From: a virus
Length of the DNA stretch: 64,000 nt
Strand: one strand, 5' to 3'
IMG/VR virus record: IMGVR_UViG_3300048837_000398
Coordinates: 39,012-103,011 of that record
In this document: piece after piece, positions 1 through 64,000 of the stretch
Position numbering within the stretch: the stretch's first letter is position 1
How the letters are laid out: the number at the start of each line of letters is the position of its first letter
The notes under the pieces: model-generated
The model's input: the letters and a program-made list of their open reading frames with translations, nothing else
Database searches by the model: none
Told to the model about the DNA's origin: nothing
Made by a program: the position numbers and the translations under genes

Positions 1-652
1 CTTGAGTATGCGCATACTCCATCATCTCGCAGAAGGTGTCCGACCTAGTCTTGAGTACCTTCTCGACGAGATCCGCATAGGCGCTAGATGAGTGATCGTT
101 CCAGGAAACCTCTTGCTGAAACGGAAAGCGCTCGGAGAAAGCCTCGAACACAGCTTTACGCGTGTCGTCAGCAGCTGCTATCCACTCTTCGGGCACAATG
201 TTGGTGCACGCGATGATGTATTTGCATTGCGACTTGTAACATACGTTACCTTCGACGCAATACTCGCCAGACATAAGAATATCGATGAGCACTGCGAGTA
301 CGTGAGGAGGAGCGTTGAACATCTCCTCAAAAATTGCGACGGGATGGCTGATGAAGCTGGAGTCAATGTTCATCGTTATTTTCCCTTCGTCGAGGTCTTT
401 CAGCTTCATCATGCCGATGAGAGACTGGATCGATGTGCCAGCCGAAAACTGGTGTTTTTTCGGGGAAGGGTGGCCCATGACTTCGAGGAAGCCTTTAGCC
501 ACTTGAGACTTAGCGTAACCTGGAGGCCCGTAGAGAATCACGTTAGAGAGAACTCCCGCCTGGGAGAGCTCGTAGGTACGGTAAAGAAGCGCGATGGTGC
601 GCTCCATTTGGACGAGGTGAGAAAGCTCACTTTTTACTGCCGATAATGTCAT
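1..652 (-). CDS. MoxR/RavA-type AAA+ ATPase (runs off the left edge)
   Basis: Manual translation from ATG at 652: MTLSAVKSEL...NVILYGPPGYAKS (Walker A)...VAIFEEMFN (Walker B)...IIACTN (sensor 1). Missing from the ORF track because its stop lies outside the window. Confidence 0.8.
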   Translation of the reverse strand, partial: MTLSAVKSELSHLVQMERTIALLYRTYELSQAGVLSNVILYGPPGYAKSQVAKGFLEVMGHPSPKKHQFSAGTSIQSLIGMMKLKDLDEGKITMNIDSSFISHPVAIFEEMFNAPPHVLAVLIDILMSGEYCVEGNVCYKSQCKYIIACTNIVPEEWIAAADDTRKAVFEAFSERFPFQQEVSWNDHSSSAYADLVEKVLKTRSDTFCEMMEYAHTQ

Positions 653-980
653 CAGCTATTTTTTTACGTTGATAAAGATATCCGAGCAACGCACTGTTAA
701 CCGCGATGTGCAGCTTGCGATGCGAAACTCTCATTTGAATTGTATGATAACTCATTTTGCCTGCGTAGAAGATCGGGAGAGTGCCGCTCATGACGACAAC
801 GTGTTCCCCATCCTTGTGGTAGTACCACGTCTCACACTTCTCGCGGTCTGCGAGAGACTGGAAGAGCTGATACTTGGTAATATGCGTCGGATCGGGCATC
901 CACCTTGTAAGTTCGAGCAGCCGTACTTGCCGTCTCGTGAGAAGTGTGGTAGCTATGAAAGCTTTAAACTTTTCTTCCAT
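627..980 (-). CDS. hypothetical protein, paralog of 964-1308
   Basis: 117-aa ORF aligning by eye with its neighbour (W..DP...TK.Q..Q.L.D.EK...EHV..M.G...H.AVN.A.L.YL.QR). Ends in TGA. Confidence 0.75.
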   Translation of the reverse strand: MEEKFKAFIATTLLTRRQVRLLELTRWMPDPTHITKYQLFQSLADREKCETWYYHKDGEHVVVMSGTLPIFYAGKMSYHTIQMRVSHRKLHIAVNSALLGYLYQRKKIADDIIGSKK

Positions 981-1308
981 TGGTAGAGCTAATTATGAAT
1001 GCACGCTGTTTGAGATAGGCGAGAATAGCCTGGTTGACGGCAACGTGCTTTATAGAATGGAAACGCTTAACTTCGATAGGAAAGTGCGTCGTTCTTCCGT
1101 TAAAGAAGACAGATACGACACCCTCCATCGAGAAGACATGTTCGCTAAAAAATTCGGAGTAGTGGTAGCTCCAACGTACTTTCTCGAGATCTCCTAATAC
1201 TTGGAGAAACTGGAGCTTGGTTAGGAGCGACGGATCGCGTGACCACTTAGTATCGCTGAGATAGCGTAAGTGGACTTTGGATAAGCGCGTTTGTACTAGA
1301 TGTTTCAA
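964..1308 (-). CDS. hypothetical protein, paralog of 627-980
   Basis: 114-aa ORF with TTG start; tandem paralog of 627-980. Confidence 0.75.
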   Translation of the reverse strand: MKHLVQTRLSKVHLRYLSDTKWSRDPSLLTKLQFLQVLGDLEKVRWSYHYSEFFSEHVFSMEGVVSVFFNGRTTHFPIEVKRFHSIKHVAVNQAILAYLKQRAFIISSTNGRKV

Positions 1309-1318
1309 TGTTTCATAG

Positions 1319-1353
1319 AAAAAAGCTAGGGCAATCCTTTTGGACGCCCTAGC
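1319..1353 (-). terminator. intrinsic terminator
   Basis: On the minus strand: GCTAGGGC-GTCCAAAAGGATT-GCCCTAGC followed by T6. Confidence 0.75.
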
Positions 1354-1359
1354 CTGATG

Positions 1360-1539
1360 TTACTTTAATAGATTCCGGATTTCACGCATCATCCGGTCAT
1401 CGACCTCGTGCGCGTTGATTGTTTTGTAGGGAGCCTTCTCTATTGTTCTTCCGACTCTCCACGTCAGAGCAATCAGCCCTATGTGGAACAGGATAAGGAA
1501 AACAGATATTGCTCCAGCGAGGGCCCGGCTAATCCGCAT
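1360..1539 (-). CDS. small membrane protein
   Basis: MRISRALAGAISVFLILFHIGLIALTW...: one hydrophobic helix. Start at ATG 1539 preferred over the track start. Confidence 0.6.
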   Translation of the reverse strand: MRISRALAGAISVFLILFHIGLIALTWRVGRTIEKAPYKTINAHEVDDRMMREIRNLLK

Positions 1540-2008
1540 AGACAAAAGCTTTTCCCTGATAGGTAGGGCGGGCTGAGAGTTGAAGCTCATTACTGAGCCG
1601 CACTTTAACGAAGTTCCCATTGTTGGTCGTAATTAAGTCGTTAGTAGTAAGCCTACAGGGTGCGAGAAACACAATTTTAGACGGCGTGAGTTCCCCGTTT
1701 TCATCTTGAGCCACCAGGACACCTTCATATAAGAAGTAATGGCCTACTTCGGTGGGACACACCACTTGGCGCACACGGCGCAGTTCGTATTCACCGTCAG
1801 GTCGTAGCTCGGTAGACTCGAAACAATTGCTCCACATAGAAACGGAATCTCCGAGAGGCTGCGGGTCGACCGCTACTGCGATGGTGAAAGTAGAGTCGGT
1901 ATCCACGTTCTCCGCACTAGGCGGGATAACGTTTACGCGTGAGAGATTGTCCCTTTGACAGGAGATCAGTGCAAGTGCGAGCAGGGCAAAAAGAATAATG
2001 TTCTTCAT
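1529..2008 (-). CDS. lipoprotein
   Basis: MKNIILFALLALALISC: signal peptide with lipobox Cys. Confidence 0.75.
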   Translation of the reverse strand: MKNIILFALLALALISCQRDNLSRVNVIPPSAENVDTDSTFTIAVAVDPQPLGDSVSMWSNCFESTELRPDGEYELRRVRQVVCPTEVGHYFLYEGVLVAQDENGELTPSKIVFLAPCRLTTNDLITTNNGNFVKVRLSNELQLSARPTYQGKAFVYAD

Positions 2009-2041
2009 GTTGTGTGGAAGAATTTAGAAATGTGTGAATAA

Positions 2042-2965
2042 TCAATCTGTTGTAGTGTACGAACGGTTGATGGCTGGCTTTGCTGTAGTAGCGATCCCGG
2101 CTTCAACTACTCGTGTGTTGTTAAGTTTCTTGGTGGGTTTGGGTAACTTACCACTATCGTATTTGGCGAGACCGTGCGTTTCGATCACGCCAATAAGCGT
2201 AAGGTGATATTCGCGATCTGTCGCGTAAGTTGCGTCGCGCAGTCCAACGGCCCATTTACGATAGTTTTTACCGTATGTGAAGCACTTTTTGTACCGTTTG
2301 TTATTGACGAGAAGTTGCGAGTGTGCCCTCCATGACTCCCAAGCAGAGGAAAATTTGCGGAAGAAATCCTTGTGGCTGTCGTCGCTGTGATTCGTACAAT
2401 GCCCCACTCGACAGTTTTTCTTGTGGCATTTGATGCCAAAGTGATTGTTATTTTGTACCGCCAACTTAGACGTACCATAACGCGACTCGACCAAGCCTTG
2501 TGCAAGGCTAATAGACGCGGGAATACCGTACTTCTCCATTTCGCTAATGGCGAGTGGTGCGTATCGTTTGATGTACTCTTGTGTAGACGTAGTTTTACCT
2601 ACGTAGACAGGAGCCGTGTCCGAAACTGGAGCCGGTTTGGCTTTGAGTTTCTTAACGGGCTTCACACGCTCTTTAGGTGGAGGTGGGGGAGTCTCCTCTT
2701 CGAGAACAGGCGCAATCGTGACTGGTGCTGGATCATCGTAAGGCTGTACGACACATTGAACAGGGTAGCTATTCGCTATCCCCGTGATTTTGTTTTCTTC
2801 GAGCGAGTTGCGGAATGCCCATATGCAGACCGAGATTACAAGAAGTGAGAAAAATGAGAAGTGTAGGGTGGTCACCGGCCGTTTCATGAACGAAGTGAAG
2901 GCCGTTTTGAAGGCGGCAACTTTAAGGTTAACACCTTCGACGATTAATTGATTTGGTGTCGGCAT
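2042..2965 (-). CDS. membrane-anchored GH73 (FlgJ-like) glucosaminidase/peptidoglycan hydrolase
   Basis: YGIPASISLAQGLVES, NNHFGIKC, FRKFSS..ES...H and YATD motifs; N-terminal TM helix and Pro/Lys-rich linker. Ends in TGA. Confidence 0.88.
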   Translation of the reverse strand: MPTPNQLIVEGVNLKVAAFKTAFTSFMKRPVTTLHFSFFSLLVISVCIWAFRNSLEENKITGIANSYPVQCVVQPYDDPAPVTIAPVLEEETPPPPPKERVKPVKKLKAKPAPVSDTAPVYVGKTTSTQEYIKRYAPLAISEMEKYGIPASISLAQGLVESRYGTSKLAVQNNNHFGIKCHKKNCRVGHCTNHSDDSHKDFFRKFSSAWESWRAHSQLLVNNKRYKKCFTYGKNYRKWAVGLRDATYATDREYHLTLIGVIETHGLAKYDSGKLPKPTKKLNNTRVVEAGIATTAKPAINRSYTTTD

Positions 2966-3104
2966 GACGAATGCTTTTGTTTGTTAAGAAAATCTGGCCC
3001 CTCTCTAGAGCGAGATAGGGAGGTTTAGGCCAGGTGTGTGCTGTGTGAGACCCCCCGTTCTTTAACGAAGAATCTCACTACTCGCTCGACTTCTAATTAA
3101 AATA

Positions 3105-3335
3105 TTAGTTTCGAGGCGGACTCAACGGGTTGTCTCCGAAGATGACTTCCCACGCTTCCGCAAGTTTCTGTAGCTTGGCCTGCACCCCTTCAGGTGGGCC
3201 GTAGACGATCTGCCCAAGTTTCTCTTTGAGCAGTGTGGATGGGGTGATAGCCTTTCGAACTTTCACTAAAGACCCAAGAATGAGTCCTAAGATGAAAGCA
3301 AGAACGGCGAAACCCCCTGCGTAGATTGGTTCCAC
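3105..3335 (-). CDS. small membrane protein
   Basis: N-terminal TM segment GGFAVLAFILGLILGSLV. Confidence 0.65.
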   Translation of the reverse strand: MEPIYAGGFAVLAFILGLILGSLVKVRKAITPSTLLKEKLGQIVYGPPEGVQAKLQKLAEAWEVIFGDNPLSPPRN

Positions 3336-3541
3336 TTTACAAGAGCGTTATACTCTGCTTGTGTTATTACGATGGACGCAGAATAGACGAACCTATCTTT
3401 GTCGAGGTCGTAATACATTAGCGAGAGTTGTGTGCGAATACCCATTATGTTTACGGGTAACGCAGCGTGACCACCAAGATCACGTTCGCGTACTACCTCG
3501 ATAAACCCAAAGGGCGTGTAGACGAGTATCAGGGTCCCCAT
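3287..3541 (-). CDS. hypothetical protein
   Basis: 84-aa ORF in a tightly packed operon. Confidence 0.55.
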   Translation of the reverse strand: MGTLILVYTPFGFIEVVRERDLGGHAALPVNIMGIRTQLSLMYYDLDKDRFVYSASIVITQAEYNALVKWNQSTQGVSPFLLSS

Positions 3542-3972
3542 CTGGAATTGAATAAGGTAAGCAAGTATGCACGTGCCTTATCAACTTGTGTCTTAGCACG
3601 TGCGGCCTTCCAGGCTGTGATGGGGGCGGGTTCATCTGCGAAATACAGGAGATAAGAGTCTCCGTAAATGAGATGGATACCGTAATTCGGCATATCGACC
3701 TCTAGAACGATATGTTCGTTGATCGATACTATTCTGTAGTAGAAGTTAGAGTCTAGCCCCCATACTTGGCGACCAAACTGCAACTTTTGTTCGAAACGTG
3801 TCGGAGAGCCCACCACAAATGTGTTGAGCTCGCCGGGCAGCGAGATGTTTAGTGTCGAATCAACTAGTCGAAACTGCGTATAGCAGACCGACGATTCGCA
3901 CTTAGTTAACTTTAGAGTGTCCTGTGCTCCGAGCTGGAAGCTCAGGAGTAGGAGTAGGATCGTGTTTTTCAT
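3529..3972 (-). CDS. secreted hypothetical protein
   Basis: MKNTILLLLLSFQLGA|Q: Sec signal peptide followed by Gln, typical of Bacteroidota. Confidence 0.7.
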   Translation of the reverse strand: MKNTILLLLLSFQLGAQDTLKLTKCESSVCYTQFRLVDSTLNISLPGELNTFVVGSPTRFEQKLQFGRQVWGLDSNFYYRIVSINEHIVLEVDMPNYGIHLIYGDSYLLYFADEPAPITAWKAARAKTQVDKARAYLLTLFNSRWGP

Positions 3973-4219
3973 AGTAAAGGCTGAGCACTAAAATTGTTAA
4001 GACGATTAACAGGATTTTAAGGAAGATGAACTTACGCTCATCTTCCATTATCTGGTAGCGCTCTTTCTCGCCCCGTGAAGAGCGTGAAATGAGTGACGAC
4101 ATCTCTTCGTGCTGACGCTTCAGATCAAAGAGCCCGAATCCCGTAAGGAATTTGATGGCCCAGATTGTAGCATAGGCAGCGAAGAACAACAGTATTACTT
4201 CCCTAGCGGTCTCCAGCAT
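3902..4219 (-). CDS. two-TM membrane protein
   Basis: Two hydrophobic helices separated by a charged loop. Confidence 0.65.
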   Translation of the reverse strand: MLETAREVILLFFAAYATIWAIKFLTGFGLFDLKRQHEEMSSLISRSSRGEKERYQIMEDERKFIFLKILLIVLTILVLSLYYEKHDPTPTPELPARSTGHSKVN

Positions 4220-4364
4220 ATGCGTTAGAGATGCAGTAAAGGTAGCAAAGGATGAATACTAAGACGAGTAGAGGATTGTTCGCAATGAGTACTAAGAGCT
4301 CCCATACTCTGGAAGCTATGAAGCACATAACGAGTAGTCCGCCGATAACGATCACCCATCGCAT
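4203..4364 (-). CDS. 53-aa membrane protein (not in ORF track)
   Basis: MRWVIVIGGLLVMCFIASRVWELLVLIANNPLLVLVFILCYLYCISNAYAGDR*; fills the gap between its neighbours. Confidence 0.6.
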   Translation of the reverse strand: MRWVIVIGGLLVMCFIASRVWELLVLIANNPLLVLVFILCYLYCISNAYAGDR

Positions 4365-4606
4365 AGGATAGCTTTTGCGGCGTTGAGCGCGCCGTATCCA
4401 CGTGTAAGAAGCTCAGACTTAGGCATGAACTTGCCCATCTCTGTGTAGAACTCTCGATGATTATCGAAGAGTGCTGTGAGGTAGAGCACCCCATACACAT
4501 CCGCCTCGATAAGATGACGCGAGAGTTTGCGAGCTAGGCGGAGGATGGCCTGCTCTTTCGTTTCGGCATCTACGACGACATAGGTGCCCATCAGAAGTAT
4601 CTGCAT
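4352..4606 (-). CDS. hypothetical protein
   Basis: 84-aa ORF ending in TGA, overlapping the start of the next gene. Confidence 0.6.
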   Translation of the reverse strand: MQILLMGTYVVVDAETKEQAILRLARKLSRHLIEADVYGVLYLTALFDNHREFYTEMGKFMPKSELLTRGYGALNAAKAILCDG

Positions 4607-5070
4607 AGCGTCAAGTACTTGCGGGTGAAGAAATAGAATACTCGGCCGCGAAGTTCGTAGACGAAATAATCCTCGTCTTTGAACATGATGTCTGACGGTG
4701 TTACACGGTCCAACTTCACACGTTTGCCTTGTGGTGGCAGCGTATAAAGCGTAGATGTCGTAGAGTCGTACTGGAATGCCGTGGTGTACGCTGGGTACAC
4801 CTTGTAGAACACACCATCGTGCGAGGACGTACCAAAGTGGTAAGTCTGGCTACAGAGGGTTGTCGCAAAAAGCAGGAGCGCAAACACGACTCCGCACTTA
4901 GGGCACGGAATCACTGTGTTGTTAGTCACAAGTAACCCGTCACCGTCAGGCGAACCACAAACCTCGCATGGTGCAGGGAGCTGCTCTTTTTCTAACTCCT
5001 CTGCTGGAGTGGTTGTGAGTGGGTCGGATTTCTCGAAAGAGTCCTCCCAAAATGCTATGATCCTGCTCAT
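4591..5070 (-). CDS. Zn-ribbon protein with internal signal-peptide-like segment
   Basis: CEVC...CPKC followed by VVFALLLFATTLCSQ. Confidence 0.6.
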   Translation of the reverse strand: MSRIIAFWEDSFEKSDPLTTTPAEELEKEQLPAPCEVCGSPDGDGLLVTNNTVIPCPKCGVVFALLLFATTLCSQTYHFGTSSHDGVFYKVYPAYTTAFQYDSTTSTLYTLPPQGKRVKLDRVTPSDIMFKDEDYFVYELRGRVFYFFTRKYLTLCRYF

Positions 5071-5336
5071 AGCTCTGAAATTGGAATACTTTCGAAGATC
5101 GTACGGTGGTACACCGTTTGTTGCTCGTCCTGCGGAATCAGGGCGGTAGTGACGTGACCATCAAAGTCATTGAGGTCACGATCGATCGGTGCGCCATGTG
5201 AAGCCGCAATGGTAGCAGCCTGAATGGCGTTGGCTTGCTGGATAGAGGGGATCTCTTGCGAGACTTCTACCTCTCCAGTTGCAAGGTCGGCCTTGACTAT
5301 GACCGCCTTGGGCTTTGACGAGAAGAATTCGAACAT
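5067..5336 (-). CDS. hypothetical protein
   Basis: 89-aa ORF; its TGA forms an ATGA overlap with the next gene. Confidence 0.65.
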   Translation of the reverse strand: MFEFFSSKPKAVIVKADLATGEVEVSQEIPSIQQANAIQAATIAASHGAPIDRDLNDFDGHVTTALIPQDEQQTVYHRTIFESIPISEL

Positions 5337-5356
5337 AATCTAAAAATTTTTGAGGA

Positions 5357-5414
5357 ACCTGCCATCATCAGTGCGAGTAGGTAATCTCTCGCAGACGTCT
5401 TACGACGTTTCGGC
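5357..5414 (-). ncRNA. type II hammerhead ribozyme
   Basis: Minus strand: GCC-GAAAC-GTC-GTAA-GAC-GTC^TGCGAG-AGATTACCTA-CTCGCA-CTGATGA-T-GGC-AGGT. Full catalytic core, stems I-III, and an ACCT/AGGT loop I pseudoknot. Predicted cut between 5394 and 5393. Confidence 0.9.
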
Positions 5415-5451
5415 TAAAATTCGGGCAAGCTGGCGGATTGACTTACTTGTG

Positions 5452-5481
5452 GCCCTCCCCGATCTTACGACGGGGGAGGGC
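5452..5481. other. strong GC hairpin
   Basis: GCCCTCCCCG...CGGGGGAGGGC inverted repeat with no U tract. Confidence 0.5.
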
Positions 5482-5504
5482 GCTAACCAATAACGTATGT
5501 CTTT

Positions 5505-5544
5505 AAAAAAGCTCTCACCACCCCTCGTTTGGAGCGACGAGAGC
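5505..5544 (-). terminator. intrinsic terminator
   Basis: 14-bp stem with GU pairs, GCTCTCGTCGCTCC/GGGGTGGTGAGAGC, followed by T6. Confidence 0.75.
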
Positions 5545-5561
5545 TAATCTCATGAATTGTG

Positions 5562-5677
5562 TGGACAGCAGGGGGAATCGACCCCCTTCGCACTTATGCA
5601 CTGTTCTTTCTCTCGTTAGAGAGCATGACTAGTGCGAACAGGCCACGGTTTAGACCCTTAAGCTAAGAGAGCCATCA
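5562..5677 (-). ncRNA. tRNA-like structured RNA without anticodon arm
   Basis: Acceptor-like GATGGC/GCTGTC, T-arm-like GGGGG-TCGATT-CCCCC, 8-bp helix TTCGCACT/AGTGCGAA and inner hairpin TCTCT-AACG-AGAGA, just upstream of a terminator. Confidence 0.5.
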
Positions 5678-5748
5678 CGGCGTTGTACTGCGACATGTTA
5701 GTGATGAAAAAATGAAGGTTTCAGTATATACGCCTACAACTTAGATGT

Positions 5749-6114
5749 TTATTTCTTGATTTCGATAAGTGGGTAGAGTCCCTGTAACTCGCGGGAGGGC
5801 TCTTCGGCCCACCGTGCAATGATTGCTCCATTGGGCAACCGCTCGGTAGCTACGACGTGGTCGGGGTGATAACCCAGCTCACGGATCTTGAGACAGAAGT
5901 GCCCAAACGCCTCTTTAGACGTTTCTATTGGGGCATTCAACTCGTGGAGTTTTCCGAGTAAGTCTTCGCAGCTTACTGCGGGTGAGCTCCTAAGGTAGTC
6001 CTCTAAGCCAGAGTAGTTCTCCGCAGAGACGATCTTATACTCGTAGCCTGTGAAGTAAATGAACCGGAAGATCTCACGAGCATTGTTGAAGAATAGTGGT
6101 GTGTACATTACCAA
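5749..6114 (-). CDS. hypothetical protein
   Basis: 121-aa ORF (ATG at 6108 is the likely start). Confidence 0.65.
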   Translation of the reverse strand: MVMYTPLFFNNAREIFRFIYFTGYEYKIVSAENYSGLEDYLRSSPAVSCEDLLGKLHELNAPIETSKEAFGHFCLKIRELGYHPDHVVATERLPNGAIIARWAEEPSRELQGLYPLIEIKK

Positions 6115-6172
6115 ATACGTTAGTGGTTAGAAAAAAGGGTACTCACGCAAATGCGCTTTCCCCCGTTGTTGT

Positions 6173-6559
6173 TTATGCTATCAATATTTTGACCAACCTT
6201 TCGGGGTTAGTCGCGTGTTCTTGTGGAAAGTCTTTTGGGAGCGCAGCGAGGAATTCAGGATAGACGCCTGCCTGCGCTCCGACTTCTACCCATGTTGTAA
6301 AGTCTTTTTCGAAAAAGACCCCCTTACCGAGAAACGCGTTGAAGGCCTCTATTGCGATGTTGGGGCTTTGTACAGAAACAACAGCAATTGCTTCGCCGTT
6401 TAGGATAAAGCTGTTACATTGAGCCTTTGTGCACGCTAAGTACAGGTGCGCGTCTGTGTACTTACCATCGACCTTGCGATGGTCAATGTGTGTTCTGATG
6501 TGCATTACCATTGTCCTATTATTTATGAGTTTAGCTATATTATGCGGGTATGGGGGCAA
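6173..6559 (-). CDS. hypothetical protein
   Basis: 128-aa ORF; start uncertain. Confidence 0.6.
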   Translation of the reverse strand: MPPYPHNIAKLINNRTMVMHIRTHIDHRKVDGKYTDAHLYLACTKAQCNSFILNGEAIAVVSVQSPNIAIEAFNAFLGKGVFFEKDFTTWVEVGAQAGVYPEFLAALPKDFPQEHATNPERLVKILIA

Positions 6560-6566
6560 GGTGTGT

Positions 6567-7013
6567 TTATACTTTTATTGCGTTTAATGTTTCCAGTACT
6601 TCGGCTATTGTAGCCGGTTTTGCGTTGCGCAATAGCAACCAAGGTTTTGCGTTTGTACCTTCGCCGATTGTCCCACCTTGCGCGGTGAAACTTTTATTTC
6701 CCATCGTGAACGCAACTAAATCGCAAGCGTGCAACTTTGTGGAAAACTCTTTTTCGGCCACAACGATTTTGCAATCAAATTTGATTGCATACGTGCCGTT
6801 TGCATAGTCGCCGTTTGATCCTTCGGTCATCTTCGCAATGGGATTAAGTGCAATTGCGCTCAAAATCTCTACTTCGCGGGTTTGACCTTCAGCGAACAAA
6901 GCAGCAAGTTCGGCAGAATACGCGCCAATGGCGCGGGACTTCGGATTGACTACCAACCCATCTGCCAAAAGGCCGATAATTGAATGACCAAAACTACCCA
7001 GTTGAATATTCAT
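6567..7013 (-). CDS. hypothetical protein, first gene of the leftward arm
   Basis: 148-aa ORF with an AT-rich leader. Confidence 0.7.
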   Translation of the reverse strand: MNIQLGSFGHSIIGLLADGLVVNPKSRAIGAYSAELAALFAEGQTREVEILSAIALNPIAKMTEGSNGDYANGTYAIKFDCKIVVAEKEFSTKLHACDLVAFTMGNKSFTAQGGTIGEGTNAKPWLLLRNAKPATIAEVLETLNAIKV

Positions 7014-7057
7014 ATGTGTGTATTTAATAAGATGTTAAAAAGTTTGTGAAAACTCTA

Positions 7058-7280
7058 AACACCCCTACCCCCATTTGTTCCGCAAAAGCGATAGCGGGGT
7101 ATGCAGTTGGGGGCCATAATATTTATCGCACACACAATTTAGGCCAGCATATTTATCGCGCGCATAAACTATCAACAATTAACACATAAAAAATATTATT
7201 TGCTAGTTACGAAAAACGCAGAAAAAGGCACCCTACCCCCTCTTTTTGCGCAGAAAAGGGCACCCCGGCTCTCTTTTTTA
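7058..7280. repeat. short direct repeats in the divergent intergenic region
   Basis: CACCC(C)TACCCCC at ~7060 and ~7229; ATATTTATCGC at ~7119 and ~7149; GCAGAAAA(A/G)GGCACCC at ~7218 and ~7250. Confidence 0.6.
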
Positions 7281-7337
7281 AGTACCTACTCCTCTAATCG
7301 AATACACACTAAAAATATTTTAAAAATAGTTGCTCTA

Positions 7338-7373
7338 AAATGCTAGCGTTTAATTTCCTTTTTATTATCTTTG
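7338..7373 (+). promoter_or_regulatory. Bacteroidota primary-sigma promoter P1
   Basis: TATCTTTG (-7 element TAnnTTTG) at 7366-7373. The AAATGCTA...TAATTTC..TTTTA..TATCTTTG layout recurs at 7747-7783. Confidence 0.75.
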
Positions 7374-7382
7374 CACCAGTTA

Positions 7383-7657
7383 AAGTCCCCACTCTATTAG
7401 CATACGAGTGCACGGCCCAGAGAAGGTAATCCGAGGTATGGGTCCAGAAGTCGGTTTAGTAGTTCTAAATAGGAACGAGGTTTTCACCGATAGGGCAAAA
7501 ATGGTTAGTCAAGCAGCTTCTAGTGTTCGTACTGTTTTGCTATCGTTATCAGGGCTCCATATACAAGTGATAACGAAGTACGTAAGGTGTCTCTCACTGC
7601 TAGAAGTCAAGTGCCTAACTCAAGTTACTTTAGCGCCCAAAAATCGCTAGGGGGCTT
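7383..7657 (+). ncRNA. unassigned highly structured RNA (~275 nt)
   Basis: Nested helices 7383-90/7650-57, 7493-96/7635-38, 7504-08/7615-19, 7516-23/7600-07, 7528-33/7577-82 and 7543-51/7568-76, plus three 5' hairpins. Begins immediately after P1. Confidence 0.65.
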
Positions 7658-7746
7658 GCTATATCGTTTTCTAAACTAGCGTCCTACGGACGGAGGCGCT
7701 TCCGCCTAAATGGGGTGTCTTAAATTATTTTCCTTAAAAAGCGCGC

Positions 7747-7783
7747 AAATGCTACTACTTCTAATTTCTTTTACGTATCTTTG
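7747..7783 (+). promoter_or_regulatory. Bacteroidota primary-sigma promoter P2
   Basis: TATCTTTG at 7776-7783 with the same upstream elements as P1; 70 nt before the first rightward CDS. Confidence 0.75.
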
Positions 7784-7852
7784 AGGAGCGTTAAACGAAT
7801 ACGTACATTCTAAGTCTCTACGAAAAGCTCTCGTCTTCTTTCTCTACCTCTA

Positions 7853-8257
7853 ATGTCTCTAACGTTTCCTACACTTTCTCCTAAAGAGTTTATGACGCTG
7901 TTCCTCAGGACTCTCTCGTCTCTACGTAAAGAGAAGCTGTCTCCGCAAGAGTTAGACATGCTCGTGGCTTTCTCGCTTCTTCCTCACAAGTTTACGTCTT
8001 TTCCGTTCTCTACTGTCGGCAAGAAGAAAGTAGCTAAGCAGCTAAAGATTTCTAATCAGGCTCTTCATGCGCGCATCTATTCTCTTCTCAAGAAAGGGTA
8101 TCTACGTAAGGATGAAGATGGTGTAGTGCTGCTACCAGCGTTCATACATCAGACCCTTACCTCTTTCTTGAAAGGGTCGTACGCACTAAACATTTCGTTT
8201 ACTCTTGATAACTCAAAAGACTACTCGTCTCTTACACGAGACTTCCCAGCTGACTAG
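7853..8257 (+). CDS. winged HTH DNA-binding protein
   Basis: LSPQELDML...KKVAKQLKISNQALHARIYSLLKKGYL, a MarR-like pattern. Confidence 0.7.
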   Translation: MSLTFPTLSPKEFMTLFLRTLSSLRKEKLSPQELDMLVAFSLLPHKFTSFPFSTVGKKKVAKQLKISNQALHARIYSLLKKGYLRKDEDGVVLLPAFIHQTLTSFLKGSYALNISFTLDNSKDYSSLTRDFPAD

Positions 8258-8540
8258 CATTCCTTACCATATTATCGAACACGTGATTCACCACCAGTTC
8301 TTTTGGATTGCTACTCAGCTATCTCTTCCCACCTCTCCGCACTTCAAAGTCTACCGGCTAGGCTCGTTTCATCTGCCTAAGGCCGCGCTCATCCACAGAC
8401 TTCGAAAGTCGCTCCTCATACTTAAACGCAAAGCTTCCACTCCTTCTTACGAGGCTTTTATCAGAAAGTTCATCTCTACAACTTGACCACTTCGACATGA
8501 AGCAAAAAACTTTTCAGACACAGCCCAAATCCGCTATTGA
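8205..8540 (+). CDS. HU/IHF-like protein (TGA 8484 read through; end at 8540 or 8627)
   Basis: Two N-terminal helices followed by FKVYRLGSFHL, resembling the HU/IHF fold. True C-terminus uncertain. Confidence 0.5.
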
Positions 8541-8733
8541 TCCACTGCAACTCCAGCTGCTACAGCACAATGTGCACCTCGATACGCTAAAGGTACTTAC
8601 AAGCGTACTACAAGCATCTACGCCTAATACCCTTCTTCACGACACTACTTCTACTCTCATTCTTCAATTCTTAGAACCGTTCAAACATGGAAATAGCGAA
8701 CCTATCACTGATGGGGAATCGAGTGCTGATTAA
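8497..8733 (+). CDS. hypothetical protein
   Basis: 78-aa ORF. Confidence 0.5.
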   Translation: MKQKTFQTQPKSAIDPLQLQLLQHNVHLDTLKVLTSVLQASTPNTLLHDTTSTLILQFLEPFKHGNSEPITDGESSAD

Positions 8734-9064
8734 GCTCGACGAACACCCAGATCACACCGTCACTTCTACAGGTATAATTGTGCCTGACTTCACTCCGTCC
8801 TACACTGACTCAGGTCGACCAAAAGACGAGCTCTCTAAGCTTAAGCACCTTTTTAAGGGTACTGTCCTCGCTCTCTCGCCCATCGCCGCCCAGAAGCTCG
8901 CTGAAGAGTCTACGCCTCTGTCACCTTCCGACAGAGTCTACATTTCACAACAAGCTTTCTCAGACTCGTACCAGTTTTTTCTGAATCGTGATGCTATCAC
9001 TCTTCCTTTCGAAGGTCTCATCGCAATACCTCACTCTCTAATCGAAGCTAAAATCAATGGCTAA
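8687..9064 (+). CDS. groES: co-chaperonin GroES-like protein
   Basis: LMGNRVLIK...TSTGIIVP...GTVLA...DRVY, matching the Cpn10 pattern with an extended mobile loop. Confidence 0.75.
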   Translation: MEIANLSLMGNRVLIKLDEHPDHTVTSTGIIVPDFTPSYTDSGRPKDELSKLKHLFKGTVLALSPIAAQKLAEESTPLSPSDRVYISQQAFSDSYQFFLNRDAITLPFEGLIAIPHSLIEAKING

Positions 9065-9398
9065 AACTATCACTTCACTCACTAAGGAACTCTCGACAGC
9101 TCAAAAAGAGCTTTCCACCCTTTCTCTTCAGATCTCTACTCTCTCTACTGAGAAAGAGCAACTCACCGCCGTACTCCAAGAACGTCAGCGTTTGCTCGAG
9201 TACGTAGCATCTATTCTTCTCGAGATTCAGACTAACCTCGAAAAGTATCCAGCTCTCTTAAACATTCCGTCTAAAATCAAGATCTTCTGGGTAATCTCTA
9301 ATCTTGGCTCAATCATTTCTTTCCTTACTTTCCTCATTTCCAAGATCAAAGAGTTCGCAACAAACATCAAGTTTAATAAGGATGCTCCTGCTCAATAA
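9057..9398 (+). CDS. coiled-coil protein with C-terminal hydrophobic helix
   Basis: Heptad repeats followed by IFWVISNLGSIISFLTFLI. Confidence 0.6.
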   Translation: MAKTITSLTKELSTAQKELSTLSLQISTLSTEKEQLTAVLQERQRLLEYVASILLEIQTNLEKYPALLNIPSKIKIFWVISNLGSIISFLTFLISKIKEFATNIKFNKDAPAQ

Positions 9399-9876
9399 CT
9401 TTGATCCGTCACAAGACTTTTGGCTCTCTAATCCGCAAGCTCAAATCATCTTCGCTGACTACGTCAACACTCCTTCGTCACACATGTGGGCGGCTCTGCT
9501 CTATGCTCATCCAGAGTCAAAGCTGTTTAACGAGTCGCCCACGTCTCGACGTCTACTCATCATCGAAGACTATTTAAAAGACCCCTCTTTCGATTGAGAC
9601 TCTCTTCTTCCACTCATCGAAGCTATCAAAAGGCTAGCTCTTTCTAAGCCTCAACAGCTTCTTCTCAACTGGGAGAAGCGTATGTACGAACGAGAAGCTT
9701 TCATGGATTCGACCTCCTACTCTCAAGAGACGTATCAGATGAAAGAGCAGATGGCTAAGGAGACTCCTAAGATGTGGCAATCTTTTTTCCAGATACAAGA
9801 TCTCCTCTCGAAAGAGAAGGCGTCCGTCACTGAAGGAGATATCGAAGAATCGCTCTCTGAAAAAGGCTTAATCTAA
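9382..9876 (+). CDS. hypothetical protein (164 aa; TGA 9595 = Trp), possible small terminase subunit
   Basis: Track ORFs 9304-9597 and 9682-9876 are in one frame, joined as DPSFD-W-DSLL. The TerS role is a guess. Confidence 0.65.
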
Positions 9877-9881
9877 CGCAC

Positions 9882-10028
9882 ATGAAACGTCACTATTCTT
9901 CGAAACTAGACAAAGATGAAGCTCTAGCTTCGTACTCTCCACCACCCTTACCAAAGTCTCCGACTCCTCCAGCAAAAGATTCTTCTCCTACACTTTGGCA
10001 AAAGCTAAAAAGGGTCGTATCTTTATAA
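9882..10028 (+). CDS. 48-aa Pro-rich protein
   Basis: MKRHYSSKLD...PPPLPKSPTPP...TLWQKLKRVVSL*. Confidence 0.45.
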   Translation: MKRHYSSKLDKDEALASYSPPPLPKSPTPPAKDSSPTLWQKLKRVVSL

Positions 10029-10036
10029 CATCAACC

Positions 10037-10268
10037 GGGGATGAACCAGGCTCGACTAGTTAGCTAGTATCTTTTAATCGACAATTACCACTTCACTCTT
10101 GGCCTCGACATAGATCAAGATCTGCTTCTCTCTGTAGCGGATGAAACAACAGAGACAGTACCGTCCACATTACAAGAAGTTTTAGTTTAATCACCACTCA
10201 CACGCTTACCCACACGCTAGTAAACTAGCCTACTAACTAGGACGCGGGGGCAGTGCCCGCCATCTCCA
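10037..10268 (+). ncRNA. ssrA: tmRNA (compact, 232 nt)
   Basis: GGGGATG/CATCTCC-A acceptor with G3:U70; 5' GG..CGAC motif; helix 2 CTAGTTAG/CTAACTAG; T-arm GCGGG-GGCAGTG-CCCGC; tag frame 10080-10190. Confidence 0.88.
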
Positions 10269-10803
10269 AGCGCCTATGCGAATTAAAGAAAAAGTTTGTT
10301 CTAATTGTCTTCAAACTTTCAAACCAACGTCGCGGCATCGACTCTGTCCTAAATGCAGAAACTCTCTCTGCAGGAAGGAATGCCAAAATTGCGGACGACC
10401 TATTCAGTGTAAGTCAAAATATTGCGTACTATGTTCTAACAAATTAGAGCCGCGCAATACTTCACCACTAAAGATCAGAGCCGCAAACCACGCTTTGAAT
10501 AAAGCCCGTTCTCGTCACCACGTAGTAGACATAACTGCTGACTATCTAATAGAATTATTAGAACACCAACAGTCTAGGTGTGCTTATACAGGTTTACCGA
10601 TGTACTTACCTACATCTACTAAGTCTTGTGAAGATAAACGGTTATGCGCATCTTTGGACCGAATCGACTCCACCCTACCATACACAAAAGGTAACGTACA
10701 ATGAGTAGTCGTACCAATTAATCTAATGAAAAATACTATGTCTGACCAAGACACTCGTGAATTTATTTCGTGGCTCAAGAATTCTTAGTGCCCGCCATCT
10801 CCA
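10252..10803 (+). repeat. 17-bp direct repeat AGTGCCCGCCATCTCCA flanking the HNH gene
   Basis: Exact copies at 10252-10268 and 10787-10803; only the second is followed by CCA. Confidence 0.95.
10276..10788 (+). CDS. HNH-type endonuclease with N-terminal CxxC zinc ribbons (170 aa; TGA 10702 = Trp)
   Basis: Four CxxC pairs, then CAYTG...SLDRIDS...YTKGNVQ-W-VVVPINLMK. Confidence 0.8.
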
Positions 10804-10805
10804 CC

Positions 10806-11012
10806 ATGACACGACTCGACGCAAATCTCGCAATTATCGACATCATCGCTTCTTACGCTAAGGCCTATCCGACTCTCAGATTCGGACAGATCCTTACTAA
10901 TCTTGACGTAGCGACACATCGCACATCTGACCACGGCTACCTCGACATTTTCAACGAAGAGCCTCAGTCAACACTTCAAAGAGTTACTGATAGTTTGCCG
11001 AGGATTGACTAG
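10806..11012 (+). CDS. small phage protein (P.LRFGQ motif)
   Basis: MTRLDANLAII...YPTLRFGQIL; the ATG overlaps the CCA of the displaced tmRNA end. Confidence 0.65.
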   Translation: MTRLDANLAIIDIIASYAKAYPTLRFGQILTNLDVATHRTSDHGYLDIFNEEPQSTLQRVTDSLPRID

Positions 11013-11013
11013 T

Positions 11014-11101
11014 GATCGCCTCGAACGCCCGTCCAAGGGACGCTGCCTATCCTAGGCTCACGTTTAAACGAACTAAGGATGACGCTAGGAAAGACTAGAT
11101 C
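11014..11101 (+). ncRNA. candidate small structured RNA
   Basis: CGTCC-AAG-GGACG, ATCCT...AGGAT and CTAG-GAAAGA-CTAG hairpins, enclosed by GATC...GATC. Confidence 0.35.
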
Positions 11102-11104
11102 TAC

Positions 11105-11187
11105 GGAGAGATGGCAGAGCGGTTTAATGCACTAGTCTTGAAAACTAGCGGTCTCACGATCCCCGAGTTCGAATCTCGGTCTCTCCG
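11105..11187 (+). tRNA. tRNA-Ser (anticodon TGA, reads TCA)
   Basis: GGAGAGA/TCTCTCC-G acceptor; CTAGT-CTTGAAA-ACTAG anticodon arm; variable arm; CCGAG-TTCGAAT-CTCGG T-arm. Confidence 0.93.
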
Positions 11188-11246
11188 CATCACCTGTGTT
11201 GGTGCTAAACAGTGTGGTTTAAGTTGTAAAAACTTACCACACACCT

Positions 11247-11332
11247 ACTCTAGTGGCGGAATCGGTAGACGCTATACTAAGCAGCTGAAGCTAGGCAATT
11301 CAGCAGTACAGGTTCGAACCCTGTCTAGAGCA
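11247..11332 (+). ncRNA. tRNA-Leu-like RNA with aberrant anticodon arm
   Basis: CTCTAG/CTAGAG acceptor; Leu-type D arm TGGCGGAATCGGTAGACGC; perfect T-arm ACAGG-TTCGAAC-CCTGT. The middle is 11 unpaired nt plus GCTGAA-9nt-TTCAGC. Confidence 0.7.
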
Positions 11333-11345
11333 CCCTCTCGAGGTA

Positions 11346-11424
11346 TAGTATGTGGTGTACGATGCACGTTCGAATATCCGCGCGGTCACTTCGGAAAGAG
11401 TAAGTTTAATTCTTATCATACTAA
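11346..11424 (+). ncRNA. tRNA-like RNA with 15-nt anticodon loop
   Basis: TAGTATG/CATACTA-A acceptor; GTGT/GCAC D stem; TTCGAA-15nt-TTCGGA; GTAAG-TTTAATT-CTTAT T-arm. Confidence 0.55.
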
Positions 11425-11426
11425 CT

Positions 11427-11636
11427 ATGGATAAAATATACCAATTCTTAGGTGAGTTTGATTCTTCTAAATTAGAAGAGCTTACCGTTCAAGATCCTGA
11501 TTGGGTTCTTGCACACTTTAAACATGACAATTGGGGTACTCTAACATCTAGAGAACACTATGAGCAATCTAAAAGATTAGATAAAGAGTTCAAAGAGTTA
11601 GAGGCTTCCCTAACATTCGGAAAGAAACCCACTTAA
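11427..11636 (+). CDS. hypothetical protein
   Basis: MDKIYQFLG...; start moved to ATG 11427, downstream of the tRNA-like RNA. Confidence 0.6.
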   Translation: MDKIYQFLGEFDSSKLEELTVQDPDWVLAHFKHDNWGTLTSREHYEQSKRLDKEFKELEASLTFGKKPT

Positions 11637-11637
11637 T

Positions 11638-11877
11638 ATGAAACACGTAGAATACCTTACTAAGGCAGAATTTTTAGAGCGTTTTGGTCATCTTTTGTCC
11701 GACGAAGAACTTAAGCCTCTAAACTTGAATCCAGAAGATTTAGACCCTTACAGAATACACTTTATTCCTAAGACTGAGCTAGAACTTCGTCTTAAGAAGT
11801 ACCCACGAGTTCCTGCTGAATGTTACGACAGCCCTCACACACTAGAAAATGAAGACTTACAAAGTAAAAGTACGTAA
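11638..11877 (+). CDS. hypothetical protein
   Basis: 79-aa ORF. Confidence 0.6.
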   Translation: MKHVEYLTKAEFLERFGHLLSDEELKPLNLNPEDLDPYRIHFIPKTELELRLKKYPRVPAECYDSPHTLENEDLQSKST

Positions 11878-12103
11878 GGGTTACTTAGGTGACTTTGCCC
11901 GCGAATGGTGGACTGATGAAGACCACGTTACATGGGATAAACATGTGGAGCAGTTAAAAGCTGACGGTACTTTTGGCGAAGAATCTACAGTAGAAATCTC
12001 TCTAATACATAATCCTAAACTTGACGCTTGTCAACTATACTCTCCACTTCAAAGTGCTCGATTTGATTTTCTAGATTTTTCTAAACCACTACCTAATGAA
12101 TAA
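11849..12103 (+). CDS. hypothetical protein
   Basis: 84-aa ORF. Confidence 0.6.
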   Translation: MKTYKVKVRKGYLGDFAREWWTDEDHVTWDKHVEQLKADGTFGEESTVEISLIHNPKLDACQLYSPLQSARFDFLDFSKPLPNE

Positions 12104-12470
12104 AGATCTGATAGTTCAACAAGTAATCAATAAGTTTGAAACTCGTTCAGCATTAGGAATCGCTAAGTACGGCACTACGCTACACGACAATAATACAGAT
12201 GATTTCCTTACCCATCTTCAGGAAGAACTGATGGACGCTACCCTTTATGTTGAGAAATTACGTCAGTCCCCCAAACAGCTTTTCATAAAGAACACGCTCG
12301 TCAAAGATTCGGAGGGAATAGTCCTTAGATGTATTGTCGCTGATCGTGAAACAGCTATCTTTGCTCCATATTCAGAGAATCCACAAGATGGTTCTTTCTA
12401 CACTAATTATTCTGAGCTTTCAGCGTACTTTAACGATCCTTCTATACCTAACGATCTAATAATTATCTAG
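12096..12470 (+). CDS. MazG-like all-alpha NTP pyrophosphohydrolase domain protein
   Basis: R...G..KYGTTL...L.HLQEELMDATLY motif. Confidence 0.65.
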   Translation: MNKDLIVQQVINKFETRSALGIAKYGTTLHDNNTDDFLTHLQEELMDATLYVEKLRQSPKQLFIKNTLVKDSEGIVLRCIVADRETAIFAPYSENPQDGSFYTNYSELSAYFNDPSIPNDLIII

Positions 12471-12471
12471 C

Positions 12472-12834
12472 ATGGAACAACCACTACTTACACCGCTAAC
12501 ACTTGAGGTTAGCATCACTAATAAGCATGGCGATAAGATTCGTCACTATTACGAAGAAATGACTGATTCTAATGGCCACCCCATTGAGCTTCAGATAATG
12601 AATAATTTAGACTACATTTGTGAGTCCATAGCTCACTGGCTAAAATTAGATCGCATAGAATTCGAAACGCGCATTCCACCTAATGATAACGACGAGTACG
12701 TCGTCAACTACAAGAACGAAGACAGAAAGTTCCCTACAGAAACGGTTGTTTTTGCAGACAATCTTACTAACATTAGAGCTGGCATTATCAAAGGCACACC
12801 TTCTATCACAATTCGAAAAAGTTATGCTACGTAG
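12472..12834 (+). CDS. hypothetical protein
   Basis: 120-aa ORF. Confidence 0.6.
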   Translation: MEQPLLTPLTLEVSITNKHGDKIRHYYEEMTDSNGHPIELQIMNNLDYICESIAHWLKLDRIEFETRIPPNDNDEYVVNYKNEDRKFPTETVVFADNLTNIRAGIIKGTPSITIRKSYAT

Positions 12835-12856
12835 ATTTTCACAAGCTTAATTACTC

Positions 12857-12952
12857 GGGGGTGCTTCACTGTTGCAGAACAGGACTAGTCTTCAAAACTA
12901 GACGACTGGGGTCCAAACTCAGTTTATTCGGGTGCAAGTCCTGACACCCTCG
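12857..12952 (+). tRNA. opal-decoding tRNA (anticodon TCA), atypical long-variable-arm body
   Basis: GGGGGTG/CACCCTC-G; D hairpin CTGTT-GCAG-AACAG; CTAGT-CTTCAAA-ACTAG (anticodon 12892-12894); variable arm ACTGGG-7nt-CTCAGT; T-arm TCGGG-TGCAAGT-CCTGA. Confidence 0.88.
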
Positions 12953-12967
12953 CAAAATTCAACAACT

Positions 12968-13210
12968 ATGAACTGTCTAGAATTCGCTCTTAACGAGTGG
13001 CAGAATAATCCTAACGTCATTATTCTTTACGATGCAGACCACGTAGTATGTATTACAGACAAGTGCTACGACCAAAACGGGCCTTGCGCATACTTCTTAG
13101 ATCCTACGAAATATCTTCCACTTAAAGAATATGGTCTAAGACATCTACTCAGCTCTTTCGACTTAACTACACACTATTCGAACATTTTAAAAGCTTACCT
13201 AAATCAATAA
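12968..13210 (+). CDS. hypothetical protein
   Basis: MNCLEFALNEW...; start moved downstream of the tRNA. Confidence 0.6.
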   Translation: MNCLEFALNEWQNNPNVIILYDADHVVCITDKCYDQNGPCAYFLDPTKYLPLKEYGLRHLLSSFDLTTHYSNILKAYLNQ

Positions 13211-13215
13211 TCACT

Positions 13216-13404
13216 ATGTCACACATGCTAATGGAATCTTCAGCCTCTCCTTGTCCTTGTGAAGAACGCGCTTCAACCGAACTTACTCGCTACACGATTC
13301 GTTTCTCTACTCAAGAGCCCGTTAACTTAACGACAATCCAACATCTAGTAGACACAGCTTTTCCTAACGCTCGCATAGATGCTCTCGAAATCAACCGATG
13401 GTAA
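13216..13404 (+). CDS. hypothetical protein
   Basis: 62-aa ORF. Confidence 0.45.
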   Translation: MSHMLMESSASPCPCEERASTELTRYTIRFSTQEPVNLTTIQHLVDTAFPNARIDALEINRW

Positions 13405-13649
13405 CAGCCAACCTATCGTTTCTAGACAACGAAGTACTGCTCTATCACTCGACACTCCAACTAGAGAGTGTGAAAGATGTCGACAAAGCGCTAGACGCAG
13501 AGCTCTCAAACTTAAAGATGGCGATATTCGCTCACATCTACAAAAACCGTCCTTCAGAGTGGCACGAACCAACGCCGCTTCCTAACACAAACTTACTCAA
13601 TGACAAAGAAAGTTATTACAGGCCCATCACTCCAGACGTCACTACTTAA
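13398..13649 (+). CDS. hypothetical protein
   Basis: 83-aa ORF overlapping the groEL start. Confidence 0.5.
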
Positions 13650-16191
13650 TGGCGTAAATACTATTGCTAATGCAGTAGGATCAACTCTTGGCCCACTAGG
13701 CCGTAACGTAGTTATCGAAACTCCGTATGGCGCAACAACTGTTACTAAAGATGGTGTTACAGTTGCTCAACAAATTACTCTCGAAGATCCTCTCGAGAAC
13801 TTAGCTGTTCAAATTATTAAGCAGGCATCAGAGCGCACAGCTTCTATAGCTGGCGACGGACCACAGCCCCTTTATTCGAAAGTTCTCACACCAACTGGGT
13901 GGACAACTCTAGGTGAACTAAAAGTTGGAGATACCATTTGTGGTACAAATGGTACTACACAAAAGGTCGTAGGCTTTTACCCTAAAGGACCCTTACCTTT
14001 ATATAAGGTTATTTTTTCGGACGGAAGAACAGTTGAATGTTCGGAAGACCACTTGTGGACCGTGACCACTAATTACGGAAAACAAAAAACTCTGCCTCTA
14101 AGTGAGCTTATAAATCAAGGTTTGTCGTTAATTAACGACGACGGCCACAATAAGTACAAGTTTTTTGTTCAAACTACTGAAGTAGAATTTGATGAAAAAC
14201 CCCTCCCCTTAGATCCTTACTTTCTAGGAGTATTGCTTGGAGATGGTTCCCTAAGTGGAAGTGGTGCAATTGAGCTCTCGTTAGGCCTCAAGAAGGCACA
14301 CATACTACAAAAGCTTCTTTTGCCAGAAGGCATGAGTTTTACGATCGCTTTAGATGAATCTAAAAATTATATTAGAGTTAGATTTCAAGGTGCTGATAAA
14401 AATGGGAAAAATCTAAAAGACATTCTTTTAGATTTAAATTTGCTCGGAACACATAGCGCTACAAAATTTATTCCGGACCTATACCTCTATTCGAGCTTAA
14501 AATCTCGCGAAGCCCTTTTACAGGGTCTCGTAGACACTGATGGCCATGTTAATCTTCGTGGCAAATTCGAGTTTAGTACTATAAGCGACCAACTATCTGC
14601 CAACTTTCAAGATTTGGTACGCTCACTGGGCATTCAGACGCACTACACAAAGTTAGACCGAACATATTCTGGCGGATATTCTGTAAACCCAGTCCATCGG
14701 ATAGTAGAATTAAAAGGGTACAAACACGGCATCAAAATAGTAGATGTTCAACCTCAAAACAGATTTGAGGAGATGGTCTGTATTAAAGTTTCAAACGATG
14801 ACCATTTGTACATCACAGATGAATATGTCGTCACACATAATACAACTACTGCAACAGTACTCGCGCAAAAGCTTTATTCCGAAGCACTTAAACTAGTTAA
14901 CTCGGGTGTCGCCCCTATCCACATCAAGAACGATTACGAAGCCTACTTAAAAGCTATCGCCCCTCTTATCGACGATAATACGCTCCAGATTACGACGCCT
15001 CAAGACACGTACCAGATCGCACTTATTTCTGCGAATAACGATCCGACTATTGCATCTCTTATTTCGACAGCTATCGAATACGTAGGCAAGGATGGCTCGA
15101 TTACACTCGAAGAGTCTAAGACTGGCGAGTCGTATGTAGAGCTAGTAGACGGTACTTCTTTCGAGCGCCCTTACGCTTCTCCGTACTTCGTCACTAATCC
15201 GCCTAAAGGGACAGCTGAACTCACCAATCCGCTCATCTTTATTACGGATAAGAAACTTCGCTACAATCAAGAGCTTCTTCCCGTACTCAACTTAGCAGCC
15301 GATAACTCACGTCCACTAGTTATTATTGCAGACGATATCGAAGGTCAAGCTCTTCAGACGCTCGTCATCAACAAGCTTCGCGGTACTATCGAGGTGCTAG
15401 CTATCAGAGCTCCTTCGTACGGTGAGAACCGTCTCGAAGTACTTAAAGACCTCGCAGCCCTCACTTCAGCGAACCTTATTACAGAGCTCTCTGGAACACG
15501 TATCGAAGATGTTAAGCTCACTGATTTAGGTGAAGCGGCTAAAGTGATTTCTTCGCGTCACCAAACTATCATTGTTGATGGTGTTCAAGATCCCACCCAA
15601 ATCGAAGCTCGTGCGAGTACAATCACACAGCTTCTCGCTCAACATCAGCCAGACTCATATTTCTATAAGCAGCTCTCTACTCGACTAGCTAAGCTCACTG
15701 CTAAGGTTGCAGTGCTCAATGTAGGAGCACCTACAGAAACCGAGCTTAAAGAGCGCAAAGCCCGTGTTGACGACGCACTTCGAGCTACTACAGCAGCTAT
15801 TAAAACTGGTTTCGTAGTTGGTGGCGGTACGCTTCTCGCTAAGCTCTCGACTACCCTCCCTAACGATCTTTCGTCTAAAGCCTTCGCACTAGCTCTTCAA
15901 GAACCTCTTCGTCGAATAGCTGAAAATGCTGGACAATCTCCGTCTCTCGTCCTTTCAAAAGTACTTGAGAACCCTTCGATTTCATTCGGTTATAACGCTT
16001 TAACTGACTCCTATACAGATCTTATCGAAGACAAGGTTATCGATCCTGCACTCGTAGTGAAGCAAGCGCTACTCTCCGCAGTTTCAGCAGCAAACATGCT
16101 CATCCTATCTTCGACTGCAGTCTACAATGTAGATCGCACTCCTCCTTATTCTCCAGGCTCTCTAAATGATTTTGAATCGCACGAATCCTAA
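13600..16191 (+). CDS. groEL: chaperonin GroEL with intein (536 aa after splicing)
   Basis: [22 protein letters not shown]|[34 protein letters not shown] and VIDP motifs. Confidence 0.96.
13861..14841 (+). mobile_element. class 3 intein with LAGLIDADG endonuclease (327 aa)
   Basis: Starts [14 protein letters not shown] and ends VVTHN|T. WCT triad: DHLW, MVCIKV, THN. Endonuclease motifs LGVLLGDG and LQGLVDTDG. Confidence 0.92.
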
Positions 16192-19100
16192 CGACTTCAT
16201 AGTCGAGATTCCGCAGCATCATCCGCTTTCTTCAGCATATTTATCGTTCTGACGCGAGCAAAAAAGACGTTCAATAGAAGGTTATTGGGTAGGTGGCATT
16301 TGAATGCCTCCTGCCCTTTACTATTATGCGAACTTCGGAACAATCAAGAAGAACCGCTCTAAGTATTCAGCTTCCTCCAAGATCTATGCGCGGCCTGACT
16401 TACGAGACATCGAATGGGATCTATTCTATCTCTATACAGAAGCGCGAGGATTCTCAGGATTTTCTCTCGACCCCGTCTACTCCTCTAACAAAGCTCTACT
16501 TGACGCAGAAGTAACTGACGATATTCTTCGACTTCACCTGCCATCTACACTCAAGGCTGACGGATCTCGCAAAACATTCGTTCCAGCTCGCGAGTATATG
16601 CGCGCTCTACACCCTACCCAACTAGGCGCACCTCTTTTCGAAAATGAAAAGCAGAACCTTCTTCTTCTCGGTACTCGAGATCTCGGCAAGTCGTATGCTG
16701 TAGGTGTAGGCATGGTTGGCCACATGTTCCTTTTCGATGGCGCAACTTCTTATTCAGAGTCTCGCGAAGAGCTCTCTCCAGCTGAAGTTCTTGTAGGAGC
16801 ATCTGTTTCAGACAAATCTCGAGATCTACTTAAAAAAACAAAAGACTCGTTCGATTTCTTACCGGGCAAGCAAATCATCGCCTCACGCACTTACCCTTCT
16901 CCTTTCTCTAAACAGTACACAGGCTCGTGAGCAGTTAATGCTGATATCAAGGCCGAATATAAAAAGAAGTCTGATGGGCGATGGGAGACAGTGGGCTCCC
17001 GCTCTACGATTAAGCATCGCTCTTTCAACGAAAACCCGTTTGCTGCACAAGGTACTCGCCCTGACTTACTTGTCATCGAGGAAGCTGGTCTAGCTTCAGA
17101 GCTCAAAGACATCTTCGTGCACACTGTCGACACACTGCGTCGAGGTCTAACTAAGACTGGGACATTGCTTTGCTTGGGTTGTGTCGTAGCTGGCACTAAA
17201 GTTTGAACATCTAAAGGTAAACTTCTAAACGTCGAAGATCTTACCGTAGAAGATGGAATCTTAGGTTACTCTGGATCAGCAATTGTACCTCTACCAATCA
17301 CTAACATTAACCCAATCGCAGTAAAACAGTGTGTCAGAATTACGACCGAAGGTAACAACGTTATCGAAGCCTCTATAGACCACCCATTTTTAGCCTCTTC
17401 TCGTAAAGAACGGCTTTCTAACACAACGTACAATTATAATTTCAAGCAAGCCGCTACACTAAACGTAGGTGATTACTTAGCGCTAGCTAACGAAATCCCG
17501 TTTTTTGGAGAAGTCGAGGAAAAAGACGCTTACTTAATAGGGCTGATGCTCGGTGACGGCTACTTTAAAGGCTCGTCAGTTTCGATCGATAACGACGAAG
17601 TCTACAACTTTATTTCGACTAACTACGAAACGTCTACACACAAAAGGTACGAAACTAAAAAAGGGACGCTGTACTACGAGCTCTACATAAAAGGGATTAG
17701 TCAAAAGCTAAAAACTCTAGGGCTAACGGATCTTACTAAAGAACAAAAAGATTTTCCGCTTACAGCACAAGAATTTTCGAAAGAGTCTTTAGCACTTCTG
17801 CTAGCAGGTTGCTTCGACTCAGATGGAAATGTCAATAGGTCTAAAAAGACAACACGTGTTGTTCTAACTAATATTTCGTTAAAACTACTTCAATCGGTTA
17901 AATGGGCCCTTTTAAAATTTGGCATCCATTCTTCGATCTACAAAGAGAAACGAAACACGAAGCCCCCTAAAGGCTACGAAAATCAGCTACCGCATATTTA
18001 CAGACTCTACATTTCTAGAGACGCAGACGTCGCCACGTTTAAGCAGTACATTCCAATTAAGCATTCTAAAAAAGTCGAAACTCTAGGCCAATTTACTCCA
18101 GGTAATCGTCAAGTTGGAAAACACTTAGGAGTCTTCACACTTACAAACCGCCATGAAGACGAAACATTCTTAGCCGATAACTCGTCGATTTCTAACTTTA
18201 GATTCGTACGCGTGACTTCTGTCGAGGCAATTGGTGAAAAAGAAATCTACAACCTAACTGCAGGAGAATATCATAACTATCTAGCCAATGGCTTCATCAC
18301 CCATAACACAGGTGGAGACATGCAGAAGGGCACGCTCGCAGCTTCCGAAATGTTTTACGAGCCCGAGAAATACGACTTCCTTTCTTTCGAAGATACTTAC
18401 GAGTCTCGAGGCAAGATAGCATATTTTGTGCCCGCCTACTATTCTCTCGATAAGTTTCGAGACGATTGGGGTTACGTAGACATTCAAAAAGCTACAGAAA
18501 GCCTACTGCTTAAACGCAAGAAACTAGCTGGTGATTCTGGAGGTTCGTTCGCTCTCGACCAAGAGATGCAGTATCGTCCTCTCGTACCTTCCGAGATGTT
18601 TCTTTCGAAAGCAGCTAACATATTCCCGTTCGCAGAAATACGCCGCCGTCTCTCAGAACTACAGACTACGAAAGAATACGAAATGTACGAGCACAAGGTC
18701 AACCTATATTTTGACCCTTCTTCACAGTATAATGGTGTGTCGTACGCTATCGACCCCTCGCTAAATCCGATCACACGTTTCCCGTGAGACTCTGACGACA
18801 GAGAAGGTGCAGTAGTTATCTACGACTTCCCGCACTTAGAAGATGGTAAAGTGCCTCCTGGCGCTTATATCATAGGATGCGACCCTTTTAAAGATGATTC
18901 ACCTGACGGGCCCTCACTCGCCGCTGTCTACGTCATGAAGACGTCTAAGTACTTTGCGACGATAGGCCACGACGAAATAGTAGCATCTTACATAGGTCGT
19001 CCATACATGGGTAAGAATGCTGTCAACGAGATCCTGCATAAACTAGCGCTCTTCTACAACGCTAAAATTTACTTCGAAAATTCTGTCGGCAACGTAAAAG

Positions 19101-19543
19101 ACTACTTCGAAAAAGTTCGACGCCTCGACCTACTCGCTACGCAGCCAACTACAATTTTCAACAAAAAAGCTTCGTTCCTTTCGAATCAATCGTTCATCTA
19201 TGGCTACCCCATGCCAAACCAAAAAGTTAAGTGGGAAGCTCTGCAGTATCTACGAGCTTGGCTACTTACAGAACGTTCAGACTCTAAAAGAAACTTAGAC
19301 CTCATCAAAGATCCAGCCCTTCTTCAAGAACTTATTTCGTTTAACCTCGACGGAAACTTCGACAGAGTCATGGGCCTCACTGGCTGCATAATAGGGCTCG
19401 AAGAAATATATAACCTACAAAGACGCACCGAGCATTATCAAAAAGAATCTTCGGAGCTAGACAAAGAATTTACTAGACTTATTGTCAACAACAAAAAACT
19501 TTTCCATGAAAATTTTTCCAAAACAAAGGCTAGCGTACTCTGA
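16166..19543 (+). CDS. terL: terminase large subunit with intein (TGA = Trp at 16250, 16301, 16928, 17204, 18785)
   Basis: One continuous frame: F-W-REQKRR..GY...-W-MPPALYYY, GTRDLGKS (Walker A), LLVIEEAG (Walker B), G|TGGD, IIGCDP nuclease motif, GNFDRV. About 749 aa after splicing. Terminal TGA is backed by TAA three codons later. Confidence 0.93.
17180..18307 (+). mobile_element. intein with LAGLIDADG endonuclease (376 aa)
   Basis: G|CVVAGTKV-W-T...SIDHPF...IGLMLGDG...LAGCFDSDG...IYNL...FITHN|TGG. Confidence 0.92.
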
Positions 19544-21899
19544 GAAAATTAAGTCGGACTTCAAATGGGCGAAAGAAACTATCGACCACTTGCTTCTTAA
19601 TTTTACTCTCGAGGCTACCGTAGTCAATCAATATCACACTGACTACTTCAGAAAGCTTTCTAATTACCAGCTCTATAACAATCAGCTAAACCAAAAAGAT
19701 TTCGAAAAAGAGTGTAACCCACTCGGCATCGATGTCGGGCAATTTGCTGACGAGATTCAACCGTACAACAAAACGTACAACAAGATTCAAGTCTTGCTAG
19801 GTGAGGAGCTGCGTCGTCCGTTCAACTTCCGAACTATACTTGTCAATTCAGAAGGAGTTCGTTCGAAGATCGCACACCGTAACGCACTAATTCGTCAATA
19901 CGTAGAAACGCAAGTAAAGAAAACTCTAGCTCAATTCTCTGAGCTCTATTCTGAAGAACTGCTAGAAGAAGCTTCGACTCCGACGCTCGACCCTTCGCAG
20001 ATAGATGTCTACATGAAGACTACGTATCTCGACGCACGCGAACGACTTTCTTCGCAGATGCTGCGCTACCTACTCCGTTCACTCGACATCAAAGACAAAC
20101 AGTCTGATGGCTTTAAACACGCATGCATTGCTGGCGAAGAACTTGTCTACGTGTCTTCATTTCGTAACGAACCAGTACTCGAGATCGTTAATCCGCTCGG
20201 ATTCTTTTCGCACAAATCACCCGAGACTAAGTGAGTTCAAGACTCTCTTTTCGCAGGCTATCGTACGTATCTCACTCCTTCAGAAGTCCTAGATCGTTAT
20301 GGCGACTACTTGACAGAAGAACAACGTAAGACCATCGACTCTACTTCGATGGCACCATCAGGCATCAAGTCTGACACTATCTCTGGAGCACATCGTTACG
20401 GTCACGAAAACATGGATCGCAACGAATCGACAACTCCTTTCTTCGAAGGTTCGTATTCACCGTCATCCGTAGAAGACTGGCTAGTCGAGCACGTAGAATG
20501 GCGCTCACAACGTAAGGTAGGCTTTCTCATCACCACTCCACTAGACCAAGAACCTTCTGAGCAGATCGTATCTGAAGACTTCGAAGTTCCGTCTATCGCC
20601 TCGAAGACAACTATCTTAAAAGAGTACAATCGAAAGCAAACGTCGTACAATTGGACAGACGAGCTAGGCACTTCTTACTCACTTCACTGGTCGTGGATTC
20701 CTGAAGTTTGGCAAGGTACTCGTATCGGTCGCACTATCTACTGTATGATAGGCCCTAAAGAAGAGCAGTTCCGTTCGCAAGATAATCCGTACGAAGTAAA
20801 GCTCGGTTATCATGGCCTGGTCTATAATGCGATGAACGCTTCGTCTATCTCGATAATGGACCGCATGAAGCCTTTTGCTTATCTCTACTTTATCGTGATG
20901 CACAAGCTCAAAAAGCTCATTGCTCAAGACCAAGGCAAAGTGTTCCCTATCGACGTTTCGATGATAGATCCTAAGATAGGACTCGAGAAGACACTCTACT
21001 ACCTAAAAGAACTCAACTTAGACTTCTATAACCCGCTTCAAAATGCTGAAGTTCCTTCAGTAGCTCAGCGTGGTAAAGTTACTTCTGCGATCGACATGTC
21101 GAACATGCAGCACATACTTAACTACGTATCCTTACTCGGCGCACTAGATCAGCAAATTTCTGAAGTGGCAGGCGTAACGCGCCAACGTGAAGGGCAGATT
21201 CTACCTACTGAAGCTGTTACTAATGCAGCAGCTAACGCACAAATGTCGTCAGTGATTACGCAGATTTATTTTCAGGCTCACGATAAACTCTGGGAAAAGA
21301 TTCTCACTTCTCTTCTTCAAGTAACACGCCAAGCTTGGAAAAACAAGAAGATCGTGAAGCAATATGTTCTCGACGATCTATCAGTAGCTACTCTCGAAAT
21401 GTCTGAAGACGCGCTTCAAGATGCAGACTTAGGGGTTTTTGTTACGGACTCTGGTAAAGAAGTCGAAATGTTTGACGCGCTCAAGGGCATGGCTGATGGA
21501 TTACTCAACACAAACCGAGCTACGTTCTCAGACCTCATCAAGATGTACAAATCTAACTCTGCAGAAGAACTTCAAAAGCTTATCGAAGATTCTGAAGACA
21601 AGATGCGCGAGCAAGAATCTCAAAGTCAACAGCAACAGATCGAAGCTGCTCAACAGGCTCAACAAGCTGAACAACAGTTCGAACTCGAGAAGCAAGCGCG
21701 TGAGCACGAAAATCAAATTACTCTTGCTGAAATTAATTCGTTCCGTTTCCAAGATAACCAAGACATAAATAGCAATCAAGTACCTGACCAACTTGAAGTA
21801 GCTAAGCTTAAATACGACCAAGAATTCAGAAACCGTAAGCTCGACTTAGAAGAACGCTCTGTTAAAGTGAAAGAAAAACAAGCTTCTAAACCTAAATAA
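19506..21899 (+). CDS. portal protein (797 aa; TGA 20232 = Trp)
   Basis: Follows TerL. FP.Q.L....K, NYQLYN, EWRSQRKVG, WIPEVWQGTRIG and GVTRQREGQ patterns and the coiled-coil C-terminus fit crAss-like portals. Confidence 0.9.
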
Positions 21900-21968
21900 A
21901 GCTATACTCTTCCCAAGTCCTTACATTTTCTCACATCTTATTTTACTCCTGACTCAACTTAATTTTAC

Positions 21969-22961
21969 ATGGACAAGCAAATAACACTCGACGACATCTT
22001 CGACGATAACTATACTTCACCAGAACCAATCGAAGAACCAATCGAAGAACCCATCGAAGAACCCATCGAGCCTACTGACATCGACGACACCTCAGAAGTA
22101 CGCAAAGCATACTTCGATTTCTTAGTCGAAAATGAAGTTCTCGATCTCCCTTCAGAATTCGAATACGACGGTTCTTCCGAGAAACTTCAAGAAGCGCTAG
22201 AGCTAGCCAAAACAAACCAACAGAAAAAGATCGTCGAAAGCTTTTGGAACACTCTTCCCGAGGATCTACGCGAAGCATACGAATTTGTTTCGGCTAACAA
22301 CGCAACTCTCGAAGATTACTACGAATCTCGCCTACAAAATCCAGCTACTCTAGACCTTTCGCGTCCAGAGAATCAGCGCAAAATTGTCGAACGATTCTTA
22401 AAAGAAACTACGCGCTTTTCACCCGAAAAGATTAAACGCACCATTACGTCGTACGAAGAAGACGGCATCTTAGATGCTGAAGCGTCGGATGCAGCTGCTG
22501 AACTCGAAGTGCTTTTCGAACAGCAAAATGAACAGCGTCAACAACAGCTCGCAAAACAAGCTGCAGATGCTGAAAAGCAACGCAAAGAATATACTGAAGA
22601 GCTAGTGAAAGCTATCAATTCTTCGAGCTTTATTCATCCGACTCGTCGCGAAAAAGTGCGTTCCTTTTTCTTTTCACCGATCAAACAAAACAACGAGCAG
22701 ACAACAGCTTTCAACCTTACAGTGCAGAACATTCTTGCTAACCCAGAACATCAAGCTCAACTCGCAGATTTACTTTTAGATTATTCTGCGTCGCAAGGAT
22801 TTTCACTCGAGCGTTTCGAGAAACGTGTTAAAGCTCGCGCAACATCTACGTTTAAAGACGATCTCGATCGAGCTCTCGATCCTAAACGTAAAGCAGGGAC
22901 TCCTGCAAAAGTTAATAAAACTGACACTACAGAATTTTTAGAAAACTGACTTAAAAACTAA
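21969..22961 (+). CDS. acidic scaffold-like protein (TGA 22947 read through to TAA 22959-22961)
   Basis: Acidic and helical; lies between portal and MCP. Readthrough gives ...FLEN-W-LKN* with a TAATG overlap on the MCP start. Confidence 0.7.
22023..22073 (+). repeat. 12-bp coding tandem repeat (EPIE x4)
   Basis: GAACC(A/C)ATCGAA repeated about four times. Confidence 0.85.
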
Positions 22962-25900
22962 TGCCAACACCACAATCCTCTCTAATTATCAAGAAGCTCG
23001 AAGGCTTCGGTGGCAACTACGTAGACTCTGACTATCTGTCATCTGCTTACGAAATTGGTAAACCACACCTTATTGAAGGCGCACTAATGAAGATCTATTC
23101 TTCGCGCTCACGTTTCTTCGGCCTCAAGCCCCTGCTCTCTATGACAGGTGGTACAGGTAACGTAATGGAAGTTCCTACTGATATCTATCGCTGGCGTCTG
23201 TCTGGTGCTGACGAGCGCACTTTCCGCTCTGTCGAGAACCTCGAATCAGGCAACACTACTCCAGGTCTCAATGGCACTACTTTCCGCATCAAGCTCGACG
23301 TAGACTACGTTCACTATCCTGACGTACTTTTCGGCGAAGATAACGAACTGCCTCTCGCTATTGTAGACGGTCCTGTACCAGATGGCACTGGCTTCGTTTA
23401 CACCGTGCGTATCCAGTCTGACAATCCTACGCTGTTCTTCCCTTCCTCACTTCTTGAGCCAGGTCGTCAGTTCAACAAAGTTTGGACTTCGACTCCTTCT
23501 GAAGCTAACAAATGGTACGGAACGATGCAAGCTCCTAACACGTTCGAACTCGAATCACAACTCGGTTTCTTCTCACAAGGTATCGAAGTTACTGACCGCG
23601 CTCTTCGTGAAGATGGTCGCCTCTCTATCCAGTTCCTTACGGACGGCGGCGAATCTATCAACAAGTTCGTACCTTACTACGAAGCTAAAATGCAGGACGA
23701 GTTAATTATACAGCTCCATTGCCGCGTAATCGGCATTGCAAATTTCTCTAATTCAAAGATAAATTAGAATATTTTTAATCAAAACCACGTATAAAAGTAT
23801 GGTCACTGATTACAATATTACGCAAAAGTTAAAAGATGGGTGGATGTCTGGGATTATAGACGGAGAAGGCTGTTTTTACGCCAAACTTGGATCTAAAACT
23901 AAGACATCAGTTTATTGCAGGTTTACTTTAAGAGTGTGCTCGGTTACAATGATTCAGGCATTTTCAACTGAACTAACCAATAAGAAGATAAAACACACTA
24001 TTAGGGAAATCACTAAAACTCAAAAAGAACATCACAGACCTAGCTTTATGCTAGACATTAATACCAAAGCTAGTCTTTTGAAATTCCTAAGAATTTACTC
24101 TGGTAATTTAATCAACAAGAAAGCTGAGGCCACTATGGTGATGGATTTTTTAGAAAAAGCTGTACTAGTAAAACAGTATAAATGTACAGACGAAGATTTA
24201 GAAATAGTAAACAAACTAAAACATCTCAAAACAATTGCATAATTTATTGCTGGGAACTCCTATAAAGGACAATCAGCAGCGAAGTTCACAAATCTTTAAA
24301 AATGAAATACCACTTAGGACATACGATAGGAAATTTGACGATCACCGACTGGAACGTCAAAAAAGCGTACTACACGTTCGAATGTACTTGTGGTAGGAAT
24401 TTCATCGGAACAACCCAAACCATTAAATTCAAAACTACGCAGTTAAACGAAATTGGGTTTACAGGTTGCAAAGTTTGCACGAATGCTCATCGCAGAAAAA
24501 GTCTCTCAGATGTAGAACTTTTTAGCGCAGTATTTGGCCTCTATAAAAATGGTGCAAACAGACGTAAAAATGTTCCTTTTGAAATTTCACTAGAGCAAGC
24601 AATTCCACTCTTTAAGGCAGATTGCCATTACTGTGGAGATGCTCCAGCTAATGTGGTTAAAATAGGTAGACGTATAGTTACATATCAGGGTATAGATCGC
24701 ATAGATTCTGCACTTGGATATACTACACTTAACGTAGTTCCATGTTGTAAGAAATGCAATTACGCAAAACATGTTTTGTCTTACTCAGAGTTTATCAACC
24801 ACATCAAAAAGATTTATGAAAACGTTCAACGACTAGAGCAACCGCTCGTAGACTCAAGTGAGTCGAAATGGGAAGCTCCCGACCTCGAAAGAGAGGGAGA
24901 TGATATAGTCTAATCTGCATGGTAACATGCAGCAGTGGTGTGAATAACTTCCACACATCACGGGGTAGGCCTAACGAACCTATTCGAATAAAATGTGTAC
25001 AAATCGATGGAAGTACAGATGATGTACGGCAAGAAATCGACTCAGGCTGGTCCCGACAAATATTGGACTAAGACAGGTGCAGGTATGCGCGAGCAACTCA
25101 AAGACTCTTGGGTAGACGTATTCTCAGGTCCTCTGACTGCAGCTCTGCTCCAAGACTACCTCATGAACATCTACTTTGCTCGTGAAGACGAAGATAATCG
25201 TCAGACACGCGTAATGACTGGAACACTTGGCTCTATCCTTTTCCACAACGCACTCGTAGCTATTTCTAATGGCTTCTTGACTGTAGACTCGCACTGGATT
25301 CAGAAAGCTCAGAATCCCGCATCCGCTGTTCCAGGTCTCGCTTACGGTAAATGTGTGCCGCTCGTAATAGTAATATTGCGATAAACTTTTCTCTATATGC
25401 TGGAAACTCCTAAAGATCTACCCCCTGTTACTACAGGTGCGAAAGCAGAAACAATCGTAGATATTAGGCACGGTGAAAATCCTAAACCCTCATTACAATG
25501 GACAATCAGCAGGTAATTATAGAAACCTTTCAAACTACAAATTCAACAGTTCAGACTGCCTCGCTACTCAACTTACCATACAGAGCAGTCTTAGCTACCC
25601 TTCAAAGAAAATCAATTCTAGGTAGGCGTAAATCCCCTCGAAAGAAACTGTCTTTTGACCTAGACTTTTTCGAAACAATTGACTCTGAAGCCAAAGCCTA
25701 TTATTTAGGACTTTTTAAAGCTGATGGTTATATAGATAAATCAAAAAACAGATTCGAAATAAGGCTCCAACTGAAAGATCGCGAATTAATCGACAAATTC
25801 TGTTATATTTTAGATCTTCCACTCACCTACACTAACATAATAAAAGCACGTAGGCCTGAGCAGCAAGACAGCATTTCGTGATCGTTTCGTAACGAACGCT

Positions 25901-26720
25901 TTACAAGTCATCTTAACAACCTAAAAACTCCACAAATTTTAAAACGTATTCCCTCACATTTAGCGCATCATTTCATTCGAGGGTATTTTGACGGCGACGG
26001 TACAATAGCTTACCGCAATCGTTCTAAAAATAAGACGCGTTACCAATTTGCGTTAGTAGGTTCTCCAAACGATGATTCTATCCTTAAGTATTTTAACGAG
26101 TTAATTGGACAAAAATTTACTCAAATTCACGTAGATAAGCGTTCCAATCTTCCATACCTGATCACACAGTCTAAAGATCTGCTTTTGGAACTTAAAGATT
26201 TTCTCTATCAAGACGCCACCCTATTCCTAGGGCGTAAATATCAAAAATTTGTAGACATGAAATTTCACTATAGCACCTCAACGACTACACGAGAAACATC
26301 CCAAGTGGATGAAGATATAGTCTAACCTTACTCGAAATAGTAAGTTAATAATTGGCACAGTACGTAGAATATCGTGGCCCTTCAGGTATCATCGTCAATC
26401 TTACGCGCAACAGCATGTACGATTCTACGATCTACTGCAAGCGTTTCCACCCGCAATATCCTGATATGCCGATCGACTCTGCTCGTATGACATTCCTCGA
26501 TTTCGGTTCGTCAGAAGGCAAGACTAACATCCAGATGCTGAAGATCAAAGATTCTTTCACATATGGTGTTGTTCAGGGCATGGTAGGTCCAGCAGGTCCT
26601 AACAAAGGCAACGTATCTTCCCTCAAGCACTCTTACGAAGTAGGTATGTCAGGAACCGCAGGTCTGTGGATTCGCGACATCACGCGTTGTGGAGAGCTCG
26701 TATTTGATTACGAAGGCTAA
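22961..26720 (+). CDS. major capsid protein, three exons (22961-23702, 24996-25348, 26355-26720; 486 aa)
   Basis: Exons of 742+353+366 = 1461 nt join in frame as ...MQDE-L-YKSMEVQMMYG... and ...LAYG-AQYVEYRGP.... Position and size fit a crAss-like MCP. Confidence 0.9.
23799..24242 (+). CDS. single-motif LAGLIDADG homing endonuclease (intron 1)
   Basis: WMSGIIDGEGCF motif, 147 aa. Confidence 0.85.
   Translation: MVTDYNITQKLKDGWMSGIIDGEGCFYAKLGSKTKTSVYCRFTLRVCSVTMIQAFSTELTNKKIKHTIREITKTQKEHHRPSFMLDINTKASLLKFLRIYSGNLINKKAEATMVMDFLEKAVLVKQYKCTDEDLEIVNKLKHLKTIA
24302..24913 (+). CDS. HNH-type homing endonuclease (intron 1)
   Basis: CTCG...CHYCG...GIDRIDSALGY...NVVPCCKKCNYAK; the 3' end overlaps P7-P8. 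Confidence 0.85.
   Translation: MKYHLGHTIGNLTITDWNVKKAYYTFECTCGRNFIGTTQTIKFKTTQLNEIGFTGCKVCTNAHRRKSLSDVELFSAVFGLYKNGANRRKNVPFEISLEQAIPLFKADCHYCGDAPANVVKIGRRIVTYQGIDRIDSALGYTTLNVVPCCKKCNYAKHVLSYSEFINHIKKIYENVQRLEQPLVDSSESKWEAPDLEREGDDIV
25349..26354 (+). mobile_element. group I intron 2
   Basis: P1 CGGT/GCCG; P10 TGTGC/GCACA; P3 TTTCTC/GAGAAA; TGCTGGAAA...AATCAGCAG; P7 GACTA/TAGTC; P8 CATCC/GGATG; terminal G at 26354. Confidence 0.92.
25498..26325 (+). CDS. double-motif LAGLIDADG homing endonuclease (275 aa; TGA 25879 = Trp)
   Basis: YYLGLFKADG lies before the TGA and FIRGYFDGDG after it, in the same frame. Confidence 0.88.
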
Positions 26721-26725
26721 ACACT

Positions 26726-26929
26726 ATGAGGCAACAACTTAAGAAATCAGCTAAATCTTCGAACTTCTGGACTGCGATGGCCACAATGGCAACTGTTGTT
26801 ACAGGAGCAATTTATGCAGTTCTTTCTCAAGATCCAGAAGCCTTTAAAACGATGACGCTCTCGCAGCTTGCGTCTCTGTTCTTCTTTCAAGCTGCTAACG
26901 TATTTCAACATCTAAACAAAGAAAAATAG
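26726..26929 (+). CDS. small two-helix membrane protein (holin-like)
   Basis: KS..FW N-terminus and two hydrophobic segments, 67 aa. Confidence 0.5.
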   Translation: MRQQLKKSAKSSNFWTAMATMATVVTGAIYAVLSQDPEAFKTMTLSQLASLFFFQAANVFQHLNKEK

Positions 26930-26964
26930 GTAAGTATTCTTACCGACCTAAACTCTAAGGTAAC

Positions 26965-27945
26965 ATGAGTCTTATATTCGTACAATCTATACCTCGCCCT
27001 TCAGCACTAGGGCTAAACGAGTGGACATCCGAGTCAGGAGTAAAACTCAAAAAAACCAAAGTTGGCCGTACTGCGGACTTTATCCGGGCCCTCTATTCTC
27101 CGAAAATAGGGGGCTTAGCCAACTACATCTCGTACACACCCTGGATCGAAAACGCTGAACCTCAGCTAGACGAATCAGGTAAACCGCAAATGCTTCAAGT
27201 AAAGTTCGAAAAGAAGTGGAATCTACCAACTAACTTCCTACATAATCGCCCGCTCATCATCAATCACTATCTTACGAAAGCTCCTGACGAGCTCTCGTTC
27301 TTTCAGGCACAACGCTGGAAACTTGTCGACGGAACAACTGTTCTCGATAACTCTACGATGGAAGATGAAATGGGCTACTACGTAATGTTAGCATCTTCAA
27401 AAGTTGCTAACTCAGAACGCGAATGGCGTCAACACAAGTGGCCAAAAGCACAATGGTTCATTGCTCTTGAGAACGAGTCTGATGAACTCAAGTATGAACG
27501 CGCTGAAAAACGTTCGAAAGCTTATGCTGCACTACATGCTCAAGAAATGACAGATCCTTACAAACGTAAGATCGTGTCTCTCTTAAACTTAGTTCAGTCT
27601 AATTCAGCGATAACGCACCAGCAAGTTCACAACTTACTCGTAAACTTCATCGACAACTCTACTACGGGCACTAGCTCTAACATCGACAAGTTCATGTTTT
27701 TCTTTAACATGCTGTCTACTGCACACGGACGTGAAAAGCTCGAAGCTATGTGGATTCTTAAGCAAGCTATGGATCTACGCATCATCTTCGAAAAGCAAGA
27801 TTCGTACACATGGGTTCGCCCTAATGCTAATCCACTCCCTATCGCAGATCGTTACTCAGAAGCGGTTGATTTTCTCCTTAATCCAAAGAAAGCTACTGAA
27901 CTCGAAGAAATTCAAGATCAGATAAAAGCAAAACAAAATGGCTAA
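26965..27945 (+). CDS. capsid-module protein following MCP
   Basis: 326 aa, helical; position matches the conserved crAss-like gene downstream of MCP. Confidence 0.65.
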   Translation: MSLIFVQSIPRPSALGLNEWTSESGVKLKKTKVGRTADFIRALYSPKIGGLANYISYTPWIENAEPQLDESGKPQMLQVKFEKKWNLPTNFLHNRPLIINHYLTKAPDELSFFQAQRWKLVDGTTVLDNSTMEDEMGYYVMLASSKVANSEREWRQHKWPKAQWFIALENESDELKYERAEKRSKAYAALHAQEMTDPYKRKIVSLLNLVQSNSAITHQQVHNLLVNFIDNSTTGTSSNIDKFMFFFNMLSTAHGREKLEAMWILKQAMDLRIIFEKQDSYTWVRPNANPLPIADRYSEAVDFLLNPKKATELEEIQDQIKAKQNG

Positions 27946-28684
27946 TATTCGCGAACTACATTACGCGTTTGATCTGCACTTAGACAGGATTTCGTCTCAG
28001 GCGAAGCCCGACCTAAACGTTGCTGAAAAAGATTGGCTACTTAACGAAGCGCAACTTCTACTCGTAAAAAACTTCTTCGATCCACAACCGTCTATCCACC
28101 CTAGACAGACACGCAGACGAGGATTCGAGACTTCAGAAAGACGCGCACAAGATCTTTCGACTCTTGTCGTTAAATACCCTCTTCAGCCAGCAATCGTTCC
28201 TATAGATCAAGGCGGAGTAAGCGAAGTTCCGCTGAATTCTACTGCTTATCCTTTTCTATTCTTAGTTTCTGCGCAAGCAATTACATCTCAAGACGGCTGT
28301 AATTACACTGTCCCTCTCAAGTTTACGCAGCACGACGATCTTTCTGATGTGCTACGTGACCCGTTTAACTCACCTTCTACAGAATACTTACCGTATAACG
28401 TAGGAATGTCGTTCAACGGTAATGCGCAATCTATGTATATTTATCCTGGCACTACTTCTATCCAGGAAGTACATCTACACTACGTACGAGCCCCTAAAAA
28501 AGTTTCGTTCGGAACTTACGCATATATAGACGGTGTTACTTATCCTGAGCAAACACTCGAAGTTCCAGAGCATCTTCATTCAGAAGTTCTAGACCTTGCG
28601 TGCCAACTTGCTGCGCTAGCAACAGATAATCCAGAATACGTGCAACTTCGCACTATCAAATCATCCTTAAACGAACAAAACTAA
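27938..28684 (+). CDS. head-tail connector/ring protein
   Basis: D.I.S...DWLLNEAQ...GFETSERR..DL..L...YVRAP...EVPEHLHSEVLDLA pattern of crAss-like ring proteins. Confidence 0.7.
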   Translation: MANIRELHYAFDLHLDRISSQAKPDLNVAEKDWLLNEAQLLLVKNFFDPQPSIHPRQTRRRGFETSERRAQDLSTLVVKYPLQPAIVPIDQGGVSEVPLNSTAYPFLFLVSAQAITSQDGCNYTVPLKFTQHDDLSDVLRDPFNSPSTEYLPYNVGMSFNGNAQSMYIYPGTTSIQEVHLHYVRAPKKVSFGTYAYIDGVTYPEQTLEVPEHLHSEVLDLACQLAALATDNPEYVQLRTIKSSLNEQN

Positions 28685-28695
28685 ATCTTTAACTT

Positions 28696-30051
28696 ATGAA
28701 AATGGCAACAGGTCGTCGTCGCACAGAATCGTTCATCGTGAACCTTGCAGGTGCGTCGACTATCCCCGTTACTGGTACGTTGAACGACTCTTCTACTGGT
28801 AATGTCAATCTGACCAACGGACAATTAGGCATCATCGCTGTGTCCCCTTATGGTTCAATCGCAATGAATGCCTTCACTGACGCTACTCCTACAGTAGCTG
28901 AGGCCCCGATCATCCAGATTGTACAAGGCACTCCTTATTCACAATCAGTAGCAACTTCTAACGTAGCTTACCCACTGTGGGTTCGTCCGTTCGAAGCAAC
29001 TGCCCCTATCGATGGTCGTAACCAAAACCTGCTCGTAACTAAGCAAGCTTACCGCGACGGTAAAAACAATGTTTGGGTACTTGGCGAACCTTCCGCTACC
29101 ACCACTGGCCAAATCAATGTGCTCGACGAAACTTCATATGCTCTGCATATCGCTTTCCAAGGTCGCCGCATCGAAGGCCAGTATTCACTCGAGCAAGCTG
29201 CTTCCCTTACCGTAGAAATTGAAACTCCAAACTTCACGGCACTTTCAGCTACGTACACCGAGCCTATCGACTGGATCACTCAGAAGATTGGTTACGAAAT
29301 CAACCGCTCTTCACAGCACTTCCAATTGGGAGCTCGCTTCCAAGGCAACGACCCAGTTATCGCTCTCGCAGTTTCTGACGACGATACAGCTGGTCAAGAA
29401 ATCGCAGCACTTACTGTAGGCGCTTCCGTATCAGTGTTCAAGTACCAGTCGGTTACTCGTTCACTCATCCTGACTAAAGAACTGCTCGATTCCATTCAGG
29501 CAGCTGCCACAGCTTCTGGCTTTACGCACATCTACGAAATTGACCTTTCGACCGCAGGTACTGCTTCAGCTCCCCTCGTGACCGGCCTTTTCGTAATTGG
29601 TTTGGATGCTCGCACAGCTTACTCAGACGCTATTCCCGAAATCAAGACTTCACTTCGTCTGGGTCTTCGTCGTGGCTTCAACCCTTCGACAGTAACACTT
29701 ACTAACACTGTTTCTGCAGATGAGGGCCAAGGTTATGCGCGTCAACTCGAACTGCTCTACGCAGCTACTGCTGGCCAGCGTAAGTACGCTCAAAAGCACA
29801 CTGAAGATCCCGTCGTTAAGTTCGATTCTCCGATCGTAACTGGCCAAACATACCACATCTACAACGTGCTCCACGGAGTAACTTCGCAGATAGGCCACTC
29901 GAACACGGACCACGTTCCTTTCCGCGAGATCATCGCGATCCCACGCTACTCAACTGGCACAACCACTAACCCTGTCATTGCAACCTTTGAAACTGCAATC
30001 AACGCTTACCTCGCTTCGTCCGGCTCGAACGCCGCTATCGTAACGCTGTAA
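28696..30051 (+). CDS. virion structural protein (auxiliary capsid protein-like)
   Basis: 451 aa, Thr/Ala-rich, no TGA, followed by a terminator. Confidence 0.6.
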   Translation: MKMATGRRRTESFIVNLAGASTIPVTGTLNDSSTGNVNLTNGQLGIIAVSPYGSIAMNAFTDATPTVAEAPIIQIVQGTPYSQSVATSNVAYPLWVRPFEATAPIDGRNQNLLVTKQAYRDGKNNVWVLGEPSATTTGQINVLDETSYALHIAFQGRRIEGQYSLEQAASLTVEIETPNFTALSATYTEPIDWITQKIGYEINRSSQHFQLGARFQGNDPVIALAVSDDDTAGQEIAALTVGASVSVFKYQSVTRSLILTKELLDSIQAAATASGFTHIYEIDLSTAGTASAPLVTGLFVIGLDARTAYSDAIPEIKTSLRLGLRRGFNPSTVTLTNTVSADEGQGYARQLELLYAATAGQRKYAQKHTEDPVVKFDSPIVTGQTYHIYNVLHGVTSQIGHSNTDHVPFREIIAIPRYSTGTTTNPVIATFETAINAYLASSGSNAAIVTL

Positions 30052-30069
30052 GTCTACCGAACTTTCTTA

Positions 30070-30118
30070 GAGGGCTCTGGTCAGGAATGTACTTTCCCGA
30101 TCCGGGCCTTTCTTTTTT
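30070..30118 (+). terminator. intrinsic terminator
   Basis: AGGGCTC...GGGCCTT stem followed by TCTTTTTT. Confidence 0.6.
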
Positions 30119-30134
30119 AACTCTCTAACTCTAA

Positions 30135-30596
30135 ATGTTAACCACACAACAACTTTCCCGCATTTTCCTGCCTCTCTCTTTTTCGAAGCGGTCTAATTCT
30201 TCAGCGTCTCTCTACGAAATCATCAACTCGTATCTCAAGCTTTTCCCAACCAATAAGATAGTTGTCAATACGTCAGCTCCTGCCGCAACAGTCACTGCTG
30301 GTGCCGCTGCTGGAACAACTCCAACGCTTTCTATTTCAGGCAACAAGTATGCAGGCACGATCACTGTTACGACAGGGACTTCCGCAGCTACAGGCGTTCT
30401 CGCTACTATCGACCTCAAAGTCATGGGTGCTAACGCTAATCGCGTAGTTTTGTTCCCAGCTGACGCAGACGCTGCTGCTGCTAGCGCTAAGATTTTTGTC
30501 GATTCTACGACATCAGGATTTACGATCAATGTAACAGGATCTGCGCTCGCAAACTCGACAGCACACATTTGGAACTACGTAGCATTTAACGCTTAA
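30135..30596 (+). CDS. fibre/decoration protein
   Basis: 153 aa, Ala/Thr-rich beta domain; N-terminus resembles that of the next gene. Confidence 0.6.
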   Translation: MLTTQQLSRIFLPLSFSKRSNSSASLYEIINSYLKLFPTNKIVVNTSAPAATVTAGAAAGTTPTLSISGNKYAGTITVTTGTSAATGVLATIDLKVMGANANRVVLFPADADAAAASAKIFVDSTTSGFTINVTGSALANSTAHIWNYVAFNA

Positions 30597-30598
30597 TA

Positions 30599-31660
30599 AT
30601 GGCTAAATATTCTCTAGATACGCTTGTGTCGATCTTCATTCCGAAGAACACGCGCAAACCTCGCGACAACTTTGCAGAGTCGCAACGTACTCTAGTGCCA
30701 CACGCTGATGCTATTAGTTTGTACCACGCAATCAAAGACATCCTAGAGTATCTAAACATTACTACTGGTGGTACTACAGATTTAACTTCAATCCACTCTA
30801 CAACAAACGTTGTGATCGAGTCTTCGTCAGGCACAGATGCAACGATCAACGCTTCGACAACATCTTTAGCAGGCGTAATGACGGCTGAGGACAAACGTAA
30901 ACTCGAAGCGTTAATTACTCTTACTGGAGTTGCTGCAGAAGCAACAGATCTTGGCACGTTTACAGGCACCATTATTTCTGACTCAGCAACAATAAAGCAA
31001 GCTCTACAAGAACTAGAAGACGCTATGCCTAATGCTGGTGGTAACGGTATTTATGGTGGATCAGGAACAATAGCTCCGAACACTATTGCTCTACTATCAC
31101 TCGACTCAGTGTTCAGTATCGAATACACTGGTGGTGGAGTACCTCTCTTCATTTCAGACCTCAACGAAATAGTGACGGTCTCTTCGCCTAATGGGCTACA
31201 CACACTTTCTACGTCGCCCACCAACGCTGCGATAGAAGGTCCAGCAGGAGAACTTTCGTTCAACGCTCTGACCACAATTTACGACGACAATCTATCAGGA
31301 CATGGTATCCAGTATGCCGCAGACTACTCAGCGACTTTCACAAACCGTTCTCTAGTAGACAAACAATATGTAGACAACGCAGCTTCTGCAGGAATTCCAC
31401 CAGGCACCACGAATGGTCAGATCCTCTATTGGGACGGCACTTCCTGGGAGAATGCCAAGCTCATCACGAATACGCAAACTAACTTATCGACTTCTGTTGT
31501 TACGCTACCGCATATTCCGATAGCGTCCTTACCTATCGATGTCTATCTAAACGGTGTTCTGAAAGAACTAACTGAAGACTACACACAAGCAACCAACCAA
31601 GTTGTCTTCTCGATACCAATTGTCACCTCTGATAAAATAACAACTAAATACTACTACTAA
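30599..31660 (+). CDS. fibre protein
   Basis: AGVMTAEDKRKL, KQYVD and VYLNGV...DY fibre motifs. Confidence 0.7.
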   Translation: MAKYSLDTLVSIFIPKNTRKPRDNFAESQRTLVPHADAISLYHAIKDILEYLNITTGGTTDLTSIHSTTNVVIESSSGTDATINASTTSLAGVMTAEDKRKLEALITLTGVAAEATDLGTFTGTIISDSATIKQALQELEDAMPNAGGNGIYGGSGTIAPNTIALLSLDSVFSIEYTGGGVPLFISDLNEIVTVSSPNGLHTLSTSPTNAAIEGPAGELSFNALTTIYDDNLSGHGIQYAADYSATFTNRSLVDKQYVDNAASAGIPPGTTNGQILYWDGTSWENAKLITNTQTNLSTSVVTLPHIPIASLPIDVYLNGVLKELTEDYTQATNQVVFSIPIVTSDKITTKYYY

Positions 31661-33867
31661 TGGCTTTAACAAAAATACGGATTGGTAAACAGCTTGCTGC
31701 TTCATCTAATCCACGATCAATTTTAATTACGGACTCTTCTTCAGAGCCCACCTATCACGCACCAACTACAGGATCAGACTCTCTCCTTATGTGGGATGAC
31801 TCTGCTTCTAACTGGGCACCTGCGGTTTTGGGTACAAATCTGTCGTTCTCCGGTACAACTCTTAATGCGTCTGCTGGAGCGGGTGGTTATGCAACTATCC
31901 AAGAAGAAGGTTCTACAGTAGGCTCAGGTAATACTACGATCAACTTTATTGGTGCTGGTATTACTGCTGCCAATGCTGGTGGTGGAGTAACTTCTGTCAC
32001 CATTGATCCCACTCTTAACGCTCTTGCTGGTTTAGATGCTGCTGCTGGCTATCTAGTGATGACTGGTGCAGATACGTTTGCTAAGAGAACAATCACAGGA
32101 ACTTCTAACAGGGTTACCGTTTCTAATGGTGATGGCACTACTGGAAATCCAGTAATCGACATTTCTGCTAGCTATGTTGGCCAAACTTCTATCACCACGT
32201 TAGGTACGATCGGAACAGGTACTTGGAACGCTACTGCGATTTCTGCTGTTAAAGGCGGTACAGGACAAACATCCTATGCTGTAGGAGACACTCTCTACGC
32301 AGACACTACTACATCTCTTGCTAAGAGAACGATAGGCTCCGCTGGCAACTTTATGCGTGTTTCTGGTGGTTTACCTGTTTGGGCTACGGCTGCCTCGACT
32401 GATCTTTCAGACACAGCTAACATCGCCTTACTTAACGCTACTCAAACCTTTACAGGCACAAACACATTCTCGAATAATATTACTGTGCCTGTTACTCCGA
32501 CAGCTGCTGGCCACGCTACTTCTAAGCAGTACGTAGATGGTTTAGTACAAGGCATTTCTGCTAAAGAATCAGTTCGTGTTCTTTTAGACGTCGACTCTTT
32601 AGATGTTGCGAGCAGAACCGCTCAAACAATTGTGTGGGCTTCAGCTCCTTCAACAATTGATGGCGTAACAATGACTGTGAACGACAGAATGTTAATTATA
32701 AGTTCTAACCCTGAATACCATCCTGGTATCTATATTTATAGTGGAACTAATACTTGGACACGTTCTACAGATGCAAATATATGGGATGAATTAATTTCTG
32801 CTTTCGTATTTGTAGAAGAAGGTACTACTTACAAAGACACTGGTTGGTTATGTACAGTAGACGCTGGTGGTACGATAGGTACTACAAACGTTACTTGGGT
32901 ACAATTCTCGGCTGCAGGTCAAGTAGAAGCTGGTACTGGTTTAACAAAGTCTGGCAATACTATTAACGCTATTGGCACTGCTGGACGTATTGTAGCTAAT
33001 GCAGATTCTTTAGATCTTGCTACAACTGCTGTTACTCCTGCATCTTATGGCTCAGCCACTCAAGTAGCTACATTCACTGTAGATGCTTATGGACGTTTGA
33101 CTACTGCTGGCAACACTACTATCGCTCTTACAGATACTAATATATCTAACTTCAACGAAGCTGCTCAAGATGCGGTTGGTAGCATTCTTACGGATACGGC
33201 TACTATTGACTTTACGTATAGTGATGCTGGTAATACAATTACTGCTGACGTTATTAATGCTTCTATCACCTTTGCTAAGATTCAAAATATTAGCACGGAT
33301 CGTCTTATTGGGCGCGATGCTGCTGGTTCTGGCGTAACTACTGAGATCGCCGTTACTAATGGTTTACAATTTACAGGCTCTAATTCTATAGGGCACTCTA
33401 CTACGGGAGCTGGAACACCCACCTTAAGCGGGTCGAACGTTCTTGCTACACTAGTTATCGACTCATGGGGTCACGTAACTGGCGCAACAACACGAGCGTT
33501 CAGCATAGATGATCTCTCTGAAGTAGTTATAACAGGAGTAACTTCTGGTCAAGTACTGACGTATAACGGCACTAACTGGGTAAATGGAGCTGCTTCAGGT
33601 TCTATCACAGAGGCTTACGTAGATTCATTTACTGGTAACAATCTTGACTTAGATAGCAACTCTGCTGTCGTAAATGTTGATGGTACGCCAACTGCCTTTA
33701 CGGCTCCTTCTGATCTCACTAAGTTATTTGTGTACCGTAACGGTATCATGCTGTCACGTACAGGTACTGTTTCACGCGATTACTCTGTGAATACTGGAAC
33801 ACACGTTATCACTTTCTCTGTAGACATCGCCGCTGGAGAGACTCTTAAATTTGTAAAAATCTCTTAA
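31660..33867 (+). CDS. tail fibre protein
   Basis: 735 aa, Gly/Thr-rich; HATSKQYVD, IDGVT...DR, GIY....WTRSTDA and VDAYGR motifs. Confidence 0.8.
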   Translation: MALTKIRIGKQLAASSNPRSILITDSSSEPTYHAPTTGSDSLLMWDDSASNWAPAVLGTNLSFSGTTLNASAGAGGYATIQEEGSTVGSGNTTINFIGAGITAANAGGGVTSVTIDPTLNALAGLDAAAGYLVMTGADTFAKRTITGTSNRVTVSNGDGTTGNPVIDISASYVGQTSITTLGTIGTGTWNATAISAVKGGTGQTSYAVGDTLYADTTTSLAKRTIGSAGNFMRVSGGLPVWATAASTDLSDTANIALLNATQTFTGTNTFSNNITVPVTPTAAGHATSKQYVDGLVQGISAKESVRVLLDVDSLDVASRTAQTIVWASAPSTIDGVTMTVNDRMLIISSNPEYHPGIYIYSGTNTWTRSTDANIWDELISAFVFVEEGTTYKDTGWLCTVDAGGTIGTTNVTWVQFSAAGQVEAGTGLTKSGNTINAIGTAGRIVANADSLDLATTAVTPASYGSATQVATFTVDAYGRLTTAGNTTIALTDTNISNFNEAAQDAVGSILTDTATIDFTYSDAGNTITADVINASITFAKIQNISTDRLIGRDAAGSGVTTEIAVTNGLQFTGSNSIGHSTTGAGTPTLSGSNVLATLVIDSWGHVTGATTRAFSIDDLSEVVITGVTSGQVLTYNGTNWVNGAASGSITEAYVDSFTGNNLDLDSNSAVVNVDGTPTAFTAPSDLTKLFVYRNGIMLSRTGTVSRDYSVNTGTHVITFSVDIAAGETLKFVKIS

Positions 33868-33870
33868 TAC

Positions 33871-36800
33871 ATGGCTACTCAACTCAAGTTAAACCAGCTA
33901 CAGCAAGAAGGAGCTACTTCCAATCAAGTAATTGCCTGGAACGGTTCTGCTTGGGCCCCAACTACTAACGGTTCTGGAACCGTTACGGAAGTAGCTGCAA
34001 CACAACCTGCCGCAGGTCTTACGATTACTGGCGGTCCTATTACTTCTACAGGAACATTTACTTTTGCCCTCGCTAACGATCTTGCTGGGCTCGAAGGTCT
34101 TTCGACCACGGGCCTTGCAGTTCGTACTGGCGACGGAGTTTGAGCGACAAGAAGTATCGTAAGTTCTTCTGTTGCAGACTCTTTTGCAGGAATAGGTATA
34201 GGTAATGGTGATGGTTCAGGTAATCCAACTATAAATGTTAACACTGACAACTCGACAATTAAATTATCTGTAGAAGCTGCTACAACAGCTGACATAACAC
34301 TTTCAGGTACGCAGACGATTGATGGAATAGCTCTATCTGCTGGTCAACGTTGTTTAGTTCAAAACCAAAGTTCAGGTCAAGATAACGGTATCTGGACAGT
34401 GGCTTCAGGCTCTTGGACTCGCTCAACTGATTACAACACAACAGCAAAAGCAGAGCATGGACTTATCGTATTCGTACAAGGTGGGACAGTCAACGGAAAC
34501 AAATTCTTCAAAGTTGACCAATCTAAACCGACTATTGGAACTACTCCTCTAACATTTACAGAAGTATTTGGAGCTACGGGAGATGGTAACGGAATATACT
34601 CGGGTTCAGGTAATATAGCAACCGCTGCTGTAGCTACTGTAGCATCTGGCTCTACATTTACGATTGATTATAATGGAGGAGCTGATGCCATCTTAGTTTC
34701 TGATAGTGGAAGTTCTACTACGATTAAATCTAAGAATGGATCTAATGCCGCTCTTGTTGATAATGCGTCAGTGACCCTTAGCGCAGGAAGTAATAGTGCA
34801 ACCCTCACATCTACAGGCTACGATGTTGTTACTAATGTTGGTGGCCCGCAATTATCTCTTAATGCTACTGAAGCGTTAATTTTTAAAGGTTCTCAACAGC
34901 TTCTTGTTAGGGCAGGAGATTCATCGCTTGGAACAGGAACGTATTATTACCAAGCGGACAGCACAAACTCGAAACTGTACTTAAAAGCATCTACGTCTGA
35001 GCTAGATATAAATGCTACGCGCTCTCTCGCTAAGGCACCTTATCACGCTCTGCAAGGGCATAACTCTACAACTCAAGCTGAGTTACGTCTGTACGAGCAA
35101 TCTTCTGCAGGTAATAACTACACAGCAATCAAAGCTCAAAACCAATCTGCAGATATTACGTACACATTACCAGCTGTTGCACCAGCTTCCGATGGGCACG
35201 TACTTTCCGCTACTACAGCAGGAGTTATGTCTTGGATTGCTAATGGTAGTGGAGGTGATGGTAATGGTATCTACTCAGGTTCTGGAACGATTGCTTCTGC
35301 GGCTGTCGCGAAGTTAACTGCTTCATCTACGTTTACAATTGACTGGTCAGATAATACGAATGCCTTACACTTTATCGACACTACAGGAACATTCTTGTTA
35401 AACGATAAAACTGCAAATAATGGTGTATATGGAACTGCTACTACGTCAGAACTGTATTCAGTAGAAGCGTATATGCGTCTTAGCTCTTCGGGTGGTGGGA
35501 CTGATACTAACGTACCTCTCAACATCTTATTGGGTCACCTTAGCATGAACTCCGTTATTTCTCCCAGTCAGATAACGGCTAACCAAAATAACTATGCACC
35601 AGCAGACTTACAGACTGCGAATGTTGTACGATTGAATTCTGACGCTTCAAGAAATATAACTGGTCTTTCAACAGCATCTGCTACTAAGGTTGCTGGTTGG
35701 GTATTAACTCTTCATAATGTAGGCTCGTTTGATATTGTACTAAAGAATGAAGATGCGGCTTCAACTGCGGCATACAGATTTGCTTTAGGTGCTGATGTAA
35801 CGATTGGAGCAGGACGTTCTCATACACTCATTTACGACAGTACTTCTTCTCGTTGGAGATCTTTTGCTAGTGACACAACTGGAGCTGGAGGCGGGATAAC
35901 ATCTCTTAATGGGCTTACAGCTGCAACTCAAACATTTGCTACAGGAACTTCAGGTACAGATTTTAATATCGATTCTACAACCTCTACGCATACGTTTCAT
36001 ATACCAGATGCTTCTGCATCAAATAGGGGATTAGTTACTACTGGAACTCAGACATTTGCTGGCAATAAGACTTTTAATGGAACTGTTTCTATAGGATCAA
36101 CTACTCCAACTGTACAATCTAATAGTGCGTTAACTACGGCAACTACATATACAATTGGTAATTCGTCAAGCACTCTTAATGTTGGAGGTAGTTCTGGCAT
36201 CGTAAACATTACATCTTCGGCTGCTTCAGGTGTTGCCATCACGGTGGATACTTCTACAGCTGTAGGAGCTTCTACCCGGTTTGGTACAGGAACATATTCG
36301 GCGACTTCAGGAACAATATCTTCGTTCTTAGTAGGCAACGGATTTGCACCGACTTCAGGTACAGGTGTGTATAACGCACTATCCTTTGTAAATTCACTTA
36401 ACCAAAGTGGAGGTGCTAGCGGCATCACACGATTACTTTATCTCAATCCGACGTTAACTGCTATTGCAGATCTTAGAGCTTTAGAATTTACAGCTTCTTA
36501 TACAGCTAGCTCAGGAACTGGTGCGACAACAGGTTTACGAATATCCCCAACGTATAACTTAACGTCAACTCAATCTGGTACCCAACGTGGGGTACATATT
36601 GTGCCCACACTAACAGCCTTAGTTTCTGCAGGACAGTTTAGAGGTATAGATGTTGAAACAAGTAATGCCAACATGATTGGTGTTTACCAGTCTGGTGCTC
36701 TTACTACAAATAACTTTGTAGGACGCACTTCATTTGGTACAACATCTGCACCACACGCTTCTGCCGCAATAGATGTAGTAACTACGTCGACAGGTGTTGG

Positions 36801-37239
36801 ACTACCAGTAATGACTTCTACGCAACGTGATGCTATCAGCTCACCTCGTCAAGGATTGATGATCTACAATACAACTGACGATAAAGTATCAGTTCGTAGA
36901 GCATCTGATTGGGTTGATGTTGCTCCTGACAGGGCTACAATTAATGCGCAAACAGGAACAACTTATACTCTTGTGCTTGGAGATGCTGGTAAAACAGTAA
37001 CTATGGACAACGCTTCACCAATGACATTAACAATTCCTGCTAATGGAACTGTTGCATTCCCAGTTGGAACAACCATTGACGTTGTCCGTAAAGGTGCGGG
37101 AACCCTCACAATAGCAATCACAACAGATACACTCCGTTCAGCAAGTTCATATGTTAAGCTTGCTTCTCAATATTCTGGCGCAACTTTATTGAAAATCGCA
37201 ACTACTGAGTGGATTTTATTTGGTAACTTATCTGCATAA
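33871..37239 (+). CDS. long tail fibre protein (1122 aa; TGA 34141 = Trp)
   Basis: Track ORFs 33871-34143 and 34399-37239 are in frame with no other stop (GDGV-W-ATRSI). Confidence 0.82.
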
Positions 37240-37241
37240 TT

Positions 37242-38165
37242 ATGACACAAAAACACGTAGGAATAAAAGCATCTGCAATGGCTCCTAGTGGACCATCTTA
37301 TGCTCTAGATTCATATGAAACAAATTTAGGATGAGCTTTTAGCTTACGCAGATTGCGTACCGGCTATACCGGAAACGCAATTAGAGTAAAAAGAAGTTCA
37401 GACAATACCCAGCAAGATATAGGGTTTGATGGTGAAGATCTCGATGTAGCTGCTCTGGAATCTTTCGTAGGAGCTAATACGGGTTACGTCGTTACGTTCT
37501 ACGATCAGTCAGGCAATAGTAGGAATCTAGAAACCGTAAGTTCGGATGGAACTTCTCCACGAATAATTATAAGTGGTACTACTCAAACTGGTACAAATGG
37601 ACGAGTTGGAATATACTTCGATAGCTCACGTGTAGATCGAATTTATAAAGCGGACACTGTAGCTTTGTCGGCTACCGTATCTACATTTGGAGATAACACG
37701 ATGATTTGCACATACAAAGTTGATACTAGTGCTTCTAATTATGTCATATTAAAGCATGGCGACGGTTCAGCAACACCCTCATATACTTTACAAGTACCCT
37801 ACGCCACAGATATTTATTACGATCACGGGAATAACTCAAGTTTACGCTTAAATACTGCGTATCCAGCTGGATACTTTTCCGAAGATTATCACGTCTTAAG
37901 TGGTAGAGCAGGATCTACTACTTTAGGCGAAGATGGTTACGAGAAGCTACGTTTTAATGGTAGTGAAATAGCTTCCACTACGTTTACAGGAAACCAAAGT
38001 AATAGTGCTAAACGTTTTTCAATTGGCGCTAACTATGCCGGGGGCTCAACATATAATACACCTTTTAAAGGACTTTTTCAAGAGGTTATTATCTATAACA
38101 CATTTATTGGTGACAGCGCATTAGCTGCAATCGAATCAAACGCAATAACATACTACGGAACATAA
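37242..38165 (+). CDS. lectin/ConA-like receptor-binding candidate (307 aa; TGA 37332 = Trp)
   Basis: G-W-AFSLRRLRTGYTG.AIRVKRSSDN...YDQSGN...FKG..QEVIIYN pattern. Confidence 0.7.
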
Positions 38166-38167
38166 CT

Positions 38168-38734
38168 ATGAATAATACATCATTTCCATTAAAAAAGAAC
38201 TTAGTTCTTCCGGCAACAGGTAATCCTAATAAAGGATACTTGCTATTTCCGGCTCAAATGTTTAGTCTATCTTACGACGTAACACCAAGACCTAAACAAC
38301 AACAGATTGATATTGCGCTTACTGTGTCAGAAACCTCTACAGAAGATACAGTATGGATACTCGGTATTTATAAAATAACTGAAGATGGCTTTAGAAATCA
38401 AACTAATTCAACAGAATATTCACAGTACTTAGCTGATAAAACTGCACTTGAAGTAATTCTTTCTTCTAAAGAAGCTGAGCTTGAAATCGCTAATTCAAAT
38501 TTACAAATCGATGAAACTACTCTTCCCCAATATGAGATAGCTGAAGCAGCTTGGCAAGAAGCCTTTACAAATCTTCAAGCTCTACCTATTGTCGAACCAG
38601 TTTACAATACGATCAACCGTTATTCAGAAGTTATAGGTTACTTTAAAGGCGACGGAACTCTGACAAATGAAGGTGTTGAGTGGGCTAAAACAGTATCTTT
38701 CTTAGGAGAACCTTTAGGTAACTACATCGACTAA
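38168..38734 (+). CDS. hypothetical protein (possible fibre chaperone)
   Basis: 188-aa ORF with a coiled-coil segment. Confidence 0.6.
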   Translation: MNNTSFPLKKNLVLPATGNPNKGYLLFPAQMFSLSYDVTPRPKQQQIDIALTVSETSTEDTVWILGIYKITEDGFRNQTNSTEYSQYLADKTALEVILSSKEAELEIANSNLQIDETTLPQYEIAEAAWQEAFTNLQALPIVEPVYNTINRYSEVIGYFKGDGTLTNEGVEWAKTVSFLGEPLGNYID

Positions 38735-39165
38735 TGACACTAACACCAGATATATTACGAGGAATTTACTTACCTGTAGGGCTACCACCTTCTTACTGAA
38801 ATAGTAAGTTGGCTAAAGCTTCTCTCTTTGATCTAGTTACGCTAGTGTCAGGGGGGGATGCTTCGTCCGTAGTGGTTACTCCTACAGGTAACCTTTCTTC
38901 TAACAACGTTCAAGACGCCTTAGAAGAACTTCAAGCGGATATAGATGGTTTATCTAGCGGCACTATCCCTGTCTACACCAAGACATTTACTGACGTCCTT
39001 ACAGATACTATCACTTTTGCTACGCATAGCCTGCCAACTATCCACGGAGTAATAGTGAAGACACCCACTGACGAGTTAGTTAGTACCGAAATCACTATAT
39101 CTGGAACAACAGTTACAATCGATTCAAACGTTTCCTTATTAAATCATAAACTACTTATTTACTAA
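38734..39165 (+). CDS. fibre-associated protein (TGA 38797 = Trp)
   Basis: ATG overlaps the upstream TAA (TAATG) and is in frame with track ORF 38809-39165; NVQDALEEL motif. Confidence 0.7.
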
Positions 39166-39911
39166 TGGCCTCAAAACTAATTTACCACGATCTAGACCTC
39201 GTAAAAGTCTCACAACTTAAACAGGCCAGGATTCAAAATATTACGACCTCAGACAGGACTACGTTAGGTGGAACGCTAAATTCTAATCATGTAGGCTTAC
39301 TTGTCTACGATACTGATTTAGAAACTCTCTATCTGTGGGATGGCACTGCTTGGTTAGCAATCAACACTACCATTACTGGAGCTATGACTCTTAAAGGAGT
39401 TGTAGCGCACAACGCTATAGAGCCGGGCTCACCTGCGGTAGGCGACTACTACATATTTTCTTCGGCAGGCTCCAATACTTGGGAAACTGACGAAGCTGTA
39501 GAAGCTGGAGATCAGGTTGTTTGGGACGGTACTAACTGGCGATACATCAACCGCAACGTTTACGATGCTACTGAAACCTTAGCCGGTAAGATCGAGATAG
39601 CTACTACATCAGAAACTAATACTGGAACTGATGACACACGAGCAGTTACTCCACTTAAGTTAGCTGGATTCATCTCTAACCGAGCTCTCGCCAAAGTCTA
39701 CTTTGCTTCGGGGCTTTCGCTTACAGCCGATACGCCACTTACAGTCACACATAACCTTGGACTCCAGAATCGCAACGCTTTTACTATTAATGTAGTAGAT
39801 TCTACGCACTCATCTATCTCTGTAGATGTAGACTCGACATCCGTTAATGCTCTAACACTTACTTCAGCAGTTGCACTTACTAGTGTGTCTGTCACAATAA
39901 TCGGATTCTAA
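39165..39911 (+). CDS. tail fibre protein
   Basis: ATETLAGKIEIAT..E...GTDDTRAVTPLKL and VTHNLG motifs. Confidence 0.75.
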   Translation: MASKLIYHDLDLVKVSQLKQARIQNITTSDRTTLGGTLNSNHVGLLVYDTDLETLYLWDGTAWLAINTTITGAMTLKGVVAHNAIEPGSPAVGDYYIFSSAGSNTWETDEAVEAGDQVVWDGTNWRYINRNVYDATETLAGKIEIATTSETNTGTDDTRAVTPLKLAGFISNRALAKVYFASGLSLTADTPLTVTHNLGLQNRNAFTINVVDSTHSSISVDVDSTSVNALTLTSAVALTSVSVTIIGF

Positions 39912-40513
39912 TGGCTGATACACTTAACAACGCCCTCAAACTTGCAGAGCTTTCTTCCGATCCTGCCAGTCCATCTTCAGGTTACCAAGCTATTTACGCA
40001 AAGACGGACGGTAAAGTGTATCGTAAAGACTCTTCAGGAGCTACTTCAGAATTAACTAATGTTGCTGGCTCTGGTATAGGCACTCTAAATACTCTTACGG
40101 GAGCTACTCAGACTTTTGCTGCAGGCACTTCAGGATCTGACTTCAATATTTCTTCAGTAGGAACAACTCACACATTCAATATTCCAGACGCAGCTACAAG
40201 TGCTCGTGGCTTAGTAACAACTGGAAGCCAAACGTTTGGAGGAGACAAAGGATTTTTTGGCGCACTTATCGCAGGCAATATTAGTGGGACTTCTGCTGGA
40301 ACACTCAAAATTTCAGGTGGAGATAGCAATTTTGTTACGATCACCGCAGACTATTATAGTGAGAATTGAACACTTAAATTACCGACAACAAATGGTGATC
40401 CGGGTCAAGTTCTTACTACTAATGGATCAGGCGTTACTTCTTGGACAACTGTTTCAGGTGGAGGCGGTCTAACTGAGGCAAAAGCACTAATGATCTCATC
40501 TTTAAGAATATAA
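39911..40513 (+). CDS. tail fibre protein (200 aa; TGA 40367 = Trp)
   Basis: Readthrough gives W-TLKLPTTNGDPGQVLTTNGSGVTSW, a typical fibre repeat, ending 2 nt before the next ATG. Confidence 0.78.
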
Positions 40514-40515
40514 TT

Positions 40516-41718
40516 ATGATTATACTAGATTCAACAACTAAAAAATTACAGGCTTACACATCAGCTACGCCCACTACAGACCTTACTTACTACGTGTCTT
40601 ACATAGACATGTCTTCCTTAGCCGTATCTAACATAGCTTCTGCTAATGGGACTTTTGATGAAACTGCTGATGATATAGTACCAGCCCCTGGAGCCTCTAC
40701 TCAAAGGCAAATTAAATATATGTCTTTACATAATGCAGATAGTCAGCCACACACTGTTACTGTAGTATTAGATGTATCTGGTACAGATACTGTACTTATT
40801 CAAACTGTACTTCAGCCTTCGTACACACTCATCTATAATAATGATGGTAAGTGGGAAGTAGCAACAGGCCCTACCGTATTTGATGAAGCACTCCTCTTAC
40901 CTGGTGTTTTATCAGAACCTGCTAATCCTGCATCAGATACGCTATGGCTTTATTCTAAAAATATATCAGGTAGAATGATGCCTAAGTGGAAAGGTCCATC
41001 TGGATTAGATACTTCTGTTCAACCTTTCTTAGGGCAGAATACAGTTATGATGATGCTACCTCAAGTAACCACTACGATCACTCTATGGGGAATGACTAAT
41101 ACTTCTGTTGGAACTGTTGCTACCCCAACATTAACAGCAGGTAGTCTTTCTACTTCTATGAGAAGGTGGAGATGGACTTCTGCTGCTACAGCAAACGCTG
41201 CTTCAGAAGGTAGAACAGCAGCAGGTTTAGTTTGGAGAGGAGATGCTGCTGGATTGGGAGGATGGTTTTACTCTTGCAGATGGGGCATTGCTTCTACTAC
41301 TGCTAACCAACAAGCAGCAGTTGGTTTATGGGCTGCTACAGGTGCTACTGCTACTACAACAGTTCCTTCTAACTTAGTAAATTGCATTTTTGCAGGTTGG
41401 GATTCAGCAGATACTAATTTGCAGATAATGCACAACGATGCTACTGGAACATGTACTAAGATTGATTTAGGTGTAAATTTTCCAGCCAACGAAACTTTAG
41501 CAGTCTACGAGTTTATGATGTTTGCACCTCCTAATGGATCTTCTGTATTTTATCGTGTAATAAGACTGGATACTGGAGACGTGGCTGAAGGAGAGATTAC
41601 TACTAACTTACCAACTTCTACTACGTTTTTAACAAGACACGAATATATGAATAACGGTGGTACTGCGGCTGCTGTAATTCTTGAAGTATGCCGTATTTAC
41701 ATTGAAACTGACTACTAA
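40516..41718 (+). CDS. tail fibre/receptor-binding protein
   Basis: 400 aa, beta-rich C-terminal domain ending IYIETDY. Confidence 0.65.
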   Translation: MIILDSTTKKLQAYTSATPTTDLTYYVSYIDMSSLAVSNIASANGTFDETADDIVPAPGASTQRQIKYMSLHNADSQPHTVTVVLDVSGTDTVLIQTVLQPSYTLIYNNDGKWEVATGPTVFDEALLLPGVLSEPANPASDTLWLYSKNISGRMMPKWKGPSGLDTSVQPFLGQNTVMMMLPQVTTTITLWGMTNTSVGTVATPTLTAGSLSTSMRRWRWTSAATANAASEGRTAAGLVWRGDAAGLGGWFYSCRWGIASTTANQQAAVGLWAATGATATTTVPSNLVNCIFAGWDSADTNLQIMHNDATGTCTKIDLGVNFPANETLAVYEFMMFAPPNGSSVFYRVIRLDTGDVAEGEITTNLPTSTTFLTRHEYMNNGGTAAAVILEVCRIYIETDY

Positions 41719-41728
41719 ACTCTTTTAA

Positions 41729-42181
41729 ATGACAGCCATAATCTCTGATGATTGCACGACAATCACAATAAACTCTAACCTTTTTGCCGCAGATAATGTC
41801 TCTAACGTTCTCACTCTAAAGCATGCTGGTACTACGTACACTATTCCAGTAGACGCAGACAACATGGCCGAAGTAGTAGTAAACGCAGAAAGCCTTGCTC
41901 TCGACGAACTGCCTGAAGGTCCATACTTAATTACACTTACCACTACGAACGACGTTTCTACAGTCACAACTGAGCAACTCTGTGTGACGCCAATCTGCTC
42001 GCTAAACTGTGACATGTACACACTCTACACTTCCACTGATAACTTAGAGCAGATCTTAGCTTACGAAGCACTCAAGCTTTCATCTGATTGCGTAACATGC
42101 TCATGCACAGTAATGCAAAAGCTCTACGACAAAGCAACTGCTACTACCGATGCTCCTAACTGCAACTGTCAATCAGCTTAA
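41729..42181 (+). CDS. Cys-rich tail hub-like protein
   Basis: Ig-like N-terminus and clustered Cys (CVTPICSLNC, CVTCSC, CNC). Confidence 0.55.
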   Translation: MTAIISDDCTTITINSNLFAADNVSNVLTLKHAGTTYTIPVDADNMAEVVVNAESLALDELPEGPYLITLTTTNDVSTVTTEQLCVTPICSLNCDMYTLYTSTDNLEQILAYEALKLSSDCVTCSCTVMQKLYDKATATTDAPNCNCQSA

Positions 42182-43520
42182 ATGCGCTTTCGTCAAGTCA
42201 GTTTACGACTACTTCTATTGTCAGACGTACTCACTAGACTGCTGCTTAGACGAAGCTAAAGATCTTTTCTTGAAAGCGAAGCTAGCTACTCAAGAAGAAT
42301 GCCCCCTTTCTCCAGAGGTCGAGTGTGTACTCGCTGAAACTAAGGTCGAAGACTATACACTCGATTGTTCTTCGTTCGATCCTCCCGCCCCCTGCGAAGA
42401 ACAGCTACCGTATTCTATAACAGTCAGCGAGACTTCTAATCAGTTGTATGTTCACACACTCAACAATTATAGTGGCACGGCTAAAGTGTATTATCCAATC
42501 ATGCCTGATACTGGAGGTCAAATAGGCTCTATCACAAGTATTTTAACTAACTCACCTACAGCTACGGCTAGTATGGGAGCGTACGTTTTACAACCAGGAG
42601 CGGTGCTTTACGATTTTGAAATAACAAACACTACCCCAGTCAAAACAGCTACTGGTGTAACTTTACCTATAAACTGGTTTACTCAAGGAGATTCGTACTT
42701 AACAGTAATGAAGTTCGCCAAAACCCAGTTAGACGGAACTGTCAATCCTATAGATCAATTCCTCCAGATTAATGTTAGCCCAATTAATTCACCTTACCTA
42801 AGCTGCAGTGGTTGCACTACTGTTGACCCGTTACACTTGCGGTTTGGTAATGTCAATTGGGCAACAGCCATAAAGAATGTTGTTGAAAATGCAATCTTAA
42901 CTTTGACAGGTTCTGCAAGCAACATAGACTTCGTAGGGTTTAAAGCCGGAAACACCACAGCTACTTCCGCATCTTCAGCAGGACAAGTTTATTTGGCAAC
43001 GTATGTTAAACATCAACCAGCTTCCACATGAATAGGGTTTAGCATAAACCCCACTGTCTCAAACGCCATTTGGTATAATCATATTACTGGGACTCTTAAC
43101 ATTGTTCAACCAAGCCCAACAGGCAACAACCTTCTTACAGGAGGCTTTCTAGAAGATTATTCCATCACTCTAAACGGTCCAACTGGAACAATAGATGTTA
43201 ACTACGATTACAAGCAATTTGGTCCAGTACCTACGGCGTTAGCAAACTTTAACACTTGTGCATTTTTACCGCCAGCATATTCTTCCAACTCGGTGAGCTT
43301 CACAACATCTGGCGATTTGGGCGGTGCTAAAACTTGGACAATCAACATAGTAGTAAACGCAACGAATTACAGTATTGTGCTCACTAACTCGAGCGATGTA
43401 GAAGTTTCTCAGACAACCAATAACTCGCTCGTTTACCAGACCTCTACCTCAGGCACATATACAGCAACTATTACGAGCCCTAATGGCTGCACTTTTACTG
43501 AAGAAATCATACTCGACTAA
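42150..43520 (+). CDS. Cys-rich virion protein (456 aa; TGA 43029 = Trp)
   Basis: Track ORFs 42150-43031 and 43293-43520 are in frame; C-terminal GTYTATIT..NGC Ig-like motif. Confidence 0.7.
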
Positions 43521-43948
43521 TGGAACTAAAACTTAAACGCTACATACTGACTGACAAGTCCACTATCTCAGACCTCTTTATCGACGGGCACTACTTCTGT
43601 AAAACTCTCGAAGACACTGACCGTGGGCTGACGTCTACCATGTCACTAGACGAAATCAAGAAGATCAAAGTGTGGGGGCAGACTGCTATTCCTAAAGGAC
43701 GCTACGAAGTAGTGATCTCCTACTCAAACAAGTTTAAGCGGCTTCTTCCCGAACTTCTTAATGTCCCTGGATATGGGGGCATACGTATTCACGTAGGCAA
43801 TAGGCCGCAAGACACTGAAGGCTGCATACTTCCTGGCAACTGGTTCTACGAAGACCAAGTAATCAACTCTAAAGCAACCTTCACTACACTATTTCAGATG
43901 ATGCAGTCTAGAGCTAAGAAGGAAAAAATATTTATTACTGTTGAATAA
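43520..43948 (+). CDS. DUF5675-like protein (putative cell-wall peptidase)
   Basis: TLED, TAIPKGRY, VPGYGGIRIHVGN...DTEGCILPG motifs. Confidence 0.8.
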   Translation: MELKLKRYILTDKSTISDLFIDGHYFCKTLEDTDRGLTSTMSLDEIKKIKVWGQTAIPKGRYEVVISYSNKFKRLLPELLNVPGYGGIRIHVGNRPQDTEGCILPGNWFYEDQVINSKATFTTLFQMMQSRAKKEKIFITVE

Positions 43949-43995
43949 TTTAACTATGCGCTACGCATAAAAACGTGAAAACATACAACTACAGC

Positions 43996-44003
43996 TAACT
44001 TTG
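43996..44003 (+). promoter_or_regulatory. Bacteroidota -7 promoter element, probably giving a leaderless mRNA
   Basis: TAACTTTG ending 4 nt before the ATG at 44008. Confidence 0.5.
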
Positions 44004-44007
44004 TGCT

Positions 44008-44682
44008 ATGAACTTAATCACGCACGCTTACGCTGTTAGAAATCTACTGTCTAAGGGGGCGTCAAGTGATGACGCCTCTTTTTCGTTACGCCTGATCGCA
44101 CATTTCTTGCGAGTGGCTCGTGGACTTCTAATAGAGCAAAAAGCCAACAAATACAACACGATATCAGAGCAGTCGTTTCAATCGCTCTGCTTAGATTTAG
44201 TTAAAGGGCAGTTCCACAATTGCTGTGATGCACCAACTTCTAAGTGCCTACTTCTCAAATCAACTACGAAGATCCCTAAAGTTCTAGTTACTCGCTGAGG
44301 AGATCTGTCTAAAGTGATGACACTCGACGGTAAGGTAATCGCTAAGAGCTCGCTTACGTACTCTAGACTATCTAAATATTCGATAACGAACAGAGATCCT
44401 AAGCCAGGTTGGTTTATACACGACGGTTATCTCTACGTTATCAACAATTCTAACTTAGAGAAGATCCTGCTAAACTCTCTTTTCGAAGATCCTACAGAAG
44501 TAACACAAGCTAATTGCAGTGCTTCACAAGAGAACTGCCCAGGGTTCCTCGAATCAGAGTTCCCAATCGACCCAGACTTGATTCCAGCTATGTACGATCT
44601 GACCCTTAAGTATCTGACAACTTCTTTGAATATGCCGCCAAAGGATAATCTTAATAATGCCCAAGACGACCAAACAAATTAA
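44008..44682 (+). CDS. tail ring protein (224 aa; TGA 44296 = Trp)
   Basis: In-frame join of track ORFs; SDD...R..LI.Q...Q.LC..L...GYLYV...LFEDP...FPID...D pattern. Confidence 0.75.
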
Positions 44683-45097
44683 GAGTTGAACCGACATGTT
44701 CGCGGAATATGAAAATCCTCACAACATAACGCGCACTGAATACCGCAAGATACTTTACGCCTTCAACAGCCTACTTGCTAACGCGATTATCTACGAAGGT
44801 GTGACATTTGTCTTACCTAAAGGAGTCGGAACTCTCGGAGTCTACAAGAAGCCAACAACCAAGCGCGGTTACTTTGACTACGCAACGTTCAACAAGACAG
44901 GAATAAAGCGTTGGATTCAGAATCACCATTCAGGTAATTTCAGAGCTAAAGTCATTTGGAACTTATCAGTACCATGGTGCCAATTGCCGGTCATAGTTCA
45001 CAACATGTTTCGGTTTAAACCTGCACGCTTGGTAAACAGAACGCTGGCAAAAGCAATCAAAGAACAAAACACCATAAACCTATACTATGACTACTAA
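44657..45097 (+). CDS. IHF-like protein of the tail module (TGA 44687 = Trp)
   Basis: YRKIL..FN...I...G..F.LP...G.L pattern; upstream ATG 44657 is in frame. Confidence 0.65.
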
Positions 45098-45887
45098 CTA
45101 CGTTTCAATTAAGTCTGTGCTGCACGATCTTTCGTCGATGATAGATGAGCGTTATTGGAACGAATCTGCGATGGAAGAATGGATTACTAAAGCTCTTCGG
45201 CAACTCAACATCGAACCTGCTCTAGAGCAAGCTGTAGCACTGCTCGAAATATGCGAGCACAAAGCGCAACTCCCTTCTGATCTTAAGTATCTTACTCAGA
45301 TAACGTATAAGGCTACACCAATGCCTGAAGACGAACTCGCTGCGATTATCGCTGACTTAGATCTTCCTTCGAACTCTAACCTCTTTCTCTACCACTCTGC
45401 CCTAAAGAATCTGAAGTGGCTGCCACTACGGCTAGCTACGAATCCGTTTCACAACTCGATCTGCTTAGACGAAACTCTTACGAAATGCCTTAACTGCCAA
45501 TACGAGTTTACTGTTTCACCTTCGATGGTGCTGACTACTAACTTACGCTCAGGGCTCATACTTGTTTCGTACTTACGTTTCCCCGTAGATGAAGATGGCT
45601 CAGCCCTTATTCCAGACAACGAAACTCTGAAAGAAGCGATCCTTCATTATGCCCTCTACCGCTACTGGATGACACGCTACATAATGAAAGAAGACGGTGC
45701 AGACTCTCGCGTTAAGTTCCACTCGACTATGTGGGACACGCTTTCTAAGAAAGCGCTAAACCTGAACCTACCTGATCTCTCTATGCTCGAGAACATAAAG
45801 AACCAACGTAATAGACTTGTTCCGCGTTCACGTATGTTCCAAAATAATTTTATGAACTTAAATAGCGAAGAAAATGTTGACTTCTAA
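45087..45887 (+). CDS. tail tubular/ring protein (P22 gp4-like position)
   Basis: YVSIKSV...WI..AL...HKAQLP.D...G.I.VSY...PVDEDG..LIPD pattern. Confidence 0.75.
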   Translation: MTTNYVSIKSVLHDLSSMIDERYWNESAMEEWITKALRQLNIEPALEQAVALLEICEHKAQLPSDLKYLTQITYKATPMPEDELAAIIADLDLPSNSNLFLYHSALKNLKWLPLRLATNPFHNSICLDETLTKCLNCQYEFTVSPSMVLTTNLRSGLILVSYLRFPVDEDGSALIPDNETLKEAILHYALYRYWMTRYIMKEDGADSRVKFHSTMWDTLSKKALNLNLPDLSMLENIKNQRNRLVPRSRMFQNNFMNLNSEENVDF

Positions 45888-48800
45888 AGGCATCGTAAAA
45901 GGGATGTCTCAAGACGTGCATCCCCGCTACCAACCACCCAACACATATTATTCTGCTCTTAACGCTGTGCTCGAGTCTAACGATGGTGACATACTTACGC
46001 TTTCTAACGAGCTAGGCAATCTTCAAGAACTCTCTACTTACCCGATCAACGAAGACGGTATCCCTAAGAAAGTGATCGGTAATCGGCTCTTAGATGACGG
46101 TACAACAGTGCTCTTTATTTTTGATCCAGCTGAAACACGTCCTGTTCACGAAATAGGAATATGGGACCCATTCAAAAATACGTACACAACTTACGTTAAG
46201 GGCGAACCTCTTTACTTTTCTGACAAGCACTACGTCAACGCTATCTACCGCATAAAGAATGGCTGTGAGCGCGTAGTCTACTTTACGGATAATCTTAATC
46301 CGTATCGCGTAATTAACTTAGACCGGCCAGAGTACTATACTCAACCACCTAATCCGCAGCTACTGTCTGTAGACAAGCTTAAGTACTCTCCAGACACGCG
46401 GCCAATATCTCTCGATCTTTCGACGCAGACTTTTGGCGGATCGCTAAACGTAGGCACATATGCTTTTGCAGTGCGCTTGCTAGACCAAGACTACAATCCT
46501 ACTAAGTGGCTGATAGTTTCTTCGTCCATTCCAATTACAGATGACGATCTAAAGATGCTCGAGCCTCTTCAGATAGATGGTGCAGCATCGAACATAGACG
46601 ACGTTGGTTACGTGCCCAAGACTACTAAGTCCATTAAGGTGGATCTCGAAAAGGTAGACACTCGCTTTACGTACGTACAACTTGCTGTCATAAAGTGGGA
46701 AGATGTTTCAGGAGCAGTTACGGGCGTAGAGATCCTCACGCCTACTAACATACCGTTCTCGTCGCTCCCCATTACAGATATGTCGATAGTCTATACAGGA
46801 CTCACTTCGCAGATCGAAAGCTTTTCCTCACTCGAAGACATCCTTACAGAGAAGGTACAGCTGGAGCAAGTTGTGACGCACGCGCAAAAGGATAATCGTC
46901 TGATGGTGGCTGGTCTCACATATACACCTAAAGACTACACAGGCTTCCAACGGCACGCATCTAAGATCTGGACGGAGTACGACATCTCTGATGGAGATCT
47001 AATTCACGAAACTATCAACGCGAAAGCTAAGCTCTCTAAGACAGATCTCTATTACTTCGAGCGTGGTTCGTTTACTTTCGACGAAGTCTACGCACTAGGC
47101 ATTGTCTATATTTGGGATGATGGCACAGAGTCTCCTGTGTTCCATATACCAGGACGCCCAATGTTTGATAATACTCTCGAAGTCTTTGGCACGAACCCAT
47201 ACATAACTACTAACTTAGACGAGTGGGATTCTTACGACGTAACAGGAGACATCAACATCTTTAACGATCTCAAGACCTCACGCTGGCAAGTGTACAATAC
47301 GCACATTCGCTCGTCCAACAACGCTGGCTACATGGGCTACTACGAGACTTCTACTCAGTATCCTCTTATCGATACGTGCAATGACGATCCGCTTACTTAC
47401 TGGGGCGAAGATTATTGGGGTAACGAAATAGAACCGCTAGTAACTAACATTCGTCACCACAGAATGCCTTCGTACCTAAAACCTTCAGGAGCTGACTTCT
47501 CTGCACTACGCTTAGGCATCAAGTTCCACATGTCTGAAGACTATCCACACGAACGTATTGTCGGACACTACTACGTATTTGGTGATCGTACTGAAGAGCG
47601 CACTATCGTCGACAAAGGATTCATCACTACACTAGGTGACGCTGGTAACGACAACTACCTTTTTAAATACAACATCTATCCGGGTGGAGCAAACGCAGTT
47701 CCTTCTAAAGAACTCTACGCCTATATTTCTCCAGAGGTTACATTCGAAGGTCGCACTGTTTCTGGTGACTACCTTACGGTAGAAAAAGCATACGATGGTG
47801 GTGATAACATGATTGCTACTAGCAACGCTCTAGTTGTTGCTAACGATATTTATGAGCAACCCATAAACGTGTGGGCAGTTCAACAAGTCTTCAGGAACTT
47901 TAATGAGCCAGTAGAGCTTAACTACAAACTTAAAGAGGCTGTCTACTTAGCTAAGTCACCTACAGAAAAGCTTCCTAATTATGTGTATGCTCATAACGAA
48001 GTCGCCACAGTTGAAAATCGTTCGATCCATACTAACGTGATGCTCTATCAAATTGAGCGTCCGTTTAAAGAAGTTGACGATTGGGCAGATGATTTCTACT
48101 CTTATGGTGGTAGTGGTGGCACTCCTTCTAATGGAGCTCGTACTCTCCACGTATCTGTTAAGAGAGATATCGACGTATTCGCTAATCTATTCGTAGTGCA
48201 ATATAAACGCATCGGCTCTTCGTTCTTAAATCGTTCAGGACTCTCAGGAGACTACGAGCAGCTTCACTATGAAGGAGATTCTTTCGTTACCTACTTCTCT
48301 GTGTTCGATTCTACGTGAACAGTTACACAAGGCCCTACTGAAGTAGATGCTACCGCATACGTAGGTATTCACGTAATAGACTGCGCAACTAATCCTGGTT
48401 TACGTTATGGCTCGCCGTCTAATCCACAGTTTACGTATCTCAAGCCACTGCTCAACACGACTAATGCTGACAATATAGGTCAGTACGTCGCATCAAAGTA
48501 CTACGAGACCATCCAAGGCCAAGGAGCTTTTTATCCAGAGTACTACGCTTCGAACAAAGCGTTCGACAACATCGGCTCGATAAAGCGCTATTATCCTATT
48601 TCTTTCGACTACGACTTTTGCTCGGAGTGCATCGAAGAGTTTCCTTATCGGATCTACTATTCGCAACTAGATGATATCGAACGGAGAAAGGATGCGTACA
48701 GAGAAATACTGCCTAACAACTATATAGATCTTGACGGCTCTAATGGAGCAATAACAGACCTGTTCGTAAACTTCAACGAGTTCTACGCAGCTACTCCACA

Positions 48801-50043
48801 CGCGCTCTACCTTATTCCTACTAACCAGCAAGTCCTTACGACAGAAGATGCTGAGTCAGTCTACATAGGATCTGGTAAAGTGTTTCAGCTACCACCCCGC
48901 CCACTTAAAAGCGCCGACAATGCGTTCGGTGGATTAGAGCTCTGGAAGTCGCGAGTGCTTACTGAGTACGGAGCATTCTACATGGACACTGCTTCAGCTA
49001 GACCGATCCTCCTTACTTCTAATCTCAAAGACCTTTCGCTAGAAGGCATGCGCACGTTCTTCCAAAAGAATGCTAAAGTTAAATTCTTAGGACAGTTCAA
49101 AGAACTCACAGGACAGACATACACTAACACTTCTACAGCTTCTGACGAAGGAGTAGGCTACATGTCGACGTATGATCCACGGTTCAAGCGCCTTATTATC
49201 CACAAGAAAGATTATACGTTCACACCTTCTGCTGCAGCACAACTTAAGTACTACTCGCCAGAGGTAGTTGCTACCGAAGAGTTCGTCCCTCCTCCCACAC
49301 TCTGGACAGACGGCTCTAAGTTCTACATCGATACTACTAAGGTAAGCTTAGATACTCCCGACTATTTTCAAAACAGAAGCTACACGATCTCGTATTCGTT
49401 TCTCAATCAGGCGTGGGTGTCCTATCACTCGTACTTCCCGTACTACATGTTCTTCGACAACAACTCTTTTTACTCGGACAACATCTTTACGCACGGTACC
49501 TCTAACTACCAGACTTTCTACGGAACTAAGTACGATCACTTCTTAGACATTATCGTGCCGATAGATCCTAACGAGCAGAAGACTCTTTCCTCCTTATCCT
49601 ATGTTTCTGACACGTGGCTGTACGACACTACTCTCGAAGCTTACGCTAAAACTGACGACACGTTCGATAGAGCAGTCTTCTACAACTCTACGCAGTCTTC
49701 AGGTAATAACTTCATAATCTCTAATCCTTCACCATTCGCAACAGTAGTCCCGCCTTCTTTAAAAGCTGTGCGTACTGACTCTAAGTGGCACATCAACGAC
49801 TTCAGAGATTACACTCTCAACGCGAACACACCTGTTTGGGATAACGCTCCATTCATACCTAACCCCACACTCTGGATAGACAGGAGCCCTAATCAAGCGA
49901 ACATCGATTCCAACAAATCTTTGTTCACGCTTCCACGTTTCAAAGACTTCTATCAGGGCGTGCGACTCTTCTTTAAACCAGACACTAACTTGAAAATTAC
50001 GACAGATCTAATTCAGACTCTGCATACCAATAAAAACCGATAA
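45874..50043 (+). CDS. tail stabilization/muzzle protein (1389 aa; TGA 48316 = Trp)
   Basis: KGMSQD...Y..ALN...NE.GN, YFTDNLNP.R.IN, DEVYALGIVY...DG.ESPVFHIPGR and W.SYHSY.P motifs; frame checked across 48319-48880. Confidence 0.85.
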
Positions 50044-51758
50044 TGAAAAAGACAAAAAAACGTGCTACTGGTGGAGACATAGGTAATGTTGTTTCGAGTG
50101 TCGCACCACTGCTCTCACTTATTCCTGGAGCACAGCCTTTCGCTATGGGAGCTGCTGCTCTTTCCCCGCTACTTTCGATGATGGACACGCTAACAGAACG
50201 TAAGAAGCCAACAGGCGGTTCACCAGGAGCTTACAATACTGGCGGCGATATTTCTCTGAACTCGCAGTCGACACAGATAAAAGGTAATCCTAATGTCTAC
50301 GACTCTGAGACGTACGATACACCTAACGGCAAAATAAAGCTCGATCACAACGAAGTTATCAAAGGAACATTCGCTTATTCTAATCGTCTACGCAATCCTA
50401 AGACTGGAAACACGTTCGCTGAAGACATCGCTCCTATCGAAAAGTCTTCGGGCAGAGCTGCTAAGAGAGGACGCATTAACGATCCTATATCTAACAACAC
50501 GATCTCTGTTAACGAACAACGTGCTCAGCTTATTGCGCGCACTCAAGAGATTCTAGCTACTAAGTTAGGGCACCGTACTCCACAAGGTATGGACCCACAA
50601 AATGCTGCTGCAGCTGGCTATCAAACTGGTGGGCCAATAACACCTTCAGCCGAACGACCTTACATGTCTGTTGGTGGAGACTATTTCTACGACCCTTACG
50701 ACTCACACTTCCTTCGGCGCAATCCCCTCACTGGCTCCTACACTCAAGAAGACAATCCTGGATTCGGTAGTGGAAAAGGCTTCAGGCCTTACCAAGAAGC
50801 CTCCCCAACTGATTGGGAAATGGCACAGTTTGGCCAAGAAGGTGTAACTCCTGGTGGAACTCTTCCAGAAGTAACGATCAGCGGTAAGCGTAATGTTCCT
50901 GCTCCACGAGGTACGAGGCGAGCCCCCTCACCAGTAGCTGCCTTAGATTCTCTTACACGTGCAGAAGAGTTCACTGCAAATCCTGCACTCGTAAACAGAG
51001 TTGGACGTTGGAGAACTGATGATCCTGCGCCAGAACTAGGCGCTCCTCAAGGGCTGCAGCTCCCATACTCTGCGCTACAGTACAGCCAAACTGCTCAACA
51101 AGAAATGGATCAACGTGCTCAACAAGTAGCCGCCGCTCAAACACTTCCAGCTGGAGTAACTCCTCCATCAGCAGTAGATTCGAGAACATATGGCTCTGCT
51201 CCCACTGCTCCTACAAACAAGTATGGTACTACTGTTGGGGATGTGTTTCAAGCCATCGAAGTCGGCTCTAAGTTTGGCCAGTTGGTTGGCGGTCCCGAAA
51301 AGGAAACTCCTCACCTCGATAGAAGCCAGATCTCTAAGCAAGCGTACGATCCGCGTCCAGTTCTTCAGCGTAATCAAGCTAACTTCCAAGCACAGTCTAA
51401 CGCTCTTCAGACTTCTTCTCCTAACCTTCGGCGAGCACTCCAGAATTCTCTTTACGCTAAGAAACTAGAAGCTGATTCAGGAGTTCTTTCGAAGTACCAA
51501 GAAATGAACAACCAAGCTACGACTCAATACGAAGATCGTATCTCTAATAGAGCTCGCTACAACAATCAAGTGATGACTCTTACGGACGACATGAATGCAC
51601 GTAACCGTGGTCAGTTCATGAACGCCTCTCAAAACGCAATGACTTCACTAGGTAACTTTGGCGAAGCTCTAAATCGTAAGAAGCAAAACTACGATGCTCT
51701 GAACATCTTACGTACTATTTATCCAGATGTGTACGGACGCATAGGCTCAATAATCTAA
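50043..51758 (+). CDS. virion cargo/ejection protein
   Basis: 571 aa, Gln/Asn-rich C-terminus, repeated xTGG motifs; follows the muzzle gene. Confidence 0.65.
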   Translation: MKKTKKRATGGDIGNVVSSVAPLLSLIPGAQPFAMGAAALSPLLSMMDTLTERKKPTGGSPGAYNTGGDISLNSQSTQIKGNPNVYDSETYDTPNGKIKLDHNEVIKGTFAYSNRLRNPKTGNTFAEDIAPIEKSSGRAAKRGRINDPISNNTISVNEQRAQLIARTQEILATKLGHRTPQGMDPQNAAAAGYQTGGPITPSAERPYMSVGGDYFYDPYDSHFLRRNPLTGSYTQEDNPGFGSGKGFRPYQEASPTDWEMAQFGQEGVTPGGTLPEVTISGKRNVPAPRGTRRAPSPVAALDSLTRAEEFTANPALVNRVGRWRTDDPAPELGAPQGLQLPYSALQYSQTAQQEMDQRAQQVAAAQTLPAGVTPPSAVDSRTYGSAPTAPTNKYGTTVGDVFQAIEVGSKFGQLVGGPEKETPHLDRSQISKQAYDPRPVLQRNQANFQAQSNALQTSSPNLRRALQNSLYAKKLEADSGVLSKYQEMNNQATTQYEDRISNRARYNNQVMTLTDDMNARNRGQFMNASQNAMTSLGNFGEALNRKKQNYDALNILRTIYPDVYGRIGSII

Positions 51759-53677
51759 TGGTAAACAGATACTTCAATCCAGTAGCATACGAAGGTGAGC
51801 TCTATGCACCACCTATCGACTACATCGAAAAAAGTCTTAAGCAACTTCAAGAAACTTACGACACTAACTTCGCAGCAGCAGATAAACTCAAAGACTCGTA
51901 TCTAGAGTCACTTCCTAAAGATCGTGCCAGGGCTGACGAATTCCAAAACGACATCATCAAGTCTATCGACGACATCACTGCTAAGTATAGTGGTGACTAC
52001 TCGCAAGCAACTAAAGATCTGTATGCGCTCCAGTCTGACATCAAGCGTAAGCTACGTCCAGGCACAGAGTATTATACTATCGGCAAGAACTTTCAGATCT
52101 ATTCAGAGGCTCTTAAGAATGAGCAAGCTCGCCTAGCTAAAGGAGAGATTTCAGAACACCAATATAGAGCACTCGTCGCTAACATCGACAAAACTTATAC
52201 GGGTGTTAAAGCAGATCCAACTACGGGCACCTACAATACTATTCGGGTGTCACCACTAGCTAAGTACATGGACTCTAATGCAATCGCTACTAAAGCACTC
52301 GACTCACTCAAGCCTCGAGAGATCACGCAGACTAAGGTTGTGAAAGGGCCAGATGGTTACTACACAACTCTCAAAGAGACGACAGTAGGTATCGATCCTC
52401 AAGAAGCATACAACGCAATGAAAGCTGCGCTTACAAACGACGATCAGTTCATAGCTTATTGGCAGCAGTTTAACGATCTGCAAGGAAGTGACGCAGAGAC
52501 AGAGATGTCGAACGTACTCAACGATTACGCGCACAATCTCGTACCGTCTAAGTCAGGTATCTTCAAGCAATCGAATGACATCGACATGAAAGAAGACATC
52601 GTAGCACGTGACGCTAGAGCTTATCACCGAGCAGTTAGCCTCGAGAATCTGCGACTACGTAATCGCATGCACTTCGAAGACTACAAGAACAAAGCTGATG
52701 CTCCAATAGATGGTGGCGATCTCGAGATCTTGGGGCAGTCCAACACTGGCTTTAGCCGTTATCGTAAGATCGAACCTGCTACAGGTTTCTTCTCGACTAA
52801 CCAAGTTAACGTAGATCAGTTGCTCAAGACTCGTTCACGGAACGACATCAACTATAAGCAACTCGAAGCTATCAGAGCTGCTAATCCTAACAAGTCTTCG
52901 CGCGACATTATCGAGCTCTACAATAACTCACTCTCGTCAGATAAGTACGGTTCAGAGATCTACTATACTCGCTACAAGACTACGGCTGCTCAAAACGAAG
53001 AAGCTCAGCGTACTGTTCCGACACTACTCAACGCTAATTCACCGATCATCGAATATGACTTAGCTACGGGAGCTATTACACACCTACTCAAAGCAAGTGA
53101 TCGTGAAGCTGCTATCAAAAAGATGTATGACAAAGCGGACAAACCAACTAAGATAACAGCTAAGGGCTTAGGCAAAACCTCGCCTTCGTCAGGCCACCTA
53201 CCTTTTGGCACGATCTTAGCACCACAGAACTTCGAAGGTAAGTACTACATTGTCCCTGACCAGTCTACTAAGTTCAACGAATTTAACACAGGCTTCTCAG
53301 ACGATCCTACGCAATCACGCCGTTACAAGATGTTCGGCTGGATGCAAGAAACTACGGAAGGACCGATGTTCGAACACTACGTAGAAGGACAACGCGAGCC
53401 CTACAAACTTATGGGAGTCAAAGAGTACTTCTGGAACCCACAAGCTAAACGAACTGAAGAGGATGTGCGTTACTACGGAGCTAAACCGATACGCATGGCA
53501 GACGGCTCGATCACTTGGACACCCGATAAAAACGATCCTCTCATGGAGAATGGTCAGTTTGTAACACCGTTCGAGCTAGAGCGCAAAGAAATTCCTGCTT
53601 CAGCAATATATGCACGTTCACCACGTAAACCAAGAAGCGCTTCATCTGAAAGCGATGTCTCACTAGAAACATTCTAA
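51758..53677 (+). CDS. virion cargo/ejection protein
   Basis: 639 aa, helical N-terminus (MVNRY...Y.PP); position in the cargo module. Confidence 0.65.
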   Translation: MVNRYFNPVAYEGELYAPPIDYIEKSLKQLQETYDTNFAAADKLKDSYLESLPKDRARADEFQNDIIKSIDDITAKYSGDYSQATKDLYALQSDIKRKLRPGTEYYTIGKNFQIYSEALKNEQARLAKGEISEHQYRALVANIDKTYTGVKADPTTGTYNTIRVSPLAKYMDSNAIATKALDSLKPREITQTKVVKGPDGYYTTLKETTVGIDPQEAYNAMKAALTNDDQFIAYWQQFNDLQGSDAETEMSNVLNDYAHNLVPSKSGIFKQSNDIDMKEDIVARDARAYHRAVSLENLRLRNRMHFEDYKNKADAPIDGGDLEILGQSNTGFSRYRKIEPATGFFSTNQVNVDQLLKTRSRNDINYKQLEAIRAANPNKSSRDIIELYNNSLSSDKYGSEIYYTRYKTTAAQNEEAQRTVPTLLNANSPIIEYDLATGAITHLLKASDREAAIKKMYDKADKPTKITAKGLGKTSPSSGHLPFGTILAPQNFEGKYYIVPDQSTKFNEFNTGFSDDPTQSRRYKMFGWMQETTEGPMFEHYVEGQREPYKLMGVKEYFWNPQAKRTEEDVRYYGAKPIRMADGSITWTPDKNDPLMENGQFVTPFELERKEIPASAIYARSPRKPRSASSESDVSLETF

Positions 53678-53678
53678 T

Positions 53679-56600
53679 ATGCCAGATATTACAGGTAAAA
53701 AATCTTATTCTACCCTTGAAGGTCCAGCTCGGCCTAGCATGGGTCAACATTATACGTACGAAACACTCGGTTCAAAAGACACCGCACTAGGACGCGTCTT
53801 CGACAACTATTACGACAAAGCTTTCATTCCTTCGTATTCTCAAGCAGACCAGCGCTACTACAATCAAGGGCACGTCAATGCGTCGATGAACTGGCTAGCA
53901 TCCCTAGGAACTAAAACAGTTATATCTGGTCTACCAGCAATAGCAGGTGGCATCACTTCACTAGTAGCCTCCCCCCTAGCTCTGTCTAAAGACATTAGCT
54001 TCGAAGACGTGTTCGCTAAGAACCCGCTCAACATAATTTCGAAGAGTGTGTCCGAGGCTGCTGACAATTACTTTCCGCTCAACCAGCGTGGCGACTTTAA
54101 CGATCTCACGTTTCTTCAGCAGCTCTCTCGTCCTGGTGAGCTAGCTACTGCTAACATCGACACGTTTTCGTTTCTAGCGCAATCCTTCTTAGGCGGTGGT
54201 CTAGCTGCTAAAGCTGGACTAGGCGCTAAGCTTGCTCCTAAGTTCTCGAAAGCCAAGGACGTATCCGAAGTACTAAAGAATCTCACTGGGCCTAACTTAG
54301 CGAAGACAGCTTCAATCATAGACTTCGAAGTTACGAACGCCCTTATGACCATTAACGAAGCTGCTGCCGAAGGTAAAGATGGATCAGAGCAAGTTCGTGA
54401 AAAGCTTTATGCAGATCGTGCATACGGTAAGAACAATCTTACTGACGCTCAGATCGAAGAGAAAGCTAACCAAACTAACTTCAACGTCTTTTGGCAAAAC
54501 GCCATCACACTTGGACTCACTAACCGCGCATTCACTAAGCTTCTTTCGCCCCTTTTCAAGAGTGCTCCAGCAGCAACACGAGCTAATCCTTATGCACTTC
54601 AGAAGTCCGAAGAGCTGCTCGCTAAAAATAAAACGTACTCTGGTTTCCAGAAGTTTCTGTTCGACAAAGGATATGCTCCAGGTCAAACGACTAAAGCTGT
54701 TCTAGGTCAAACATTATCTGAAGGTTTCCTCGAAGAAAACTTGCAGTTCTCGATTCAAAAGGTTAACGATGCTGACCACGTTCGCGAAGGGTTTTGGGAT
54801 TCACTCAAGAGTTATGGCGAAGACTTCGTTACTTCAGGCTTAGATCTCAACGACAAAGACCGTGGCAAAGCTGTAGGTCTCGGAGCTCTCTTAGGTGGCG
54901 GTTCTGTAGCAGTGCCTAACGTTATCGACACGTTCACTTCTAACGAGAATTCTTTCGGCACTATTGGGGAAGCTCGTAAGCACCGTGAGAACAGAGATCG
55001 TCTGACTACTAAGCTCAACGAAACTTATACGGACTTCATTACGTCTTCTGTCGCTAAGAAAACTCCTAAGACAACAGGTAAACTCGAAGAGGTAGACGGC
55101 AAGTTCTTTCACACGATAAACGGTAAGAAAGAAGAAATAAAACCCGAGACATTCGCAGCACTTTCACAGCAGCTTCCACTCGACGATAAAGGAGCATACG
55201 AAGTTCCTGAGCGTTTCGAGTTCGACGAAAATGGCGACATAGTTATCGACGAAGTAAAAGCTAAGAAGCTTGCTCGCGATGCTAAAGTGCATTCGACGCT
55301 CGACGATCTACTTTCTGAAGAGCTCTCTAAAGTAAACCCCGATGATCTCAAGCTGCGCCTTTATCAGCGTGAGAAACTTTCTGCTATGGCGTACACTGCT
55401 TTCGAAGCTGGTGCAACAGACATATTGCTAGCTAAGCTCGAAGCTCTTGCTACCATTGGTGACGCTACCGCACTCGGCATAAAAGATCCTACGCAACTAC
55501 GCGCAGAAGTAGACTCGATGAAGTCTCACGTTACTCGTCTCGAAGAGCTCTACAAGACTACGCAAGACTCGACAATCATCGGTACACAGAACGCTGCTAC
55601 ACTCAAGCTTAACGGAGAACGTAAAGAGTTTATCGCTACACTTGGCGCACGCATCATTACGCTCGACGATCTAGTAGAGAAGTCACGTGCTGACTACGAG
55701 AACGCCATCTCTGAGATCGCTTCTAAGTATTCAGAAGAAGATAAGAAAGTAATCGAGCGCATTGCTCGCGAAACCTCTGAAGCTTCTACGATGGCTACTG
55801 AGCTGCTCAACCTTTACCGTAAGCGTGCTAAAGCAGTTGGTAAGCCACTAACTGCTAACGAAGTTGCTAAGTACGACGAAGCTATTAAAGAAGGTACGCG
55901 TAAATTAGCTGAACGAGAACTTTCGATAAAAGAAGCGCGTGAATTGACTAAGGCTGCGCAAGACACTGAAGTACGCCAGATCTCTACGTACAAGATTAAC
56001 GAAGACTATCTTACTAAAGCTCGCGAAGAAGCTGGACGGAAGTTCAACGCACTCATCGAACCTAAAGAAGGACTCGCTAATTTCAAAGAACACAAAGCAA
56101 AGCGCACACTCGACACTCCCTACGATTCGTCGAAGCTTCCTTTCGAGCTCTCTACTGATACTACTAAAGAGGAATACGATTTCTTCGAAGCGCGTAAAAT
56201 CAAGCAACTCGACTACTCGCAGAACTTGCAGGCAGCACAATTCGAGACGTACTCTGAAGTTGTGTCTGAATTAGCTTCGTGGGTTAATGCTAAGGACATA
56301 CTTGATGAAGAGACTGCTGCTTCCTTAAAAGACTATGTTGGAGATGTTCTCGACTCACAGACACGACTCTATCCTCAAGATGCTGACGCTCTAGCCGAGT
56401 TAGTAGAAACTAAAGTCTTAGAACTACAGTCTGCTATCGACGCTATCACTAATGACTTTACTTCTCGTGGGATACCTGTTGACGAGTACGGTGCTGACGA
56501 AGACTACTTATTCGATGCTCCCGAAGACGATAGAAAGCTTTCAAATCAACTAGCTGACTTATACCAAGTACGTTCTGCTCTAGGCAACCTAGCTACACAA

Positions 56601-59600
56601 ACACCAGAGATTGTAGCTGCTATCAAAGAACGTGGAACCTACAACTTCAAAGTGCTTTCTCCGAACGAGATCCGTGCTAAGGCAGCAGACTCTCTACTCG
56701 ACTCTCCCGATACTGTAGTTGCGAACGCTATCAAGAACGAACAGTTTAACGAAGACTTCGATGGCCTACTTCGCGTCGAGCTAGAGATGTCTAACGTAGA
56801 GAATTACATTACTATCCTCGAGCAGAAAGTTAAAGAAGATGCTCTATACGAACCAGTGCTCGAAAAGGCTAACTACCTTCTAGAGTCTTTAAAATTTATA
56901 GTAGATGAGATTCAACGTGTTCGTGCTAATAAAGAATTGAAGATTCGTGAATTCAGTCTTATGAGGCTCAAGGGACTCCTCGCCACAATAGACGACTTAA
57001 AAATAAAATTCCCTGATAATCTCGAAGCTTCACTGCGCCTCTTAGCAGAGCAACAACCTCAACACGCGTACTACGTTATTATGGACGCTCTCGCAGATCA
57101 GAAGGTTGATCTGGAAGTGCTCAAAGCAACGATGCGTGAAACCGTGACTGCTCTTCCTATCTGGCAAGTTAAAGGTCTTATCGTTCAAAACATTAGCGAA
57201 GAAGAGTTGGACGTGCTATTCTCTTCACCGGCTCGTGGCTTAGAACTTATCGCCGAAAAAATTCGCACTAACGAACGCAACCAAGGAGCTACAGGGCAAT
57301 CACCGCTCAACGACTTCTTAGATGACTACGATATCGTACGCTTCAAAAGGAATCTCGATAGCTACGTAGGCACAGTAACTACTGCTGCTCAGCTACAGTC
57401 TCTCGTAGATCTCTACCTCAAAGCGCTCGCAATTAAAGACCTCGAGCTTTCTAAGTCTAATCAAGCGTATCGTAATCTAACGACTAAGTTCCTCAAGTTT
57501 GCGCAGGCTCAAGAAGTTAAGAAGGGTAAGGGTGAAAAGGCGATCGCTCCTCCTACAGATGCGCAGCTACAAGCTGTCTCTGAACTAGCGCGCTTCATAT
57601 TCTCTCCGCCATCTCCCCGTAACTACTTGTTCGATAATGTGGCTGGTCTTAAAGCTCCAGCTGGTGCAGGCAAGACGTCCGTGGTTATTCCGCTTCTAAA
57701 AGAAGTGTTAGGACTCGCTAAGACAGCCATGCTGACTGCTGCTCCAACTAAGGGTGCGTCAGAGCTTATCGCTAAAGAAACTGATTCGCAGTACGGAGCT
57801 ACAGACTACGAAGCTCTCATCAACTTACTCGAGAATAAAAGCTTACCGCCAGCAGTGTCCGTAATTGTGTTAGACGAAGCTGGCGCCCTTTCTATTCCTG
57901 AACTCACACGTCTGACTACAGCTCTCGTGCGTTACAACGATACGTCAACCACTAAGGTTAAACTTGTCATGGTGTACGATCCAGCGCAGTTAACTACGGG
58001 TGACAACGCGACAGCTTCTATCGACGCTAAACGCTTCTACGAAGTTCCTAGCCCGATTAACGATTATCACTCTGGTACTCCAGAAGTTAAAGAAGGCTAC
58101 AAGAAAGCTAAGGTCGATAATCCTGAACTAGGTAAAGGCGTAGGTGTTCCTTTCGTACACCACATGTACGATCTTTCTCCGCTTTCGACTACGTTCCGTT
58201 CACCTCTCACAGAGATAGTAGAACTGCAAAACGCGTTCAAAAGTTCTGAGACCGTCTCACAAGTACGCACTTCTTCGAACGCTACTACTAAAGACATGAC
58301 TAATGCTCTAGGTACTGTAGCAGCTTCTTCGCCAGCACACCTCATCGCTACGATAGTTCAGTCTACTAACGATAACAGGGCTCTAGCTCGTACTCGCATG
58401 GTTGTAGTTGGCTCTGAAGACAAGAAGCGTAAGTACACTGAAGATCTGAAGAATGCTAATGTGCAAGATGTTAGCGTCCTTACTGTCGAAGAGTCTCGCG
58501 GTCTCAATGCTGACGAAGTATATGTAGACGTAGTAGAAACAGATGCTCGCGCATATCGGATTCCTAAGAAGCTTAATCAAGCTATCTACACAGCAACCTC
58601 ACGAGCTATCAAGTTCATCTATCTTACTAACGTACAGTCAGGTAAACACGTGCACGATCCTTCGCTACCGTCTAAGCTCGAAGCAATTCAGCAAGCACAA
58701 GAGTCTAAGTATGCTGAGCTTATAGAGCGTCTTAAAGAACGTGTCGAAGCATTTAAAGCTCTAGGCGAAGAAGTAGTTGTTCCACCACCTACCACACCAC
58801 AGGAAGCCCCTGAGGTGACAGAACCGTTGACAGAAGAAGAAGCTTCTGAAGACTTCGCCACAGATATTCCCGAAGAGATCACTCCTACGCCACCTACAGA
58901 TCCGTCAGTTAATCGTCATACGATACGTCGTCCTCAGTCAGAAGTATTCGGGACTACTAAGCTACAGCCTATCACTCCTGGTACTGAAGTGTACTTCGTG
59001 CGAAACGTTGATTCTAACGGTGAGCGTATCGAGATGTATGTGCAGCATACGCCCACCTTGTGGCGATTGGTTGGAATCCTCGAAGACTCCGAAGTAGAAG
59101 AAGTCTCTACTAAGATAGGCGCTAACCTTAGAGAGCTGCCCGAGACACAAGTACGGAAAGCACCATTCAGTGAAGACACTACGCAGCGAAACATCTTTGA
59201 ACTCTCTACTCCACCCTCGCACTTCGCGAATGCACGCATAGGTGTTAATTCGCACGATATTATCTACCACTATGGTGGAGAAGCTACTGCGATGTTTGCA
59301 TCTACGCCCGAAGATCCTAACGGTCTTCAGCACTACGCTAAGTGATGGCTAGAGCAGTGGTACGTAGATCCAGCTAAGCACATTTCTAATTATGCAGACA
59401 TCATTGCTAATCCGCACAACTACTTACGCGTAGTATCGTTCAAGTCTGCTAAAGAGGTTGAAGCTGCTTTTAAATCGATAGCTGATCCTACCAAACGTCC
59501 TAAGCTTAATCGCCCGTACCTCATCATTAGAGGCGCTAAGTCTACTAAGGGTACAGACATTGCACCACAGTTCGTAGCGCTTCGCCCTGCTATCCTGAAA

Positions 59601-62600
59601 AGGGAGTCAGAGGAAGTCAAACAGGTCGAAGAAGCACTCAAGCTTATCGATAAACTGCAGCAGCTAATCGCTTCGTCTTCTCTTCCAGGCCAATACTCTA
59701 AGCTCAAGTTAGGCGAGTCGATCACTATTGGTAAAGACATTTTCTATCCGTTCCACAAGTTTGTTGTCGAACTCTCGACTGCGCATAAGCAGCGCACTAC
59801 AGATCCCACAACTCCGTACGAAATCCGCATGTATGGTGAAGCAGCTCAAGGTTCACCTATCGCAGCCCTCCTTCCATACTTAGATTCGTCACTTCTGTCA
59901 GCCGAGTTACTCGAAACAGCTTTCAAGTTAGACGCGCTCATACATGGTGAAGTTAAGGACGGTAAGCGTCGTTCATACACAGGTCCAGCACAAAAGGCTT
60001 TCAACGCTATTGCACGTCAAAACTTAGTTGCAAGTCTACCTTCTGGCAAGACTCTACTTCTTCGCGACTACTATCAGACAGAAGACCGCGACGACAAAGA
60101 GATCGAAGTTGCTACAGGCGCATCGCTGCTTGGGCCTATCAAGTTCTTACGTGAAGGCGGCCAGTCTTACAATCCTACAGTAAAGAAGTCACTAGTCGAG
60201 ACGATCAAACGCTACTTAGCTTCTCTTGAAGCACGCAATCAAACCAACTCGCCACGTCACAAAGTACTTTCGCAAGTTGCGTCTAATCCTTTCTACTCTG
60301 TCATCAAGCCACCAACTCTCTTAGAGCTTAACGAGTTATTCGTAGGTTCTGCAGATGCTAGCGGTAGGCTCTCTAATGTCTCTGAAGGATTCGGTCTACG
60401 TCGACCACTGCCCACATGGGCACGAGAAGAGTTCTACAAAACTAAGACTCTTGCAGACGTAACGATCTCTGACTACTTAGAGACTACTCTCGAAAAGATA
60501 TCGCCTACACGCATAGACATAGAGTTCGGAGAAGTAGATTCAGAACTAGAAGTAGTCGAGACTAAGCCGCTTCGTGTATCTAAGCAAATGCTTATTCGTA
60601 AGCGTATTCGCGAACAAAAGCCAACTCTGAATCCTCTGGACGCTCTCGAAGAACAAAGAGTAAATGACTTACTTCGTGTTGGCAATGAAGTTCTTCCTCA
60701 AGAGATAAAGGACTTTTTTGAGATAGGTGTGTCTACCAATAATAAAATTAAAGTTAAAATTAAGGATATTCCAGGACAATCTTTAGACGCTTCTATGCGT
60801 GCTTGGATAGAACGTAATATTCCGAACGTAGTTTTAGGCAAGATTACTTTTGCAAAAGGCATAGCTGAAGTTGAAATTAAACTTCAAGGCTGGGCTGATT
60901 TCCAACAGTGGCCAATACAAATTGTGAGCGGAATGGGTGGTGCTAGTGAGTTCACGCCAGCTTCGCTACTCGAGTGGGGACGAACTCTAATTGAAACTGA
61001 CTTCCAAGCAAAACTCGCGAACCTTCCTAAGCAAGCACCTCAAGTTGACGTTGTAACGCGACTACGACAGGAGTTTTCAAAAGAAGAGCTCCAAGAGTTT
61101 GTCACTCAAATGCAGGCTAAAGACTTGAAGCAGGCTGTCGAACAATACTTATCAGACTCTACGCAACTAATGTCGTACGAACAGAAGGTTCGAACAATAG
61201 CAGCTGCTATCCGAGCTTTACGCCGTAATGTCACTACGACTACTCTTGAAGAACGTGTGAGAGAAGCGATCACATCTTCAGATACTATCATGGGTATCGG
61301 ACGTGAGAAAGAAAAGTTTACTCCTCGTGACTTCATTCGTGCTGCGATGTATCTCGAGATCTTACCTGACTTAGATCCTAAGCTTCTTATCGAGATCCTA
61401 GACTACGCCCGAGCATACTATGCAGAGAACTACGACGGACAGGTTGCTGACCTCGAAGCTCTGATTCAAGCGTATGGTGGAGTTAGTTTCGATCAGCACG
61501 TAACAGATCTAGCAACTGCGTACGTAAAAGTATTTGGAGAGCTGGGCTACACACTCGAGCCTCTTACAGGCACCACTACAGAAGAAGTCTTAAGCTTCGT
61601 AGAAAAAGCTGTCATTCAGTCCTCTGCTTATCGTGGTACACAACGTGCAAGTTCATCACTCGTTCCTACGCCAGAGTTCCTTACGTGGGTTAACTCTGTT
61701 AAAACAGCGTACGATGCTAACGACGAAATTATACTTAACGCTAAGCTAACAGGTAAGAAGAATAAGGCTCACGTCGATAAGCTAGGTGAGTTCTTCAACG
61801 GCGATGTCACTGCTGACAACATTGGAGATGCTCTTCAAGCAGTAGAATCGTTCATTAGCATCGAGCGTCAAATGACGTTTACTTCTGAAGATGAGAATAT
61901 CGGCCAGCTTATCTCTGAAGAAGAAGCTGACGAGATAGTGCGCCACACTACTCCGCCAACACTCATCGAAACGATAACGTCTATCTTCACAGGTAAGACT
62001 CCTAACAGAGAAGTCACGCGCTTCGTGAACTTCAACTTGCGTCAACAGCAGTTAGGGAAAGATGTTTGGGGCCTCTACAAAGATGGCGTCATCTCTGTCG
62101 TACGTGCGCGCAACGGTAAAGTAGGTACTAAGATCGTGCGTCACGAGCTTTTCCACCGCATCTTTTGGGAATATCTTACTAAAGAAGAACAGCTTAGAGC
62201 TCTCGAATTAGCTGAAGCTCAATGGGGTAAAGCAGATACTATAACTCAAGAAGAAAGACTAGCCGATGCTTTCGGAGAATACTTTACACCACCTTCTACT
62301 TGGTTAGTAGCGCTTTGGGATTTCATGCGCAACATCTGGCGTTTACTAGGATTTACCTACAACAACATGGGATCACTCGATTCTCTGTTCAACTCGATAG
62401 ACGCTGGCTACTACAAAGGAAGTGGGCGTAAAGTCGCAGTAGAACGTACGATGCAGTACATCGGCTCTAAGTTCGACTCGCCCGAAGCCTACGCTTTCGC
62501 ACGTCACGTAGTGTTCGAGCACTTCAACGAAATCTTTTACAATCGCAAGCTTTCTGACAGAGTGCTTTCTTACGAAGAAGCTGTTCGCCAGTCCTTAGAG

Positions 62601-64000
62601 TTCGCTAAAAATTACGAGCCCGAGAATGTGAGTGTTGCCGAAAAGCGTTGGCAAAAGAAAGCACTCGCTACTCTTACGTCTGATAAAGCAGTTAGACGCG
62701 GGTTCATCGACGAATACTTCGGCTCGGCTAACCTCGTACAAGCTCAGCTTATCGAGAAGTGGAAAGAGAAGGGCGAAGAATACTTAGAGACTAAGCGCCT
62801 TATCGAAGAGCTTCAAGAACTCAGAGAGAGCGACGAAGAGTTTGGCGAAGACGAAAATGCTGACCTCGATGACCTACTCGTTAAAGAAGCTAATCTCCAC
62901 GCAGAGATCTTCGAGTCTGAACTTCAAAATCCAGAAGACTCTGTTACGGGACGCGTCAAGCAACGTTTCGTAGGTATCAAATACGAAGAAGCTGGTCAAC
63001 AGAAGTACGCTGATTTCGGATCAGTCTATCAGTTCGTAGTAGAGACGTTCGCAAATGTACCTACTGCTAATCTAGAGACAGTTCTCGAGTCCTTACGTAA
63101 GCGCCTAGCAATCTACGTAGACTCTAAGTCGAACAACATTCGCGCTAAGACAGCACTGCACCTTTCTACCTTAATCGATAAACTCGAAAGAGATGTTAAG
63201 CGTCAAAACTGGAAAGGCGAGCCTAATCCTACGGACGCAGTGTCTTTCCGCAAAGATGTTAGCTCTCCTCTAGTTTATGCTGTAGTTCATAAGCAGGGTG
63301 GTAACGCTAACGTATCGTACGAAGAGGCCTTAGCCAATCCTGCTACTTACGAGATCGTAACTATGGATACACACGCTGACTTCCAAGACCTCGTAGACAG
63401 CATCAAAAGAATCTCTGAGCTCTCTCAAGAAGTAGTGGCTAAGACGTACTATCACTTCGAAGACGTCAATTTCTTTAAAGCTCTATTGATGGCAGCTGGT
63501 TCCTTAGGACGAGCTTACCCTCACGTAGCTATCCAAGAGTTTTACTATGGCCGCTACAAGTCTAGGTACATCGCTAACAGAACGTCGTCATCTAGAAAGG
63601 TATTCGAATCTAAGATAGACTCGGGATTTCAATCGTATGCAGCGGCTCAAAGCACTACGCTATTCTCAGAGCAGTTTATGACTGATATCTCAGGTAAGAC
63701 TACGATCGAAGATCAACGCATGGCGATACACCGCTTCTTAGCTCTGATAGGCATTCCTACTGACAAGCTCAAGACAGCCACTCCTAACGACGTAGCACTC
63801 ATCTACGATAAGCTGCCGATTTCCCTCCGTGCTATGCGCGAAAACTTCGACAACTATTATCTCAATGTTCAGCCTAGCGAAGAAGAATATATGTCGCTAA
63901 AGGAGATCATTAGCTCAGAGTCTACTCTAGTTAGTAATCTCGTTCAGATGCTCAACAACAACTCTTCGCTTATCGAGAACTCGAGCTACCGGCGTGGTGA
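53679..64000 (+). CDS. giant virion protein (>3400 aa, partial) with SF1 helicase and zincin domains (TGA 59343 = Trp)
   Basis: APAGAGKT (~57654), VLDEAG and YTATSRA (~58587); HELFH (62142-62156) with downstream EERLADAF. The frame stays open to the window end. Confidence 0.85.

Follow-up and report, generated by a model that had tools for sequence, protein, structure and literature searches.

The window that we analyzed is a 64,000-nucleotide stretch of viral DNA corresponding to bases 39012-103011 of a 103-kb IMG/VR virus (IMGVR_UViG_3300048837_000398), a virus that has direct terminal repeats and whose portal, terminase and giant virion proteins match crAss-type PHROGs. Genes located left of position 7013 run leftward and genes from 7853 onward run rightward, and the RNA stretch that is the subject of this analysis lies inside the 840-nt divergent gap between them. 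Rightward protein genes begin with the one at 7853-8257, which codes for a product that has five homologues at 56-60% identity. Also present on this rightward arm are a GroES-like gene, tRNAs, a UGA-reading tRNA-like gene, an intein-bearing GroEL gene, terminase, portal and structural genes. The cumulative GC skew of the genome turns at the strand switch where the RNA stretch sits, and direct repeats are present just upstream of this stretch at 7100-7300.

Direct reading of the plus strand of the gap shows a promoter (promoter P1) of the Bacteroidota TAnnTTTG type with its -7 box, TATCTTTG, at 7366-7373, from which transcription would start at approximately 7379-7383. The same box is present at 7776-7783 (+ strand) in promoter P2, which lies outside of the RNA and would serve gene 7853-8257. 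These promoters had been described in an earlier note as near-duplicates, which is fair though loose wording for a shared -7 box plus approximately 30 of 40 matching upstream bases as counted by eye. The location of promoter P2 between the RNA and gene 7853-8257 marks the RNA as a separate unit. Also evident on the plus strand are two hairpins, at 7680-7692 and 7694-7707, that are followed by a U-rich run at 7724-7731. The RNA unit probably ends or is terminated in this 7680-7731 region, with termination expected to occur there.

We next compared the window over positions 6500-8700 with contigs from four public DNA runs. Run X1 contains a strain that is ~95% identical and that covers 7037-8130, and runs X4, X5 and X6 cover short pieces only. 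The differences listed for the X1 strain number 19 in the 215 nt of 7150-7364, one in 7365-7731 and 14 in the 399 nt of 7732-8130, with seven of these last 14 located inside the protein gene. This amounts to one listed difference in 367 nt versus 33 in 614 flanking nt (Fisher p = 2e-6, or p = 1e-3 when all four differences omitted near contig ends are placed inside the block). The short pieces from X4 and X5, which derive from two other studies, agree with the X1 pattern. The sole listed difference inside the block is G7472A, which occurs in runs X1 and X5 (two studies) and which converts the U7466.G7472 pair of the apical hairpin described below to U-A, such that the base pair is kept. The box of promoter P1 is likewise unchanged in strains X1 and X4, with variation at spacer positions 7356 and 7364. 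Purifying selection on the RNA block is thus stronger than on the neighboring protein gene. The strain-conserved block spans 7365-7731, with differences resuming at 7732. Since the block reaches 7731, the 3' boundary that had been placed at 7657 needs revision, with the unit extending ~75 nt further through the two hairpins and the U run. A positive GC-skew island overlies the conserved block between flanks that are strongly negative, and such an island would be produced by an RNA that needs G for pairing.

In regards to coding capacity, the window does contain an 80-codon open reading frame with a GTG start at 7408-7650. However, in the closest relative (L014/L118) a stop interrupts this frame immediately behind the conserved core, the frame has no PHROG hit, and reading the region with TGA as W or TAG as Q gave nothing convincing, so the earlier view that there is no credible ORF here holds. 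The existence of this frame, the position of the region at the strand switch where the cumulative GC skew turns and the direct repeats just upstream could together suggest that the locus is not an RNA gene, but rather a small protein gene or else an element that acts as DNA, for example an origin or packaging site. We regard this as scarcely credible given that, in addition to the interruption of the frame, sequence changes across the family are compensatory in stems and not synonymous. Furthermore, some copies of the element are not at strand switches and others are in a bacterial chromosome, and its strand-specific features (a promoter ahead, G.U pairs) fit an RNA.

When the interval 7383-7657 is folded on its own, the minimum-free-energy fold (RNAfold) has an energy of -77.4 kcal/mol (z = -1.49), and 18 of 200 shuffled sequences fold as well. 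The longer interval 7379-7735 gives z = -1.06, and the reverse strand is worse. The single-sequence fold is therefore within the range of chance and the support for the RNA is comparative. Specifically, the closed multibranch structure that had been drawn by eye is reproduced by the minimum-free-energy fold, and helices H1 and H2, the apical hairpin and a short helix P1 covary among relatives, even though the folding energy by itself does not set this structure apart from chance.

Relatives were recovered using the phage's GroEL as a bait for related phages. A blastn comparison matched window positions 7415-7507 to the 103-kb phage L014 (86% identity) and also revealed a 20-nt core that is common to the window and to relatives L015, L018 and L078. 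These matches lie upstream of the homologue of gene 7853-8257 wherever the contig reaches (the L018 contig is too short), and direct reading of the hairpins in these relatives shows that the sequence differs with the pairing kept. We then used a core search pattern composed of CAGAAGTCGG, a gap, CCGATA, a second gap and AAAT. A scan of IMG/VR with this pattern returned 51 loci, ~47 of which are clearly the same element. Among GTDB contigs there were many chance matches and ~18 true ones, with the latter found mainly in Bacteroidota MAGs and in a few Clostridia. In GenBank, blastn at a relaxed E-value with a 75-nt core found the element in CrAssphage cr118_1 (Suoliviridae, human gut), where it is unannotated. 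As in the window, it occupies a divergent gap there, and the genes that follow are a small gene and a 'putative chaperonin'. The position ahead of the same neighbor genes is thus kept in the window, L014, L015, L078 and cr118_1.

Other searches returned little. Blastn of GenBank phages had no match with window positions 6500-9500 or 7300-7800, with the neighbor protein or with L109 and L090, two members of the family. The product of gene 7853-8257 as a bait in IMG/VR found only the distant L002 (33% identity over 60 residues), an alignment of this product (A1) found nothing in IMG/VR and JGI metagenomes, the upstream 148-aa protein yielded no relatives, and loci collected by their portal genes were too short to include the RNA. 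A search with model R2 found one copy in each of five complete phage genomes (92-143 kb) and in the window's own genome, and no member in phi14:2 (whole genome at E<=1), crAss001 or crAss002. Note that a crAss001 match at 58260-58400 is noise, as it scores 16.6 bits and falls inside RNA polymerase gene gp50. The family is uncatalogued as judged by Rfam 15, from which it is absent. Many large phages of Bacteroidota that use promoters of the Bacteroidota type have it, with a single copy per genome, and to our knowledge no cultured phage carries it.

Evidence that these sequences share a structure comes from a covariance model (R1) that was seeded with the window and L014 using stems P1, H1, H2 and the apical hairpin. 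Model R1 matches 59 places, and the resulting alignment (A4) contains 21 pairs in which 95.7% of cells are paired versus 68.6% after shuffling, percentages that are inflated by A4 having been fitted to the model. Cells changed on both sides number 290 versus 78, and the covariation score is 0.679 versus 0.173 for shuffled alignments (reached in 0 of 500) and at most 0.076 when partners are slid. Compensatory change is found in 15 of the 21 pairs among the 59 copies, with four to six pair types at most of the variable positions; the five H2 pairs that were fixed by the search pattern are uninformative in this count. Covariation in related phages, which had been proposed earlier as a check on the RNA, is thus present. 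We also used an alignment-free test in which each strand is scored against its own partner region and against the partner regions of other members. In this test the own partner scored higher than the permuted ones for helix P1 (5.39 versus 4.79, permuted maximum 5.07), helix P2 (7.83 versus 6.75, maximum 7.19) and helix P3 (6.45 versus 5.18, maximum 5.71). A pattern-anchored alignment made with MAFFT and analyzed with RNAalifold recovered only H2, which indicates that a model seeded from two sequences was needed. The window itself reaches 143 bits in the R1 search and 103 bits in the R2 search; these scores are expected given that it is one of the two R1 seeds, and membership therefore rests on the 57 other matches.

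The 5' half of the family plan consists of helix P1 (the 5' end paired with bases right after H2), an optional helix P1a, H1, the sequence CAGAAG, H2 with its apical hairpin, and GAUAG. The 3' half consists of an A-rich linker, helix P2, an internal loop, helix P3, a variable insert, the returning strands P3' and P2' and a conserved tail. In the window, the 5' domain is a four-way junction that occupies 7385-7496 (+ strand, as are all features of the RNA) as defined by model R1 and alignment A4. It is closed by helix P1 (7385-7388/7493-7496), all pairs of which have compensatory changes. The three hairpins that the earlier note had listed are all present, with CACTC/GAGTG forming helix P1a (7390-7394/7406-7410, as read in the window sequence only), GGCCCA/TGGGTC forming helix H1 (7414-7419/7439-7444, with compensatory changes in five of its six pairs) and TCGGT/ACCGA lying within helix H2 (7450-7455/7486-7491), which has loop-E-like internal loops. 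The near-invariant junction sequence CAGAAG is at 7445-7450, and the apical hairpin, in which every pair has compensatory changes, is at 7462-7466/7472-7476. Near-invariant unpaired bases at the junction across the family are CAGAAG, GUU..UAG, GAG-UUGUC and GAUAG. The two domains are joined by the A-rich linker AAAAAU (7497-7502), which is nearly invariant in alignment A2 and partly fixed by the search pattern. The window RNA thus has the four-way junction with CAGAAG, H2 and GAUAG, followed by the A-rich linker, and the covariation that together define a family member.

The 3' rod domain (7503-7620) contains family helices P2 (7503-7508/7615-7620) and P3 (7516-7525/7598-7607), which are supported by the own-versus-permuted test, plus an insert that varies between lineages. 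In most members the internal loop between P2 and P3 places UAUAAG opposite GAAAU. The ~145-nt rod of nested helices that was proposed initially therefore stands for its outer helices P2 and P3, which covary, and the inner helices lie in the variable insert as predictions of the minimum-free-energy fold only. These include the helix at 7528-7532/7578-7582 and the 9-bp stem TCGTTATCA/TGATAACGA at 7543-7551/7568-7576. Beyond the rod is the conserved 3' tail, AGGGGG, a spacer and UAUAUC (7649-7665), with the family form YAGGGG-N4-8-UAU(G/A)UC that is present in 47 of 59 distinct members at 68-310 nt (mostly 68-206 nt) after the core. The proposed pairing of the two ends, AAGTCCCC/GGGGGCTT (7383-7390/7650-7657), is present in the window. 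However, it competes with helix P1 and lacks family support (7.09 versus 7.01 for the control), and the pairing test with the 5' end found no covarying partner for the tail.

Upstream of the core, a -7 box of the promoter P1 type was found 61-92 nt ahead in ~16 family members, and in many members this box lies 6-12 nt ahead of the first helix. We infer from sequence features that the RNA is transcribed, that it has the ends described above and that it is stable. Overall, it is well supported that the window from 7380 to ~7731 on the plus strand represents a real stand-alone gene for a folded non-coding RNA of ~280-350 bases, with the reading coming from the DNA sequence and its comparison. The suggestion that this is a new phage non-coding RNA that constitutes the first transcript of the rightward arm is likewise supported by the lack of an Rfam match, by strain conservation, by covariation and by the -7 box.

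In regards to known RNA classes, a scan with all 4227 Rfam 15 covariance models gave no match at E<=10 for 7000-8000 or for 7370-7740, in keeping with the earlier failure to recognize a known family. Across the window only tRNAs exceeded the Rfam gathering score. With the homologue L015 there was only a chance 15.6-bit match downstream of the RNA, and the copy that we scanned from a bacterial genome (G006, described below) gave noise only. A tRNA or tmRNA can be set aside because 7000-8000 has no tRNA-clan match and ARAGORN reports only a tRNA-Ser at 11105. A packaging RNA was one of the roles suggested in the earlier note. This is not supported, as the phi29-type pRNA family, which we take to be among the 4227 models, had no match at E<=10 in 7000-8000 or 7370-7740. 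The RNA lies immediately ahead of terS-terL-portal in eight loci, and there are also stand-alone bacterial copies beside which no packaging genes were seen. A 6S-like decoy, which was also suggested, is not supported either. No 6S model matches, and the conserved part of the RNA is a four-way junction, with the rod that would have to mimic a promoter being the part whose interior varies between lineages. For the third suggested role, a replication primer, the analysis gave no indication.

We also considered that the RNA may be a ribozyme that processes itself or that cuts phage tRNA or tmRNA precursors, possibly with a reduced and circularly permuted RNase P-like core. A link with RNase P was pursued because the ends of the window RNA look like helix P4 of RNase P (AAAGUCC/GGCUU). 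Specifically, the window has AAGUCCCC/GGGGGCUU, a P4-like AAGUCC/GGCUU pairing that would close the RNA, but relatives do not keep these sequences and there is no covariation for pairing of the tail with the 5' end, so this candidate was rejected. RNase P RNA is likewise multi-domain and linked to tRNA genes, with an order of elements that differs from the window RNA. The features that favor a ribozyme are the concentration of invariant unpaired bases at a multi-helix junction and the frequent presence of tRNA or tmRNA genes nearby, found in 22 of 54 loci (a frequency that has no matched control). These include arrays of six tRNAs (L127) and 18 tRNAs (L111) located 0.5-1 kb downstream of the RNA, as well as suppressor tRNAs in several loci. 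There are also putative short resemblances of the RNA core to the conserved CR-I/CR-V strands of RNase P P4, with CAGAAG-UCGGN presumably resembling J2/4 plus the P4 3' strand and GAG-UUGUC-N'CCGA presumably resembling J3/4 plus the P4 5' strand. Against this, RF00010 and RF00011 had no match at E<=10 in the whole 103-kb phage genome, a search that was positive in 11 of 14 control genomes, and no Rfam family matched the 371 nt of the RNA region. Also, no RnpA gene (PF00825) was found in the phage genome at E<=10, although the host RnpA could still serve. Finally, the occurrence of eighteen copies in one bacterium would be odd for a housekeeping-type enzyme. We therefore view a ribozyme as improbable. 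The more specific version takes the invariant core as a catalytic or machinery-binding center, which in its boldest form would be a miniaturized circularly permuted RNase P-like ribozyme with helix P1 as the counterpart of P5 and the 3' rod as that of the specificity domain. This putative analogy with the E. coli M1 RNA sequence is very improbable. Standard RNase P models do not match the core, but a permuted order would defeat such models anyway. If this version were true, the RNase P-like RNA would serve phages in the maturation of the tRNA, suppressor-tRNA and tmRNA transcripts that they themselves encode.

The genes that surround the RNA bear on whether it acts on its own transcript. No protein gene is a constant neighbor of the RNA across loci. 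Downstream neighbors are co-directional in 35 of 46 cases, with the next ORF often located 10-100 nt after the tail, and in eight loci the RNA is directly before terS-terL-portal. These observations would suit a cis-acting 5' leader of the rightward (late) operon, such as a riboswitch-like sensor or a put-like antitermination RNA, with the 5' junction as the sensor of a ligand or of RNA polymerase and the tail plus hairpins as an expression platform. The HK022 put RNA is ~70 nt and acts only in cis; both it and riboswitch leaders are, as is the window RNA, promoter-proximal structured RNAs that head long phage operons. A leader is further suggested by the RNA beginning at the transcription start, by the lack of a second promoter in L015 and L078, and by a junction that is closed by helix P1 and so rich in invariant bases as to be aptamer-like. 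In addition, the 5' strand of the window RNA and of L118 has two possible partners, the segment after H2 (helix P1) and the G-rich tail, which would be a switch-like alternative. Furthermore, the tail looks like a ribosome-binding site followed by an AUG, this AUG opens the downstream gene in the L079/L087 group, and in the window the tail is followed by the hairpins and U run.

Several of these points weaken when the family is viewed as a whole. The pairing of the tail with the 5' end is without covariation, and in most members the tail either lacks the AUG or has one that opens nothing but short and unconserved frames, which rejects the tail as a general translation start. A second -7 box is seen by eye soon after the tail in L018, L090, L110, L114, L124 and L244, such that in the window and at least six relatives the RNA is followed by a second promoter ahead of the genes. 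The downstream phage genes are mutually unrelated (terS, helicases, HNH/GIY-YIG endonucleases, a peptidase) and share no function, unlike the targets of metabolite riboswitches. The RNA is thus not always a 5' UTR and is not followed by coherent genes as a cis-leader would be. Unlike put RNA, the window RNA has its own hairpins and a second promoter after it, and isolated units exist in a bacterium, where these self-contained copies often face a convergent gene. We therefore consider a leader possible but unlikely. Indeed, the single copy per complete phage, together with the stand-alone bacterial units, favors a trans-acting RNA over a leader.

The bacterial units, which carry the most weight in this choice, were found with the improved model R2, which locates at least 18 copies in G006, a 1.8-Mb rumen Bacteroidota MAG. 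These copies are diverged (70-95% identical) and many are at contig ends. In each copy a TAnnTTTG box of its own lies a few bases ahead of helix P1, the 3' domain is shortened and a GC-rich hairpin is present. The repeat unit comprises only promoter, RNA and hairpin, with no transposase, reverse transcriptase or terminal repeats, and no packaging genes were seen beside the stand-alone copies. In nine of 16 copies the adjoining gene codes for a BspA-LRR/T9SS-tail protein and is convergent, with its 3' end next to the RNA unit, which leaves nothing downstream for a leader to regulate. Among other genomes, the RNA was found in 0 of 40 from the same family and in 1 of 150 from the same order, indicating that it is not a housekeeping RNA of hosts. 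The amplification in this MAG also indicates that the RNA can work without a phage protein encoded beside it. It constitutes a second, independent puzzle, as the bacterium may have captured a phage RNA, the copies may serve as a decoy against phages, or the unit may be a repeat of a new kind.

This amplification raises a further reading in which the element is a selfish promoter-RNA-terminator cassette that spreads as a repeat among phages and genomes and that benefits the phage little or not at all. The diverged copies, many of them at contig ends as is usual for repeats, and the near absence of the RNA from the remainder of the host family and order are in line with this, as is its patchy presence in Crassvirales, where cr118_1 has the RNA and phi14:2, crAss001 and crAss002 are without it. 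Homing endonuclease genes also adjoin the RNA in L119 and L247. However, a dispensable cassette fits poorly with purifying selection that exceeds that on the neighboring protein gene, with compensatory change that maintains base pairs across very diverged phages, and with a position that is kept before the same neighbor genes in the window, L014, L015, L078 and cr118_1. Complete phage genomes also have exactly one copy each, and the repeat unit has no transposase, reverse transcriptase or terminal repeats of its own. We consequently hold this explanation to be about as doubtful as that of a ribozyme.

The reading that we favor, with somewhat better than even confidence, is that the RNA works in trans, as a scaffold or a decoy for the RNA or translation machinery of the host, and that it belongs to the same ecological class as ROOL and GOLLD. 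In this model, host RNA polymerase would transcribe the RNA from promoter P1 and would stop at the hairpins and U run before promoter P2, after which the RNA would act in trans and not upon its own transcript. The invariant 5' junction would be either a binding surface for a factor that is conserved across hosts or a self-contained tertiary core, and the variable rod would be a scaffold. The RNA would then work on part of the host RNA or translation machinery during phage development. Since there is no constant protein neighbor, its partner must be a conserved host component, unless the RNA acts alone.

Several known RNAs can be compared with the window RNA. 6S RNA is a trans-acting rod with a central bubble that resembles an open promoter and that sequesters a core host machine; it shares with the favored mechanism the class of a trans-acting structured RNA that sequesters such a machine. 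ROOL (RF03087) and GOLLD (RF01998) are large ornate RNAs of phages and prophages that are often located by tRNA genes and whose function is unknown. Like these, the window RNA has many conserved tertiary-looking bases, is phage-carried and is found near tRNA genes. They differ in being ~580-800 nt versus ~210-350 nt here, in their architecture and in having no sequence or structure match with the present family. Finally, the crAss-like phage phi14:2 produces two abundant long non-coding RNAs from the gaps g004-g005 and g005-g006; these come from long intergenic regions, outnumber most mRNAs and are of undetermined function (bioRxiv 10.1101/2020.03.07.982082). The phi14:2 RNAs are in the early region, whereas the window RNA heads an arm with chaperonin, tRNA and packaging genes. 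Given that model R2 finds no member in phi14:2, these RNAs are analogues at most.

It is rare to meet a large, ornate RNA whose function is unknown, and such classes have each tended to bring new biochemistry to light. The ~210-350 nt size of this RNA, with L099 typifying the minimal members of ~210 nt, suits it to probing and cryo-EM, and its sharply conserved junction invites a search for a ligand or partner. The RNA is widespread in crAss-like and other phages of Bacteroidota, which are abundant and poorly understood, including a named crAssphage of the human gut.

An unannotated member of the RNA family is present in a GenBank reference genome, that of CrAssphage cr118_1 (Besingivirus coli), at NC_055872.1 66586-66706 (locus L250). 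This member lies where gp57 and gp58 diverge, in the gap that separates them, immediately ahead of gp59, which is annotated as a 'putative chaperonin'. The window phage carries a GroEL-like ORF of 863 aa at window 13600-16191, in which matches to Hom_end and LAGLIDADG_3 at residues 292-361 are flanked by chaperonin parts. Judged from this domain order, the phage chaperonin looks like it is interrupted by an intein containing a homing endonuclease.

The intergenic gap that harbors the RNA in the window contains, in its upstream half (window 7040-7300), short direct repeats, specifically two copies of ATATTTATCGC as well as AAAAGGCACCC followed by AAAAGGGCACCCC, with a T run after each repeat. 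This half is the part of the gap that varies most among strains, with the strain in public sequencing run X1 exhibiting 19 changes plus a 42-nt replacement at 7140-7150. These repeats may serve as leftward terminators or as sites for a regulator.

In regards to the conserved 3' tail of the RNA, there is one subgroup (loci L079, L098, L087 and L105) where an AUG in the tail is the start of a downstream gene of 132-181 aa. Codon 8 of this frame is TAA in L079 and L098, whereas it is CAA in L087. In these two loci, the TAA would mean that the gene is broken or that it starts elsewhere.

True tmRNAs with long tags are observed in phages related to that of the window. They lie downstream of the RNA at a distance of ~2.5-3 kb, and were recognized with ARAGORN and Rfam (54.6 bits). 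Specifically, they are located at L078 8277-8559, which is one and the same tmRNA as L101 13232-13512, and at L122 4771-5031. Neither ARAGORN nor an Rfam search at E<=1 found a tmRNA in window 9900-13100, and the tRNA-Sec model scored 26.8 bits, under its cut-off, at window 12856-12952. Suppressor-type tRNAs (anticodons tca, cta and tta) are present in several RNA-bearing phages (L101, L119, L121 and window 12856-12952).

Finally, the 1.8-Mb rumen Bacteroidota MAG RUG14866 (G006; loci L252-L266) carries the RNA gene in at least 18 copies, which have diverged and each form a promoter-RNA-hairpin unit. Several copies are followed by a second palindromic repeat, which reads CCCACCCCGTCGC... and then GGCGGGGTGGG. 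Many of the copies are located at contig ends, and 9 of 16 are convergent with genes coding for BspA-LRR/T9SS-tail proteins.

Follow-up and report, generated by a model that had tools for sequence, protein, structure and literature searches.

A crAss-like phage carries a 96-nt tRNA gene with two anticodon-type arms, one presenting UCA at the decoding position and the other presenting CCA where a long variable arm would stand, and the gene is best read as a remodelled tRNA-Trp. In the mechanism that we favour, with a probability of about 0.58, the RNA is an opal suppressor that arose from tRNA-Trp by duplication of the anticodon arm; the UCA arm would decode UGA, host TrpRS would charge the tRNA, and the CCA loop would help. 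The gene lies in what we call the window, the whole stretch of 64,000 nt that was analysed (positions 39,012 to 103,011 of IMGVR_UViG_3300048837_000398), and the phage genome to which the window belongs is complete, 103 kb long and bounded by terminal repeats.

UGA codons at tryptophan positions of phage genes

Recoding was apparent from in-frame TGA codons at Trp positions of conserved genes. The large terminase gene has such codons at 16250, 16301, 16928, 17204 and 18785, and its terminal TGA at 19541 is followed by TAA two codons later. Among non-redundant relatives these five sites are occupied, in order, by W in 6 of 6, by W and Y in three each, by W in 6 of 7, by Y (n = 1), and by W in three, Y in two and F in one together with four other residues. 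The portal TGA aligns with Y in eight non-redundant relatives, W in two and F in two, and the muzzle TGA with W in 9 of 16 homologues and Y in 4. Summed over eight TGA sites, the log-likelihood is −108.7 for W, −159.8 for Y and −194.8 for F, which puts Trp ahead of Tyr by 51 units, and at least six residues outscore Ser (below −277). Homologues have W, Y or F at the sites, not Sec or Cys. An initial annotation of the window had proposed that UGA is read as an amino acid at sites resembling Trp, and the summed likelihood, in which W scores best, agrees with it.

Related phages add to this pattern. In the two middle genes, the syntenic relative L070 has W at the site of the window TGA 9595 and an in-frame stop of its own at 10702. 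It also has stops at positions that are W in the window, the one in the homologue of window 9295-9873 being TGA by construction of that comparison, and a TGA at a position that is W in five relatives; L070 carries the same tRNA family. The sheath gene of another carrier, L066, has one TGA at a conserved W; the remaining three of its four TGA sites fall opposite D, G and I where conservation is poor. The L001 and L014 lineages likewise have TGA within the large terminase gene. Taq polymerase has Leu opposite one PolA TGA site, and for an L071 protein with four in-frame TGAs no homologues were found from which the TGA sites could be read. Late genes terminate with TAA (one with TAG); only two late gene ends are TGA, each backed by TAA two or three codons downstream, and the earliest phage genes still terminate at UGA. 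As far as sequence can tell, UGA means Trp in this phage.

A 96-nt tRNA gene with two anticodon-type arms

We judge the gene to be real and not a chance fold. It occupies a 133-bp gap separating two ORFs, and its cloverleaf is the minimum-free-energy structure (−35.3 kcal/mol, z = −2.9). The layout is in part canonical, with a 7-bp acceptor stem, a 5-bp T stem, a 5-bp anticodon stem and a 7-nt loop with U33. Position 8 is C, and the D hairpin has a core of 5 bp closed by a 4-nt loop without GG (CTGTT-GCAG-AACAG), with two optional outer pairs and a bulged A. The second hairpin has a 7-nt loop, GTCCAAA (12911-12917), in which CCA occupies 12913-12915. The sequence GCAAAA lies 3′ of the gene, where CCA is only partly encoded. 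Coordinates of all features are collected in Table 1.

The features described in the initial annotation (C at position 8, the D hairpin, the variable arm, the T loop and the discriminator G) are all in the sequence, and its view that the architecture is non-standard is supported. It had also remarked that arm 1 differs at one base from the anticodon arm of the phage tRNA-Ser(UGA), and comparison with 11105-11188 shows the same single difference. The long variable arm that it described is present, but its likeness to an anticodon arm, and the CCA in its loop, had been missed. An optional C12856:G12952 pair, which would have made the acceptor stem 8 bp long, is excluded: CCA directly follows G73 in four of the five family members, and the acceptor stem is therefore 7 bp. 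The −1 base in front of the discriminator is C or U, as it is in ordinary tRNA-Trp genes.

Table 1. Positions in the window of the tRNA gene and its parts, of the neighbouring tRNA gene, and of the genes that have in-frame TGA codons and are discussed in the text.
Feature	Position	Strand	Details and evidence
Two middle genes, in-frame TGA 9595 and 10702	9304..10788	+	syntenic relative L070
Phage tRNA-Ser(UGA)	11105..11188	+	neighbour of the suppressor tRNA, separate gene
Whole tRNA gene, G1 to discriminator G73	12857..12952	+	fold, homologues, covariation
Acceptor stem, 5′ strand GGGGGTG	12857..12863	+	pairs with 12945-12951, one G.U pair
Compact D hairpin	12866..12884	+	core stem 12869-12873 / 12878-12882, loop GCAG 12874-12877
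Anticodon arm 1	12885..12901	+	stem CTAGT/ACTAG, loop CTTCAAA 12890-12896, anticodon UCA 12892-12894
Second anticodon-type hairpin, variable-arm position	12904..12924	+	stem 12904-12910 / 12918-12924, 6-7 bp
T arm TCGGG-TGCAAGT-CCTGA	12928..12944	+	T loop TGCAAGT non-canonical
Acceptor stem, 3′ strand CACCCTC, and discriminator G73 (G12952)	12945..12952	+	
Large terminase gene with intein	16166..19552	+	PHROG and Pfam matches
Portal gene, in-frame TGA 20232	19482..21899	+	PHROG portal match, residues 6-797, spanning the TGA
Muzzle protein gene, in-frame TGA 48316	45874..50043	+	homologues are single proteins of ~1,400 aa

A conserved family that escapes standard searches

A search pattern in which the T stem and the 3′ strand of the acceptor were held constant retrieved the homologues. 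They occur in four further phage lineages of IMG/VR and score 42-88 bits with a model built on the window sequence alone, which gives five distinct sequences in all. Each folds independently into the same four-hairpin cloverleaf. Pairing holds in 97.5% of the cells of the family alignment, with compensatory changes in 12 pairs; none of 500 shuffles reached the observed values, and slid registers gave 0-1 such pairs. Acceptor pairs 1 and 2 covary (G1-C72 to A1-U72; G2.U71 to G-C or C-G), and two core pairs of the D hairpin are compensatory, its outer pairs not being conserved. The UCA-arm loop, CUUCAAA, is invariant in all five sequences, over a stem in which four of the five pairs are compensatory. 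The variable-arm loop reads N-U-C-C-A-(A/U)-N in every member, and five of the six pairs of its stem are compensatory; the length of this stem ranges from 5 to 9 bp. The remaining loops vary: D stems of 5-7 bp carry differing loops of 3-7 nt, six of the seven T-loop positions have changed, and the D and T loops are degenerate in three of the five members, the T loop being canonical (UUCGAUU or UUCGAAU) in two. In the L070 tRNA a group I intron separates U34 from C35 in the UCA loop, the classic site of tRNA introns. L066, which also carries the family, is an unrelated, myovirus-like phage, and the design would have spread among unrelated phages, crAss-like, myovirus-like and others.

Standard tools overlook the gene. 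ARAGORN made no call at 12857-12952 at default or lowered thresholds, with or without introns, and no Rfam model, RF00005 included, matched the locus at gathering thresholds. The best Rfam match is tRNA-Sec (RF01852), aligned over its full length with a score of 26.8 bits, where the threshold is 47 (E = 0.016 for 2.3 kb of searched sequence). Within the family ARAGORN called only the L063/L065 copy, which it named tRNA-SeC. Deletion of either hairpin in silico still left the window tRNA without a call, and after deletion of the CCA arm only L063 and L064 were called, as 'SeC(tca)'.

The exact anticodon-arm pattern had no match in IMG/VR, and blastn of the tRNA against GenBank phages found none. 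The pattern CTTCAAA..GGTGCAAGTCC gave 35 matches, all due to chance, and GGGTGCTT..CCTGACACCC gave just an unrelated coding repeat and no further members. The tRNA was absent near the portal gene in portal-based relatives (IMG/VR and metagenomes, 27-57% portal identity), inspected with at most 10 kb of upstream flank, as far as each contig reached. DNA contigs from activated sludge and wastewater contain a relative, ~90% identical, whose tRNA region does not align at ≥80%; in the 30 nt of it that are visible the T stem is unchanged and the T loop differs. None of the sequencing runs listed for the stretch was an RNA run. A search of window 9700-10950 for an Rfam tmRNA found none.

A tRNA-Trp body with two Trp-type arms

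Acceptor positions 3-7 of the window tRNA equal those of bacterial tRNA-Trp, and its T stem matches the one in bacterial tRNA-Trp genes base for base. Among 120 bacterial loci sharing the T-arm plus acceptor motif, the only tRNA genes, six of six, were tRNA-Trp(CCA). The acceptor is of the Trp type in its G73, G3-C70, G4-C69 and G5-C68, with A1-U72 or G1-C72, and the Bacteroidota tRNA-Trp acceptor, ACGGGUG/CACCCGU-G, recurs identically in family member L064. The part of the RNA that starts with the CCA hairpin and runs to the 3′ terminus has the form of a normal tRNA-Trp 3′ half, with a spacer of 3-5 nt like a class I variable loop. The arms point the same way. Against Bacteroidota tRNA-Trp anticodon arms, 12-15 of 17 positions are identical in the UCA arm and 11-13 of 17 in the CCA hairpin; Trp anticodon arms are the best match for both hairpins, save in L066, whose UCA arm is closer to a tRNA-Tyr arm. 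When a true tRNA-Trp was aligned with the covariance model, its anticodon arm was placed onto the variable-arm hairpin. The arm at the decoding position nonetheless has U34-C35-A36, not the C34-C35-A36 of tRNA-Trp, and CCA is found only in the extra-arm loop.

The initial annotation had described a chimera with a Ser-like anticodon arm and a Sec-like D arm and acceptor. Its remark that the acceptor also fits Trp agrees with the match of acceptor stem and T arm to bona fide tRNA-Trp. The chimera itself is not supported: the acceptor is 7 bp long and followed by G73-CCA, and in the family as a whole the UCA arm follows the Trp arm and not the Ser arm. The best reading of the window tRNA, from these alignments, is a remodelled tRNA-Trp, not a derivative of tRNA-Sec or tRNA-Ser.

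Decoding and charging of the probable suppressor

The UCA at arm 1 is the only UCA-anticodon tRNA gene in the complete genome; a second tRNA(UCA), which the initial annotation had proposed looking for, was not found. The whole genome was likewise searched for a synthetase and a release factor, and it contains neither TrpRS nor a class-II synthetase core nor a release factor, so that the phage synthetase outside the window invoked earlier is not there. Since the complete genome lacks a synthetase, charging must come from a host enzyme; because UGA is Trp and a phage synthetase is absent, we infer that this enzyme is the host TrpRS.

In the mechanism proposed here, an internal duplication of the tRNA-Trp anticodon arm would have freed the decoding arm to become UCA, its loop corresponding to CUCCAAA, that of Trp, but for a U in place of C34. 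The UCA hairpin, which adjoins the D stem at the anticodon-arm position of a class II (long-arm) tRNA, would decode UGA on the ribosome, and the CCA hairpin, at the position of the long variable arm, would have kept a 7-nt loop with U-CCA-A. A tRNA owes its Trp identity to the discriminator, the first pair of the acceptor and all three anticodon bases (PMC9976931). Host TrpRS would charge the tRNA, the CCA loop most likely supplying or restoring the full-anticodon determinant, and Trp would be inserted at UGA in replication and virion genes. That the retained CCA loop helps to keep TrpRS identity is probable. We are more tentative, and rate the chance at somewhat below even, about a strict 'two-headed' tRNA, in which identity and decoding are split between the two anticodon arms and the CCA copy is read by host TrpRS. 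Such a split would spare the phage the price normally paid for altering an anticodon when that anticodon is the main identity element for the synthetase. Rigid docking of the loop in the TrpRS anticodon pocket is hard to reconcile with a variable-arm stem that varies between 5 and 9 bp.

The same variation in stem length would suit an arm that has no identity role. The tRNA could be the same suppressor, charged with Trp, and the CCA hairpin a leftover of duplication kept as a generic long arm for folding, for EF-Tu or ribosome fit or for a modification enzyme, with TrpRS relying on G73, the acceptor and C35-A36. TGA suppressor tRNAs tryptophanylated in E. coli are cited by Borges et al. (10.1101/2021.08.26.457843). 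The related and complete crAss-like phage G001 uses a plain 75-nt Trp-like tRNA(UCA) (L024:1501-1575) without a second arm, so the CCA arm is not generally required for a UCA suppressor. We nevertheless consider a purely generic arm unlikely: U-C-C-A is invariant in the loops of five lineages despite changed stem pairs, D loops and T loops, and the extra-arm loop keeps the 7-nt format of an anticodon loop, whereas variable arms usually have short loops. A reversed assignment, with CCA as the working anticodon arm and the UCA hairpin inserted, would have the tRNA read UGG and miscode UGA through an altered D region, like the Hirsh suppressor. This is consistent with the normal tRNA-Trp 3′ half that begins at the CCA hairpin, with its 3-5 nt spacer. 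It is very improbable given the invariant UCA loop with its full anticodon-loop signature, the position of the UCA hairpin 0-2 nt from the D stem, as in anticodon stems, a CCA stem of 5-9 bp against 5 bp in real anticodon stems, and the intron of L070, which interrupts the UCA loop between U34 and C35.

Other explanations change the amino acid or the function. Charging wholly or partly by SerRS, with UGA read as Ser or ambiguously as Ser and Trp, draws on the long extra arm and G73, both present in the window tRNA and together the main SerRS determinants: the extra arm's size and not its sequence is the major identity element of tRNA-Ser, and in E. coli tRNA-Sec no serylation element is stronger than G73 (PMC9976931). 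The tRNA-Sec match in Rfam and the ARAGORN name of the L063/L065 copy lean the same way. We think it improbable, because relatives have W, Y or F at the TGA sites, with Ser far below W in likelihood, and at two terminase sites all or nearly all of them have W; in addition, the acceptor stem is of the Trp type and C2-G71 in L064 is an antideterminant for E. coli SerRS. The long arm of tRNA-Ser is oriented by inserted D-loop residues, for which the D loop here has no room. Still less probable than a reversed assignment is a non-translating decoy or regulator, such as bait for an anticodon nuclease or a TrpRS sponge, with UGA read by other means. The degenerate D and T loops of three of the five members would fit that role, but a UGA decoder is indispensable to the phage, which encodes no other. 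In unrelated phages, too, the family is found together with TGA at Trp sites, and its acceptor stem has stayed intact, with the CCA end encoded in four of five members. A selenocysteine (selC-like) tRNA or an allo-tRNA is scarcely credible at all. UCA, the long extra arm, a long D stem with a 4-nt loop, G73 and full-length alignment to tRNA-Sec recall that class; the score of 26.8 bits is nevertheless well short of 47, and the TGA sites lie in structural proteins at aromatic, not Cys, positions. We rejected selenocysteine on these sites and on an acceptor/T branch of 7/5, not 8/5 (13 bp), 8/4 or 9/3.

Relation to known tRNAs

Phages with TGA recoded to Trp provide the nearest known system, an opal suppressor tRNA(UCA) (Yutin et al. 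2021, PMC7886860; Borges et al., 10.1101/2021.08.26.457843), which shares the CUUCAAA loop, the Trp-type acceptor and G73. Those phages also resemble ours in having a crAss-like genome with recoded later genes and in the presumed charging by host TrpRS. Unlike the plain phage suppressor, the window tRNA is 96 nt long, carries a CCA hairpin in the variable-arm position and is missed by standard finders; its family also differs in the 5-7 bp D stem with a 3-7 nt loop and in a T loop that is often non-canonical. With bacterial tRNA-Trp(CCA) it shares acceptor positions 3-7, G73, the T stem, the spacer before the T arm and the loop xUCCAAA, but it has an extra hairpin, UCA in the decoding position and no canonical D arm (G18-G19).

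Other likenesses are more distant. tRNA-Sec (RF01852), allo-tRNAs and selC* tRNA-Cys likewise combine UCA, a long extra arm, a long D stem with a small loop and G73, and Sec-like tRNA bodies with another amino-acid identity have precedent (Mukai et al. 2017, PMC5389517); the window tRNA differs from tRNA-Sec and allo-tRNAs in its 7/5 branch, its Trp-derived body, its predicted insertion of Trp and its anticodon-like extra-arm loop. Class II tRNAs (Ser, Leu and bacterial Tyr) share the five-way junction and a long helix between the anticodon and T arms, but the extra-arm loop of the present family is 7 nt long and conserved in sequence, and its D arm is not of the 3-bp, large-loop type. In the tRNA-like structure of brome mosaic virus, an enzyme of the TyrRS/TrpRS subclass, TyrRS, reads anticodon-like nucleotides in an unusual geometry (PMC9976931). 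Elements of that kind belong to mRNAs or viral 3′ ends whereas the window RNA would be a decoding tRNA, and the likeness is one of idea only.

Implications

We regard the two-arm tRNA as a probable variant within the known phage suppressor-tRNA system; its architecture appears to be new, and a literature search found no description of a tRNA with two anticodon arms. A suppressor tRNA has been found in only 35% of TGA-recoded phage genomes (Borges et al., 10.1101/2021.08.26.457843), and both these authors and Yutin et al. (PMC7886860) guessed that divergent or non-canonical tRNAs escape the finders. The window tRNA is a concrete case of a suppressor that escapes, and it belongs to a conserved family, whose covariance model could recover missing suppressors in viromes. 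For 11 amino acids the synthetase reads the whole anticodon, and a change of anticodon also damages charging. A spare cognate anticodon on an extra arm would be a natural solution to this problem. If the proposal is true, the tRNA would represent a new principle of tRNA identity and a ready scaffold for genetic-code expansion with anticodon-reading synthetases.

UGA is read as tryptophan

The virus record comprises 103,011 bp with direct terminal repeats and a completeness rating of 100%, and the window covers its bases 39012–103011. PHROG and Pfam matches (large terminase with an intein, portal, crAss muzzle protein, GroEL with an intein) place it among the crAss-like phages. Described Crassvirales are distant, with portal identities of ≤31% to GenBank phages; the nearest portal relatives, contigs in IMG/VR and metagenomes, several from activated sludge, are 52–57% identical.

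Read with the standard code, several large genes are each broken by one in-frame TGA. The portal PHROG match continues across its TGA, muzzle homologues are single proteins of ~1,400 aa that match the length of the read-through frame, and the exonuclease and polymerase domains of PolA join across a TGA. Genes in the rightward late block stop at TAA (one at TAG), and the two TGAs found at gene ends there are each followed by a TAA two or three codons further on. TGA terminates genes in the leftward early block, and TGG is still the common Trp codon in the phage.

Residues aligned with the TGA sites, counted in non-redundant relatives, are listed in the table. With a substitution table derived from the same alignments, summed log-likelihoods were −108.7 for Trp, −159.8 for Tyr and −194.8 for Phe, with Ser, Cys and Gly each below −277. 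The aromatic residues in relatives and the best likelihood for Trp uphold the proposal that UGA delivers Trp. At one PolA site, Taq polymerase has the Leu of its FNLNS motif; a hydrophobic residue is compatible with this position but not diagnostic. TerL is also interrupted by TGA in two short contigs of related phages, L001 and L014, whose tRNA regions lie off the contigs, and the L014 codons fall on the two conserved Trp positions that correspond to 16250 and 16928. TerL starts upstream of ATG 16304, its conserved N-terminus holds two of the TGA codons (16250, 16301), and the TerL intein has an in-frame TGA of its own.

Positions of features in the window, or in the locus named
Feature	Position	Observation
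Syntenic to L070 tmRNA	~10035–10270 (+)	
tRNA-Ser(UGA)	11105–11188	
Second odd tRNA	11247–11332 (+)	
Upstream ORF, end	12834	
tRNA(UCA)	12857–12952 (+)	96 nt
Downstream ORF, start	12968	
GroEL	13600–16191	LAGLIDADG intein
TerL	16166–19552	LAGLIDADG intein; overlaps GroEL end
TerL TGA	16250	W 6/6
TerL TGA	16301	W3, Y3
TerL TGA	16928	W 6/7
TerL intein TGA	17204	
TerL TGA	18785	W3, Y2, F1 and four other residues (distant relatives)
Portal TGA	20232	Y8, W2, F2
Muzzle TGA	48316	W9, Y4
L070 group I intron	L070:3361–4082 (−)	722 nt
L070 tmRNA	L070:4771–5031 (−)	32-residue tag
G001 tRNA(UCA)	L024:1501–1575 (G001:C1:41524–41597)	75 nt
L021 tRNA-like element	L021:11082–11138 (−); genome 11074–11159, outside window	

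The tRNA belongs to a family with a conserved four-hairpin fold

Every feature that the initial annotation listed for the tRNA(UCA) gene is present in the sequence. The gene occupies the gap between two ORFs, and its minimum-free-energy fold is a cloverleaf (−35.3 kcal/mol, z = −2.9). ARAGORN made no call at this locus, its sole tRNA being tRNA-Ser(UGA), and Rfam at curated thresholds matched tRNA-Ser(UGA) and the second odd tRNA instead; at a relaxed threshold the top match was tRNA-Sec, full length, at 26.8 bits (cut-off 47).

R1, a covariance model built from this sequence alone, found no match near the portal genes of relatives. An IMG/VR search with a pattern covering T stem and acceptor 3′ strand recovered true homologues: one sequence shared by L063, L065, L069 and L072, one shared by L064 and L071, one in the myovirus-like L066, and one, in two pieces, in L070, which is syntenic with window positions 7800–13900. 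A group I intron (Rfam RF00028, 50 bits) with an HNH endonuclease ORF inside it separates U34 from C35 in the L070 gene, whose joined exons give a near-identical tRNA with A1-U72. The family reaches beyond crAss-like phages: L065 carries two tail-sheath genes, and L071 a terminase and portal of a different type.

L070 has an in-frame TGA where five relatives, the window included, have Trp, and Trp at the position of a window TGA; one HNH position has a stop in both. The tail-sheath gene of L066 has a TGA where Trp is conserved, with three others in poorly aligned stretches. Five L071 ORFs contain in-frame TGAs and are without homologues to align, and L065 (11.6 kb) contains none.

The five distinct sequences, folded independently, all adopted the same four hairpins. 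In a segment-wise alignment, compensatory changes were found at acceptor pairs 1 and 2, two pairs of the D-stem core, 4/5 pairs of the UCA arm and 5/6 pairs of the extra arm; the T stem is invariant because the search pattern fixed it. A four-sequence model alignment, fitted to the structure, had 97.5% of cells paired and 12 pairs changed on both sides, values attained by none of 500 shuffles, and slid registers gave 0–1 such pairs. The slid controls and independent folds argue that the pairing is not an alignment artefact. The D loops are not alike (GCAG, GUAG, AGG, AAG, UCGGACU), and the T loop varies at 6/7 positions. D loops with GG (L063, L064) accompany canonical T loops (UUCGAUU, UUCGAAU), and those without (window, L070, L066) accompany non-canonical ones, in what looks like a coordinated loss of elbow contacts.

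Activated-sludge and wastewater assemblies (runs X1 and X2) contain a phage ~90% identical in the flanking genes, in which the interval matching window 12836–12967 is not alignable at ≥80%. One of these contigs has the same T stem as the window, with the loop TTGGACA.

The body is that of tRNA-Trp and carries two Trp-type anticodon arms

The initial annotation described a chimera with a Ser-like anticodon arm and a Sec-like D arm. CCA directly follows G73 in 4/5 family members (the window has GCAAAA there), which makes G73 the discriminator and leaves an acceptor stem of 7 bp, in contrast to the 8/4 or 9/3 branches of tRNA-Sec-like tRNAs; known tRNAs of that kind have the identity of Cys, Ser or Ala, and some are phage-borne (PMC5389517). 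A C:G "eighth pair" was rejected as a Sec-like acceptor; such a pair also adjoins ordinary tRNA-Trp genes. When the 3′ pattern (T stem and acceptor 3′ strand) was scanned through 596 Gb of bacterial genomes, the 120 loci were mostly chance matches, and the tRNA genes among them were exclusively tRNA-Trp(CCA) (6/6), plus one 5′-truncated copy with a CUCCAAA loop. The best R1 matches in five Bacteroidota genomes were tRNA-Trp genes with the acceptor ACGGGUG/CACCCGU-G, identical to that of L064; the window shares positions 3–7 and G73. Pair 1-72 is G-C in some family members and A-U in others, the Trp-type pair being A1-U72 (PMC9976931). Judged by these sequence comparisons, the body is tRNA-Trp, and Ser or Sec ancestry is wrong; the one-base likeness of the UCA arm to the phage's tRNA-Ser arm is confined to this lineage and is no family trait.

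In a model alignment, the anticodon arm of real tRNA-Trp genes lands on the family's "variable arm" hairpin, behind which a 3–5 nt spacer leads to the T arm, as in the 3′ half of a normal tRNA-Trp. In all five members the extra-arm loop has 7 nt (GUCCAAA, UUCCAAC, GUCCAUA, GUCCAAU, GUCCAAA), and a U-turn-type U precedes its CCA. The first-arm loop, CUUCAAA in 5/5, equals the Trp loop CUCCAAA after a C34-to-U change. Both hairpins are nearest to Bacteroidota tRNA-Trp anticodon arms (10–15/17 identical for the first, 11–13/17 for the second), with other isotypes mostly at ≤11/17; the exceptions involve a tRNA-Tyr arm, which matches the first arm of the window at 13 positions and is closer (11) than the Trp arms (10–11) to the first arm of L066. 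The simplest route to this arrangement would be internal duplication of the anticodon arm of a tRNA-Trp gene, after which C34 would have changed to U in the upstream copy and the D arm would have been compacted. With two Trp-type anticodon arms in a conserved four-hairpin fold, the gene does represent a new tRNA architecture, as had been suggested.

Possible roles of the two arms

The UCA hairpin lies 0–2 nt from the D stem, and spacers of 2 and 3 nt border the second hairpin; we infer from this spacing a junction of the long-arm (class II) type, in which the UCA hairpin is the anticodon arm. Stems of 5–9 bp, the range seen in the second hairpin, are shown by variable arms and not by real anticodon stems. 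Together with the class II junction, this would assign the UCA hairpin to the decoding position.

Trp belongs to the 11 identities in which the full anticodon triplet takes part, in addition to the discriminator and first acceptor pair (PMC9976931), and a UCA suppressor is without C34; the CCA loop conserved in the extra arm may therefore be most economically read as a retained TrpRS determinant. TyrRS and TrpRS both approach the tRNA from the side of its variable loop, and in bacteria TyrRS grips the long arm of tRNA-Tyr, which makes TrpRS contact with the extra arm plausible. Several observations speak against the CCA arm being strictly required. Its stem length is not constant, SerRS could in principle use a long arm with G73, and G001, a complete crAss-like phage of 103 kb, has, in contrast to the two-armed design, a conventional Trp-like tRNA(UCA) with A1-U72, G73 and loop CUUCAAA, its only full-length Rfam tRNA match. 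That the two arms share out these roles between them is offered as a hypothesis rather than a result.

No further UCA tRNA was found in the 39 kb of genome that lie outside the window, so the conventional tRNA-Trp(UCA) that might have done the decoding was not encountered within the phage. Six-frame searches of the whole genome, positive in control genomes, detected no TrpRS/TyrRS family member, release-factor domain or class-II synthetase core.

Other RNA elements were also observed. The second odd tRNA (Rfam tRNA, 32.3 bits; no ARAGORN call) has a Leu-type D arm (GGCGGAATCGGTAGACGC), 31 nt in place of the 18-position anticodon region and no clear anticodon. ARAGORN called a tmRNA in L070, and the two ends of the syntenic window interval align with it (GGGGATG.. 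and ..CATCTCCAAGCG); neither ARAGORN nor Rfam called a tmRNA in the window. A borderline tRNA-like element in L021 (Rfam tRNA, 28.6 bits) covers model positions 10–63; its loop reads GAA (Phe), and its acceptor and D regions are set apart by extra bases.

It is established that crAss-like phages, among others, recode TGA to Trp in later genes and use suppressor tRNAs, and divergent or non-canonical tRNAs have been proposed for the many recoded genomes without a detectable suppressor (PMC7886860; 10.1101/2021.08.26.457843). We found no description of a second anticodon-like arm on a tRNA, or of a long-armed Trp suppressor, in full-text literature covering few subscription journals. The tRNAs described here are a small family, structurally a variant form of the phage opal suppressor already known, and are spread over unrelated phages.
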